Assembly: GCA_024137785.1 (NCBI GenBank)
Contig: JAHRHZ010000061.1
Location: forward strand, 5,587,050 to 5,651,049
Length of the DNA: 64,000 nt
Origin: Ginglymostoma cirratum
Lineage: Eukaryota
Direction of reading: 5' to 3'
Below, piece by piece: positions 1 through 64,000 of this stretch. The position numbers and the translations under genes were made by a program. Positions within the stretch are counted from its first letter, which is position 1. Each line of letters starts with the position of its first letter. Under the pieces are notes generated by a model, which did no database searches, was not told the origin of the DNA, and worked only from the letters and a program-made list of their open reading frames with translations.

Positions 1-59
1 ACATGTTAATTTGACTCATGATCACTTTAACTGCTGCTAACAAAAACTTTGCTCCTTGC

Positions 60-600
60 TAAACTGGGATACAAGTCTGTGCAGCAGGTACCCTGAAGGT
101 GTTCTGATTTGTCCACGTTGCAGCAATCCATCATCTCATCTCTCCTGGGTCAAAACCATCTATCAAGACAGGTATTTGGTGACCAGGGGAGCTCCTTCAC
201 TCTTGACCAATTCCGGTGAGGCTGTTATTGAAGCTATGTAGAACTAATCAATGGAAGACGTCCTGAAAACCCATTTTAGTTACCTGGATAAATTCAGTCA
301 AGCACTGCCACAACTTTGAATCAGAATTTCCCAAATAATTGAAGTATATTCTGTGCTTCACAACCTTGTAATGGAGGTTGATTTTCTACTCCTGGAACCC
401 GAATACAATGATGTTATTGACAAGGGAGTAAAAATTATTTCCAAACACTTAGTGAAGAAGAAGTAAAGAAAGTCAAGTAGGAGAGCCAACAACGAGCAAG
501 AAGAAAGCAGTTGAGGATGACTATGCACCCATAGGAAAAGTTGTTGATTGACACCATGGAAGCCACCAATGTCTGTAGGAATTCTTCAATGACAAATCTC
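60..600 (+). mobile_element. PIF/Harbinger DDE transposase (HARBI1-like) fossil
   Basis: Frameshifted motifs IQVCA..RYPEG..LQQS, LGDQG, LKTHFSYLDKFSQALPQ and QIIEVYSVLHNL resemble HARBI-type VCARYPGS.HD, LGD.GYP, LK.RFRCLD.SGGALQY and IIVACCVLHN; followed by a purine-rich acidic-coding tail. Confidence 0.6.
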
Positions 601-1539
601 CGACTGACTAAGTAATCCCTTATGAGTCAGCAGATCAATGTTGGTACTTGTAAGAAAAGATGTAGTAATAGGCTCAGTAAAGATATTTGAAGAATAGCAG
701 TTCCAGAAGTTTTAGCAACTGTTTCTTTGGAAGCATTACAACCGTGAAACTGTTCGAACTACTGTTAAAACTGTTCACCAACTACTTCTAATTTGGAAGA
801 AATAGTCTTTATTCTGGCATTGAAATTGATTTTAAGGTCTAGAGCAATCCGGTCACACCTAAGTTAGTGTAAACCGTTTGATTTTATTGGAACCTCTCCT
901 GGTTTCCTGTTCTGTCTGATGCACGATGTATGTGCCTTGGGCAAGCAATTGAATACTTTCTAACTCAAGTTCTGATCTGCAACTATGGCAATCTTAAACC
1001 TGAAGAAGATAAAATCCAAACTAGAACAATAAAGAACAGATTAGATCATCATCTCTTGAATCAGTCAGCCAAAGTCTTTAACCACAATGCATTCTGCCAT
1101 CATCTGATAACTGGCAACCAAGTCCACGTGGTACTTGGGAGAGTCTCTGCACATACGCTGTTAGCAATTAATTCAGCAATCAGATAAAAAAAAGCACTCC
1201 AAAAAGCATCTTTAATGTATTTCCAGGTACAGTTACAAAATTGCACTGCCAAACCCTACAATATTCTTCTTAAATTATGAGGAAAATTCTAAATGTAACT
1301 ATGGTGAGATTAGATTACTTGAATGCTAAATTAATGTGAAAAGTAAATCTGGTAGATTAGGATAATAGTGTAGCAGTGTCAAAACTAAATTAGATTAAAC
1401 TAATTTCAAAGGACAATAGTAGATATGCCTGTGGGGCCAGCCCGAGTATGGAATTCTTTTCAACCTAACATGAAGGTCCCAAGAATTGTGGAATTTAAAA
1501 GCTGAGATGTGTTTATAGGCTTCTGAATCCACCAAAGAT

Positions 1540-1760
1540 TACATGGTTGTTAAAAGCCTCCCGGTGTTTGAATGGCTTTCCTGCATGCTTCTGTCACTAG
1601 AGGTTTATCAGGGTTTTCCACCAAAAAACTGGGCTTGAAGCTTCATTTGCTATAAGCCAGGTAGAAGAAATCCTTCCCCTTCTGATCCAGGATAAACTCT
1701 GTACCTTAGAGTTTCCTTTGCTTAATACCATCAGGGCCGCAAAATTATCAATTGTTGAAA
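1540..1760 (-). mobile_element. Harbinger Myb/SANT-like ORF fossil (partner of the transposase at 60-600)
   Basis: Minus strand gives degenerate AALMVL..RVYPGSEG..TWLIANEASS..RKAIQ.REAFNN, similar to the MADF/Myb W..IA.EVS..RT..QCRKRFNDL pattern. Confidence 0.4.
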
Positions 1761-2274
1761 TATTGCTCCTAGCCAGCTATAAATTTTTCACTGAACATTA
1801 AAGCTTCAGTATGTGAGGATTTTAGCACCACTAACCCAACCCAAGCCCCACTCCCAAACATGATTGACGTGATGAAGATCTTGTGGCTTACTAGCTAGAT
1901 TTAAACAGGAGGAAGAGGAGCTGGGACCAGAAGAGGCATTTCACATGTTGTGGTGCTCTTTGAGGCCATTTTAACCCTTGGGTATGCACATGAAAACATA
2001 AACCTTCCAAACTTTAGAGACAGGCTCCCAGGCCAACCCTATGATCAGTATGGCTTTTTGATGTTGATGGACAGCCTCTGGCCCAATAATTTTTCACTAA
2101 TTCAGTTACAGCTCACACCCATTTCCAATGGAAAGCAGCCAAGGAGGACTTAAAGCAACGTCAGTTCTGGGGTGGTAGGTGTGTTTCTAACTCACATTGC
2201 TGTCAAATTGCCCAAAGCCCAATTGGAATTAAGTTCAGAACGCTGAATTTCTCCTGCCATTTTGGATGTACACA

Positions 2275-2445
2275 TATACATTCCTTCACTGTGGCTTGGT
2301 CAAAATCCTGGAAATGATGTACCTACACATCATGGCATGCAGTAGTTTAAGCAGTTAGCTCACCACCACCTTCTCCAGGGCAATTAGGGATGGTCAATAA
2401 ATGCTGGCCTTGTCAGGGATGATCACATCCCAAGAATGTACTAAA
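2275..2445 (+). mobile_element. 3' tail fragment of the CR1/Zenon-like LINE family
   Basis: gctcaccaccaccttctccagggcaattagggatggtcaataaatgctggcc is the same tail as at 46480-46570. Confidence 0.7.
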
Positions 2446-4426
2446 AAGGTGTGTATTTTGGCAGATAACTGTAGCTAAGATGTGGGTCCGCCATGATCTA
2501 ATTGAACAGGTTCAAGGAGCTGTGTCGTCCGCTCTTGTTCCTATGTTCTTGCCATTAGCTTATATTCTTATTCTCTCTGCTTTATTTCTGCAATTCAGTA
2601 TATCTCTGCTTTGGTCTCCAAACCTGACATTCATGCTATCATCAGATTATCCACTGCAGCTATAAAGTGCTCAGCATGGGCATTCCATTGGACTTGCTAA
2701 TGGCTGTCTGGATTCAGAGGAAACTAAACGAAGAAAAGAACTCATGTTAATTCCAAAACAAAGTAGCTGGAGTCCAACCACAGTGAAATGCATCACTGCA
2801 ATATGAAAATATCTAAAGGTAGCATTCATCTTTTCAGTAATATAAACCTAGAAATTACCCGCCTTAGCAGATCAACACAGAACATGCTCATCAGACATTC
2901 CACTGTCTGAGATGTTAATGCCACATTAAAATCGTAGACAGGGGAAAATGTCATTTGACTGCATCTGGTGTTCATCTGCTAGTGCCTCCAAAATGTATTT
3001 CTGCATTATACACTCTAAAGCGGTATCATTACTTGATGTCTATTTTCTATCCTACACATTTTTGTTTTAAGTTTCAGAGTTTCCATAGCACCCAAAGTGT
3101 TTGTATTTCGTTGCCAGGGGTTTTGCTGAAATTCTGGAAACGTAGACGAGCAAAGGTCTTCTTGTTAACAGACTCGGCATCATTGAAGTAGCCGTTACTA
3201 TGACTGATCATCAATGAGCCTAGCCTTTGATTTAACCACATTCTAGGAAGTTGAGGGTATCAGGATATTTATTTCATGTTGTAGGAACGATCTTGGTCTC
3301 TTTGTTAGAGTTATTTCCACGGGGACTGAACTCAATGTGAAAAAACCGAACAATGAAACAAATAGCGAAGGATATTAATCTCGCTAAAATGTGCACAATG
3401 TGGCAACCATCTGTCTAAACATCAATGAAGCAGACATTCTGTTGTAAATTTATAATTCAGTTGATCCTTGGCACTTGAAATAATGCATGCAATTATATAA
3501 ATTTCTAGCTATTTACGTCATAAAAATTTATATGAATGTTTTTCCTTATTTCCTTTTGCATAATCATGTTACCCTGGTTCTGTGTTAAGCCTCATTCTAT
3601 GCCTTACTCCGAAAATAGTTAGAAAAATGTTTAATAACATGTAAACTTACCAATAGCCTAGAATCCAACAGTCTCTATTTGTCCTTACCAAGGAAACAAC
3701 CTCTACCAAGAATGACTACAAAGAAAATAGAGTAACATGCTCTAATAAAAAGAGGTTGAAATATATCTAGTTAGAAATAGGAGTCAGAGTTGAGGTTGAG
3801 GAGGAATTGTTCACACCCTGTGTGCAATTTGTGAACTTCTAGAAGGATGATTGAGTCATTCCAGGTTGATAACTAGACAAAGAATGATAACATGGAATGT
3901 ACAGCTTGAAAGGTATCCTGTACCATCACTTAACTTACTCCGTAGGAGAGAAAGGAGTTTTGCAGCGGGTAGGTAAAATGCTGATGCAAGCCACATTCTT
4001 CACTGTACCACCTAACATTTCAAATGAGTAACTGTTCTGTATTCGTTGCTGTGTGCAAAAGCTTTTCTTTGATTGTCAGTGAGGAAAAAGAATTCTCTTC
4101 CAATGCATTTCTGCAACCGCACAGACTTATGTAGAAAGACAGGACGTTGCTCTCCAGTGAGTGCGGAATTTGGCCAGATGGAAGCCTCATGCTTATTTGG
4201 CATGGAAGTGGAGGTGTCAACCATTATTCTACAAGCATCTTGCTGACCGGAGTGAGCTGATCAACATCTCTTCTCTCATCCATATCTCTCCTTTGCAAGG
4301 GTTTGACATTCCTTATCATGGCTTCATTGAGTTCTCCCTATTTGTCCTCAATTACACCTTTCATAGCTTCAGGTTTCTAATTTTTTTGTTACCTAAAGGA
4401 AGGAGGCCAAGAGTGTGCAACTATAG

Positions 4427-4798
4427 TTAACACAGTGTGGAGCTGGAGGAACACAGCAGGCCAGGCAGCATCAGAGCAGCAGGAAAGCTGACATTTCAGG
4501 TCAGGAGCCTTCTTCAGACCCATTTCTGAAGAAGGGTCTCAATCCAAAATGTCAGCTTTCCTGGTCCTCTGATGCTGCCTGGCCTGCTGTGTTCCTCTGG
4601 CTCCACACTGTGTTATCTCTGACTCCAGCATCAGCAGTTCTTACTANNNNNNNNNNNNNNNNNNNNNNNNNNNNNNNNNNNNNNNNNNNNNNNNNNNNNN
4701 NNNNNNNNNNNNNNNNNNNNNNNNNNNNNNNNNNNNNNNNNNNNNNGCTCCACACTGTGTTATCTCTGACTCCAGCATCAGCAGTTCTTACTATCCCT
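4427..4798. mobile_element. Penelope pLTR-derived fold-back element with 16-bp TSD, inserted in a CR1 (contains the N gap)
   Basis: Inverted arms ~4429-4518 and ~4525-4614; TSD gagtgtg(c/t)aact(a/g)tag at 4411-4426 and 4799-4814. Confidence 0.75.
4647..4746. other. assembly gap (100 N) with 47 bp duplicated on both sides
   Basis: 4600-4646 is identical to 4747-4793. Confidence 0.95.
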
Positions 4799-6149
4799 GA
4801 GTGTGTAACTGTAGGCTGATTAGCCTAACATCTATTTGTTGGAAAAGTACTGGAATCAATTATTAAGGAAGTAATAGCAGAACATTTTGAAAATCATAAT
4901 CTAATCAAGCAGAGTCAGCATGGCTTCCTAAATGGGAAATCATATCTGACTAATTTGAGTATTTCAAGAACGTCTCAACCAGAGTGGATCGAACAAAGCC
5001 AATAGATGTGTCATATTTGGACTTTCAGAAGGTATTCAACAAGGTATTTCACGAAAGATTAAGTTATAAGGGCCTGTGGTGCTAGAAGTGGTGCATTGGC
5101 ATGGATAGAAAATTGGCCAAGCGTGGAAGCTGGGGATAAGGGATTCTTTTTCAGATTGGTGACCTGTAATTAGTGGGTTCCACTGGGATCAGGACTGGGA
5201 TCATAACTGTTTACCATATATCTTAATGGGAAGGGAGTAAATGTAGCCAAGTTTGTGGATGATATGAAAATAGATGGAAAGGCAAATTGTGAAAGGGAAA
5301 CAAACTGTTTGAAGAGAAATATTGAGAGATAAGTAAGTGGGCAAAAAGTTGGGAAATTGAGAATAATATGGGACAATGTGAAGTTGTTCATTTTGGAAGA
5401 GAGATCAAAAGAACAGTATTAGTTAAATGGAGAAAAAACTGCAGAAAGCTGCAACGCACAAGGATGATGGGCATGAAACACAGAAAACTAGCACACGTGC
5501 ACAGGTAAGCAGGAACGCTAATGGAATGTAGGCCCTTATTTCAAGGGATTGGAGTATAAGAGTAGGGAAGTCTAAGTGCTGGTGGGACAACATCTTGAGT
5601 ACTGAGAACAGTTCTGTCCCTTTATTTAAGGAAACATATCAGTTCATTGGAGACAATTCAGAGAAGATTCACTAGAATAATCCCTGGTATGGAGGGGTTG
5701 TCTTATAGGCAAAGACTAAACAGGTTGAGTCTATATTTATTGGAATTCAGAAGAATGAAAGGTGATTGCATTGAAATGTAAAGCATTCTTTAAGGGGCTT
5801 GACAGGGTAAATGCTAAGAGAATGTTTCCCCTCATGGGAGAGTCAAGGACCAGGGGGCATATTCTCAGAATTAAGGAGCACCGATTTAAGAGGGAGATGA
5901 GGAAGAATTTCCTCTTTCAGAGGGTTGTCAGTCTTTGGAATTCCTTGACACAGACAGCCACGAGAGCAGAGTCCTTGCATATATTTAAGGCTGAGATAGG
6001 TAGATTCTTGATCAAGGGATATGAAGAAAGGGCAGGAAAGCGGACCTGAGAAATGTCAGAGCAGCCATGATTCTATTGTAGGGCTGAGCAGCCAAATGGC
6101 CTACTCCTGTTTCTATTTCTTAAGATCTTAAGATACTATTAAGGTAGTT

Positions 6150-8140
6150 GAGCATACGAGTTCCCACTTGATGTAATTCTGGGAGCCACCCTCACTCCTG
6201 TGTAAGAAAGGGCGGGGCACCATTGTAAATTGCCAATGTCAGCAACACAAATGTTTACCTCCAACCAAGAAAGCCGTTAAACCTACCCGTATTGTGGACA
6301 GCGGACTGACTGGAGGAAACATCGCTAATCTCATTCCAGAGATGGATATTGCAATTTGAAGGAGAACCAAAGGAGGCAGCTTGTTTTTACTCTCAGCAAG
6401 TCCAGGATAACATCCAGTAAAGATGATGATGATGGGAGTTCTGCCACACATGGCATGTGACACTGATATTGACAAGTATGTTATAACTGGCGTGAATGTT
6501 CAAGGAAAGTGATTGTTTGTGTGGGTAAAAGATCAGCTCAATTCCCTGTTACTCAAAAATTTCTCAGGACTTGTACAAGCTGACACAAGCTGAGCCCCAT
6601 TTTCCGATCTTGTAATGCACTGCTCCTGCTTCCAAGGACACCAGGAGATCTCTCAATATGTTCAAGCCTTAATACGTATGCTCAACTAACAGGTATTGTG
6701 ACCTGGTGAGTCACAGAATTGTGACTAAAGATGACTGTCCAATAAAGGGGAATTCCAAAACTGGGGCGGCACAGTACCTATGTAATTAGCACTGCTGTCT
6801 CGCAGTGCTGGAGACCCAGGACCCTCGGGCGACTGTCTGTGTGGAGTTTGCACATTCTCCCCGTTTCTGCATAAGTTTCCTCTGGGTGTTGCAGTTTCCT
6901 CCCACGGTCCAAAGATGTGCAGGCTGGGTGGATTGGCCATGCTAAATTGCCCATAATGTTCAGGGATGTGTAGATTAAGTGGGTTATAAGTGGATGGGTC
7001 TGGGTGGGACGCTCTGAGGGTTGGTGTAGACTTGTTGGGCCGAAGGGCCTGTTTCCACACTCTAGGGATTCTATGAATGAATGAATGCTATGAATTACCT
7101 GCAGAGAACTTTGGGATGAGACATCATCTGAGAGTTATCAAGTCAGTATGCCTCTTCCATAGTCCTTCTGAGGAAGGAAATTGAGGATCAGTGTCAATTA
7201 CCAAGCACTCAATGCAAAGATTCATAAGGATGCTTAGCCTCTACCTAGGATTGAGAAGCATTGCAAATTCTCAAAGGTGCGAAGTATTTTTGCAGTCTTG
7301 ATTTGGCCCACAGTTATAACAAGCTACCCATTGCTGAACAAGACATTGGAAAAAATAATATTCTAAGTGGGCACCATGGAACGTTACAAATACACAGGAA
7401 TGATGTTTGGACTTTGTAATGCTGCTGCCACTTGCATGCGTATGAATGAATAAAGTTTTTGATGACCTTAATTTCCGGTCTGTCCTTGTGTACCAGGAGC
7501 ATATACTTGTCTTCAGTTTGACATTCCACGAGATCATGAAAGACTAGACGGTTCTTGTGGCCTATTTGTCACACGTTAACTTGAAAGTCAAACCAAAGCA
7601 GTACCAACTTTTCTGGACAAAACTACAGAATTTTGGGCACTTTGTTAGCCAGGTAGGTATTGCTCCTGATGATGCAAAATCCAAGGGGTACAAGGGTGTC
7701 AGCCTAAGTTGGGGAGGGATATGTGTGGTCTTCATAGTCTAGCCAGTTACAGTAGGAGGCTTGTGCAAGGCTCTACCAGTTGCCTGTCCTACTCCATGGC
7801 TTGCTGAGTAAATCAGGAACAGCTAGTGGAAGAGTACATTCAAGGTGAGAGACTTCAAGAAAAATTATAGGGAGCTGGATCCCAGAATATGAAGATTCTT
7901 TTTGTAAAAGTTTGTTTCATCTCCTGAGCTTAGCTACCCAGATTTCCATCTTCCTTCCATACTGGAAACCAATGTCAGTTTCTTTGGCCTAGGAGCAGTG
8001 CTATTATGCTTCCAAAGGTAGAAAAGTGTGTTTAGTGTTATGCCAGTTGGAGTCTCAAGCCAAATGAGAGAAATATGGAGAAATTCAGTATGAACTCAAA
8101 ATTGCTTTGAACTGATCTATTTCCCAGAAGTTCAGAGACA
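6150..8140 (+). mobile_element. Gypsy LTR-retrotransposon internal fossil (protease-RT-RNaseH), interrupted by an HE1 SINE
   Basis: IVDSG protease motif ~6290; SQYASSIVL..., VNYQALNAKIHKDA*PLPRIE, GAKYFCSLDLAH, NLKVKPK..FGHFVSQVGIAPDD, LSYPDFHLPSILETNVSFFGLGAVL. Confidence 0.85.
6762..7080 (+). mobile_element. HE1-type tRNA-derived V-SINE
   Basis: gggcggcac...gcactgctgtctcgcag; V-domain gtgtggagtttgcacattctccccg; CR1-like tail gaagggcctgtttccacactctagggattctatga. Confidence 0.9.
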
Positions 8141-8605
8141 TGCAGAGGCTCTATGTGTGAATAATGTCTCCTCTCATTCTTCTGGATTCCAATGAGTACA
8201 AGACCAACCTACTCAATCTCTCCTCATATCAACAAACTGACCCTTCTCCAAGGGGACCAAGATTGTTCACAATATTCCAGCTAAGGCCTGACTTGAGTCT
8301 TGTATGGTTTTAGCACGATTTCTCTATTTTTACATTCCATTTTCTTAGAAATAATGGCCAACATTCCTTTCACCTCCCCCTTCACCCACTGAAATGAATG
8401 CTAGCTTTATGTGATTCACGCACGAGGATCCCCAAACACCTTTGTACTGCAGTGATCTGCCGTCTCTCTCCATTTAAATAATTTCCAGCTTTTCTATCTT
8501 TATGCCAAACTGCATAGCCTAATTTTTTCCACATTGCCAAGCTTTTCCCCAATCAATTAACCTGCCTATATCTCTCTGCAGACTTTCTGTGCCCTCCTCA
8601 CCACA
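8140..8605 (-). mobile_element. CR1 LINE fragment
   Basis: Reverse complement matches CR1 RT C-terminal sequence also seen at 5300-5750. Confidence 0.75.
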
Positions 8606-10329
8606 AATATGTTGCATGTAATTGCAGGCAGAGGATCACAAGCCTTAAGTCACAATATGCAAAATGACCTATTCAATATGTTAAGCATCTCGAGGGTACC
8701 TTGCAGCTGCTTTATTATCTCTGATATAGTGGGGAAGGGATGTGACGCAAATAGAGGGTAACAAGGCAGAGATATTTGCTGTGATGTATTGACCTAAATT
8801 AGAGGAGGTGGATGTGTTTGTGCCAGATCTTAATGAGTAATGCTGATATTTTTGGAGTAGAATTCAGATGCAATTTTTTTCTGTAATGAGTTAGAGGCCT
8901 TTAACAGTTTATTCCCTTATGATTACCATCCCAAATACATCTCACGTAAAGTCAGCTGGAGGTGATTTCACGCCTGCATATTTTAAGGGAAGGATGTTTG
9001 CATCAGAGGAAACTATAAGGCTATGAGCAGAAAACAGGGCAATGAGATTAGTTTTGGATTGCTCGGGAAAAATTCCACCAGAAGAAAATTAGTTGATATT
9101 GCATTCTGTCTTACAGATAATATGCAGAATACCTTTAAAAGATATATCCATGATATCATTATTGTACATAGCATGTGACCTGAAAGTATAAACATCTCAG
9201 ATTTCATCTTGATTGCTTGAAGCATGACATGTTGGTGAGACACATGCTACTGTTTGTAAACAAAGAGCCCAGATACTGAAATGCCTGCAACTGTATATCA
9301 AGACCTTCATAAATTTATTTTTCAATCCCATTCTACCCACGCATATTAATATAAACTAATATAAACATTGACACCTTGGTTTCAAGTACACTGCTAGAGG
9401 CAAAGCCCACACCTCGGTGAGCAGCAACTTACAGAAGAGTCCAAGTTCTCAATGGTAGATATTTGGAAACCTGATTCAACATCAACTCGTTGATAGTCTT
9501 CAAACCAATTCTTGTGAGTAGAGATTTGTAAATTCAGCAACCTGAAAGGACTACCTATTTCCTACTTGAAATATCAATTCTGACAAGCCTATAAATTTTG
9601 TCTTTACCAAAAAATCTCCCATCTACTGTTTTCTGATTTAAATGTTAAAAGACACAATCAAAGTCTTCTTACAGCTTAGTTATTGAAGTATTATGAATGT
9701 GTTTACAATACTGAAAGGTGTTTTTCTAAACTAAGGAAACTTACCTGTGTGCAAAGGTTCATTGTTTCTGCCATTTCTTCTCCCATTTCTATGCCAGGAC
9801 AGACAGAGGTCCCTGTGCTGTCATAATTCCTTATTTGGCTTGATTTCCATCTTGTGACAGCAATGTGATACCACAGGCTTCTACCCTTATTTGAAGCAAA
9901 AGCTTTATGATGTTTAAAGCTTATTAATATGGCAGCAACAATGAAAAAAAGTAAAACAAAAGTAAAAAGGAAAAAATAAAAGAGTTGAAAAGCAAAATAC
10001 GTGAAAAAAATCCTGCCCTCTACTAATAAGTAAAACCAAGCTCTTCCACAAGTAATGCAATGTTGACACTTAAATATGGATTGTGCAGCCAACGATATAT
10101 ACATACAAACAAGGAACAAGAGTTAGCCACTTGGTCCTTTCAGCCTGTTCCACTATTCAATAAGGTCGTGGCTGATCTGATTTTAACCTCAACTGTACAA
10201 TCCTGCATACCCCTGATAATCTTTCATCTCGTTGGTAATTAATAATCTATCTACGTCTAGCTTAGAAATTTCCACTTCCACTGCCTTTTGAGGAAATAAA
10301 GAAAAAATGACATATACAATTTTACTTTA

Positions 10330-12560
10330 CAGATCAAGTGTTAGATGATCCTGTGAAGAGATCTCTGAAAATCTTACCACCAACAGATGGGTTTTGCCAA
10401 ATGAACACTTCTGGTCTTTCTGTTGAAGATCAGAAAAATCCAGAACTGGCACTTGCAGACCAGCTCAAGAATTAACGTCTGGATTAATAGACTCTAACTG
10501 ATGCAATACAGACATTATTGCCAAAAGTCAATTGATGAGTTTGTTGCAAAATACTGTAGCAAAGAATGTGTGTGATTTCTCTGAAGATGATCTCTGATAA
10601 GGTCATCAAGTTAGTAATTGCCTCTCTGTTGTTACAATTAGCAAAGTACACCAAACCCGCAAGATCTGCAACTGATGCAGTTTCTTGCACCTACCAAAAA
10701 GCTATCCAGCAGTTCTTTTCATCTACAAAACATGTTGTGCACAATAACAATGGGAATACGTGCAGGAAATCTGGTCCCAAATGCCAAGCCAACCCCAGAA
10801 CAGAACAAAGTGACCATCCAAATGCAACAACTCCACAATACAGGCAGAAAAGAACGTCTAAAGAAAATGCACAAGTGCAAAAACATCAATAAAGGCAGAC
10901 AATTCAGGAAAAGACAAATTCTGGAAAATGACTAAGCTTTCCATATCATTAATAACACACAGCATGATGACAGCACCAGATCAGTAACTTTTATGACCAT
11001 AACATCATACATCCTGACAAGGCAGATTAACACCTTAAATTCTGAAATGAATACAGGAACTGATGCAACAAATTAGGACTACACATCCTGAAAGACATGT
11101 AGCTCAGCAAGTGGTGCTCCATGGTATGTGAGACCTTCTCACACATACAATGGTCCACCAGTCCTGTACACTGTAGCACCAGTACACAAGCTAATTATGG
11201 CTTCCGGAAAGGTTCGACCTAGTGGATCCCAATGGTCCAGCAGTGACAAGGCTACTACCATAACAGATCTCAGTATAGTTATAGTTCATCAGTGTCATAC
11301 CACACCCCACTGTGGTAGAATAGACAACTCATGACACTATTGAATCAGCTGAAATTGAAGACATTATTTCAGTAGATATGTTACAATTCAGTCAGAGAAG
11401 GGTGAGCAGTTGCAATTAGCAGCTACCAAAAATGAACGACTAGAGGAGTTGCAAAAGACTGCTATCCAGGGATGGCCTGGCAGTACTAAAGACATTCCTG
11501 AGAAGATTTGTTCATTTTGACTATGCAGAGGTTAACTTGATTTATCACAGCAAGTTATTTTCAAGGGCAAACAAGTCCTAATTCCAAGATCATTACATCA
11601 GCATATCATGACCATGTTATATCAAGGACACATAAGTATTGAACACACAGACATCTAGCAGTGAATCTGTGAGTTTGCCAGGGATGAATCATGATATTCA
11701 ATGCCTGGTGACTGTTTGACAGGCATGTCAAATGTATCAACCCCAGCAGTAGCGGAAGCCTCTACATCCAAATGATTTTCCAACTAGTCTTTGGATAAAT
11801 AAAGTCACAGATCTATACAAAGTGCTAGGGAAGGTTACTTCTCCAAATTTCCCATTGTTTGATGACTTAGCAACACAATAAGTGCAACCATCTGTGACAC
11901 AATGACTGTTATTTTCATCTATTCGGTCAGATCTAATAGATGGTGTGAGGAAGTGACCCATATCCCATTGTTACTCAACGGCCTTCCCTAAAATGGTCTT
12001 GTGGAACATATGGTATGCAATAGCAAGTCAATGATCATCAAATATTGAGCGACAAAACAAGATCTTTGCCTTGCGTTGCAGCATTTTCATGCAACACTAC
12101 AGAAGAAGGAAGTAGTAATCTCACTCAAAATTTGATCAGATGGCTAGCGTGGACAATCTTGCCCAGCAACCAATTATCTAAGCATTTTGAAACACGGATA
12201 TTATTCTTCAAAGTCAAAGGAGACTGAAAGAGATACATGACCAGCCAGCAAATAAAAAACTACCACAACTGTACAGTGAGCACAGGGTACAAGTCAGAAA
12301 TATAAATACAAATATTTGGATGCCAAAGGTTTCTAAAATATGCAACATTGAAAAGGAAGTGAAGCCAGCTTAGACCACTGTATGGCGCATCAATCATGTA
12401 TAAAGGGAGAAGGGAAAAACAAGTTTGATAATGATGATTGTGTGGTGATGTTGAGTGACAGCCTCTAGCAGCAAATGAATTAAGTTGTCAAACTGACCAC
12501 AACATGTACTTCTCTGGTTTATGATCACCAGATCAGGACAAGTTGTCAAATCTCCAAAGC
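10330..12560 (+). mobile_element. Gypsy (K02A2.6-like) fossil: gag-protease-integrase, with no recognisable RT/RNaseH
   Basis: CDFSED..SDKVIKLVIAS (gag), MNTGTDA (protease-like), IQGWPGSTKDIPEK, VIFKGKQVLIPRSL..LYQGHISIE, PGMNHDI, ACQMYQPQQ (integrase zinc region), C-terminal TRSGQVVKSP. Confidence 0.8.
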
Positions 12561-12611
12561 TTGAAAGCTTGAAATGTTAATCTTGTAATCTCTGCTAGTA
12601 TAATTATTGAC

Positions 12612-14190
12612 CATAAGACATTGGAGCACAAATAAGCCATTTCGCTCAACAAGTCTACTTCACATTCAATGATACCCTAGCTCATCTGATAATCCTCAAC
12701 TTCACTTTCTCGTTTTATCCCCATACCCTTTGATTCCTTTGCTGATTAAAAATCTGTCTGTCTCAGCTTTGAATACACCTAGTGGCTCAACCTTCACAGC
12801 CCTCTGCAGTAAAGAATTTCACAAGTGTTCTACCCTTTGAGAAAAACAAGTTCCTTCTTATCAGGAACAAAAGCAAGTTGCTGGAAAAGCTCAGATCTGG
12901 CAGCATCTGTGAAGGAAAAAAAACAGAGTTAACATTTCAGGCCCAGTGACCCTTTCTCAGAACTGATGGTGGCTGGGAAAACGTCAGTTTATATACAGAA
13001 AAAAGAGGAGGGGGTTGGGGTAGGGAGTAAATGATAGGATAGAGCCTAAAGAGAGAGAAGAGCAGTTGGACAGGCAAAGAGTTGATAATGATCAGGCTGG
13101 GAGGGTGAATCGTTGTTATGGGGACTATTAGTGACTAATAACAGGTAGTGTGTAATGGGAGGCTATGTGGTAACAAGGCCTGGTGTGTGGGGTAGGAGGC
13201 TGGGACATGGGAGAGTTTAGGCCCTAAAATTATTGAACTCAATATTGAGTCCGGAGGGCTGCAGGATCCCCAAGCGGAAAATGAGTTGTTGTTCTTCTAG
13301 CTTGCGTTGGGCTTCGCTAGAACACTGCAGCAAGCCAGGGACAGAGAACAGGGTGGTGCGTTAAAGTGGCAGGCAAAGGGTAGTTCAGGGTATTTTTTGC
13401 GAGCAGAACATAGATGTTCTGTGAAGCAGTCACCTAGTCTATGCTTCATTTCCCCAGTGTAGAGGAGGTCACATTGTGAGCAGCGAATTCAGTAGACCAG
13501 ATTCTGGGAAGTGCAGGTGAAATGTTGCATCACCTGGAAGGTACGTTTGGGCCCTTGGATACTGGGGAGGGAGGATGTAAATGGGCATGTGTTACACCTT
13601 TCCCGGTTACAGGAGAAGGTGCCGTAGGACTGTGGGGAGGTGTTAGGGGGTGAAGGAAGTGTGGACCAGGGTGTCCTGGAGGGAACGGTCCCTGCAGAAG
13701 GCGGACAAGGGAAGGGAGGGGAATATGTGTCTGGTGGTGGCATTTTGCTGGAGGTGGTGGAGATGGCGCCTGATGATCTTCTGGATGTGGATGCTGGTGG
13801 GACGATAGGTAAGGACAAGGGGAACCCCAACGCTGTTGCGGGAGGGAAGAGAAGGTGTGAGAGCAGAAGTGCGGGAGATGGGTTGGACCCAGTTGAGGGC
13901 CCTGTCGGCCACACAGCTGGGGAATCCTTGGTTGAGAAAGAAGGTGGACATTTCAAAGGCTCCCTTGTCGAAGTTGGCCTCACCTGAACATATGCGACGG
14001 AGACGGAGGAACTGAGAGAATGGGATGGAGTCTTTACAGGAAGTGGGGTGTGAGAATGTATAGTCCAGGTGGCTGTAGCTTTTTATCTCTATCTTAAATT
14101 GACTACACCTGACTCTGAGATTACGTCTTCTCGTCCTCCCACAAGGGGAATCAACCACATCTGATCGACCCTGTGAAGCACCCCCTAAAT
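12612..14190 (-). mobile_element. CR1 3' end (12612-12862 plus 14080-14190) split by the Penelope insertion
   Basis: cataagacattggagca...gcctctgcagtaaagaatttc continues after the insertion as tatctctatcttaaat; TSD-like ctt(c/t)ttatc. Confidence 0.7.
12863..14079 (-). mobile_element. Penelope-like element, 5'-truncated (RT thumb + GIY-YIG endonuclease + pLTR)
   Basis: SHPTSCKDSIPFSQFLRLRRICS, VPLVLTYRP, CNTCPFTSSL..FTCTSQNLVY*IRCSQCDLLYTGE..RLGDCFTEH. Confidence 0.95.
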
Positions 14191-14686
14191 GAATTGACAT
14201 GTGTTTCTGTTTGGGATAAAGGGGGCAGTTGAATTATTTCTCACAGTTAGTATTCAGACATGTGCATGTTAACATCTATGTATCATTGAATGTGACCCGA
14301 AGACATAAGTATCTAGAACCTTATCTTAAATAGGGCCACATGAAGAATAACATGCTGACGGAAACATGATTCTCTTGAAACACGATTTGTTGTTTATGAC
14401 TGAACAGCTCCTTAAAGAGTCTCAGGTTTCCTGCTTTTGAGAATGGTCACATGTCATGTTTGTATTATTCATACATGAGACCTGGTTCTTTTATTTCTTA
14501 CTGACTTTAATAAAATCAGATATTGCCTGTAAAATCAAAGTTACCCTCACTGTCATCCATAAAGACCATCAGGGACATGCAAACAAAACTTGCATATGTA
14601 GAGGGTTTTTTTTTAAAAACTCCATGACAATAATTATACATTGATGCATTGGTGCCCCATAGGTTGAACCATTTTCCAGTAATGCA

Positions 14687-15165
14687 TTAGCCATGGCTCA
14701 GTTGGTAGATCCTGTGCCCCTGAATCAAAAGGTCAGGGATTCAAATTCCAGTCCAGCTCTTGAGAATATAAAGGTAAGGCTTACACTCTGGCGTGGTATT
14801 GAGGGATCGCTGTATTCCTGGAGTGCCTTCTTCTTGGTAATACATTAAACCAAGACTACATCTGCCAGATCCAGTGGATTTCTCTGGTTTATGAATGGAC
14901 ACGTACCCATGGCATTTCTTTAAAAAGGTGCAGGTGACATTATCCCCAGAGCCCTGTACACTATTTTTTTCCTTAATTGGCATCACCAAAAGCAGATTGT
15001 CCAGCCATCACCACATTATTGTTTGTGGAACTTTGCTGAATATAAATTGGTTGCCACTTTTTCCCCATTAAAACAGTGGCCATGCTTCAAAAGATGCAAA
15101 AGACGTAAAGGGCTTCAAAACATCTAGTGGTCATGCGAAGTACAACATAAATGCAAGCCTTTCTT
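14687..15165 (+). mobile_element. DeuSINE (SacSINE1/AmnSINE1-like), degenerate
   Basis: tRNA-like head tggctcagttggtag..ggattcaaattcc; Deu core cccatggca..., cacattattgtttgtggaactttgctg; tail ataaatgcaag. Confidence 0.7.
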
Positions 15166-15220
15166 GTTTTGGGAAGTCCTCCTTTATACCAGGAGTTTAA
15201 TTTCCTGCAATTGTCCTTTT

Positions 15221-15240
15221 CTACCACGAGATGGCAGACC
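15221..15240 (+). promoter_or_regulatory. CTCF-like motif
   Basis: ctaCCACGAGATGGCAGac matches the CCAC.AG.TGGCAG core. Confidence 0.45.
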
Positions 15241-16919
15241 AATTTTGAATTGTTTAGGAGAGACATTTGGATAAGCATAATTGCACGGCCAAAGATTACA
15301 CTAATTTGAGCTCAAACATTAAATAAAAAGAACAAACTTTGAAAATTCTTTACCAGCTGTCCATATACCTGTAATTAAAAACACAGATGTACGAAGAAAA
15401 TAATAGTACCTCATATGTTTTCAAAACAAATTCAGGGAAGATATTTGATAATGTATCATATGTTTATAGAGATTACAACTATTGTCATGTGCAAGCATTG
15501 GGTAAATGTTAATTTTCGTACCCCTGGCAAATACTGTTACTGTTCTTGGATGACACTGTGCTATTGCTAGTCGTCACAAATCACTAGAATGATTCAATTT
15601 GGCCCAATCATCCATAGTAGCTCTGAAGTCCTATCAGTGAAACATCAAATTGGCTTTTAATGATCTTCTATCATATCTTTGTTTGAAGAAGCATCTTCTA
15701 TCCTAAACTTGCCCTTTTACCAGTTAAAACCTACATCTTTCTTCTCTTTTCATCATTTAATGTTGTTTTCTTGATCTGCACATCTCATACGTTTTTCCAG
15801 TTAGTTCTTTAAAACTTGGACTTTGACCAAACGGAATCAGTCTATGGAGCTTCTCTGCACTGCATCTAGTTCTGGGATATCCCTCCAGTGTCTTTGTGAT
15901 TAGAATGAGACACTAAATGATCCACTTAATGATGACTTCCTCCAATTTATTTATCATTTATTTATTCATAATTCTACTGCTAGGGCCAAATAGTTTATGA
16001 TTCTACTGACTTCTGCATAATGCTATACATGGCTAACTGCTTATAGCACTATGGTTCCTAATAGTCCGATTTCTTTTAAACTGTCTATTGAATACCTTTC
16101 ATGGCTACACATTTGAATTCTCCTTCCTTTGACTTTCTAACTTCTTCTTACATGATTACATGTTCCCACCTTTCTGTAGAGGGATGCAAATGAAAATATT
16201 ATGCATGGCTACTTTTCAAAACTACTTTAACCAGCTATGAGGTACTTTGGAACTTCCTGAGGTCATGAAAGGCACTGTATAAATACAAATTATTCATTCA
16301 TTTAGTACAAAATGATAGGTACCTCACCCGTTAATACTATCATTTAAGTATGTCATACAGAGATTTTGTTAAACAACATAATCCTGGAGCAATATAACAC
16401 GTCAGTTTAACTTTCATCCAATACATCTTGCAATAAATGTCAACAGGGCTCTGGGAGTTATTTTTATCTCCATCCACCTGAAGGCATCAAAGTTGGATTG
16501 GTAACACCTTTCAAACCCAACTCAATTTTACTTGTTATTAAGTTTAACACATTTAGTGAAAATTATCTTTAGGTTCCCAGTGCTACAAAGACAATTTATT
16601 CCCATGGACTGAACAGGGTGATGTTGGTTGAATTATGAAACCCTCCCAGAGATAAATTTGGTAGGAATAGGTTGAGTGAATTACACTTTTTGTCTTATGA
16701 AATGAATTGCTTGTATGTCCTGCTATACCTAACTGTGTTGGAAATCTACATTAGCAAGGATGTTAATTTTAAATCTGAGATAAATACAGTCTTGTTAAGC
16801 AACGGTATTAAGGGATGTGGGACAAAGGCCATAGAGCAGCCATGATCTTATTGAATGGCAGTACAGGCTCAAGGGGCTGAATGGCTTGTTTCAATGTTCC
16901 AATGTTCCTATGTCCTGTG

Positions 16920-17251
16920 TTATAGAATCCCCTACAGCGTGGAAACAGGCCCTTCAGCCCAACAAGTCCACACCGACCATTGGAGCATCCCACCCAGACC
17001 CAACCCCCTATGACCCACATAAGCTATACATCCCTGAACACTATGGGCAATTTAGCATGGCCAATCCACCTAACCTGCACATCTTTGGACTGTGGGAGGA
17101 AACTGGAGCACACCCACACACAGACACAGGCACGGGGAGAATATGCAAACTCCACACAGACAGACAGACAGACACTTGAGGCTGGAATTGAACCTGGGTC
17201 CCTGGTCCTGTGAGGCAGCAGTGCTAACCACTGAGCCACCATGGCTGTCCC
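16920..17251 (-). mobile_element. HE1 V-SINE
   Basis: Reverse complement of the HE1 head, V-domain and tail. Confidence 0.9.
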
Positions 17252-17460
17252 TATGAAAACACACATACCTACACCTGTCCATAAAATCTTTTCAAAATCT
17301 GTGTAGAACTTGAAACTAGAAGCGTGCAGATTGACTAATTTTAATTTTGTATTTTTGAAAAACTTTCGTGAGACCATGACTACTGAAAAAATGTGCAACC
17401 TAAAGAGGGGAACCCTCCAAGCATTCAATTAATAATCAAAGTAAAAATGTTTTCAATACA

Positions 17461-17480
17461 ATGGCCACTAGATGGAAGCA
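17461..17480 (+). promoter_or_regulatory. CTCF-like motif with upstream module
   Basis: tggCCACTAGATGGAAGca, preceded at 5 bp by ttcaatac (similar to the TGCAATAC upstream motif). Confidence 0.45.
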
Positions 17481-18449
17481 TTATACAGATATTAGATTTG
17501 TTTGTGACCCTGTACATTTAAACCCAACATCGCATTCTCATCAATTAATTCAATAATGGTAGCCCGCTTTACATGGGTATCTGCTACAAATGATGATTGT
17601 GAAAAAGGAAGGTGATTATATCTGAATGGAAGTGATCCATTATTTCCCTCTGCGTATATTCCTATGAATACTGTTAGGGCTAGAGTGTGTTTCAAGGCAA
17701 TTGTTAATGCACTGCTTTCCCGCGATAAAATTCTACTTGTGGACAAGTTACCATGTTGTCTAAGAATATGGTCCTTCCTCCTGTTAGTCTTAGGGCACAT
17801 GTATGGTGAGAGGACCCATAATTAGGCTGTGTTCCCGATCAGTAAACCATGCTTGGGCTGTTTTAGCAAATGTCACGCAGAAGTTCAGACTGCTGTTAAT
17901 GATCCAATGTTGCCAAACAGACTGTGTGACATGCCAGAAGGACTGAACTCTTGTCACACGTATGAATCAGACTGACCAATAGTAATTAAAATTGTGCTAC
18001 AAAGACAATTTATTCCCATGGACTGAACAGGGTGATGTTGGTTGAATTATGAAACCCTCCCAGAGATAAATTTGGTAGGAATAGGTTGAGTGAATTACAC
18101 TTTTTGTCTTATGAAATGAATTGCTTGTATTTCCTGCTACATCTAACTGCTTTGGAAATCTACATTAACAAGGATGTTAATTTAAAATCAGAGACAAATA
18201 CAGTTTTGTTAAGCAAAAGTATTAAGGGATGTGGGACAAAGGCCATAGAGCAGCCATGATCTCATTGAATGGCAGTACAGACTCAAGGGGCTGTAGGCTT
18301 CAATCCTTGGTTTTGAGACATTGGTTCATTTTTTTTTCCTTTTACGTATAGCATTTGTAGTGACTTCAATAGAAATAATATTGAGAGATATAAAATGGGT
18401 GGTCGATTTACTACCACCCCTTTTACTCTATCACACAATGTTAAACTTT

Positions 18450-19160
18450 TTTTTATTCATTCTTGAGGTGCGAGTGTTGTTGTCTGGTCCAACATTTATT
18501 GCCCGTCCCAAAATGCCCTTGCAAATGTGGCGATGAGCTGCCACCTTGAATTGTGGCAATCCACATGCGGAATGCCATTAGGGAGGTGATTCCAGGATTT
18601 TGACCCAGTGACAGTGAAGGAACCATTGTTTATTTCCAAGTCAGGATGGTGAGTGGCTTGGAGGGGAACTTGCAGGCGAAGATGTTCCCACGTATCTGCT
18701 CCCTTTGTCCTTCTAGATGGAATTGACCATGGGTTTGCTGGCACACACATCACAATGATCGGTGTGGAATTTGAAGATATAATTTAGCAGTACCAGTCCC
18801 AATGAGGCAAACATGCTGGTAACCCAGAAGACTTCCAGGGAAACAGCCACTGCTAATTGTTGATGGCAAACCTCCAAAAAAACCTGTCCATCTACCCTCC
18901 CACCTATCCGCCCCTCCCACCTCACTGACCAATCCCCACCACTCCTGTGCTCACCTATCACCATCCCACCTACCTTCCCCAGCCCCACCCCTCCTCTCCC
19001 TCTGAGCTCCCTTCCGCCTCTCCATTTCTGAAGAAGGGTCCTGACCCAAAACGTCAACTTTCCTGCTCCTCTAATGCTGCCTGGCCTGCTGTGTTCCTCC
19101 AGCTCCACAATGTGTTATCTCCAAAAAAAATCCATGGCAATTTTCAACATCTCACTACTT
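18450..19160 (-). mobile_element. CR1/Zenon-like LINE 3' fragment containing a Penelope pLTR insertion
   Basis: ADTWEHLRLQVPLQATHHPDLE (ORF 18496-18753) matches the 46210-46503 region. Confidence 0.8.
18883..19118 (+). mobile_element. Penelope 3' end / pLTR with decayed hammerhead core (19028-19055)
   Basis: C-rich tract then CTGAAGA-A-GGGTC-ct-GACCC-aAAAC-GTC; TSD ctccaaaaaaa at 18872-18882 and 19119-19129. Confidence 0.8.
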
Positions 19161-19249
19161 CGAAGAATGACACAGAAAACATTTCAGATCTCATTAAGTG
19201 CCCTGTTGGAACAGAAAGAGGTCAGCAGAACGAAAGCAGATTCAGACAT

Positions 19250-20630
19250 TGATGTTTACAGCAAAGGAGGAGGACATTCAGTCCAATTTGTCCATGCCAG
19301 TGAACTAAAGTCTGACTTCAGTAATTCCTTGGCACTAGAGGCTATGGTAATGCAAGGGAATATCTAAATGCTGCTCAATTGTTACAAGCGTTTCAGACTC
19401 AATTACCATTTCAGGCAACGAGTTCCAGACATTCACCATCCTCTGGGTGAAAAATCAATTCTCCTCAACATTCCTCTTGGCCTTCTGCCTCTTACATTAA
19501 ATCTCTTCCCCCTAATTGTTGACCCTTCTTCTAGTCAATAAAGTGCCTTCCTATCCATCCTATCCATAACTGTTCTCATTGTTTAGACCTCTGTCAGATC
19601 CCCTCCCAATCTTCACTGCTACAAGGAAAACAATGCCAGTCAGTCCAAATTTTCCTCAAAGCTCAGACCCTCCAACCTGTTAAATGTTCTCTGAACCTTC
19701 TCAAATGCAATCACATCCTGCCTATAATGTGGTGAGCAGAAAGTATGCAGTACTCCAGTTGTGGCCTAATCAGCATTTTATAAAATTCCACTATGACATC
19801 CTTGCTCTTATATTGTATGTCTCAGCTAATTAAGGCAAATATCCTTTTAACCACCTTCTCTATGTGCTTGTGGTCTTTCACAATCTGTGGATATACATCA
19901 AGTACCTTAATCTTCTTTACTTCCAGGGACCTACCATTTCATAGTGTAACTCCTTGCAGCGTTCATCCTCCCCAGTTGCACAAGTTCACATTTTTCCAGG
20001 TTGAATCCCATTTGCGACTTCTCTGCATAGCTGTCCAGTCCATCGACATTCTCCTGCAGTTCACAGCTATCTTCTTTGCTGTTTACCAGCCTGCAAATTT
20101 TCATGTCACCCGCAAACTTCTTGATCATACCCCTTACATTTAAGTCCAAATCAATAGCGCACATAACAAGCAGCAAGGACATGAGCACTGAACCCTGCAG
20201 ATTCCTACTGGACTTCCAAATCACAGAAACATCCGTCTACTATCACCCCCTACTTCCAGCATCTCAGGCAATTATGGATCCAATGTGCCACTTTGCCTTG
20301 GCTCTTATTTTCTTGACCCTTCTGCGTAAGACACCTTAACAAAAACCTTGGTGAAGTCCATGCAGACCACATCAACTGCATTATGCTCATTAACACTCAT
20401 GGTTATCTCCTCAAAAACACATTAATCAAATTTGTCAAATACAATCTTCCTTTAACAAATCTATGCTGAATATCTCTCTTTAATTCTTCTCTCTCCAAGT
20501 GCAGATGTTCTGTCTCTCAGAAGCCTTTTTAATAACTTCACCACCACTGAGGTTAGACTGTCTGATTTGTAATTTCCTGGTCTATCCCTTCGTCCCGTTT
20601 TTTGAATAATGGAACAATACTAGCAGACGT
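19250..20630 (-). mobile_element. CR1 LINE fragment (RT)
   Basis: LQGSVL..IKKFAGDMKICRLVNSKEDSCELQE..MGFNLEKCE. Confidence 0.85.
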
Positions 20631-23600
20631 CCAGCTGATTGCATTGTATGACCATGGCTTGTGGGAGTAGTCCTGAGTCCCAGTTCAGCTAATGAGTGAA
20701 CAAAGATTTTGTGGGTCAAGCCATAAATTCCCCAGTATGAAGAGGAAACTTTTAAAGGCGCAGTTATCCAGACTGAAAGAGCAAGAATTTAAAAATAAGT
20801 TGCAGCTAAATCGGTCATCACCAACAAAATGTACAAATACCATGAGGCTCAGTTAGAGAAAAATGGAACTAACAGGGCCAAGTGAGAAACTCAGATAATC
20901 TCGGAGCGGAGAGCTTGGAAAATTGCAACCCCAGTCATGTAAAGCAGATAAAGAAGTCAATGATTCTTGCCTAACACAGAAGTTTTTGGAGATTCCATAA
21001 GCCACACATTACATGCTGGGAACACCTTCCGGGAGAATAGTGAAACTTCTGATTGCATGAATTTGTAAAGTCAAATACTTTGGAAGAAAAAGCATTATGA
21101 CAAAATGAGATGATATAAATAAAAGTATAACAATAATTATCAGAAAAGTGTTTGATATGATGCTTTAAATGAGTCTGAAAGGGGCGATACTTGGTTAAGC
21201 GTAATAAGCATCACCCACTCTGATGATGTCATGGGGAATCGGTGGGAGCGAAAAGTAGGATCTCATAGATGACAAACCTAAGGTTAGGTCCTTCCAATAG
21301 TCTTAGTAGTCACCTAGAGCCTACCTAGGGTAGTTGCCGAGATGCAATAATTGACATCCTATTTACTTGAGAAGACCCTTCTCATTTAACCAGAAGTGGC
21401 TACCCTCTCTAACACACTCTAGGTCGCAGAAGTCCCTAAAATACCCATATAATGAGAACATATATATGGTGACACACACAACAGAAGATACCTCAGTGTG
21501 TTTCTGCAGTGCATCTTATAAACTGTTCAAACTACTGCCATTGTGTGTCAGTAGTGGAGGGGGTGAGTGTACAAGGTGATAGATGTGGTTTCAACAAGTG
21601 AGCTGCTTCTCAAGTGTTTTTGGAGCTGTGCTAATTGAGGTATGTGGAGAGTATTCCACTATATTCCTGAGAGGTACATTGTAGCTGATGGACAGACCCA
21701 AAAAGTGTGTTGTTGGGACTGAATTTCCAGTTTCTGACTTGCTCTTGTAGTCATAATACCTCCTCAGATACTCTCATGGTCCTGCATTTACTTTCATCTA
21801 CTTTTGTAAACACAGAAGAAAATATTATGGAGCTTTCTGTTTCTCATTATTTTGCTCTGAACAGGGAATGCTTATGGTATTAGGCTACCAGAATTCTAAC
21901 TTTTTTTCTGTTGCAAATTATGGGCAAATGATATCACACGACATCATGTAATTTAATTCTTCATGCGCTATCATTCAAATTGAAACAATGTAAGAGACAT
22001 CACATGGGTTTAGGGAATAGACATTGAGGTAATCCAATTAACTGAGCAGAGAGCATTTTAATGTGTTGAACAAGAAACAGCTGAAAAAAACATTCAATAA
22101 TCACAAGTAATAAAAGTTCCTTGTTTACTACTTAAGTCCAACTTTAAAAACAAATTCAGAAGGTGCACAACACCAGGTTATAGTCCAACAGGTTTAGTCT
22201 GGTCTGGTCTGGTGAAGTACAAAGATATAATGATTTAATAATTGTGAGGATAAAAAGACTTTATGCTCAGATGAGTTAATACTTGATTGAGTGTGATTAA
22301 CACCACCCAATGTAATGATGTAATGGTGACTTGGTTCGAGTAAAGGAAGGAGCTGGTAAGAGACAGTCTTGGGCTAGTGTGCTCCTAACAGTTTCCGTGA
22401 TAGTGCAATTAAGTCATAGTCAGGTTATGTAATCTGTGCATTGTTATAATACAAACTTCATGCTACTTACTAAACAAGGCATTTCTAGTTGGACAGGAAA
22501 AGTTGCGATCCTAATCCAGATTAGACGACTTCAGGTTTAAAGGAATCCACACCTGACAGTAATGACCTGCCTGAAGAAGCACAGTGTCTTCCTACATTGC
22601 TGTTCATTGGCTTTGGGGAAGTGTATTTTGATCTACAATTGGCTGTCTCACAAATACATACCTGAATACACAGTTGCTAGGTATTGTTTGTTGGAGCTTG
22701 CCATCTCACAATCTGATTGCTCTCCCCACAGCTACATATAGTCCAAGGCTCTACTGACCTATAACCTTTTACCCTGACCCCTCATCTGTCCACTGAAGTT
22801 GCTGCTCATTCTCCTCATTGTCTTTTTAAAATCAGAAAATGGAAGCTAGGATGATTGCCTCAATAAAGAATGCCTGCCAAAAGGTTTATAAAGCAATTAA
22901 AGCATAGAGATCATGTCTGGAAACTGGAAACCTTCCTGGAAATCCACACAGCAAATAATCCAGTGATCTGCAGCTGAGAGGTCCCAAAAGACTTGAGCTT
23001 CCAACTTGGTAAGCTCATGTTGGTGGATCTGAGACTGGAGGGGACAAGACAAAGTTAAAATACAGAGGAGGTATCGGAGAAAAACGATGATAAGCATGAC
23101 TCTGACCCTTAAATTTGACCTCTGATTGTGGTGGGGTTGACGCATGGCCTACAGCTACAAGCACATCAGTTAAAATGATGAAGGAATGTGCAGGACTATC
23201 AAAGAGGCTGCTTAAACTCTGCACTGATCATGCTGGGGGAGACAGCCTCTAAATATGTGGCCGAAGAAAGCTTCAAGCTCAAGGGGTTTTGATCAGTGCA
23301 GCCCTAGACTATCTGTACCCATGCAAAGAGCAACAATATTGTGTATCTATATCCTTCCAAAGACAAATAATACATACTGGAGCAGTTAGACAACAAAGCT
23401 GAGGAGGAAACACAGAAATTCACAGTACACAGGTAAGGTTAAGGAATCGATATTGGTAGCCCAAGACCAGGGACACACAGGATGGAGGCTACAGCACTCT
23501 TCCTAGCCCTGCTGCAGCATGTAACTAATTAGACCATTCTAGGATTCTTTACAATGGAGAGTCACATCTGAGTAGGATGATGTGCCTCGAAAACAAACTT

Positions 23601-23842
23601 TATAATGTTAGGAGTGCAGTGAAGATCCTGGTAATCTTGAAGCAGCTTCCTGGTCTGGAAAGTTTAAAAGGATATAAAGTCGACAACTACTGGAAAAGTT
23701 TCATCTGTTTTCAGGAAGACACATTCATGGACCATGTCTTCTTTCCATTCTTTTTGTGATGATGCCTGACTACAGAACCCATCTATTTTTGATGTCATTT
23801 TATTTGCACTGTTCAATGCAGTCCCTCTCTGCTTTGATATGT

Positions 23843-24054
23843 AATAAGACAATGAACTGCAGATACCAGAGATCTGAAACAAAAACAGAAACTGCTGAAG
23901 AAATTCAGCAAGTCTGGCAGCATCTGTGGGGAGAAAGCAGAGTTAACATTTCGAGTCCAGAGACTGATGAAGAGTCGTTGGACTCAAAACATTAACTCTG
24001 CTTTCTTTCTACAGATGCTGCCAGACCTGCTGAGTTTCTCAAGCAGTTTCTGTT
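23843..24054. mobile_element. Penelope pLTR-derived fold-back element with 15-bp TSD
   Basis: Arms ~23878-23958 and ~23980-24054 are inverted; TSD tctgctttgatatgt at 23828-23842 and 24055-24069; hammerhead-like CTGATGA-A-GAGTC-gttg-GACTC-aAAAC-aTT at 23964-23993. Confidence 0.8.
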
Positions 24055-25813
24055 TCTGCTTTGATATGTGCTGTAGTGTATGGAGCCAAACAATGTTGCT
24101 GTGATTCAATGAAATATTTTCCATTTAATGGCATGGAAATGGACTGTTTTATCTGGTAAAAGTTATCCATTAAAATGTGAAGTATCTGTTCGTATCATCT
24201 GACATTGTGAAAAACATTATTTGAATCCTGGTTTTAAGATTGAAAACAATAAGTCTTTTTTAAAAAAATACACTTGATTGCCTTGCCATAAGTAGTGGCT
24301 TTTTACTGTCTACTGTTTCATTACTTCCCTGATTAGATTGTTCGTGACTCTACAGTGAATCATTTGTGGTAGTACAGCAAGTAATTGCTTGGTCAATTGT
24401 ATGATAGCCTTTGCTTGTAACTGCTGAGTACTCAGCTATTATGGGTTATTTTGCTGGTTCTACACAGCAACTTAATGAAAAACAAAACTTTATTTGCTTC
24501 ATCTTTGTAACCTGTGCCAAACATTTTCTGCCAATGTTAACAAAATAAAGACAACATGCTGCAGACCAAATAGAAATTCCCCACAAAAGAAATGCTTTAA
24601 TGGAATCAATGGAAGTTGAAAAGGTCAAGCTACTCTCTGCCAATATGAAAGTGATTAAGTTCAGAGGGGCTGGAATGTTAAGAAGTTTGTACTGTAGCAG
24701 ACACAAGGAATGTACTCCTGCGAACAATGTGCTAATACTCAAATCCTCCTACAGAGGCTTTGTTGCAATGTATATTTGCTAGTCTATTTAAAGTTCTCCA
24801 ATTGTTGACTAAGTTGTTTCCCTAATTCAGGGACTACTGAAAGTATTAAGCATTTTTATTTTCTAGCTCGAAATGTATTACTTATTCTTTGTATGAGTTG
24901 CCCCCGGTCTTTCACATAACAAACAGTTTGTTCAGGTGTCAGCCTTGAGAATGATTTCATTGATATTTAACCACAGAAGACATCACAGCTAAGCCTGATC
25001 CTATCCTCAGACAATGTGCATGCACACCAAAAAAACACACACACACACACACACACAGAGGCAAACACTTTCAACAGTGGTCATTGAATAGAAGTGGAAA
25101 TTCTGGCTGTTCTATTTCAACTGTAGTGCCTGTTCAGTTACATCTTTTATGATTAGTTCATTTTTATGTCATTCTTTAGATTTGTCATCACTAATGAAGT
25201 TGGCATTTATTGTCCATCCCTTAATAAAAGGTTAAGACCAGTGTTGATAGTCATGAAACTACCAGATAGTTGGGAAGATCGCTCCAGTTCACCAATGTCT
25301 TTTAGAGAAGGAAGTCTACTGTCTTTATCTGGTCCCATCCATAAGTAACTGTAGAACCCCAGCAGCATGGTTGGCTCTTAGTGAATGGCCTGGCAGACCT
25401 GTCCATTGTATTCAAGAAGATGACTTATTAGCACCTTTTCAAGGTAATTAGGGATTTGTAACTGTTTCTGCCTTAGCCAGCAATGCTGACACCCAAGCAG
25501 GAGATCATTTTAAAAAAGTAAAAAATTGGGTCTTTTCCTTGAAAAGCTGCTCAGTGTAGCTGTGTCCCTACAATGCTGTTAGCAAAGATGCTCTAGGACT
25601 TTTGCCCAGTGATGATGAAAGAAACAGCAATATATTTCCATATTGGTGTGAGCTTGAGTATGATGGTATTCCATTCACTTATTGTCCTTGCCCTTCTAGG
25701 TATAGTGAGGTAAAGGTATAGTTTCAAGAGGTACTCTTAAAGGAACTTTGGCAAGTTGCTGAAGTGTGATTTGTCGATGGTATAAATTGCTACTACAGTT
25801 AGCAGGGGTACAT

Positions 25814-28580
25814 GGAGGTGGCATTGTGGTAATGTCACTGGATTAGTAATCAAGCGCACCAGGTAAATATTCTAGGAATATGAATTCAACTCCAAACATG
25901 TTCAAAAAAATCTGGATTTAAATATAACCTACTGGTAGCCATGTAATCATTGTTGATTGTCATTGCTCACTATTGCCCTTTAGGGAGGGAAATCTCCAAG
26001 TTTACTTGGTCTGGTCTACATGTAACTTCACACCCACAACACTGCGGTTGACTTTGAAATAGCCCAGCAAGCCATTCAGTGGTAAAACTGCGATGAAGTC
26101 TAAACAAAGGGATGAAACAGGAAGAACAACATGACATTGACCTAGGCATCAGACATGAAAACAGCAGATACATGACCATGTAAAGTCCTGCGTACCAATA
26201 TATGTTCATAGTTCCTTGAAAGTGAAGTCACAGGTAGACAGGATAATGAAGAAGGTGTTTGGTATGCTCGACTTTATTGGTTATTGCATTGATCATAGGA
26301 GTTGGGAGGTCATATTGCAGTAGTACATGACATTGATTGGGCCAATTTTGGAATACTGTCTGCAATTCTGGTCTCCCTGCTACTGGAAGGATATTGTGAA
26401 ATTTGAAAGGGTTCAGAAAAGATTTACAGGGATTTTGGCAGGATTGGAAGGTATGAGCTAAAGGGAGAGGATGAATAGGATGGGGCTATTTTCCCTGAAG
26501 TGTCAGAGGCTCAGGGGTGACCTTAAAGAAGTTTACAAATCATGAGGGGCATGGATGGGGTGAATAGCCGAGGAATTCCCCAGAGTAGAGCAGTCCAATA
26601 CTAGAGGGCCTAGGTTTAAGGTGAAAGGGGAAAGATTTAAAAGGAACCTAAGGGGCAACTTTTTCATGCAAAGGGTGGTGCGTGTACGGAATAAGCTGCC
26701 GGAGGAAGGGGTGAAGGCTGGTACAATTATGACATTTAAAAGGCATCTGGATGGGTATATGAATAGGAAAGGTTGAGAGGGATATGGGCTAAATGCTGGC
26801 AAGTGGGATTAGATTAATTTAGGATATCTGTTCGGCGTGGATGAGTTGGACTGAAAGGTCTGTTTCCATGCTGTACTGCTCTATGACTCTATATGAGGCT
26901 TGTGCCAAGATTGGGAGAACTACAGAACAATGTAACAGTCTGACATAGACATACTTACCAAATCATAGCTGAGCTGGCAGCACAGTGGTATATAGTCAGG
27001 GGAGAGCTGCCTTGGAATCCTCAACGTGGACTCTGGACCACTTTACCATTACATCAAGCCATAGGATCAAGCCTGGTTCAATGAAGTGTGCAGGAGGGCC
27101 TGCCAAGAGCAGCACCAGTAATACCTAAAAATGAGGCGTCCACCTGGCAAAACTACAGCATAGGACAACATGCACGCAGCGGTAGCATGCAATAGACAGG
27201 ATGAAGTGACCCGACAACCAATGGATTAGATGTAAGCTCTGCAGACCTGTCACGTCACCATGAATGGTGGTGAGCAACTAAACAATGGGCAGGAGGTAAA
27301 GGCTCCGCTAATATCTCCATCCTCAATGATCAGTGTAAAAGACAAGGCTGATGCACTTGCATCCATCTTCAGCCAGAAGTGATGAGCAGATAATCCATCT
27401 CAGCCTCCTCCTGTGGTCACCAGCAGCACAAACCAGTTTGATTCACTCTAGGCAATACCAAGAAATTGTGCTCCAGAACTTGCCACACCCTTATCAAAGC
27501 TGTCCCAGTACAGTTACAACACTGGCATCTACCCAGCAATGCAGCAAGTTGCCCAAGAATATATTGTATACAAAAAGCAAAACAAATTCAACTGGGCCAA
27601 TTACTACCCTATCAGTCTATATCATCAGGAAAGTGGCAGAAAGGTTCATTGACAGTAAGGGGAAACCTCTCTGTTGCTTGGAGTCAAACGTGGCACAAAA
27701 GAAGATGGTTGTGATTGTTGGAGATAAATCATTTCAGCCACAGGACATCATTGCAGGAGTTCCTCAGGGTAGTGTCTAAGGCCCAACCATCTTTAACTGC
27801 TTCATCAATTACCTTCCATCCATCATAAGATCAGAACGGGATATTAACTGATGATTGCACAATGTCCAGCACCACTCATGAGTCCTCATATACTGAAGCA
27901 ACAAGGCATGGCACTTTCCCCACAGAATTGTAAGGAAATGACCAACTCCAACAAGACAGAATCTAAACATTGTCCCTTAACGTTCAATAGCATTATCATC
28001 ACTGAATTCTCCCACTGTAGGCATCCTTGAGGTTACCATTAGCTAGAAACTAAACATAGTTACAAGAGCAGATCAGAGGCTAGAAATTCTCTCTTCCCCA
28101 CTGCCAGTCCCCAAAATCTACAAAACACAAGTCAGGATTGTGATGGAATACTCCCCATTTGCCCAGACAAATGCAACTCTCATAACACTGAAGAAGCTTG
28201 ATACCATCTAAGACAAAGTAGCCTGGCCGATTGGCATCCTGTCCTCCATCTTCAATATCACTCCCTTCATCATCAACATACTATGGCAGCAGTGTGTACT
28301 ACCCACAAGATGCGCTCCAGAAGCTCACCAAAGATCCTTCAATAGCACCTTCCAAACATGCAACCTCTTCCACCTAGAAGGACATAGGCAGCAGTTGCAT
28401 AGGAACACTATCATCTGTAAGCTCCCCTCCAAGTTGCACACCATTTTGATTTGGAACAATATACACCCGAAGGCAACAGTTCAAGAAGGCAGCTCAGCAT
28501 TATCTTCTCCAGGGCAATTAAGGTGGGCAATAAAAGCTGTCCTAGGCATCAACACTGACATCTTATGGATGAATAGAAAA
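25814..28580 (+). mobile_element. tRNA-headed CR1/Zenon-like LINE (APE+RT), internally deleted, interrupted by a CR1
   Basis: tRNA-like head 25814-25900, 5'UTR shared with 43380-43680, APE remnant, VPQGSV RT motif, 3' tail agggcaattaaggtgggcaataaa. Confidence 0.75.
26205..26893 (+). mobile_element. CR1 (HER1-like) 3' fragment nested in the tRNA-headed LINE
   Basis: ttggaatactgtctgcaattctggtctccc..., tail ctctatgactctat. Confidence 0.9.
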
Positions 28581-30119
28581 GAAATACTGAAACATTCCAG
28601 ATTTATATTGCGTAAGTGTTTTGTGCTTAAGTTAAAACTGTTCAGGATTAATTCTAATGTTAAAGAAACATTGTGTGCTAATTTGCATTAAGCATTGTCA
28701 GCTGTGGATTTCCAACTTTCTCATGTCCAAGCACTGGTACAATGTAACCCCACAACCTGAATGCACACTTCAAGGAAAGATGGAGAGATGTAATTAGGTT
28801 CCACTACCAAAGAGGTCCTTACAGTACAAATCAAATTTAAGCATGGACTTCTTGGACACTCACTTTAATGCTGCAGACTCCAGACCTTTCCCATTCTCAT
28901 TTCCAATCTCTGACCTCCATAACACCCAACGCTTTGCCGCTGGTCTTCCCTGATCCCAGTTGTACATCATGGCCCCTAACCTCATCTTCTACCAGTCTTA
29001 ACCCCCTACCTCCCCATTGCCCAAAGCCACATCCCTGACCTCTCCATGTCCAGTTCCAACCCCCAATCTCCCAACTTTGTTCAACAATGTCAAATAGATG
29101 ACCACAAATCTAGGGCTGGATTTGCTTCTCTGCTGATTTTTGTTTCCACCAAAACCAGTGGAAATCATATTGAGACAGATGGAAAGCTGAGGGCAGAAGA
29201 ACCTGCGTTGAGGTTCGTGCCTCCAACCAAATTCTTGTAAAAGATATCATGGTGGAACTGAAACAGCTCGTCCAATGCATGGACAGCTCAACTAGGGTGC
29301 TATTCTACAATCACCTTTAGGTCTCTATGTCCTGCATAACTTTCTTAATAATGAATGTTACAACAAATATTGGAAATTACAATGTAATCAATATTTCTAC
29401 TGCAAAAGACAAAGAGGGAAAGGAGGAAATGAAAGAGACCCCAGTTAATACGAAGTTAGTTTGGAAGATGATTTGAGAATTTTTAATTACAAACACCATA
29501 ATGGTCCTAAAGAAGCACACTCGTGGACCTCTCTATGTTTTGCTAGTGTCAATAAGCTTGTCAAATCGTATCTGCCTTCACAACTATATCTTCACATTTG
29601 TCCTCAAATCCAAATGTCTCACGTTTCCTCTCATCAATATATATTTCAATGAAACTTCAATGATTTAAGCCCACCATTCCAAATGTGTCTCTCTATCCTA
29701 AAGCAATGTTTGCAGCTCAGTGCCTTCCCTCAGTGAGACTGTAAGTTTCATGTTCTCCACTTCCTCATTTCCAGATCTTTCTAAATGCCATCAAAATGGA
29801 ATGAGCAATTATATTATTGCGTTGTTGGTTCTCAGAGGGAATGTGATGACACACCTATGGATAATGCTGCATTCTTCTGTGTGAGAAGATGCTTATATCA
29901 GAAACTCATTCTTAACCAGCTGTTACTTCATTTCAGCAGTTGTATTGTGACATTTAGTTGAAAATGTTCAGAATCAAGGCTGGTTATTTGTTTCAGGTCA
30001 ATTTTCCCTTGGTTGTCTCTAACTTAAAATCAGCTGTGGAAACAAGGGAAAAGGAAGAAAGATTTTGTATTAAATCAGCAGCAGCAATCATTTCCCAATG
30101 AGTGTGATTGTCCACCTAG

Positions 30120-30700
30120 GAAATTCTGTATCACTGGCCATAGGTTCTGTGGATCCTTGTGAGACTGATGAGCCCGATCCTAGAGCCACATCTCCAATCA
30201 TACACTTGGCAGGTATTTCCAGGAGGTGGAATTGGTCCTTTGGCCTCGAGATCATTGGTGTCCCTTTCTCTGGTTCCTTTTCTTCTCTTGTCAACAGGTG
30301 TTGTCAAAGAACTGTGTCCATTCATACAGGAGCTTCCTCTAAGTGTTTTCTTCTGAATACATCTCCCATGCGTTGACATCTGTCTTCATGGGAAGTCTTC
30401 ATGCAGTCTTCGGAATGCACCTTTAGTCTTCCTCTCATTCAAGTGCCTTCCTTGAACTGAGAGATTTGCTTTGGCAATCAAAACTTGCCATCCTAAGCAT
30501 GTGGCTGGCACAGAACAGTTGGTTTTGGATGATCCCTGTATAAAAGGCAAACATTCTTCTGGCACTTCTTTATGGCTCCAAAACTTAGACTACAACTTAA
30601 TGCTACCTGAAGGGCCTTGGACAGTAACATCAAAACTATTTGAGAAGGATTGTCTTCATCAACTGGGAGGACAAGCATACTATCAGTGTCCTTGAAGCAA
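30120..30700 (-). mobile_element. RTE-clade LINE 3' fragment
   Basis: ASHMLRM..LPKQI..KEG..RGR, and C-terminal TCQVYDWRCGSRIGLISLTRIH (RTE zinc-finger-like C..C.R.C.SRIGL.SH). Confidence 0.75.
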
Positions 30701-32593
30701 CAAACTGTATTTAAATATTGTAGTGCTAAATAAGCAAAGTGCATTTTCTCTTGGTTGTCATTTTCCCCAACTCTGTCCCGTCTCCTAGGCTAGAAGAATA
30801 GACATTGGGGTGGAAAATCTGAAACTCAGAGTTAAGACCATCAAAACGGTCATAAATTATGTTGAGACTCAAACATGCTGGTTTGACACTGCAACTTCAG
30901 GCCAATCTGTTGAGGCGAATAGTCAGAATTGAGTTTTCCCTATGTCTCAAGTTCTAATGTGTGACCATGGTCAAAACTGTCTTTACTTTCTCCTATGAAC
31001 TCCTTACAAGGACATACACAGGAGGTTGCTTTATGGTGATTTTGGAGGAGACCCCGTACAAGTGTACGTGCTCCCCTCAACCAGACCCCACACACTTTTA
31101 TCACCCTGAGTTGTCCATTCTTTCCAATCTTATGTGCAGGTGAGTGTCCTGAATGCAGACCCTGCTAACATATTAGTGCCCATGATTGGATATCTGGCAG
31201 AATGAAAGGTACCACTGGCCTGGTTTAAAAAAAAGTATGTACAATGGCTAGGACAAAGAAAGTGGGAACAAACCATTAGCAGCTTATAGGAACATGCAAT
31301 TGAATTTACACTGGCAAGATGCCAATTCCTGCTATTGTTATTATTTTTGCGAGTACAATTTTAACATAAATGGATTAAACAAAATTTTAACAGATGTCCC
31401 CTGTTGTAATCCAATGAATGAACAACCCACCTCTGCCTTGCTTAATCCATCTGCTGTGAAGGAAGCAAATACTTCTGAACTAAAATTTAATTGTACTAAC
31501 TTAGAAGTATTAGCGTTTTTACAGGAAGTAATCAATTTTGTTATGCCTTATACAAAACAAAAGTTTTCCTGTATTACTCTGCAGAAACCTATGGCTTAAT
31601 GGTAGACAATAATGAGAAACTGTTAGACCATATCTTTAGAAACGTTAATGGAAAATGCCAGAAATTGTCAGCAGTGGTTTCAAAATTTGCTGAGAAAGAA
31701 AGAGTTATTATTTAATTTTGACAATGAAAATGTCATGGGTCTGAATCATTCCCTATCTTCTTCTCTGCAGATGCTGTCAGACTTATTGTTTCTATTTCAG
31801 ATTTCTAGCATCTGCAGTATTTTCCTTATGTCTTTCCAAATATTACTGTGTTCACTTACAATAATATGACACAGAGATTTCAGAACATGATTGTTCGAGA
31901 TCTCATACTATGTGTTTCTCCCAAATCAGCCTGTGTAAATTTTCTTCTGTCTTAATATCGTTAATCATGTTGTGCTACGATGCTTAGCAAGCTTTTCCAT
32001 GAGAGCGGCTTGAAAATAAAATCCATCCTTATCCAGATGTGCATTTTCCAGCAGCAGCAATTTGTGGAAATGGCAATGAAGAATGAGGATTAAGGCTGAT
32101 TTCTCTGCTGTAGCAAGAGGGTAGTGAGGCCAGTTCACCCATGCCCTCCCATTCACATTCAAAACCCATTAGAGAACTCCCCACCGTCAGACTAGCATTG
32201 AGGTCAAGAATATTTGCATCGTGTCCTTGAATTTTCTTTTGGTATCACTGAACTCATTTGTCCCATAATGTTGACCTTTGAATGTAAATAAAAGCAATAA
32301 ACAGAAATATTGTAGTTTCTGTTGTCCAAGGAAAATTCAGGTACAACCCAACTGCAGGAAACATCTTGGACCCATTCCCAAAGTGTTAGAGATAGTGGTA
32401 AAGTCAATAACTGTGTCAAGGGAGGGGATGTAGTTGAGAGAGGCTGGAAGAGAGTCAAAGGAGGGAACAGACAGCAAGCATGTCCATCCTGGGAAGTGTG
32501 TCCAGCAGGCAGGCTGCATTGTGGGATGAGCGGAAGCGGAGGAAGTGGTTGACCAGTCAGTGAATGTGGTTGAGAACTGGCTGTAAACGCTGC

Positions 32594-32633
<40 letters not shown>

Positions 32634-32634
32634 T
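32594..32634 (+). repeat. compound microsatellite (GA)n(GACA)n in the probable DCBLD2 5'UTR
   Basis: agagagagagagagacagacagacagacagacagacagac. Confidence 0.9.
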
Positions 32635-32683
32635 GAGAAAGACTGGGAGCCGGAGTGCGATCGTTCAGTAGCTCCGCCACATT

Positions 32684-32725
32684 ATGCCTTCCCTTCTCAT
32701 CTCGGCATGGAGGCTGGGACGCTGA
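32684..32725 (+). promoter_or_regulatory. out-of-frame overlapping uORF (MPSLLISAWRLGR*)
   Basis: ATG at 32684, 23 nt upstream of the main ATG; TGA at 32723-32725 lies inside the main CDS. Confidence 0.55.
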
Positions 32726-32800
32726 GAGGAAAAGCCATCAGAAAGCTCGGCATCTTTTTCTACTTTCTTACAGCATTAAGCAGAGCGATCGGACAGAAAG
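32707..32800 (+). CDS. DCBLD2: DCBLD2 coding exon 1 (signal peptide, MEAGTLRGKAIRKLGIFFYFLTALSRAIGQK-G)
   Basis: ATG in good context (ggcATGg) in a CpG-rich region; basic n-region, hydrophobic core and A-I-G cleavage-like site. Donor AAG|GTGGGT at 32800/32801 is phase 1 and joins exon 2 in frame to give ...GQKGDGCGHT (human ...GAQQGDGCGHT). In-frame upstream stop TAA at 32584. Confidence 0.85.
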
Positions 32801-33869
32801 GTGGGTCAGAGAGACGCTGGCGGCGGCGGCAAACTCTGGGGTTTTCTCTCTCTCTCTCCCCCGCCCCCCCAATAAGTTTCTCTCTCGGTGAGGAGAGGGG
32901 CTAGGTCCGAGCTTCTGATGGCTCTTCTTGAGTTGGTCTGTGCTCTTTACGAAATGTTTAGCTTTTTTGTTTCACTTTTCTGTCTCCCCCCCCCCAGGCC
33001 ATGAAACAGCGAAGTGAAGGTTTTCTGGAGTAGTTCAGAGATTGAGCAGAAAGCTGGGGATGGGGGATGGGTTCCCATCAGGTTTCTGGTGAATGTTTTA
33101 AAGAGGCAGGTTTTTTCATATATGGCCTACAGACTAATCCCCCTTTTATAGTTGTTAAGTCTTGTTCTTAATTATAACATAAATGCTGAAGCCAGTTGCT
33201 TTTTGAAGTTGCAGTGTTTCAAAGTTTGCAGTTGTCTTTTTTTTATTTAATGGTTCATTCGCGTTACTTTCTGAACTTTAATTTGCAGTTGTGTTGGTAG
33301 GAGATGTGTATCCTTTCTCAGTTCAACCCCATTCTAAACTGAAATAATTTTCAAATTGATTTGGTAACATGGAGAGGAGGTGTAAATATATATTTCCTTG
33401 TTGCATACAAATAAATCCTTTTAATGTGTTTAAATTTATTGCACTGTCAAGAATATACAACTCATGTACAGATGTTGCCAATCTTCTTTTGTTTGAGTTC
33501 TGTCATGAATAAGGGTTCAGGTTAAGTTTAGATGCAGTGGTTGTAGGTACATGTAGGTTGTTCCGTTCTTTAGAACTAGACTCCTTGGCAATGGGTTGCT
33601 AATCATTGACAATGTTATATCAGCAGACACAAACAAGACACTATTTATCATCGCAATTCTCAAAAAGTAAAAATAACCCATTTCTCAAAGATGAAAAGTC
33701 ATCATGTGTTGTAGACGGTTTCTTGAGTTAATTGAAATATCAAAAAGGGTGAAGGTTTGATATTTGCCTTCATGACTATGACTAATTTAAGTTTTGCACT
33801 GCTCCCATTTCTCCTGTTTAATCCAAGACGTCCAAGCTTTCCTCTAGTCTCTGATCCTTTACACACATG

Positions 33870-34320
33870 TGGGCATTAGCTGTGGTTTAGTAGTAGCGTT
33901 GCCACTTCTGAGACTGAACACCCTTGGGTTTAAATTTCACTCCAGAGAGTTGAAGACAAAATCTAGGCTGACAAATTGAGTGCATCCCTGAGGGAATGCT
34001 GCACTGTTGGAGGTGTTGTGTTGCAAATGGAACGTTAAATCAAGAACCCCGTCAGCTGCTTTGGGCACTCATTTAAAAAAAAATCCATGGTATTCTGCAA
34101 AGAACAGCCATGGGATAGTCTCTGAAGGAGTTCTGGCCAATGTTTGCCTCTGAGTCAGCACCATCAGTACGGATTATCTGATTATCATTATTACTATTTG
34201 CTATGTACAAATTGACAGCTGCACTTCCTACAGTACAGCAGTGACTACACTGATGGCTTCAGAGCACCTTAGAATGTCCCTGGGGTTTAATATGTCTTAT
34301 CTGAATGCAAATTTTTTTTA
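33870..34320 (+). mobile_element. DeuSINE (SacSINE1/AmnSINE1-like) in DCBLD2 intron 1
   Basis: aaaatctaggctgaca..ctgagggaatgctgcactgttggaggtg..aaatccatgg..ctggccaa..cagtgactacac. Confidence 0.75.
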
Positions 34321-35659
34321 ATAGCGTCACCAGTATTCTACTTTAACGGCAGGTGCTTTTTTGATATTGTTAATCATTCCAGATTCACATGCTTCTCTTT
34401 CACCCTCTCAGTTGTGACACTGATAAGGGGCTGCACTTCAAAATACCATCTATGTCCTCAACTATCTCTCTCTTCATACTATGGAACCATGGATCATCTT
34501 CCACCTCCACCCACTGCCTCCCAGCCCCAGCCCCATCTACTACCACCATTTCAGCCAGTGCAGTAAGCCAGAGCCAATACAACTGCTATATCCTTGTTAA
34601 ACTGATCATGCCACAATCCACAGTAAATGTAAGTTCTCTCATGTTGCCTTCCCTGTTTGTAACTCTTTGCAATTAGTGTTAAGGTTAGCCTGTACCACTT
34701 ACAGTATGACTGTATTCCAGTGCCAGATTACAATGTAACAACCTGAGCTTTCATGAGCATGTGCTTTACAACTGAAACTCAAGAACCCTTGAAATTCAAC
34801 TGAAACTGTCCCATTTAGCTGAAAGTCTCGAGTGGCACTTTGTTTTTGTACTGGACTTTGTGACCGAGAGGCAACTGGAACCACTAATTCAGAATGCTTT
34901 GCTGAAAGCTTACTCACTGTCCCGATGCCAGCGAAGTATCAAACTGTCACCCACTTTCTGCAAATAATTTCCTCTCAAAATAAACTTGACTTTTCAAATA
35001 AAAATGCAAAACTATTGCAGAATGTTTGTGCAGAGCCGCTACTGTTAAAATGCAGATCCAGGATTATAAACCTAGTAAATGTTAAAATCAGCCTGATCTA
35101 TATTGTCAAGATCAGATCCATATTGATCTGCTGCCCCCAACACAATGCAGATCAAATTTGAGGTGTTCAGAAATGCATGTATGCAAGCTGCTGTGTACAC
35201 AATCCTTGAAGACTCATCAACAATTTCTGACTATACTGAAAATTGAGGAAATGACTCATAGCATTCCAATGTATTCGATACTTTTAGCAATCTATACATG
35301 AAATACGTTTACCACAAAGTTCCTGGAACTAGTCATCCATCAGTGTCTGTCATTAGTTAGACATCCCAAAGACAATTTTTAATTTCTGTGATAATTTATC
35401 TTGCCAGCTGTTGGAAGTATATGATGGAAACAGTATGGCAACATCTACAGGGCATTTAGGATCAAAATGAAGTGGGCAAACAACTTTATATCTCCCTAGT
35501 AAATCAGATTGTAGGATTGTGAAATGAACAGAGCAGGGCCTGAACGTGAAAGTGTAAATTATGGTTGCAAAAATGCGGGGATAGAAAAAGATTCTCTCTC
35601 TCTCTCTCTCAATCAAAAGTGAAAAATTTATTACTATGAACTCCAGCAATTTCAACCTA

Positions 35660-36215
35660 AATTAGTGTGGTTACACACCATTTTGCTGTTTTGGGCCCCT
35701 GACCTAATGAAAGGTAGGGGTTCTTACCATTGAAGGAGTATAGCAAGGGTGCACCAGGCTGATTCCTGCAATGACATGTTTTCCATATGGGGAGAGATTG
35801 AGTCAATTGAGCCGATATTTACAGGAGTTTAGAAGAATGAGTGGGGGTCTCATTGAAATATAAAGTTCTGACAGGGCTGGACAGACTGCTTGCAGGGATG
35901 TTTTTACCCCTGGGTGAGTCTTCCAGAGCAAGGGGCCATAGTTTCAGGAGATTAAATAGGTCATTTGGACTGAGATGTGGAGAAATTTATTTGCTCGATG
36001 GGTGGTGAACCCATAGAATTTTGTACCTCAGGAGGCTGTGAAGGTCATGACACTGAATATATATAATAAGAAAGAAATAGATTTCTCAAGGCTGAAGGTG
36101 GCAAGATGTATGAGGGAGAAAGCAGGACAGTGGTGTTGAGATAGAGAATCAGCCGTGATGATGTTGAAAGGCAGAGCAGGCTCGATTGACTTGCTCCTCC
36201 TCCTAATTTCTATTT
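35660..36215 (+). mobile_element. CR1 3' fragment
   Basis: ggagtttagaagaatgagtgggggtctcattgaa.. CR1 3' region. Confidence 0.8.
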
Positions 36216-36217
36216 GA

Positions 36218-36990
36218 CAGAGTCATGGAGATGTACAGCACTGAAACAGATCCTTCGTCCAACTTGTCTATGCCGACCAGGTATCCTAAATAAATCTAGT
36301 CCCATTTGCAGGCATTTGGCCCATATCCCTCTAACCCCTTCCTATTCATATACCCATCCATTTTAAATATTGTAATTGTACGAGTCTTGAGCACCTCCTC
36401 TGGCATCTCGTTCCATACGCGCACACCCTCTGTGTGAAAATGTTACCGGTAAGGTCCCTTTTAAATCTTTACCCTCTCACTTTAAATCTATGCCCTCTAG
36501 TTTCCCCCCCCCCCCCGAGAAAAGACCTTAGCTATTCACCCTATCCATGCTCCTCATGATTTTATAAACGTCTATAAGGTCACTCCTCAGCCTCCGATGC
36601 TCCAGGGAAAATAGCCCGATCCTATCCAGCCTCTCCCTAGAGCTCAAACCCTCCGACCCTGGCAACATCCTTGTAAATCTTTTCTGAACCTTTTCAAGTT
36701 TCACAACATCCTTCCTATAGCAGGGAGACCAGTATAGCAAGCAGTATTCCAAAAGTGGCCTAACCAATGTCCTGTACAGCCGCAACGTGACCTCCCAACT
36801 CCTATAGTCAGTGTACTGACCAATAAAGGCAAGTGTACCAAACGCTTTCTTCACTACTCTGTCTACCTGGGACTCCACTTTGAAGGAACTATGAACCTGC
36901 ACTCCAAGTTCTCTGTTTAGTAACACTCTCCAGGACCTAACCATTAAGTGTATAAGTCCTGCCCTGATTTGCCCTACCAAAATGCAGCAT
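36218..36990 (-). mobile_element. CR1 (HER1-like) 3' fragment, relatively young
   Basis: ORF 36528-36980 (VKKAFGTLAFI..LYRTLVRPLLEYC..WSP..LEKVQKRFTRMLPG). Confidence 0.95.
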
Positions 36991-37509
36991 GCAAGAATTA
37001 ATTTCCTGTCAGGGAGATGGGTTGAAAATAATTAAGACTTATCAGGTAATCAAAAGGTTGCTTAGACTTAAATGACATGAATGATCTGGCTGTGAATAAT
37101 TTGCTGTGCAAGGGTAGCAGCTTCACACTGTTCAAGCATTTGATTGGGCAGCTAGACCACACGATTCTCTTAGTGAAGCAAGTATGGAGCACCACATCAT
37201 GGGCTGCAATTTTTCAATTTCCATGTTTAATTGCTCATTTGCTGTTGCCTGAAGTTACGGTGATGTTTGTGGTTAACTAGTTGTGAGTACACATGGCCTT
37301 GTCATTATTTTAACAGCAGGGTTTGGACCATAATTACATACATTCACCACTGATCTCCTCAGCACAGTTTAACCAGTCTCCCCGACACAAAATTAATTCT
37401 TACATGCTGCATTATGGTGTGCAAATCAGGGCAGGACTTATGCACTTAATGGGGAGAGTTCCTGAACAAAGAGACCTTCGAGTGCAGGTTCACCGTTATA
37501 ATACTTTTT

Positions 37510-37660
37510 CAAACGAAGAAACAGTCTTGAGGAAGGGGCACTGGACCTGAAATGTTAAAACTCAGCTTTCTCTCCACAGATGTTGCCAGACCTGCTAAGT
37601 TTTTCCAGCAACTTCTGCTTTTGTTCCTGATCTCCAGCATCTGCAGTTCTTTGGGTTTTT
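37510..37660 (+). mobile_element. Penelope pLTR fragment with decayed hammerhead core
   Basis: ttgaggaaggggcactggacctgaaatgtt..ctccacagatgttgccagacctgct. Confidence 0.7.
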
Positions 37661-39379
37661 TCTCTTGTACAATGCAATCTCTTTCACTTCATTAATATGG
37701 CACTTCACATCTATTACCTGTGTGTTTTCTGCATGGAAGATTAGTGTCTAAATAAAAATTGTGTGACCATCACATTCCAGATATTGTATGCTGTTACAGA
37801 TGGAAAATAATTGTGCAAAAAACAGAATGAAAGGCAGACATTTCAGACTGGGGTTCTCTGACCTGGAGCCTGAAATCTATAAGTAGTGACTGGGGCCACT
37901 TGAGCATTTGCTTTAATGTGACAGGTCACATTTACAACAAATACCAATGACCTTGTCCCAGATTGTGAACAAGCAAAATCAATAATATGAAAATTTTGCC
38001 AGCCAAATCATTGCAATCAAAAATGAGCAGGAGTGATTTGGCTTGGTGTGTGTGTGGTTGTGGTGAGGTGCGAGTAGCTGGTGGTACGTTGGCCTGTTAG
38101 ATAATGGTACGTAGGGTTCTGTAAACTTTGAGGTAAATTAGAACCTGACTCATTCTTTATCTCCTGAGCTGGTGGTTGACAAGCCAACAGTTGTACAGGG
38201 AGTGAAAAGGAAGTTGAATTATTTTACCTACTAGTTGACTGAAACATTGGTTTACAATGAACTGATCAGAAAGTTGGATCATGAGACCACAGTGACAAGT
38301 ATTATAGATTTGTACGTATACACGTGCAATGAGGACTCATTAATACTGACACAATATAAAATAGACCTGTAATTTCTTAATAAATTTCAAGTTGAATTTT
38401 TGTTGACATTATTTTGCTGTGTAGTATATATTAAATTAGTGGAAGCTAGATCATGTAGCCTCTTTTTAATTTGTAACATTGGATCAGATACTAAGCCATT
38501 TGGCTCTTTGAGATTATTGAATATGTCAAAATTTAGGAGTTTACGTTGTGTTTAGTATGACAAAGATTGTAACAAAAACAAACTTATTACTTGTTCCTTT
38601 AAGCATTCTCACTCTTACTTTGCAGTTAGAAATAAATTTTACTCAAACTTTCTCCAGAAGAGAATCATCAATGGGATGAAATAAATCTTCGATCGAGTCA
38701 ATCGGATAGGGAAGAGCGATTAAAAGGCTTTGAGTAACCAGATACGGTAGAGAGGTATTGAGGAACGCATGAAATACCTGCAGGCTGACAGGTTGCTCTA
38801 TTCGTCAACTGATCAAAGCTGAACAACACATTGTCACATTTCACTTAGCTTGGGACATTTCCAGCACTGACTGTAGCTGATGTTGGTGAGTTAATCAAGT
38901 GCTTTGTTTCTAGTATTGCTTCAGATTGCTCAGGCTGTACTTGGCATATAGGATGGTGGGGAATATGTTAACCCAGCATATGAGATAATGCCATTCTTCA
39001 GTGACAAATTACAAGTTTCAGTCTGTACTTGGCATCTAAGTTGGCCATTAACTTTCAACAGTTTTAGTCAGTGAGTCCCATATGGTTTCTTAAGTACCTT
39101 ATTAACCTGTCCTGTTGCCTTTAGGGGTCTGTGGACAAGTACTGCAAGATCTCACATTGGATAGTTAAGGTATGGAATGCACTGCCCGGAAATGTGTTGC
39201 AGGCAGGTTGACATGAGGCCTTCAAGATGACACTGAATAACTAACGCAGCACAAATAATTTATAAGGGTGTGGGATGGGGTGAACCTGGAGACTGACAAA
39301 AGGTAATGAGACTCTTGAACAGCCAGTACGGTTGTGATGGGCCTTCTCTGCTGTATGACTTCTGTGGTTGGTTGTCAGG

Positions 39380-40800
39380 TCGTAATTGTTGCAGAAGCAG
39401 GGAGGAATGAGACGACAGAGGAATTTCGGGCACAAAAATGAGAATGTTGAAATTAAGGCATTGCTTAATGGAAGCCACTATAGATCAAAGAACATGAACA
39501 TTATTTGTGATTTAAGAAAAGAGCAGCTGAGTTTTGGATGGCCTTACATTTACATGGGGTTGAATGGCAAAAGTGCATTGCAATAGTCAAGAGTTAACAA
39601 CGGCATGAATAAGGGTTTCAGCAGCTGATGAACTGAGATAGACACCAAGTTGGGCGATGTTATGGGGATAGAAATAGGCAGTTCTTAGTGATGGTAAGAA
39701 CATATGGTTAGGTTCAATTTGGGATCACTGACACTAAGGTTGCTTTGAGTTTCAGGCTATTATCCTGGAGATAGATTGAGCAAATAACTGGAGAACTGAG
39801 TTTGGAGCCAAGACTGAAGACAATAGCATATAGACCTTTCCAATATTTAATTGGATGAAACCTCTGCTCATCAAGTGCTGGATGTTGGAAAGGTGCTTGA
39901 TAATGTAGAGGCTGTGCAGGAGTCAAGAGGGATGCTGGTGCTGTTGTCAACTTACAGTTGAAAGCTGACCTTGTATTTCCAGATGATACCAACAAAGGCA
40001 GCACGAAGATGAGAAATTGATGGGGACCCAAGGACCGATATTTGGGAGACCCCAGAGATTACAGCGTGGGTGTTGAAAGATAAGCTATTGCTGTAGTTGG
40101 ATAGATAGAACCAGATGAGTGTATCCCATTCCTCTGAAAACCAGTGAGTAACTGTTACACAGAATTGCGCAGGACTGGGACAGGATAGTGTAGCAGTCAG
40201 GTCGAGGAAGACGAGGCAGTGTAATTCACTGCTGTCATAGTCACATGGGTGTCACTTTATGAATTGGAGAACTGTTCCAGTGCTGTGTCAAGGCAGAAAC
40301 CTGAGTTTTGGGAAAAACGGGTGTGCAATTTGGAAGCTTCAACACATTCAAGGGTTTTGCAGAGGACAGGGAGGGAGTTCGGAGAGGTTACAAGGACAAG
40401 GGTACATGATTTTTTTAGGAGGAGAGTAATAATATCAGCTGGCATGGGAGTGAGGAGGAAGTTGGGTGGCCAGTTTAGTGGGAATAATGTCAAGGAAGCA
40501 GGAACAATGTCTTATTGATATGGTGAGCTCAAAGAAGACTTGAGGGGAGATGAGAGAAAGAGGTTTAAGGAAAAAAACAAAAGTTCAAGGTAAGGGAAGG
40601 AGGGGAACCTCATCAGAAAAAGTTTGGTCAGGTGGTTTGGGAGAGAAAGTGAAGTGGCTGAGGCATCTGATCAGATTGGCATCACAGTTGAGACAAAGAC
40701 ATCCATGTCTTTGCACTTGTTCATCAAGATGAGAGTATTGTGGCTTACAATGGAGAAAAGAAACCAAAGGTTATCTTGGCATTTGAAGATGATCCTGGAG
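39380..40800 (-). mobile_element. L2-like LINE fragment, highly decayed
   Basis: gcattgcaatagtcaagag (reverse of SRLDYCNAL), ggtccccatcaatttctcatcttc (LGP..FLI), purine-rich L2-type antisense sequence. Confidence 0.6.
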
Positions 40801-41729
40801 TAGAGTGGTTTCAGGTGTGTTCACCAAATAGTTAAGTAACAAATTTCTGAAAATCACAACCATTCAGCTTTTTTTCTAACTATAAAGGTGCTCCTTACCT
40901 TAATACTTAAATTCAATGCAGAAACATTGAAGTGTAATCATGCACAGATACATCAGCCTTTTTGATGTTTAAGTCTTACATATTTAAGTGCTCAGAACTT
41001 TATAAAACAGCTCAGTGCATTTGCTCTTGCAAATCTTTTTTATGAAAACGCTACTGATTTTGAAAGCAAATTTAAATACAACCTAAAATGGGGAAAAAAA
41101 TTACTTTTTCTCTTTAGAACCAACTTATATATGATACATCTTGTAAATCAGTATACTTCTCTAGCTTAGGGGATTTTTGTTTGGTTCCCAGCTTAACTCG
41201 ATCCATTATTTTTAATCGCATTTACCATTCAGCTAAGTGGTTAACAGTTGTATCTAATAACGGAGAAGTGACATTAATGTTTTGCAGAATTGTTTAGCTC
41301 TAAAATGATTTCACAATGTACTGAAATGGACATGTGTCCATCTTAATGTACAGGTTGTGCATACTGCGGGTTATGATGGTTGCAGTTCAGAAAATGTACT
41401 ATTGTTTTTGATGTTTTGGTTGATATCATGGAGCTAGTTGAGTCAGTTTTGGGTTGAGATTTTAAAAACCTGTCTTACATTTATACAGTCAAAGCACAAT
41501 CCTGCATGTGTTGCAAATCAGTGATAAAACAGAATGCATCAGTTTAGGTAGCATCTTTGTAGAGAGGGTACATCTGTGCATTTATACAGTACCTTGCATA
41601 ACTTGACATCACAAAACACCTTGCAGTTAATGAAGTATTCCTGCTATGTAATTTGGTCTGGGCATTTGCAAGTTTCACTTACTCTGGAAATATTATGCTT
41701 GGCAAATTATGAAAGCAGAAAATTTACAG

Positions 41730-41885
41730 CAATTTCTGATTTTATTTCTAATTTCCAGCATCTGCAACAAAATCAGAAATTGCTGGGAAAAAACTCAGCA
41801 GATCCGACAGCGTCTGTGGAGAGAAAGCAGAGTTAACATTTCATGTCCAGCGACCCTTCTTCAGAACAGATCTGCAACATCTTGC
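41730..41885 (-). mobile_element. Penelope pLTR fragment with hammerhead-like core
   Basis: Minus strand GTT-CTGAAGA-A-GGGTC-gctg-GACAT-GAAAT-GTT-AAC (~41832-41867). Confidence 0.7.
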
Positions 41886-41910
41886 TTTTAGGTCCGTCTG
41901 GAGTTTGTTG

Positions 41911-42141
41911 TGACCTGTAGGTGCTGGTATTGGACTGGGGCTGACAAGGTCAAAAATCACGTGACACCAGGTTATCGTCCAACCGGTTTATTTGAAAACA
42001 CTAGCTGTTGGAGCTCTGCTCCTTCCTCAGGTGTAGTAGGTGTAGTGTGCGCGACACCTGAGAAAGGAGCAGAGCTACGAAAGCTAGTGTTTTCAAATAA
42101 ACCTGTTGGACAATAACCTGGTGTCGTGTGATTTTTGACCA
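41911..42141. mobile_element. Penelope pLTR-derived fold-back element (third subfamily) with 12-bp TSD
   Basis: Arms ~41948-42034 and ~42054-42140 are inverted; TSD tggagtttgttg at 41899-41910 and 42142-42153. Confidence 0.85.
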
Positions 42142-43372
42142 TGGAGTTTGTTGGATGTGGCAAGCGTGGGCTCGTGGTGCGTGGTTGTTAAAGCTTTCAT
42201 TGAGTTCAGTATGCCCGTTGCACTTTAATGGAGTATGTTAGACTGAGTCTCATTAAGTCTCATAACCTGCAGTGACTTAGAAGGAACTGATGTGCACTCG
42301 TGATGTGAGAATCTTAGAGAAAGGAGTGTGGGGGGTGCCTAGTGTAAGGGAGTGTTCTTATAACTGTAAATATGTTAAAATAAAATTGTGTTTTACAGCC
42401 AGCAGTCTCTGAGAATTATTTGAAACTGTTCCAACCTGACACAAATAGTTTCAGCAGCTGAGTAGCAAATAATTCTGAATGTGCAATCATAAGCAGGCAT
42501 CCCCACTTCTGACCTGAAGATGGGGGACAAGGTCAAACCCAAATACTTAATTTGCTTACAGCACAGTAAGACCAGTCTTGGAAACAATCAAATCTGTGTA
42601 TGCAGCATGGCACACACGTTGCTGGGTTCATTTTGTGGAAAGGCGCCAATCTCTCTCTCATTTGCTGCAGTAGTGCATCAAGATTATTCTGTTCCATTAT
42701 TGTATGTTTTCAGTTGAATCTTGGTGTGGACATGAGCATGCAACTCCATTAGATCCTTGGGCTTAAACACATCCTTTACACAGCTACTTGTGAGCTTTCA
42801 CTGGATATGGAAGTTCTTGGGTGAGAATGTGTGTAATAGTCACTTAAGTGAAATGATATAAATGTCAGTTCAATAGAGTAAGAGACTTCAAATTAGCATT
42901 TGTTTTGGGAGTATAATATTTTAAAAGCAGAAATATTAAATTTGATTAGAAATGACCTGAGGTTGGCTCCACCCTTCTCCAACTGTGACACTGTATCTAG
43001 GCAAAGAGAATTTTTGTTCTGGGACGTAGTCCCTGATTGAGACCATCACTAGAATCAGTTTTAGGAAATTTTAGATGCAAAAGCACAACTCTTTGAATTT
43101 TGCCTCATAAACTAGATGGAACATGTTCAAGTGAAAAATCAAAGCAATAACACAAGGGTAGTAGTAACTAATATGCTGTGTATCAGGAGTTTAAATCTGA
43201 TCACTTTGAGACTTCAGTCTCTCTGGATATGGAAGCTTTCTCAAGCGACTGAAGCTTCAAAAGCTGATAAAGTTTCACTGAGTTGCTTGTTTGGAGGAAA
43301 GCAAGATTGAAATAATAATAACCTGCACTCCCTGGAGAAGTTACTGTTGAGCTGCCTCCTTGAATCTTTGCA

Positions 43373-46300
43373 ATTTGTTTTCACTGAATTCAATAAAAAT
43401 AAAATCTGGAATTATGAATCTACCTATCACCGTGAAATCATTGTTGATGGTCAGATAAACCTACGCTAATGCCTACCCTCACCTGGCCTGTCTTACATGT
43501 GACTCCAGACCCACAGCAATGTGGTTGACTCTCAGTTGCCTTCTGAAATGGCCTAGCAAGCCACTCAGTTGTATCAATCGTGACAAAGTCTCAGAAATGA
43601 AACCAGATGGATCACCTGGCATTGACCTAGGTACCAGAAAAGACAAGGCAGAGTCTTCCTCACTAACATCTGGGGGTTAGTGCCAAAATTGGGAGAGCTG
43701 TCTCACAGACTAGTTAAGCAGCAGCCTAACATAACTATACTCACAGAATCATACCTTACAGACAATGTCCCAGACACCACCATCCCCATGACAGACAAAA
43801 ATACTGCAGATGCTGGAATCCAAGGTAGACAAACAAGAGGCTGGAAGAACACAGCAGGCCATACAGCATTTGGAGAAAAGGAGAAGTCAAGGTTTAACCC
43901 TTCTTCACCATCACCAACCCTGGATATGTCCTGTCTCACCAGCAGGACAGACCCAGCAGAGGGGGCAGCACAGTGGTATACAGTCAGGAGGGAGTTGCTC
44001 TGGGAGTCCTCAACATTGACTCCGGACCCCATGAAGTCTCGTGGCTTCAGGTTAAACATGAGCAAGGAAACCTCCTGCTGATTACCACATACCGTCCTCC
44101 CTCAGCTGATGAATCAGTACTCCTCAGTGTTGAAGAACACTCGGAGGAAGTACCGAGGATGGCAAGGGCACAAAATGTACTCTGGGTGGGGGATTTCAAT
44201 GTCTACCACCAAGAGTGAGTCGGCAGGAGTATTACTGATCGAGCTGGTCGGGTCGTAAAGGACATAGCTGCTAGACTGGGTCTGTGGCAGGTGGTGAGGG
44301 GAAAAACATACTTGACCTCATCCTTACCAATCTGCCAGCTGCAGTTGCATCTGTCCATGACAGCATCGGTAAGAGTGACCATTGCACAGTCCTCATGGAG
44401 ACGCAGTCCTGCCTTCATATTGAGAATATCCTCCATTGTATTGTGTGCCACCATCACTGTGTTAAATGGGACAGACTTCGCACAGATCTAGCAAGTCAAG
44501 ACTGGGCATCCATGAGGCACTGTGGGCCATCAACAGCAGCAAAGTTGTACTCCAGCACAATCTGTAACCTCATGGCCCAGCATATCCCTCACTCAACCAT
44601 TACTCAAGCCAGGGGATCAACCCTGGTTCAATGAATAGTGCAGGAGGACATGCCAGGAGCAGCCCCAGGCATACCTGAAGATGAGGCGTCAATCTGGTGA
44701 AGCCACCAAACAGGACTACTTGCACACCAAACAGCATAAGCAGCAAGTGATAGACAGAGCTAAGTGACCCCACAACTAACAGATCAGATCTAAACTCTGC
44801 AGTCCTGCTACATCCAGTAGTGAATGGTGGTGGACAATTAAACAACTCCCCGGAGGAGGAGACTCCACAAATATTCCTATCCTCAATGATGGAAGAGCCC
44901 AGCACATCAGTGCAAAAGATAAGCCAGAAGTGCCAATTGGATGATCCATCTCGGCCTCCTCCAGTGGTCCCTAGCAATACAGATACCAGTCTTCAGCCAA
45001 TTCAGTTCACTCTGCGTGATATCAATAAACAGTTAGAGACACTGGATACTGCAAAGGATACAGGCCCTGACAACATTCTGACAATAGTACTGAAGACATG
45101 TGCTCCAGACCTTGCCACTCCCCTAGCCAAGCTGTTCCAGTACAGCTACAACACTGGTATCTACCCGGCAATGTGGAAAATTGTCCAAGTATGTGCTGTA
45201 CATAAAAAAGCAGGACAAATCCAACCCGGCCAGTTACCGCCCCATCAGTCTCCTCTCGGTCATCAGTAAAGTGATGGAAGGTGTCATCAACAGTGCTATC
45301 AAGCAGCACCTGCTCAGTGACAAGCAGTCTGGGTTCCGGCAGGGGCATTCAGTTCCTGACCTCATTACAGCCTTGATCCAAGCATGGACAAAAGAGCTGA
45401 ATTCAAGAGATGAGCAGAGAGTGACAGCCCATGACATCAAGGCTGTATTCAACAGAGTGTGGCACCTGGAGCCTTAGGAAAACAGGAATAAATGGGTATT
45501 GGGGGCAAACTCTCTGGTGGTTGGAGTCATACCTAACACATATGAAGATGGTCATGGTTGTTGCAGGTCTATCATCTCAGCTCCAGGACATCTCTGCAGA
45601 AGTTCCTCAGGGTAGTGTTCTCGGCCCAACCATCTTCATTAATGGACCCCCCCCAAAAAAAAAATCATAAAGGCAGAAGTGGGGATGTTCACCGATGATT
45701 GCGCAGTGTTCAGTCATTCATGACTCGTCAGATACTGAAGCAGTCCATTTTGCAAGGCAACAAAATCTGGACAATATCCAGGCTTGGGCTGACAAGTGGC
45801 AAGTGACATTTGCACTACACAAATGCCAGGCAATGACCATTATGAATGAGAGACAATCTAACCACTGCCCCTAGGCATTCAATGGTGTTACCATTTCTGA
45901 ATCCCCCACTGTCAACATCCTGGGGGCTATAATTGACCAGAAACTCACCACATTAACAAAGTGGCTACAAGAACAGGCCTGAAGCTGGGAATGCTGTGGA
46001 GAGGAACTCCGCTCGTGACTCCTCACGGCCTGTCCACCATCTACAAGGCACAAGTCAGGAGTGTGATGGAACACTCCCCACTTGCCTGGATGAGTGCAGC
46101 CCCAACAACTCTCAAGAAGCTTCACACCATCCAGGACTAAGCAGCCCACTTTATTGGCACTACATCTACCAGCATTCACTCCCTCCACCACCAACACTCA
46201 GTAGCAGCAGTGTGTACTATCTACAAGATGCACTGCAGAAATTCACAAAAGGTCCTCAGACAACACCTTCCAAACCCTCGACCACTTCCATCTAGAAGGA

Positions 46301-46574
46301 CAAGGACGGCAGATATATGGGAACACCACTACCTTCAAGTTTCACTCCAAGCCACTCATCATCCTGACTTGGAAATATGTCGCTGTTCCTTCACTGTCGC
46401 TGGCTCAAAAACCTGGAATTCCCTCCCCTATGGCATTGTGGGTCAACCAGCAGCAGGAGGAATGCAGCAGTTCAAGAAGGCAGCTCACACCACCACCTTT
46501 TAAAGGGCAGCTAGGGATGGGCATGAAATGCTGGCCAGCCAGCGATGCTTACATCCCATAAATGAATAAAAAAA
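43373..46574 (+). mobile_element. near full-length single-ORF CR1/Zenon-like LINE (APE + RT), frameshifted; 10-bp TSD
   Basis: NIWGLVPKLGEL..LTESYL, TTYRPP, GDFNV, LDLILTN, SDH, GPDNI, YRPISLLS, GFRQGHS, DIKAVFNRVWH, VPQGSVLGPTIF, FTDD; A-rich tail; TSD aatctttgca at 43363-43372 and 46575-46584. Confidence 0.9.
43790..43905 (-). mobile_element. Penelope pLTR fragment nested in the LINE APE region
   Basis: actgcagatgctggaatc..aagaacacagcaggcc..acccttcttca, flanked by caccatc(c/a)cca. Confidence 0.65.
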
Positions 46575-46584
46575 AATCTTTGCA

Positions 46585-47270
46585 GCTGTAGGAACATCCA
46601 GTGCTGTTAGGAAAGTTAGGTCCTGTAGTTGGACCAATTGGCAATGAAGGAATGATGATACAGTTCCATGTTAGCATGGTGTATGACTTAGAGGGGAACT
46701 TGAAGGTGTTAATGTTCACGTGCATCTAATGTCCTTGTCAGAGGTGATAGTATGAGCTATGTGAACTGGGGACCACTATCAAAGGAATGTCACTGTATTA
46801 TTGCATGAATCTTGGAGATGGTACACATTGCTGCCAGTGTGCCTCAGTGATGAAGGGAGTGAGTGTTGAAAGTTTTGGATGAGGTGCCAGTCAAGCGAGG
46901 TGTTTTGTTCTGGATAATGTCAAACTCCTGGAGTATTGATGTACTGTATTGTACTCCTAACTTGTAATGCCTTGTAGATGGTGGACAGGCAAGGAAGGGG
47001 CAGGAGCTGAGTTACCATCGGCAGAATTCCGAGTTTTTGACCTGCATTTTTAGCCAGAGTATTTAAATAGCTATCCCATTTCACTTTCTGGTGAAAGGTA
47101 ATCCTCAGGATGTTTCCCGTAGGGGTTTGTTGAGGATAGTGCCATTGTACATCGTGCGTCAAGTTTAGATTCTCTCTTGCTGGAGATGCTCAGTGTCTGC
47201 CATGTGGCGCAAATGTTACTTGCCATTTCTCAGCCTGTTCTTGAATGTTGCCTGGGTCTTACTGTATGTT
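46585..47270 (-). mobile_element. older antisense copy of the same CR1/Zenon-like LINE (host of the 43373 insertion; continues at 43330-43362)
   Basis: ORF 46920-47162 (NILRITFHQKVKWDSYLNTLAKNAGQKLGIL..LSTIYKA). Confidence 0.75.
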
Positions 47271-47293
47271 GACGCAGAGATATGAGCGGATAC

Positions 47294-47602
47294 AGTGGTG
47301 TAGTGGCAATGTCACTGGACTAGTAATCCAGAACCCAAGACCAATCGTTGGAGGACATGAGTTCAAATCCCACCAAGGTAGATGGTGAAATTTGGATGAA
47401 AATCAGGAAAGAAAAATCTAGTCTAATAGTGACCATTGTTGATTGTTTATGAAAGGCCATCTGTTTTACTAATGTGATTTTAGGGGAGGAAATCTGCCAT
47501 CTTTTCCTGGTCTGGCCTACCTGTGATTCCAGATCCACAGCAATATTATTGACACTTAACTGCCCTCTGGGCAATTAAGGATGGGCAACAAATGCTGGCA
47601 AA
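47294..47602 (+). mobile_element. tRNA-headed bipartite SINE (LINE 5'UTR + LINE 3' tail)
   Basis: A-box tggtgtagtgg, CTGGA-CTAGTAA-TCCAG arm, B-box gagttcaaatccc; body tggtctggcctacctgtgattccaga; fused to gggcaattaaggatgggcaacaaatgctggc. Confidence 0.8.
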
Positions 47603-48279
47603 AAACCTCTGGGTACATCTTCACAGAAAGTAGTGCAATGACATATGATCTGTCTGTCTGTTGCATCCTTGTGGCAAGATGAAGCTATAGAATAATGTTT
47701 CTTTAATGGAGTTAATTGGGCCCTTATCCTAGCAGACTCTGTAAATGTTCCATTATAACATCAATATGGCTTTAGAACAGAGTTTCAATGAGTTTTCTAA
47801 AACTTTGTGAATTATCAATAAATGATTTTTTTTGCCAAATGTGTTCTCGTTTGGCAAATTTGGTTCTGATTGATGGAGAGACGTATTTTATTCTTGGGTC
47901 ACTCTCGGCTGGCCACAGATTGGAAAAGCTCCTATTGGGACTTTTTTAAGAATTTATTATTGACAGCATTGGGCTTAGAGGGCTGTGGACAGACACTGAG
48001 TGTCCTGAGGCAGACTGCTATTTTGAATAGCTTTTGTGGCTTTTTATGTCTCTGAACAGTAGTAGTTTCTCAGGAAAAATACAGGTCAATGGAGGGGGAG
48101 CTGATAGCACCCAATAATAGGCCAGCTTGTTTTTGCAGAGCCTAGAACAACAGTTGAAAAATGTAAAAGTTTATTTGTTAGGCTTCTCTTTGACCGGTCC
48201 ACTAGCTGCAGCGGTGACCAACGTAGACGGGAAGCAATAGTTAGTTCATCTGCAGCAGAAACACTCATCTGTGATCTCC

Positions 48280-48800
48280 AGATCTACCCATTCCCTGACC
48301 AGCCTTCTGTTTTACCCTCTGCGCTTTTGTTCCCATTTAAAATCTCTGCCCTTTTTGGTTTACTTGCACCAAATCCTGTCTCCCCATTTCCCCCTGTGCT
48401 CCCTGACATTTATTGATCCTCGGTTTGTCATGATTGCATTTTAGAAGTTTCATCCTTGTGTTCATGGCCCCGTCCTGCCTCAGGAATAACCTCAGCCAGC
48501 ATTATAAATGAAATCTTTGGTAATCCTCCAAATTTTTGCACAGTCCTGATTTTGTCATGCCACCATTGACAGCTGAAACTTCATCTGCTAGGCCTGAACT
48601 CTGGAATTCCATTCCCCATCACTACCCATAATCACTCAATCATTTTCTCTCCCTCCTCTAAGTCGCAGCTTAAAATGTAGGCCTTTGATCTAGCTTTTGT
48701 TCATGTGGTCTAATGTCTCTTTACTTAGCTTGGTGTCCAATGTCATTGGATAACTGCTCTTAGGACATTTTGAGATTAATGACCAAATATTAATCAACTT
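48280..48800 (+). mobile_element. L2 3' fragment
   Basis: ctctggaattcc..ttaaaa..ctttgatctagcttttg L2-type tail pattern. Confidence 0.5.
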
Positions 48801-49923
48801 GTTGTTGATTTGTCACTGGTCAGAAACCAGAGAAAGTGAATTGGCTGCCTGTTTTGCAACCTGCACATTTTTATTTTTACCTTCTCAATTCTTATCAAAA
48901 GGGGAGAAAAGGTTTCCTTAAACATACTACGAGGAGTGCGTACAGTTCATCCTCAAGCCAGCATTGTTCTAAAATGGCGATCAGATGTTTTCTTCTGGGT
49001 AAACACATGTTTAGTCCTTTGACTCATATGTTTCAGGTTAAGAACATGGGGAGGAAGAAGTATCTGCCTTAAGCATCATTCCAGCTGGAGCGCACCCAGC
49101 TGCAACAACAACATATTAGAATTTATCAGGATAAAATGTCTGGTTGAGTGTGGTAGTGCCATTAAACACTTGCACATAACCACAAAAACTTACTGAAGGT
49201 CTCTTTGTACCTTTATTAAATATATATTGAATACACTGTGACTATTATGTTCTAAGAAAGTGTCAACCAGTCCTCAACTCACGCAATCAGGCTTATGATT
49301 TGATTATCCTCAAAGAGCTGTTGGCAGAAAAGCATCTGCTTGAGAAGACCCTGCTCTCTCCAGAAACATCTGGCACTTTATTGTCTGTTTACAGCTGGTC
49401 TGATCGGTGCCGTGATTTCAAGCTGTAGGTAATGCATTTAACGTCAAATAATTATTTTGGGCTCATCATTCAAAATAAAAAAAAAAGGGAGCCCATTAAA
49501 TAGTTTACCCAGTGACCTTACAAAGGATAATAAGGCAATTCATCTAAGAATGTAGATAGCGTTAATTACTGTTGGATTTGTATATTCTGAGGTTTTCAAC
49601 AGCAGGATCAAGGCGTTTGGATCACTTACTCCCCCCTTGTAGGTAGGAATTGTTAGATGAGAACGATGCCAAGCTTCGTCTTGTTTGCTTTCCACCACCT
49701 TGGCTGTTGCATGGTAAAATTTTGTTGAAGTAATTAACAGTCATCGGAATTGATCTTAAGCCATCTGTTTACAACAGGCCCGGACATGGTATGAAGAAAA
49801 CCAGAATGGTAAAGTATTCCGGGAACTGTAGGAGTCAGCTGTTCCTCCCGAGCATGCTGCAGTTAGCATGTCGTGTCTCCATTTATTCAATGTATCCCAA
49901 AGAGTTATTTCTTGGAAAAACAT

Positions 49924-50930
49924 TAAGACCATAAGATATAGGAGCAGGTGCAGTCCATTCGGCTCATCAAGCTTGATTCATCATTCATTATGTTAATGGC
50001 TGATCTTGTACCTTGGCAATTCCTCCCCATGCTACGCCCTCAATTCTGGATTCCCTTTTATCCCAAAATCTATTAAAGTGTCTTAAATGTACTCAATAAC
50101 GGAGTTGCCAGTGCTATCTCAGGCATATAATTCCATATATTCACAACCCTTTGAAAGAAGATATTTATCCTCCTCTTGATCTTAAATGACTGACTGGTAA
50201 TTCTAAGACTGACCCCTTGTTCTCGATTCCCAACACAGGGGAATTAGCCTGCCACCAAGCTCAAATCCTTGAAGAATTGTGTACGTTTCAATAAGATCAC
50301 TCTCTAGCATTCAGAAAAATACAGAAAGTTTACCCTGTTCAAGTTCTCCTCCTATGCCAATTCACTCATTCACTCAATTCACTCATTCATCCAGAAATCA
50401 TTGATTGCCCTCTGTCTAAGAAATGTATATCCTTCCTTAGGTAAGGAGACTATATCTGTCTAATTTTCATTCGAATGAATCAATACTAATAACTGCCACT
50501 GGCATCCCCAGGGAGTCTGTTCACAGATTGATCATTTGCTCACTGAAATATCGTTTCTGCAGATTAGTTTTGAATTTACCTTGCTTCAGGCACAGGCCAT
50601 GTCCTTTAGTTCTACAGTTCTGGTCAATGTGAAACAGCTTTGCATGGTGTGTGTTGTCTAGTCCCTGTGGAGTCCTAAAAGCAGCGATTATATCACCTCG
50701 AAGCATAATTGCTCATCATAATCTAATCCTTCCGTCATCTCAATCGGTCTGGTTACTCCCTTCTGTGCTCTTTCAATGGCTGCTTTTATACCAGACTCCC
50801 AGAGCTCTGCACGGTATTCACAGTAAGACTGCGCTGATAACCTTGCAGTTTGTCAATTATTTTCCTATTGTATCTCGAAATTGCCCTTTTATTCCATCTC
50901 AGCATTTGTCTTGTTTTGCTCACTGCAGTT
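49924..50930 (-). mobile_element. CR1 fragments
   Basis: taagaccataagatataggagcag tail; ORF 50521-50706 LRGDIIAAF..RTKGH. Confidence 0.75.
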
Positions 50931-51569
50931 AACAGTCTTTGTAATTACAAAGTTAGTCCGAGACAGAAAATAGGTTCCTTTTAGTGCCCATGTTCAGTAT
51001 GTTTGTGATGAAACGTGCATTTTTTTACACTGTGTATCCCCATTAAATAATTCCAGCAATAAGTTTTTGGCAGTTTTAAAGTATGGCAGGTTGTTAATTC
51101 TCATCTTATATTACCACTTCTTCCTTCGCTGTTGTGAGTTCAGACTGTATATTTTAAATCATTCATAGAGGTGTTTAAAAACCTGAGATCTGAATACAGT
51201 AGAAAGGGAGAAAGTGTTCCCAAAATTAGGTTTGATACTTATATAATAACAATTTGGGTTGATTGGCAAAAGAACCAAAGGTGACTTGAGGAAAAGGTTT
51301 CTTTTAATAAACACAACATGTAGTTAGGATCTGAAGTGCACCGGAAGTGTGTGAAACCAGGTTTTCAAAATGTAATTGGATAATTGTCTAAAATTGTAAG
51401 GATGGGCAAAGGGTGATTGACCTCAGATGATATTTTTAAAACAAGTATTAACTATGCGTCTGGTATAATTTATCAAGCAATGAAGAGAAAAAAAATACAT
51501 TTTATAGGTGTTGACATTGACCCTAAAGGTATAGAGTAACATGCTCCTTCCTTCTTGGTTTACGTTAAA

Positions 51570-52450
51570 GCATAAGAAATAGTAACAGGTGTGGGCCATT
51601 CAGCTCCTCGAGCGTTCTTCGCCTTTCAATTGAATCATGGTTCATCAGACATTCCTCACATCCATTTTCCTGCCCTTTCTGTGTAACCCTTGATTCTCTC
51701 ACTACCTAAGAATCTACCTATCGAGCCTTAAATATACACAGACTCCGCCCCTACAATTTTCTGTGGTGAGGAGTTCCAAAGACACCCAACCTTCTGAGAG
51801 AAGAAATTCCTTCTTATCAAAGTTCAAAATTGATGCCCCTTTATTCAGAAGCTGTGTCCTTTGGTCCCAGACTCTCCCCTAAGGGGAATCATCGTCTCAG
51901 CCTTTATCCTGTCAAGACCTTTAAGAATCCCTTATGTTTCAATGAGATCACCTCTCGTTCTTCCAAACTTCAGCGAATAGAACCCCAACCTGTTTAGTCT
52001 TTGTTCATAAGACGATGTCTCCATATCAAGGATTATCCTAGTGAATCTTCTCTGAACTGCCTTCAAAGAAATGATTTCGTTCCTTAAATAAGAAGACCAA
52101 AACTGCTGTCATTACTCCAGATGTGATCTCACCAGCACCTTGTATAGTTGCTGTAAGACTTCCCTACTATTATATTCAAACCCCCTTGAAGTAAGGGCCA
52201 ATGTTCCATCAGCTTTCCTAACTACCTGCTGCATTTGTCTGCTAAACTTCTGATGGAGGGTCATTATGCTTAAAATTCTGATTTCTCTCCACACTTGTTG
52301 CCAGACCTGCCATGTTTCTCCAGCATTTTCTGTTTTTGTTCCAGATTGTCTGGATCTGCAGTTTTTTTATTTTAATTTATGCTAGCTTTTTGTATTTCCT
52401 GCACAAGTACCCTCAGGTCAGTTTAGTGTTGCAGCTTTCTGCAGTTTTTC
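51570..52450 (-). mobile_element. CR1 3' fragment with a Penelope pLTR piece (~52255-52375)
   Basis: ORF 52112-52294 QQVVRKADGTLALTSRGFEYNSREVLQQLYKVLVRSHLE. Confidence 0.8.
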
Positions 52451-52809
52451 TTTGATTTTTCATTAGAACAGAACATTATTTAAATAATGTTGTCAAGATT
52501 AGAACAGAAAAACTGACAACAAAAGATGGATATTTACAAGAGAGCAGCAAGCCACAGAAAAATGCTGGCTGTAATTTAGAAAAGACATGAGTCACTAACG
52601 GCCAGTAAAGTACAAATATTATTTGTTAGAACTTGTAGTTTTATTTGATGGAATTTTTAAACACTAAAGGAATTGTGTGAATCATGTCTTTAGAGGAAAT
52701 GTGGAAAGATGTAAGAGGGAGTTCTGTTATGAAAATGAAAACTGGATATATTTGTCTCACTTATAATGTTTCAGCAGTACTTATTGTTACTGAAATATTC
52801 ATGAAAACT

Positions 52810-55022
52810 CCAGTTAGTATCAATCTAAACGACTTTGGATCAGTTATGCTACCAAAATACCATCAACACATCTCTTGGCCCATCAGAAATTCAGACATCC
52901 TTGACCATTGCTACACCATCATTAAAGATGCCTAGTGCTCCATTTCCCATCTGCATTTTGGAAAATCTGATCACATTGATGTCCTCCTCTTCCTAGCATA
53001 CAGGTAGAAATTGAAGCATGAGGACCCAATACAGAGAGTAGTGCAGTCTTGGCCTGAGGCAACACAAGAGTTTCTACAGGACGGCTGAGAGTCGGTGCAT
53101 ACTGAAGATCTCAGCTGCCAACCTAAATGTGTGTGCCACTACAGTTACAGACTTCATTAGTAAGTACGTAGATGGCTGCGTGCTGAAGAAGTTAATCCAA
53201 GCATTCCCCAGTTGGAAACCATGAATGAACTGGGAGATTCATTCCCTACTGAAATCCAGGTCAGAGGACTTGTACGGGAAATCCAGATACGACCTTCACA
53301 AGGCCATCCGAGACGCCAAGAAACTTTGAGACCCAGACCAACCATGCAGACACCTGTTGTTTGTGGCAAGGCTCACATGACATTATGGACTACAAAGCGA
53401 AGTTGAACAGAATTGTAGGCAACAGTACATCCCTCCCCGACGAGCTCAATGCATTCTATGCTTGCTTGGAATAGAAGGTCAGCCAGCGAAACAATGTCAC
53501 CTGTCTCAACAGCCTCGGGTGCACTCTGCACCCATCATTACAGCTGCAGACGTTAGATCGACCTTCTTGAGAGTGAACCCATGGAAAGCGTCTGGCCCAG
53601 ATGGACACTCCAGCTGTGCACACAGATCCTGTGCTGACCAGCTGCTGGGATGATTTGCAGACATCTTTACACTCTCCTCACTTCAATCCGAAGTCCCCAC
53701 CTGCTTCGAGAAGACCAACATCATCTCGGTACCAAAGAAAAATCCTGCAGCGTGCCTCCTAGTGGCTCTGACCTCCATAATTAGGAAGTGCTTCAAGAGG
53801 TTAGTCATGGCTCACGTCAACTCCAACATACCAAATTGCGTTGGTTCTTTGCAATTCATCTACCTGCACAACAGGTCCACAGCAGATGCCAGCTCCCTGG
53901 CCCTACACTTACCCCTGGAACATCTGGATAATAAGGACACCTATGTCAGACTCCTACTTATTGACTACAGCTCCACCTTTACCACCGTAATTCCAAACAA
54001 ACTCATGTCTAAACTCCGAGACCAGATCTCGGCTCCCCGCTCTGTAACTGGACCCTTGACTTCCTGACCGCAATCAGTAAGAATAGTTGACAATTTCTCC
54101 TCCAGCATAATCCTCAACACCATTGCCCTGCAAGGCTATCAACTCTGTACACATTCACGACTGTGTGGCTATATTCCGCCCCAAATCCATTTACAGGTTG
54201 GCTGACCATACCACTTTTGTAGGTCAGATCTCAAACAACGATGAGACAGAGTACAGGAAAGAGATTGAGTGCTTAGCGGAATGGTGTAAGGACAGGAATC
54301 TCTCCATCAGTGTGAGCAAAATGAAGGGTCTGGTCATTGACTTCTGGAAGTGCAGTGGAGGTCACACCCCTGTCTGCATCAATAGTGCTGAGGTGGAGAT
54401 GGTCGAGAGCGTCACATTCCCGGGAGTGGTGATTGCCAAACAATCTGTTCCGGTCCACCCACATGGACAAGAAAGTACAACAACGTCTCTACTTCCTCAG
54501 GCCCACAAGGACTCTTACCAATTTTTATAGATGAACCAAAGAAAGCATCCTATCTGGATACATCACATCATGTTACGGCAAATGTTCTTCCCAAGACTGT
54601 AAGAAACCGCAGAAAGTCATGAATACAGCCCAGTCCATCACACAAACTGGCCTTCCATACATTGATTCCATCTATACTTACTGTTGCCTTGGGAAAGCAA
54701 CAAATATGATCAAAGACCCCTCCCACCCCGGTTATACTCTCTTCCATCCTCTTCAGTCAGGCAGAAGATACAGAAGTTTGAATACCCGACAAAGAGATTC
54801 AAGAACAGCTTATTCCCCGCTGTTATCAGACTTTTGAATGGACCTCTCAAATGTTAATTTTGATCTGTCTCTCTGCACCTTCTTTGTGATTGTAACACTG
54901 TATTCTGCACTCTGTTCTGCTACCCAGATGCACTTTGTATGGTATGATCTGCCTCAACAGCTCTCAAAACAACACTTTTCACTGTATCTTGGTACATGTG
55001 GTAACAATCAATCAATCAATTA
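52810..55022 (+). mobile_element. Rex1/Babar LINE, 5'-truncated, degenerate
   Basis: LDHCYT..HFGKSDH, RVNPWKASGPDG, VALTSIIRKCFKRLV, RSTADA, YVRLLLIDYSSTFTTVIPNKL; tail (aatc)n. Confidence 0.9.
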
Positions 55023-55604
55023 AATCGATATGGGAGAGTTTAAACTGGTTAACAAGAGAATCTTTGAGACAAATTGTAACAGCGTTTTTTTTTAAATTGG
55101 CTTAAGTTGATACTGGGAGAGATGGTGACTCTGTAATGCTGTCACTGGACTCGTGATCCAGAGGCCCAGGACATGGGTTTGATTCCCACTATTATCAGTT
55201 GTGGAATTTGAATTCAAAAAATAATTAAGACCATTGCACACAGGAGCAGAAATTAGGCCATTCGGCCCATTGAGTCTGCTCTTCCATTCAATCATGTCTG
55301 ATAAGTTTCTGTGGCAGTGAGGTCGAGAGATTCACCACTTTCTGGCTGAAGAAGTTTCTTGTCATCTCCACCCTAAAGGATCTTCCCTTTACTCTAAGGC
55401 TGTGCCCTTTGGTCCTAGTCTGAACTGCTAATGGAAACATCTTCCCAAAGTCTACTCTGTCCAGGCTGTTCAGTATTTTGTAAGCTTCAGCTAGATCCCC
55501 ACTCATCCTTCTAAACTCCATCGATTATAGACCCAGAGTCCTCATATATTAAGCCTTTCATTCTCGTGAACCTTCTCCAGACCCACTGCAGGGCTAGTAC
55601 ATCC

Positions 55605-55938
55605 TTTTCTTTTCTTTATTCATTCATGGGCGTAGGCAGCATTTATTGCCCAAAGGGGGCGCTAAGAGTCAAACACATTGCTATGGGTCTGGAGTCACAT
55701 GTAGGCCAGACCAGGTAAAGATGGCAGTTTCCTTCCCTAAAGGACATGAGTGAACCAGATGGGTTTTTCCCGACAATCGACAATGGATTCATGGTCATCA
55801 TTAGACTCTTAATTTCAGATATTTTATTGACTTCAAATTCCACTATCTGCCATAGCGGTATTCGAATGCAGGCCCCCAGAACGTTATCTGGGTCTCTGGA
55901 TTAACAGTTCAGGGATAATACCACTAGGCCATCGCCTC
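55605..55938 (-). mobile_element. tRNA-headed bipartite SINE (same family as 47294), nested in CR1
   Basis: Reverse complement: ggaggcgatggcctagtggta..ctgttaatccag..ttcgaat..; aaacccatctggttcactcatgtcctttagggaagg; tail gggcaataaatgctg..atgaatgaataaa. Confidence 0.85.
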
Positions 55939-56653
55939 CTTCCTGAGGTGTGGGGCCCAAAATTGCTCACAGTTCTCTAAAAGTGGTCTGACCAGAGCTT
56001 TTTAAAGCCCCAGAAGTATATCCCTGGTTTTATATTCTAGTCCTCGCGAAATAAATGCCAACATTGTATTTGCCTTCCTAACTATCAACTCAACCTGCAA
56101 GTTTACCTTAAGAGAATCCTGGACTAGGGCTCCCATGTTCCTTTGCACTTCAGACTTCTGAATTTTCTCCCCATTTACAAAATCGTCCATGCCTCGATTC
56201 TTCTTACAAAAATGCATGACCCCACACTTTTCCACATTGTATTCCATCTGCCACTTCTTTGCCCATTCCCGTAACCTGTCTGAATCCTTCTGCAGCCTCG
56301 ATACTACCAGTCCTTCCAACTGTCTTTGTATCATCTGCAAACTTACCCAGAATGCCCTCAGTTCCTTCATCTAGAACATTAATGTATAAAGTGAAAAGTT
56401 GTAGTCCCAACACTGACCCTTGTGGAACACCACTTGTCACCGGCTGCCATCCTGAGAAGGTCCCTTTTATCCCCACTCTCTGCTTTCTGCCACATTGCCA
56501 ATCTTCTATCCATGCTAGCACCTTGCCTCTAACACCATGGGCCTTTACCTTAATCAGCAGTCTCCTGTGCAGCACCTTGTCAAAGGCCTTCTGAAAGTCC
56601 AACTAGATAACAACATCCGTTGGCTCCGTTTGTCTAAGCTGCTCGTTACCTCA

Positions 56654-56958
56654 TAGATCATAGAATCCCTGCAGTGTGGAAACAGGCCCTTCGGCCTAAC
56701 AAGTCCATACCGACTCTCACAGCATCCCACCCAGACCCACCCCCCATAACCCACCTAATCTACACATCCCTGAACACTATAGGCAATTTAGCATAGCTAA
56801 TCCACCTAACCTACGCATCTTTGGACTGTGGGAGGAAACCCATGCAGACACGGGGAGAATGTGCAAACTCCGCACAGGCAGTCACCCGAAGGTGGAATTG
56901 AACCCGGGTGTCTGGCGCTGTGAGGCAGCAGTGCTAACCACTGAGCTACCGTGCCGCC
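56654..56958 (-). mobile_element. HE1 V-SINE nested in CR1
   Basis: Reverse complement head ggcggcacggtagctcagtggttagcactgctgcctcacagcgccag..gggttcaattcc. Confidence 0.92.
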
Positions 56959-59135
56959 GCCTCAAAAGAATTCTGACAGATTTGTCAGGCATGACCTCCC
57001 CTTGATGAAACCATCCTGACTTGACCTATTTTACCGTGTACTTCTAAGTATTCAGAAATCTTATCCTTCATGGAATGGAATCCAGATCTTACCAATGACC
57101 GAGGTCAGAATAATCAGCCTGTCTTTTCTTACTCCCTTTTTACTTCCCTTACTCTTTTACCTTACTCCCTTTTTAAGCAGAGGGGTTACATTAGCCATTT
57201 TCCAGTCTTCTGGGACCCTCCCTGACTTCAGTAATTCCTGAAAGATTACCACTAATGCCTCCACTGTCCCTTCAGCCAACTCCTTCAGAACTCTGAGGTA
57301 TAGTCCATCTGGTCCAGATTATTTATCCACCTTCAGACCTTGCAGTTTTTCTGGCACCTTGGTGTGGCCACCATACTCACCTCTGTCCCAACTCTTGAAT
57401 ATTTGAAATGTTACTTGTGTCTTCCAGTATGAAGACTGACACAAAGTACTTATTCAGTTCCTCAGCCATTTCTTTGTTCCCCATTACTACTTCTCCAGCA
57501 TCATTTTCCAGCAGCCCAATGTCCACTTTTGCCTCTCTTTTACCCTTAATGTATCTGAAGAAACTCTTGCAATCTTCTTTTATATTACAGACTAGCTTAC
57601 CCTCATATTTAATCTTCTCCCTCCCTATTCTTTTTTTAGTTGTCCTCTGTTGGTCTGTATAGGCTTTTCAATCTCTTGACTTCCCACTGCCCTTTGCCAC
57701 ATTATATGCTTTCTCTTTTGCTTTTATGCAGTCCCTGACTTCCGTTGTGAGCCATGGTTGCCTCGTCCTCCCTTTACCGTGCTTCTTTTTCCTAGGGATG
57801 AATTTTTGCTGTGTCTCCTGAATTACTCCCAGAAACTCCTGCCATTGCTGTTCCACTGTCTTTCCTGCTAGGCTCCTCTTCCAGTCAGTTCTGGTCAGCT
57901 CCTCCCTCATGCCTGTGTTGTTGCCTTTATTCAACTGTAATACCGTTACATCTCATTCCAGCTTCTCTGTCTCAAATTGCGGAGTAAATTCTATCATATT
58001 ATGGTCACTGCCTCCTAAGGGTTCCTTCACCTTAAACTTCCTTATCAAATCTGCCTCATTGCACAACACTAAATCCACTCTTGCCTGTTCCGTAGTGGGC
58101 TCCACCACAAGCTGCTCCAAAAAGCCATCTCGTAGACATTCCACAAATTCAGATACAGCACCTTAAGTCCTGTATTGACTGTCCCTCTTCTTATTGTTAT
58201 TTGTTTATCCAGGGTGCTTGAAGTTTGATTACTAACCCTTTCCAAACACAGTCTTATTTTGTGTTCTGGATACTTTAATAACCTCTACTGAGCTCACCTT
58301 TCTTTTCAGTTTTCATTCCTTTCCATGTAGTTTAATCCACCCCCACTGATGTTAACCTGCTGCTTAGTTTTCCATTGGCAATTATACTTCTTGGAGTTTT
58401 ACCCTTCCCTTCCCCCCACTTTCTAGTTTAAAGTCCTGTTGACCAGCCTGTTTACCCTTTTCACTAGAACATGGGTCCCAGCTCAATTCAGGTGGAGACC
58501 ATCCCAATGGTACAGATCCCTCCTGTTCCAGTACTGATGTCAGTGCCCGATGAAATGGAACTCCTCTTCACCGCACCACTCCTTTCGCTATGTGTTTACT
58601 TCCCTTATTTTTGTGTCCCTATGCCAATTAGCACATGCTTGGGCAGTAACCCAGAGATTATCACCCTTAAAGACTGTGCTGTGGGATGCTATATGCTTTT
58701 TTGCTGATGCGTTGTAGGAGCCTTCTTTTATTATTTCCTTTACGTAAGGCTTCTTTCAACAATAGTTTTTTTTCTTCTTTTTCCTTCTCTGCTCTCCACT
58801 ACTGGCAGTTCTTTAATTGAGTTCCTAGTTCTTGATAATCCCTAAACAGGTCCTCCTTCCTAGTCTTGCCTATGTTGTTTGTCCTGAAGTAGACCACAAC
58901 AACTGGATCCTCCCCCTCCCTCTCCAATATCCTTTCAAGCCGGTCAGAGATGTCCCTCACCCTGGCAATGGCCAGGCAACATACCATGTGGGACTCTCGA
59001 TCCTGCTTACAAAGGATGCTGTTTATTTCTCCGAGACAGAGAATGCCCTATAACTGCCACTTGTTTTTTTGCTGCCCCCCCCCCTCATGAATGGCCTCCC
59101 GTGCCATGGTGCAGTGGTCAGTTGGCTCTTCCTCC

Positions 59136-59163
59136 CTGAAGAAGGGTCCCGACCTGAAACGTC
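59136..59163 (+). ncRNA. minimal type-I hammerhead ribozyme core in a Penelope pLTR (59130-59260)
   Basis: CUGAAGA-A-GGGUC-cc-GACCU-GAAAC-GUC; catalytic boxes intact, helix I weak. Confidence 0.6.
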
Positions 59164-59475
59164 AACTTTCCTGCCCCTCTGATGCTGCCTTGCCCGCTGT
59201 CCTCCAGCTCCACACTGTGTTATTCCTGACTCCAGCATTGGCAGTTCTTACTATCTCTGAGTAAGTTATAACTTCACTGAGAGGTTGGGCCCAAAATGGT
59301 ATCCTAGCACACTGGCGCATTGTGAAACCCATGCACTGATGTGTTTTTTCCTTAGTGATGGATTATATCAGCTATTTATCGTTTATGTTCATCCAAACCA
59401 GCTAGCTAGTGGCCACTATAAAATGTACTCATGTATGAAATAAAGTCAGTATTGTCATTTGGCTTATTTAGTTTA

Positions 59476-59670
59476 CAGGCCGTTCTTGTGCGATCTCGCG
59501 TCATAAGAAAATCACACAATAGCCACGCCATTCAAACTAATAGGGCTGGAACTGCATTATAGCCATTACAGGTAAGGAAAGTTTGCGTTCTACAAATAGC
59601 AGTCTAAATTCTTCAGTCACGTTAAAGCCAATTCGAGTTGAAGAAACACATGTTATATCAGAACTGAATG
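59476..59670. mobile_element. Tc1/mariner (Tigger-like) MITE
   Basis: TA|caggccgttct ... agaactgaatg|TA; imperfect CAG-type TIRs with TA target duplication. Confidence 0.55.
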
Positions 59671-60084
59671 TATTAGCTAATGTACTGTAGGAAAATTATT
59701 TTGACCTGATACTAGTACAAGTTCTACGATGAATTTAATCTGCGATATTCTTGATTCATAATTTCAATTTGCCCTTGCTGCCCATGCTTCATCCGAGTAA
59801 CTTTCAATCATATTGCTTAGACACAGTCCAGTCACAATTCAAGTTTGAAAAGTAACATCTAGCAAAGTTTCTTTGACACTCAAACTCATGACCATTTCTT
59901 TCCCTCCCCAAGCACACATCTAAAGTAACACAAAATACTACAGATGTTTGAAGTCTGAAAGAAAACACAATGTTTTGGAAGAACTTCTGCAGTCTGACAA
60001 CATCTATGGAGAGGGGAACCAAGTTAATGTTAAGACCAACATGGCCTTCATTTAGAACAGGTCACCTGAGAGACCAGAGGCAGC

Positions 60085-61075
60085 CTCAGTTTGTAGAAGA
60101 CAGAGGGTAGTGATGGAGAGTTGTTGATCAGACTGGAGGTCTGTGACCAGCAGTGTGCTGCAAGGATCGGTGCTGGGTCCACTGTTATTTATCATGTGTA
60201 TAAACCATTTGAATGAGAATATAGGAGGCATGGTTAGTAAGTTTGTGGGTGACACCAAAATTGGTGGTATAGTGGACAGTGAAGAAGGTTATCTAAGAGC
60301 ACAACAGGATCATGATCATTTGGGCCAACGGGCTGAGGAATGGTGGATGGAGTTTAATTTAGATAAATGCACGGTATTGCATTTTGGTGAGACAAACCAG
60401 GGCAGGGCTTACACAGTTAATGGTAGGCCCCTGGGGAATGTTGTCTAACAGAGAAACCTAGGAGTGCAGGTACATAGTTCCTTGAAAGTGACTTCACAGT
60501 GGACAAGGTGGTGACAAAGGCATATGCCTTCATCGATTACAAAATTGATTACAATAGTTGGAGCGTCATATAAGAGACATTGGTAAGGTCACATTTGGAT
60601 TATTGCACACAATTCTGGTTGCTCTGCAACAGGAAGGATGTTATTGAGCGGGAAAAGGTGCAGCAAAGATTTACAAGGATGAGGGTTTGACTTGCAGGGA
60701 GAGGCTAGATAGGCTGGGACTTTTTTTTGCTGGAATGTAAGTGGCTGAGGGATGACCTTTATAGAGGTTTATAAAATCATGAGGGGTATTGATAAGGTGA
60801 GTAGCCAAGGTCTTTTCCCCAGGGTAGAGGGCATAAGTTTAAGGTGAGAGGGTGGGATTTAAAAGGGACATGAGGGGGCAATGTTTTCACACAGAGTGGT
60901 GCGTAAATGGAATGAACTACTAGAGGAAATAGTAGAAGGTGAGTACAGTTACAACATTTAAAAGTCATTTGGACAGGTACATGGACAGGAAAGGTTTAAG
61001 AAGCGAATGGGACTAGTTCAGATCAGGAAACCTGTTCGGCATCGACAGATTGGGCCCAAGGGCCTGTTTCCGTGC
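60085..61075 (+). mobile_element. CR1 3' fragment (preceded by a Penelope pLTR piece ~59925-60060)
   Basis: VLQGSVLGPLLF..KFVGDTKIGG..WWMEFNLDKC; tail ctatgactcta. Confidence 0.9.
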
Positions 61076-61457
61076 TGTATCAGTCTATGACTCTAACACG
61101 CCTTCAAAATTCAATAACTCCAACAGTGTAGCTCTCCCTCAGGACTGCGCTGTAGTATCAAATGTTCTCAAGTGAGACATGAGCCTACACACTTGAATGG
61201 TACTTTTGCAAATACTGATAAATATTGTTCTGCGCATTTCAAGGCTACAGAACAGTCACTGGATTTTGTTTATTGTACAAAACTAATATAAGAGTTCTCA
61301 GTGATGCTGGGGTGTATTCATGGCACTGTTTCTGATATACGCCAATTGCTGCTTCAAAAAAAACACTGCTTCAAAGCCAGTGCAGCATTGTATAGAAATT
61401 TTTGCTAAGTTATAATTTGCTTCTTGCAACTTTAGTTTTTATTATCGTTCTTTTCAG

Positions 61458-61685
61458 GTGATGGTTGTGGGCACACCGTTCTTGGCCCAGAGAGTGGAAC
61501 TTTTGCATCAATAAATTATCCTCAAACATACCCCAATAACACTGTTTGTGAGTGGGAGATACGGGTCCAGCCCAGCCAGAGGATTATTTTTAAATTTGGA
61601 GACTTTGACATTGAAGACTCTACTTCTTGTCACCTGAGTTACCTAAGACTGTATAATGGAATTGGTCCAGGCCGAAGTGAATTTG
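61458..61685 (+). CDS. DCBLD2: DCBLD2 coding exon 2, CUB domain ([76 protein letters not shown])
   Basis: Acceptor ttcttttcag|, donor G|gtaagt, 228 nt, phase 1-1, no stops. The translation closely matches the vertebrate DCBLD2 CUB N-terminus as recalled ([37 protein letters not shown]...[12 protein letters not shown]). Confidence 0.95.
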
Positions 61686-62138
61686 GTAAGTAAACAATCA
61701 TTGTACAATAATTATTGGGTATTCTATGAATGATATTCAATATCTGGAATATATTGAGTATATATTGCTTATTTACTTGAGAGAGTCTGGACATTTCTCT
61801 CCAATTGGCACCAACTCGTCAAAACAACAAAAGTTTTGGAAGAATAGAAGCTTCTGTAAAATCATAATCCTCATAAAGTGAAATCGCATTAATTTCCTAC
61901 ATGTTACTTTAACAGAGGAGCTAAAAGTTTATTTAAAATTGAATTGTCATCATGTTAGCTGATAAAGAAGTTCGAATGCACTAAACATGTCTATGGAAAA
62001 GTTTCATAGTTATTCTTCTGTAGATGTTAAAACCCGATTTGTGCAAAAATGTCATGTTCGTTCTTTAATCTATACTGCTCCTGATTTCTAGTTAGGAAGA
62101 AGGCACTGATGGACTTTTCTTAAGGGTTGAAGACCTTT

Positions 62139-62397
62139 TGGGGTGGCTTGTTGGCTCACTGGTTAACACTGCTGCCTCACAGCACCGGGAACCTTGTTCC
62201 AGCCTTGGGCAACAGTCTATGTGGTGTTTGCACGTTCTCCCCATGCCTGCGTGGGTTTCCTCCCACAGGCGTAGAAAATGCAGGGTTACAGGGATAGGGT
62301 AGGAGTTTGCGTCTGGGTGGGTGCTGTTTGGAGGGTCAGTGTGGATTTGATGGACCAAATGGCGTGCTTGCACACAGTAGGGATTCTGTGATTCTAT
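62139..62397 (+). mobile_element. HE1 V-SINE, degenerate
   Basis: ggctcactggttaacactgctgcctcacag..tttgcacgttctcccc..gggattctgtgattcta. Confidence 0.85.
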
Positions 62398-63749
62398 TTT
62401 GACCTAAATACTGTGGTAGTGTTTTTTCCTCCTTCCTGTCCCTGCGCATGTTAGGGAAGACTAAAGCAATGAATATGGTGGAGAAATAGATAGAAAGCTA
62501 AAATGGGAATTTTTTGAGTGATTTGAGTTAAAGTGGTGATAGAGGGAATGTAGAGTCAAATGAAACTGATCTGAGTGGAATGCCAGGCAAGCATTGCAAG
62601 ATCACTAACAATTGTCGGCTATTATCAGAGAGATTATGGAAGTTACCTTGTAATATTTTCCCAAGTACAGTATGCTTTGAATATACATTTGAATTACAAT
62701 ACGTAGTAAGCTCTCCATTGACTTCTCTCTGGCACAAACTGTACAACATAACAAACTAATTATTAAACAGGGTTCAGTATCGGCCGGTTACTTTTAAGTG
62801 GTTGTGGTGGAGGTGAGAGGGGGAAATTAGCACAGAAGACTGCATTCTGATATTTCCCCATACGTACTTTCCTTTATAAAATGGTTGCCTGATGCTGTTA
62901 CGTCGTGTATCTCCCAGAGTTCCTTTCAAAATGTTGAAATTCCATGTCGCATTTCTGTCAATTCTGAATGAAATTTATCACATCTGCATTGTCTGCAGAA
63001 AGCTTGCCTCACCAAACTTCTGAATGACAAAGCAGAGCTTCAAGTTCAGCTATTGCAAGTTATCAGGTATCTTCACGGTTAGGGTAGAGGCAACCAAGAT
63101 CACTTAAAAATTGAATAGCATGTTGGGGTGCTATCAGAAATCTGAGCTGGAAAAGTGGATCAAACGAGTAATTTGTTCTAATGCTTCGGAAGTAGTTGTA
63201 ATTTTTTTGCATTTGTTTTTGTGCCTTTTTGGATGAAGGGGTTTTACTTTATGCATGCGTGTGATGTGGACGTTGTTGGCGAGGTCAGCATTTGTTGCCC
63301 ATTCCTGATTGTCATTGAGAAGGTGCTAGTGAGTTGTGTCCTTGTACTGCTGCAGTTTGAGGGATGTAGGTGCTCCCGCAGTGCTGTGAGGAAGGGAGTT
63401 CCAGGATTTTAAATTTGAATCTGCAGGGTTTCAGCAACAACAATGTAATCAAACAGGGTTAACCAGCCAATCACATTGAATTTGCCTAGATAACAAGCCA
63501 AGAAATAATATGACTTCATTATCCACCAATTTTTGTCACATTTTACAGAGAGCAATGTAAACAGTCGGTGCATATACATTTGAGATGAAATATCATAAAG
63601 TTTATATTAAAACCCTTTTTAAAAAGAAGAACTGGACCTTTCATCAAATGGAAAATGTTGACATGAGACATGCATAAGAATGGTGTTCCAGACAGGTTTT
63701 GAGCAATGTCATAACTTATCACACTGTTAAAAACACAGCTCCACCTCAT

Positions 63750-64000
63750 TTAAGATAACAAGGTGTAGAGCTGGATGAACACAGCTGGCCGAGCAGCGTC
63801 AGAGGAGCAGGAAAGCTGACGTTTCGGGCCGAGACCCTTCCTCAGAAATGGGGGAGGGGAAGGGGGTTCTGAAATAAATAGGGAGAGAGGGCGAGGTGGA
63901 TAGAAGATGGATAAAGGAGAAGATAGGTGGGGAGGAGACAGACAGGACAAAAAGGCGGGGATGGAGCCAGTAAAGGTGAGTGTAGGTGGGGAGTTAGGGA
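63750..64000 (-). mobile_element. young Penelope 3' end / pLTR running off the window
   Basis: Same pLTR family as 18883-19118 and 4427, with CpGs retained. Confidence 0.85.
63818..63845 (-). ncRNA. minimal type-I hammerhead ribozyme core (best-preserved copy)
   Basis: Minus strand CUGAGGA-A-GGGU-cucg-GCCC-GAAAC-GUC. Confidence 0.65.

Follow-up and report, generated by a model that had tools for sequence, protein, structure and literature searches.

The 231-nt insert at positions 41911..42141 of the window, the 64-kb stretch of shark DNA analysed here, is very probably the inactive, since-decayed product of a single retrotransposition event of a Penelope-like element (PLE). Its layout is most likely one already described for Penelope-like elements and not that of a new kind of mobile element, and the locus, which matters little by itself, most likely represents one decayed copy of a shark repeat that is very abundant. 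The insert sits in intron 1 of DCBLD2 (32801..61457, plus strand), between the first coding exon, which specifies the signal peptide (32707-32800, 78% identity to a shark protein named DCBLD2), and the CUB exon (61458-61690, 99% identity to a shark protein of that name); 11 of the best 12 of 120 listed homologs come from cartilaginous fishes. The exon matches on either side bear out the host intron that had been named in an initial annotation of this DNA. A Pfam search of all 365 stop-free frames of at least 55 aa in the window returned the CUB domain and four RVT_1 matches as the only meaningful hits, the latter being reverse transcriptase fragments at 45127-45474, 53654-54064, 56207-56602 and 60128-60445.

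The insert is bracketed by an exact 12-bp direct repeat (41899..41910 on the left and 42142..42153 on the right, plus strand), which, as judged from the repeated letters, would be a target-site duplication (TSD). When random 231-nt spans of the window were inspected, with 10 nt of slack allowed at both span ends, none of 1,497 placements had an exact flanking repeat of 10 bp or more and the longest reached 9 bp, so that the flanking repeat is above chance and the 231-bp unit with its 12-bp TSD is recovered as initially annotated. An empty target site was not found among the listed joints (15 of 55) from public reads and contigs placed on the insert. Within the unit, 41948..42034 (minus strand) pairs with 42054..42140 as inverted arms at 79/87 identity, that is, 8/87 sites differ; the repeat search lengthens the pair to 90 nt at 90% identity. 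The arms are oriented head-to-head and not as a head-to-tail tandem, and both begin at nearly one point, 4 nt ahead of hammerhead position C3. Each is a 5'-truncated pLTR with a degenerate minimal hammerhead. The plus arm (42054..42141, plus strand) has no tail, and the minus arm alone is continued at the left end of the insert by a 34-37-nt 3' extension, the PLE 'tail' (41911-41944/47, at most 41911..41947, minus strand), for which alignment finds no partner on the right side. The ends of the insert are therefore not terminal inverted repeats, since the left end is tail and not arm. A spacer of 19 nt without assigned strand (42035..42053) separates the arms; read on the minus strand it contains a short tandem duplication resembling the upstream letters of the family, and it is predicted to form a small hairpin. 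The earlier description as two inverted arms of about 87 bp is thus correct for the arms and had overlooked both the one-sided tail and the spacer.

Hammerhead-like letters are present in both arms exactly as first read, and a descriptor for minimal hammerheads matches the two arms with 1 and 2 core mismatches, in agreement with a hammerhead ancestry of both. This descriptor was composed after the motif had been seen and misses the two sister families of the window described below; with up to 2 core mismatches allowed it gives five matches in the window (both arms and three other places), and in six simulated 64-kb sequences it gives none at 0-1 mismatch and four in total at 2 mismatches. Rfam yielded no match of any kind in the window at the gathering threshold and no hammerhead match at E up to 10. 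Five weak non-hammerhead Rfam matches (E up to 10) were rejected as matches to a hairpin; the best of them were miRNA models, far below threshold.

Neither arm has an intact core (C3-G8 pair; G12, A13, A14). In the plus arm, with C3 at 42058 and the cleavage position after 42086, G8 is changed to A at 42063 and stem II has a mismatch at 42077; in the minus arm, with C3 at 42030 and the cleavage position after 42002, G12 is changed to A at 42009 and A14 to C at 42007. In hammerhead catalysis, G12 is proposed to act as the base and G8 as the acid (PMC6155905), and mutation G8C abolished the hammerhead of a PLE (PMC11167929). Reads of the family (see below) have C at 42077 in 630/772 cases, A14 in 89/97 and G8 in 177 of 376 plus-arm reads, the last split being biased by best-fit placement. 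Two letters common to both arms are in the minority in the family: A at 42086 occurs in 62/1,222 family reads and A at 42073 in 63/663 first-mate-plus family reads. Shared minority letters are as expected from one template, and the 8 differing sites fit later independent decay; together with the single TSD pair around the whole unit, the shared letters agree with the earlier view that the unit was inserted in one event.

For a transcript of the full unit, folding predicts a hairpin of -148.7 kcal/mol (z -17.2), in which arm-arm pairs have probabilities of 0.90-1.0 and those of hammerhead stems I and II round to 0 at six decimals; according to this prediction both hammerheads would be buried in the long hairpin. 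When the natural cores were cofolded, minus with minus adopted a swapped-partner fold, and plus with plus or plus with minus gave no clean dimeric hammerhead; these are minimum-energy folds and no measure of ribozyme activity. In the usual hammerhead dimer, each active site draws its CUGAnGA and GAAA boxes from one and the same monomer. Because the arms lie on opposite strands, no single RNA holds both hammerheads in sense, and given this topology and the loss of catalytic bases in each arm, the damage in either arm would not be made good by its partner. We therefore do not follow the proposal that the mutations of the two arms are functionally complementary; they are best read as independent decay. 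Among 4,053 RNA reads of the family (run X22), no pile-up of RNA ends was found at the hammerhead cleavage site, something that a fragmented poly(A) library can test only weakly, and the unique flanks of the insert are covered by about one X22 read.

The family was followed in related organisms by aligning the reads and contigs of public runs to 41850-42449 at a likeness of 82%. Contig set X1 (organism A, 2,562 placed), contig set X7 (organism B, 15,438 placed) and the X22 RNA reads (the 4,053 placed stem from about 24% of the run) were informative; RNA run X23, with 0 reads placed, is not evidence either way, and neither is a search across sequencing runs, which listed no RNA run with the element. 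Both organisms are relatives that may be of another species than the window, and contigs can drop variants. The arms represent a very abundant repeat, with a summed X7 depth that reaches 2.1 million at 42112, whereas the unique flank has about 12; these values do not translate into copy number. At 42054, adjoining the spacer, X7 has a depth of 11.6 and X1, with one contig, of 3.43, while X22 has 0. Since any copy with the same junction would cover 42054, the centre junction with its spacer is single-copy in both relatives, and self-comparison of the 64-kb window found no second copy of it. Thirteen of the 15 listed joints (of 55) connect a minus arm to a plus arm on one strand and represent other fold-backs; their coordinates all differ, and each is carried by 1-2 contigs per run. 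The remaining two are strand switches that we read as internal deletions. Joint coordinates are approximate, being blurred by divergence, and some joints have hammerhead-like letters between their sides; the joint from 42013 to 42080 is present in three runs.

Organism A has the same insert, since X1 record 1 (41850-42094) spans the left flank and the centre with 17/245 letters differing and record 8 (42083-42309) spans the right junction with 7/227 letters differing; X7 record 16 has 29 letters on the arm side only and was not counted as bridging. The insert is thus old, being common to organism A with these changes and having arms that differ at 8/87 sites. In all three informative runs, loose ends behind 42139/42140 run into tail-like sequence, and because other copies continue in this way the tail is part of the family. 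A loose end before 42064 in X22 comprises 772 RNA reads that share one upstream sequence (agreement 0.83), which suggests that a single copy or subfamily is well expressed in organism A. Scans with sequence patterns of the element gave 0 matches in metagenome contigs and 0 in viral contigs; a match to a shorter pattern (L001) had flanks unlike the element and was taken as chance.

Two further repeat families with hammerhead-like cores occur in the window, as found by self-comparison with the cores recognised by eye, and both include a fold-back. That of the second family (4427-4798) has the tail on the plus arm only and a 16-bp flanking repeat with 2 mismatches; that of the third (23843-24054) has the tail on the minus arm only, an exact 15-bp flanking repeat and a junction that lies inside the hammerhead. 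All three fold-backs found in the window, from three families, thus combine a TSD-like repeat (12, 15 and, with 2 mismatches, 16 bp) with a one-arm tail. The second-family fold-back encloses a 100-N gap flanked by a 47-nt exact duplication (4600-4646 / 4747-4793), which is probably an assembly overlap. A third-family copy at 12.86 kb, the hammerhead pLTR in which a 5'-truncated PLE (12860-14100, minus strand) ends, extends 1.15 kb upstream into a broken frame with an RT-thumb, a Cys-rich linker and a GIY-YIG-like motif, the linker and the motif being read by eye. This PLE frame (13.3-14.2 kb) obtained nothing from Pfam or the ESM Atlas and was identified via its homologs, 17 in number, of which 16 have PF26215, eight RVT_1 and two GIY-YIG. 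The Cys-rich linker and GIY-YIG-like motif at 12860-14100 may point to the Neptune clade, a hint that draws in part on the description of PLEs in PMC8557442. That ends consisting of hammerhead plus tail are PLE ends is shown directly for this sister family, and we infer the same for the family of the insert. The PLE origin proposed for the insert is upheld in that the published PLE architecture is matched and the sister family runs into a broken RT/GIY-YIG frame.

Several other repeats of the window are recorded here. A solo copy of the third family (41770-41869) with an exact 10-bp flanking repeat lies 30 nt to the left of the TSD of the insert and is abutted by a 20-bp inverted repeat (41727-41746/41766-41785). 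A 31-nt fragment of the family of the insert is found at 22166-22196 beside a short pentanucleotide repeat, and a 308-bp direct repeat of 95% identity is present at 16580-16887 and 17994-18300, about 1.4 kb apart.

Formation of the insert can be envisaged as follows. The GIY-YIG endonuclease of a PLE would cut both strands of the target with an offset of 12 nt, and the reverse transcriptase would prime on both cut ends, at the tail-end start site of the element's RNA on one and at its tail-less start site on the other. Both cDNAs would stop close to the 5' boundary of the hammerhead, to be joined head to head via a short, locus-specific spacer; repair would yield the TSD, and neutral mutation would later break each ribozyme core separately. 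The fold-back would then be a by-product that arises anew with each insertion and not a self-copying unit. Published features of PLEs provide the background for this model: insertions often comprise a 5'-truncated copy in inverted orientation, with a tail of 30-40 bp on one of the two ends (PMC8557442); inverted pLTRs are mostly head-to-head, with an 8-10-bp TSD, a 31-bp tail and junction palindromes that were read as self-priming (PMC3846280); Penelope of D. virilis has a 34-bp repeat and inverted termini (PMC2377424); pLTRs contain minimal hammerheads, with opposite-strand pairs 100-700 bp apart (PMC4209133); and the protein of an Anolis PLE nicks and extends both target strands, reverse transcription starting at two sites between which the tail lies (PMC11167929). 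The origin of the inverted and tail structures is stated as unresolved in PMC8557442 and PMC3846280. Snap-back of one cDNA onto itself is a close alternative that would lead to the same final structure and with which the small predicted hairpin in the spacer is compatible; two-strand priming is favoured over it only modestly.

Whichever way the two arms were joined, truncation of a PLE copy accounts incompletely for the position of the arm ends, which is tighter than random truncation suggests. By eye, the 5' ends of 10 of the 14 arms of the three families in the window fall within about -20 to +10 nt of C3, both in arms with a tail and in arms without; three arms reach 45 nt to 1.15 kb further upstream, one is a 31-nt piece, and the count is blind to arms under about 30 nt. 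The clustering would be explained by stalling of the reverse transcriptase at the ribozyme and equally by an RNA whose 5' end lies there. The latter leads to a reading in which the arms are full run-off cDNAs, templated either by a short hammerhead-bearing RNA of about 125 nt or by the short 5' portion of the PLE mRNA: reverse transcription would begin at internal tail sites and drop off the RNA 5' end just upstream of the ribozyme, so that the family would behave as a SINE-like satellite of shark PLEs, with each fold-back junction still being formed anew. The clustering irrespective of the tail speaks for it, as do internal initiation of reverse transcription, shown for one PLE (PMC11167929), and the D. 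virilis Penelope element, whose start site lies 46 bp before an intron (PMC2377424) with an end that maps to hammerhead helix I (PMC4209133). However, stalling at a structured ribozyme gives the same clustering, the three longer arms, the short piece and the detection limit do not favour a fixed RNA end, the listed joints spread over about 70 nt, and the X22 reads show no RNA-end pile-up, and we consider run-off copying unlikely.

The other explanations fare worse against the same data. The initial annotation takes the fold-back in its entirety for a MITE-like unit that bears ribozymes and was copied with a fixed junction, which would account for the one TSD pair around the whole and for arms that both begin 4 nt before C3. 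Such a unit is contradicted by the single-copy depth at 42054 in X7 and X1 (and 0 in X22), by the 13 other listed fold-back joints, all of which differ, by the window, where the junction does not recur, and by a tail on one side only; comparison of copy junctions, for the 15 of 55 joints listed and in relatives only, showed that other fold-backs of the family carry other junctions, the outcome that the initial annotation had set as its refutation, and we regard spreading with a fixed junction as very improbable. Two independent insertions of one abundant family that landed head to head would be conceivable for a family with 15,438 placed X7 contigs, but a single TSD pair encloses the entire unit, the arms have minority letters in common, and the one-sided-tail layout recurs in 3/3 fold-backs, which makes such a coincidence extremely improbable. 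Very little likelihood is likewise left for co-option by the host, either of the 87-bp hairpin in the DCBLD2 pre-mRNA as a substrate of editing or small-RNA pathways or of the hammerheads complementing each other in trans. The stability of the predicted hairpin and the retention of the insert in organism A could be taken in its favour; yet any inverted repeat folds likewise, the arm divergence of 9% is in line with that of the flanks and so gives no sign of constraint, the hammerhead stems are predicted at zero probability in the full transcript, the proposed acid and base positions G8 and G12 are both hit, and X22 has hardly a read on the unique flanks. The single PLE retrotransposition event remains the preferred reading.

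Minimal insertions of this type seem to be numerous in shark genomes, and their breakpoints could serve to tell priming on two strands from snap-back self-priming. TSD-bounded hairpins of this kind in sharks can be mistaken for MITEs or pre-miRNAs, as the best, far sub-threshold Rfam E-values obtained with miRNA models illustrate. Because 10 of 14 arm 5' ends cluster near C3, one may go further and speculate, with little confidence and less than we grant to run-off copying as such, that shark genomes contain huge numbers of paired run-off cDNAs of a short hammerhead-bearing RNA, made by a dimeric PLE enzyme that primes on both target strands at its two internal start sites and ending at the 5' edge of the ribozyme. 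If this were true, the fold-backs would be a genome-scale fossil record of how inverted-plus-tail insertions of PLEs form, and paired run-off cDNAs would constitute a satellite class of PLEs resembling SINEs.

MITEs are short, non-coding fold-back elements flanked by a TSD. The insert has these properties in common with them, but it differs in that it lacks terminal inverted repeats at both ends and a fixed internal structure in many copies, and in that its sequence is retroelement-derived. No PLE-derived MITE with a fixed junction and no description of the shark hammerhead family were found in the literature within reach, which excluded repeat databases such as Repbase and Dfam and most subscription papers. 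Non-LTR retrozymes (PMC7229834; bioRxiv 10.64898/2026.07.22.740005) are, like the insert, short, non-coding, hammerhead-bearing and related to PLE pLTRs; however, they are described there as head-to-tail tandems with circular RNA, whereas the insert is head-to-head with broken cores on opposite strands. Identity with a non-LTR retrozyme was rejected since the arms are inverted and not a same-strand tandem as in the published descriptions (PMC7229834, PMC6765202, PMC8969392, bioRxiv 10.64898/2026.07.22.740005).

The Poseidon element PAc of Anolis carolinensis (PMC11167929) has its tail downstream of the hammerhead, as has the insert, in which the tail ends about 90 nt past the cleavage position compared with 85-92 nt for the main start of reverse transcription in PAc, a distance we derived from the numbers of that paper; the likeness is drawn from layout and distances, and PAc, unlike the insert, is autonomous and was assayed. 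The minimal type-I hammerheads of metazoan PLEs (PMC4209133) correspond to the insert in the CUGAnGA box, an extra unpaired base before stem II, a 5-bp stem II, GAAA, the palindromic 15.2/16.2 positions and a short stem I, and close opposite-strand pairs have already been reported in Schistosoma (PMC4209133); both cores of the insert differ from them by changes at catalytic positions. Dimers of minimal hammerheads are reviewed in PMC6765202. The closest correspondence in layout is to canonical EN+ PLE insertions (PMC3846280, PMC8557442), which share with the insert a head-to-head inverted 5'-truncated copy, a short TSD (12 bp here and 8-10 bp in the rotifer examples of PMC3846280), a pLTR hammerhead and a tail at one end, 30-40 bp in length there and 34-37 nt in the insert. 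The insert differs from them in having no ORF and in that truncation has reached the hammerhead in both copies. It thus shows four of five marks of EN+ PLEs, namely TSD, inverted truncated pLTR, one-end tail and minimal hammerhead; the fifth, an RT and GIY-YIG frame joined to the pLTR, is seen only for a sister family at 12.86-14.1 kb.
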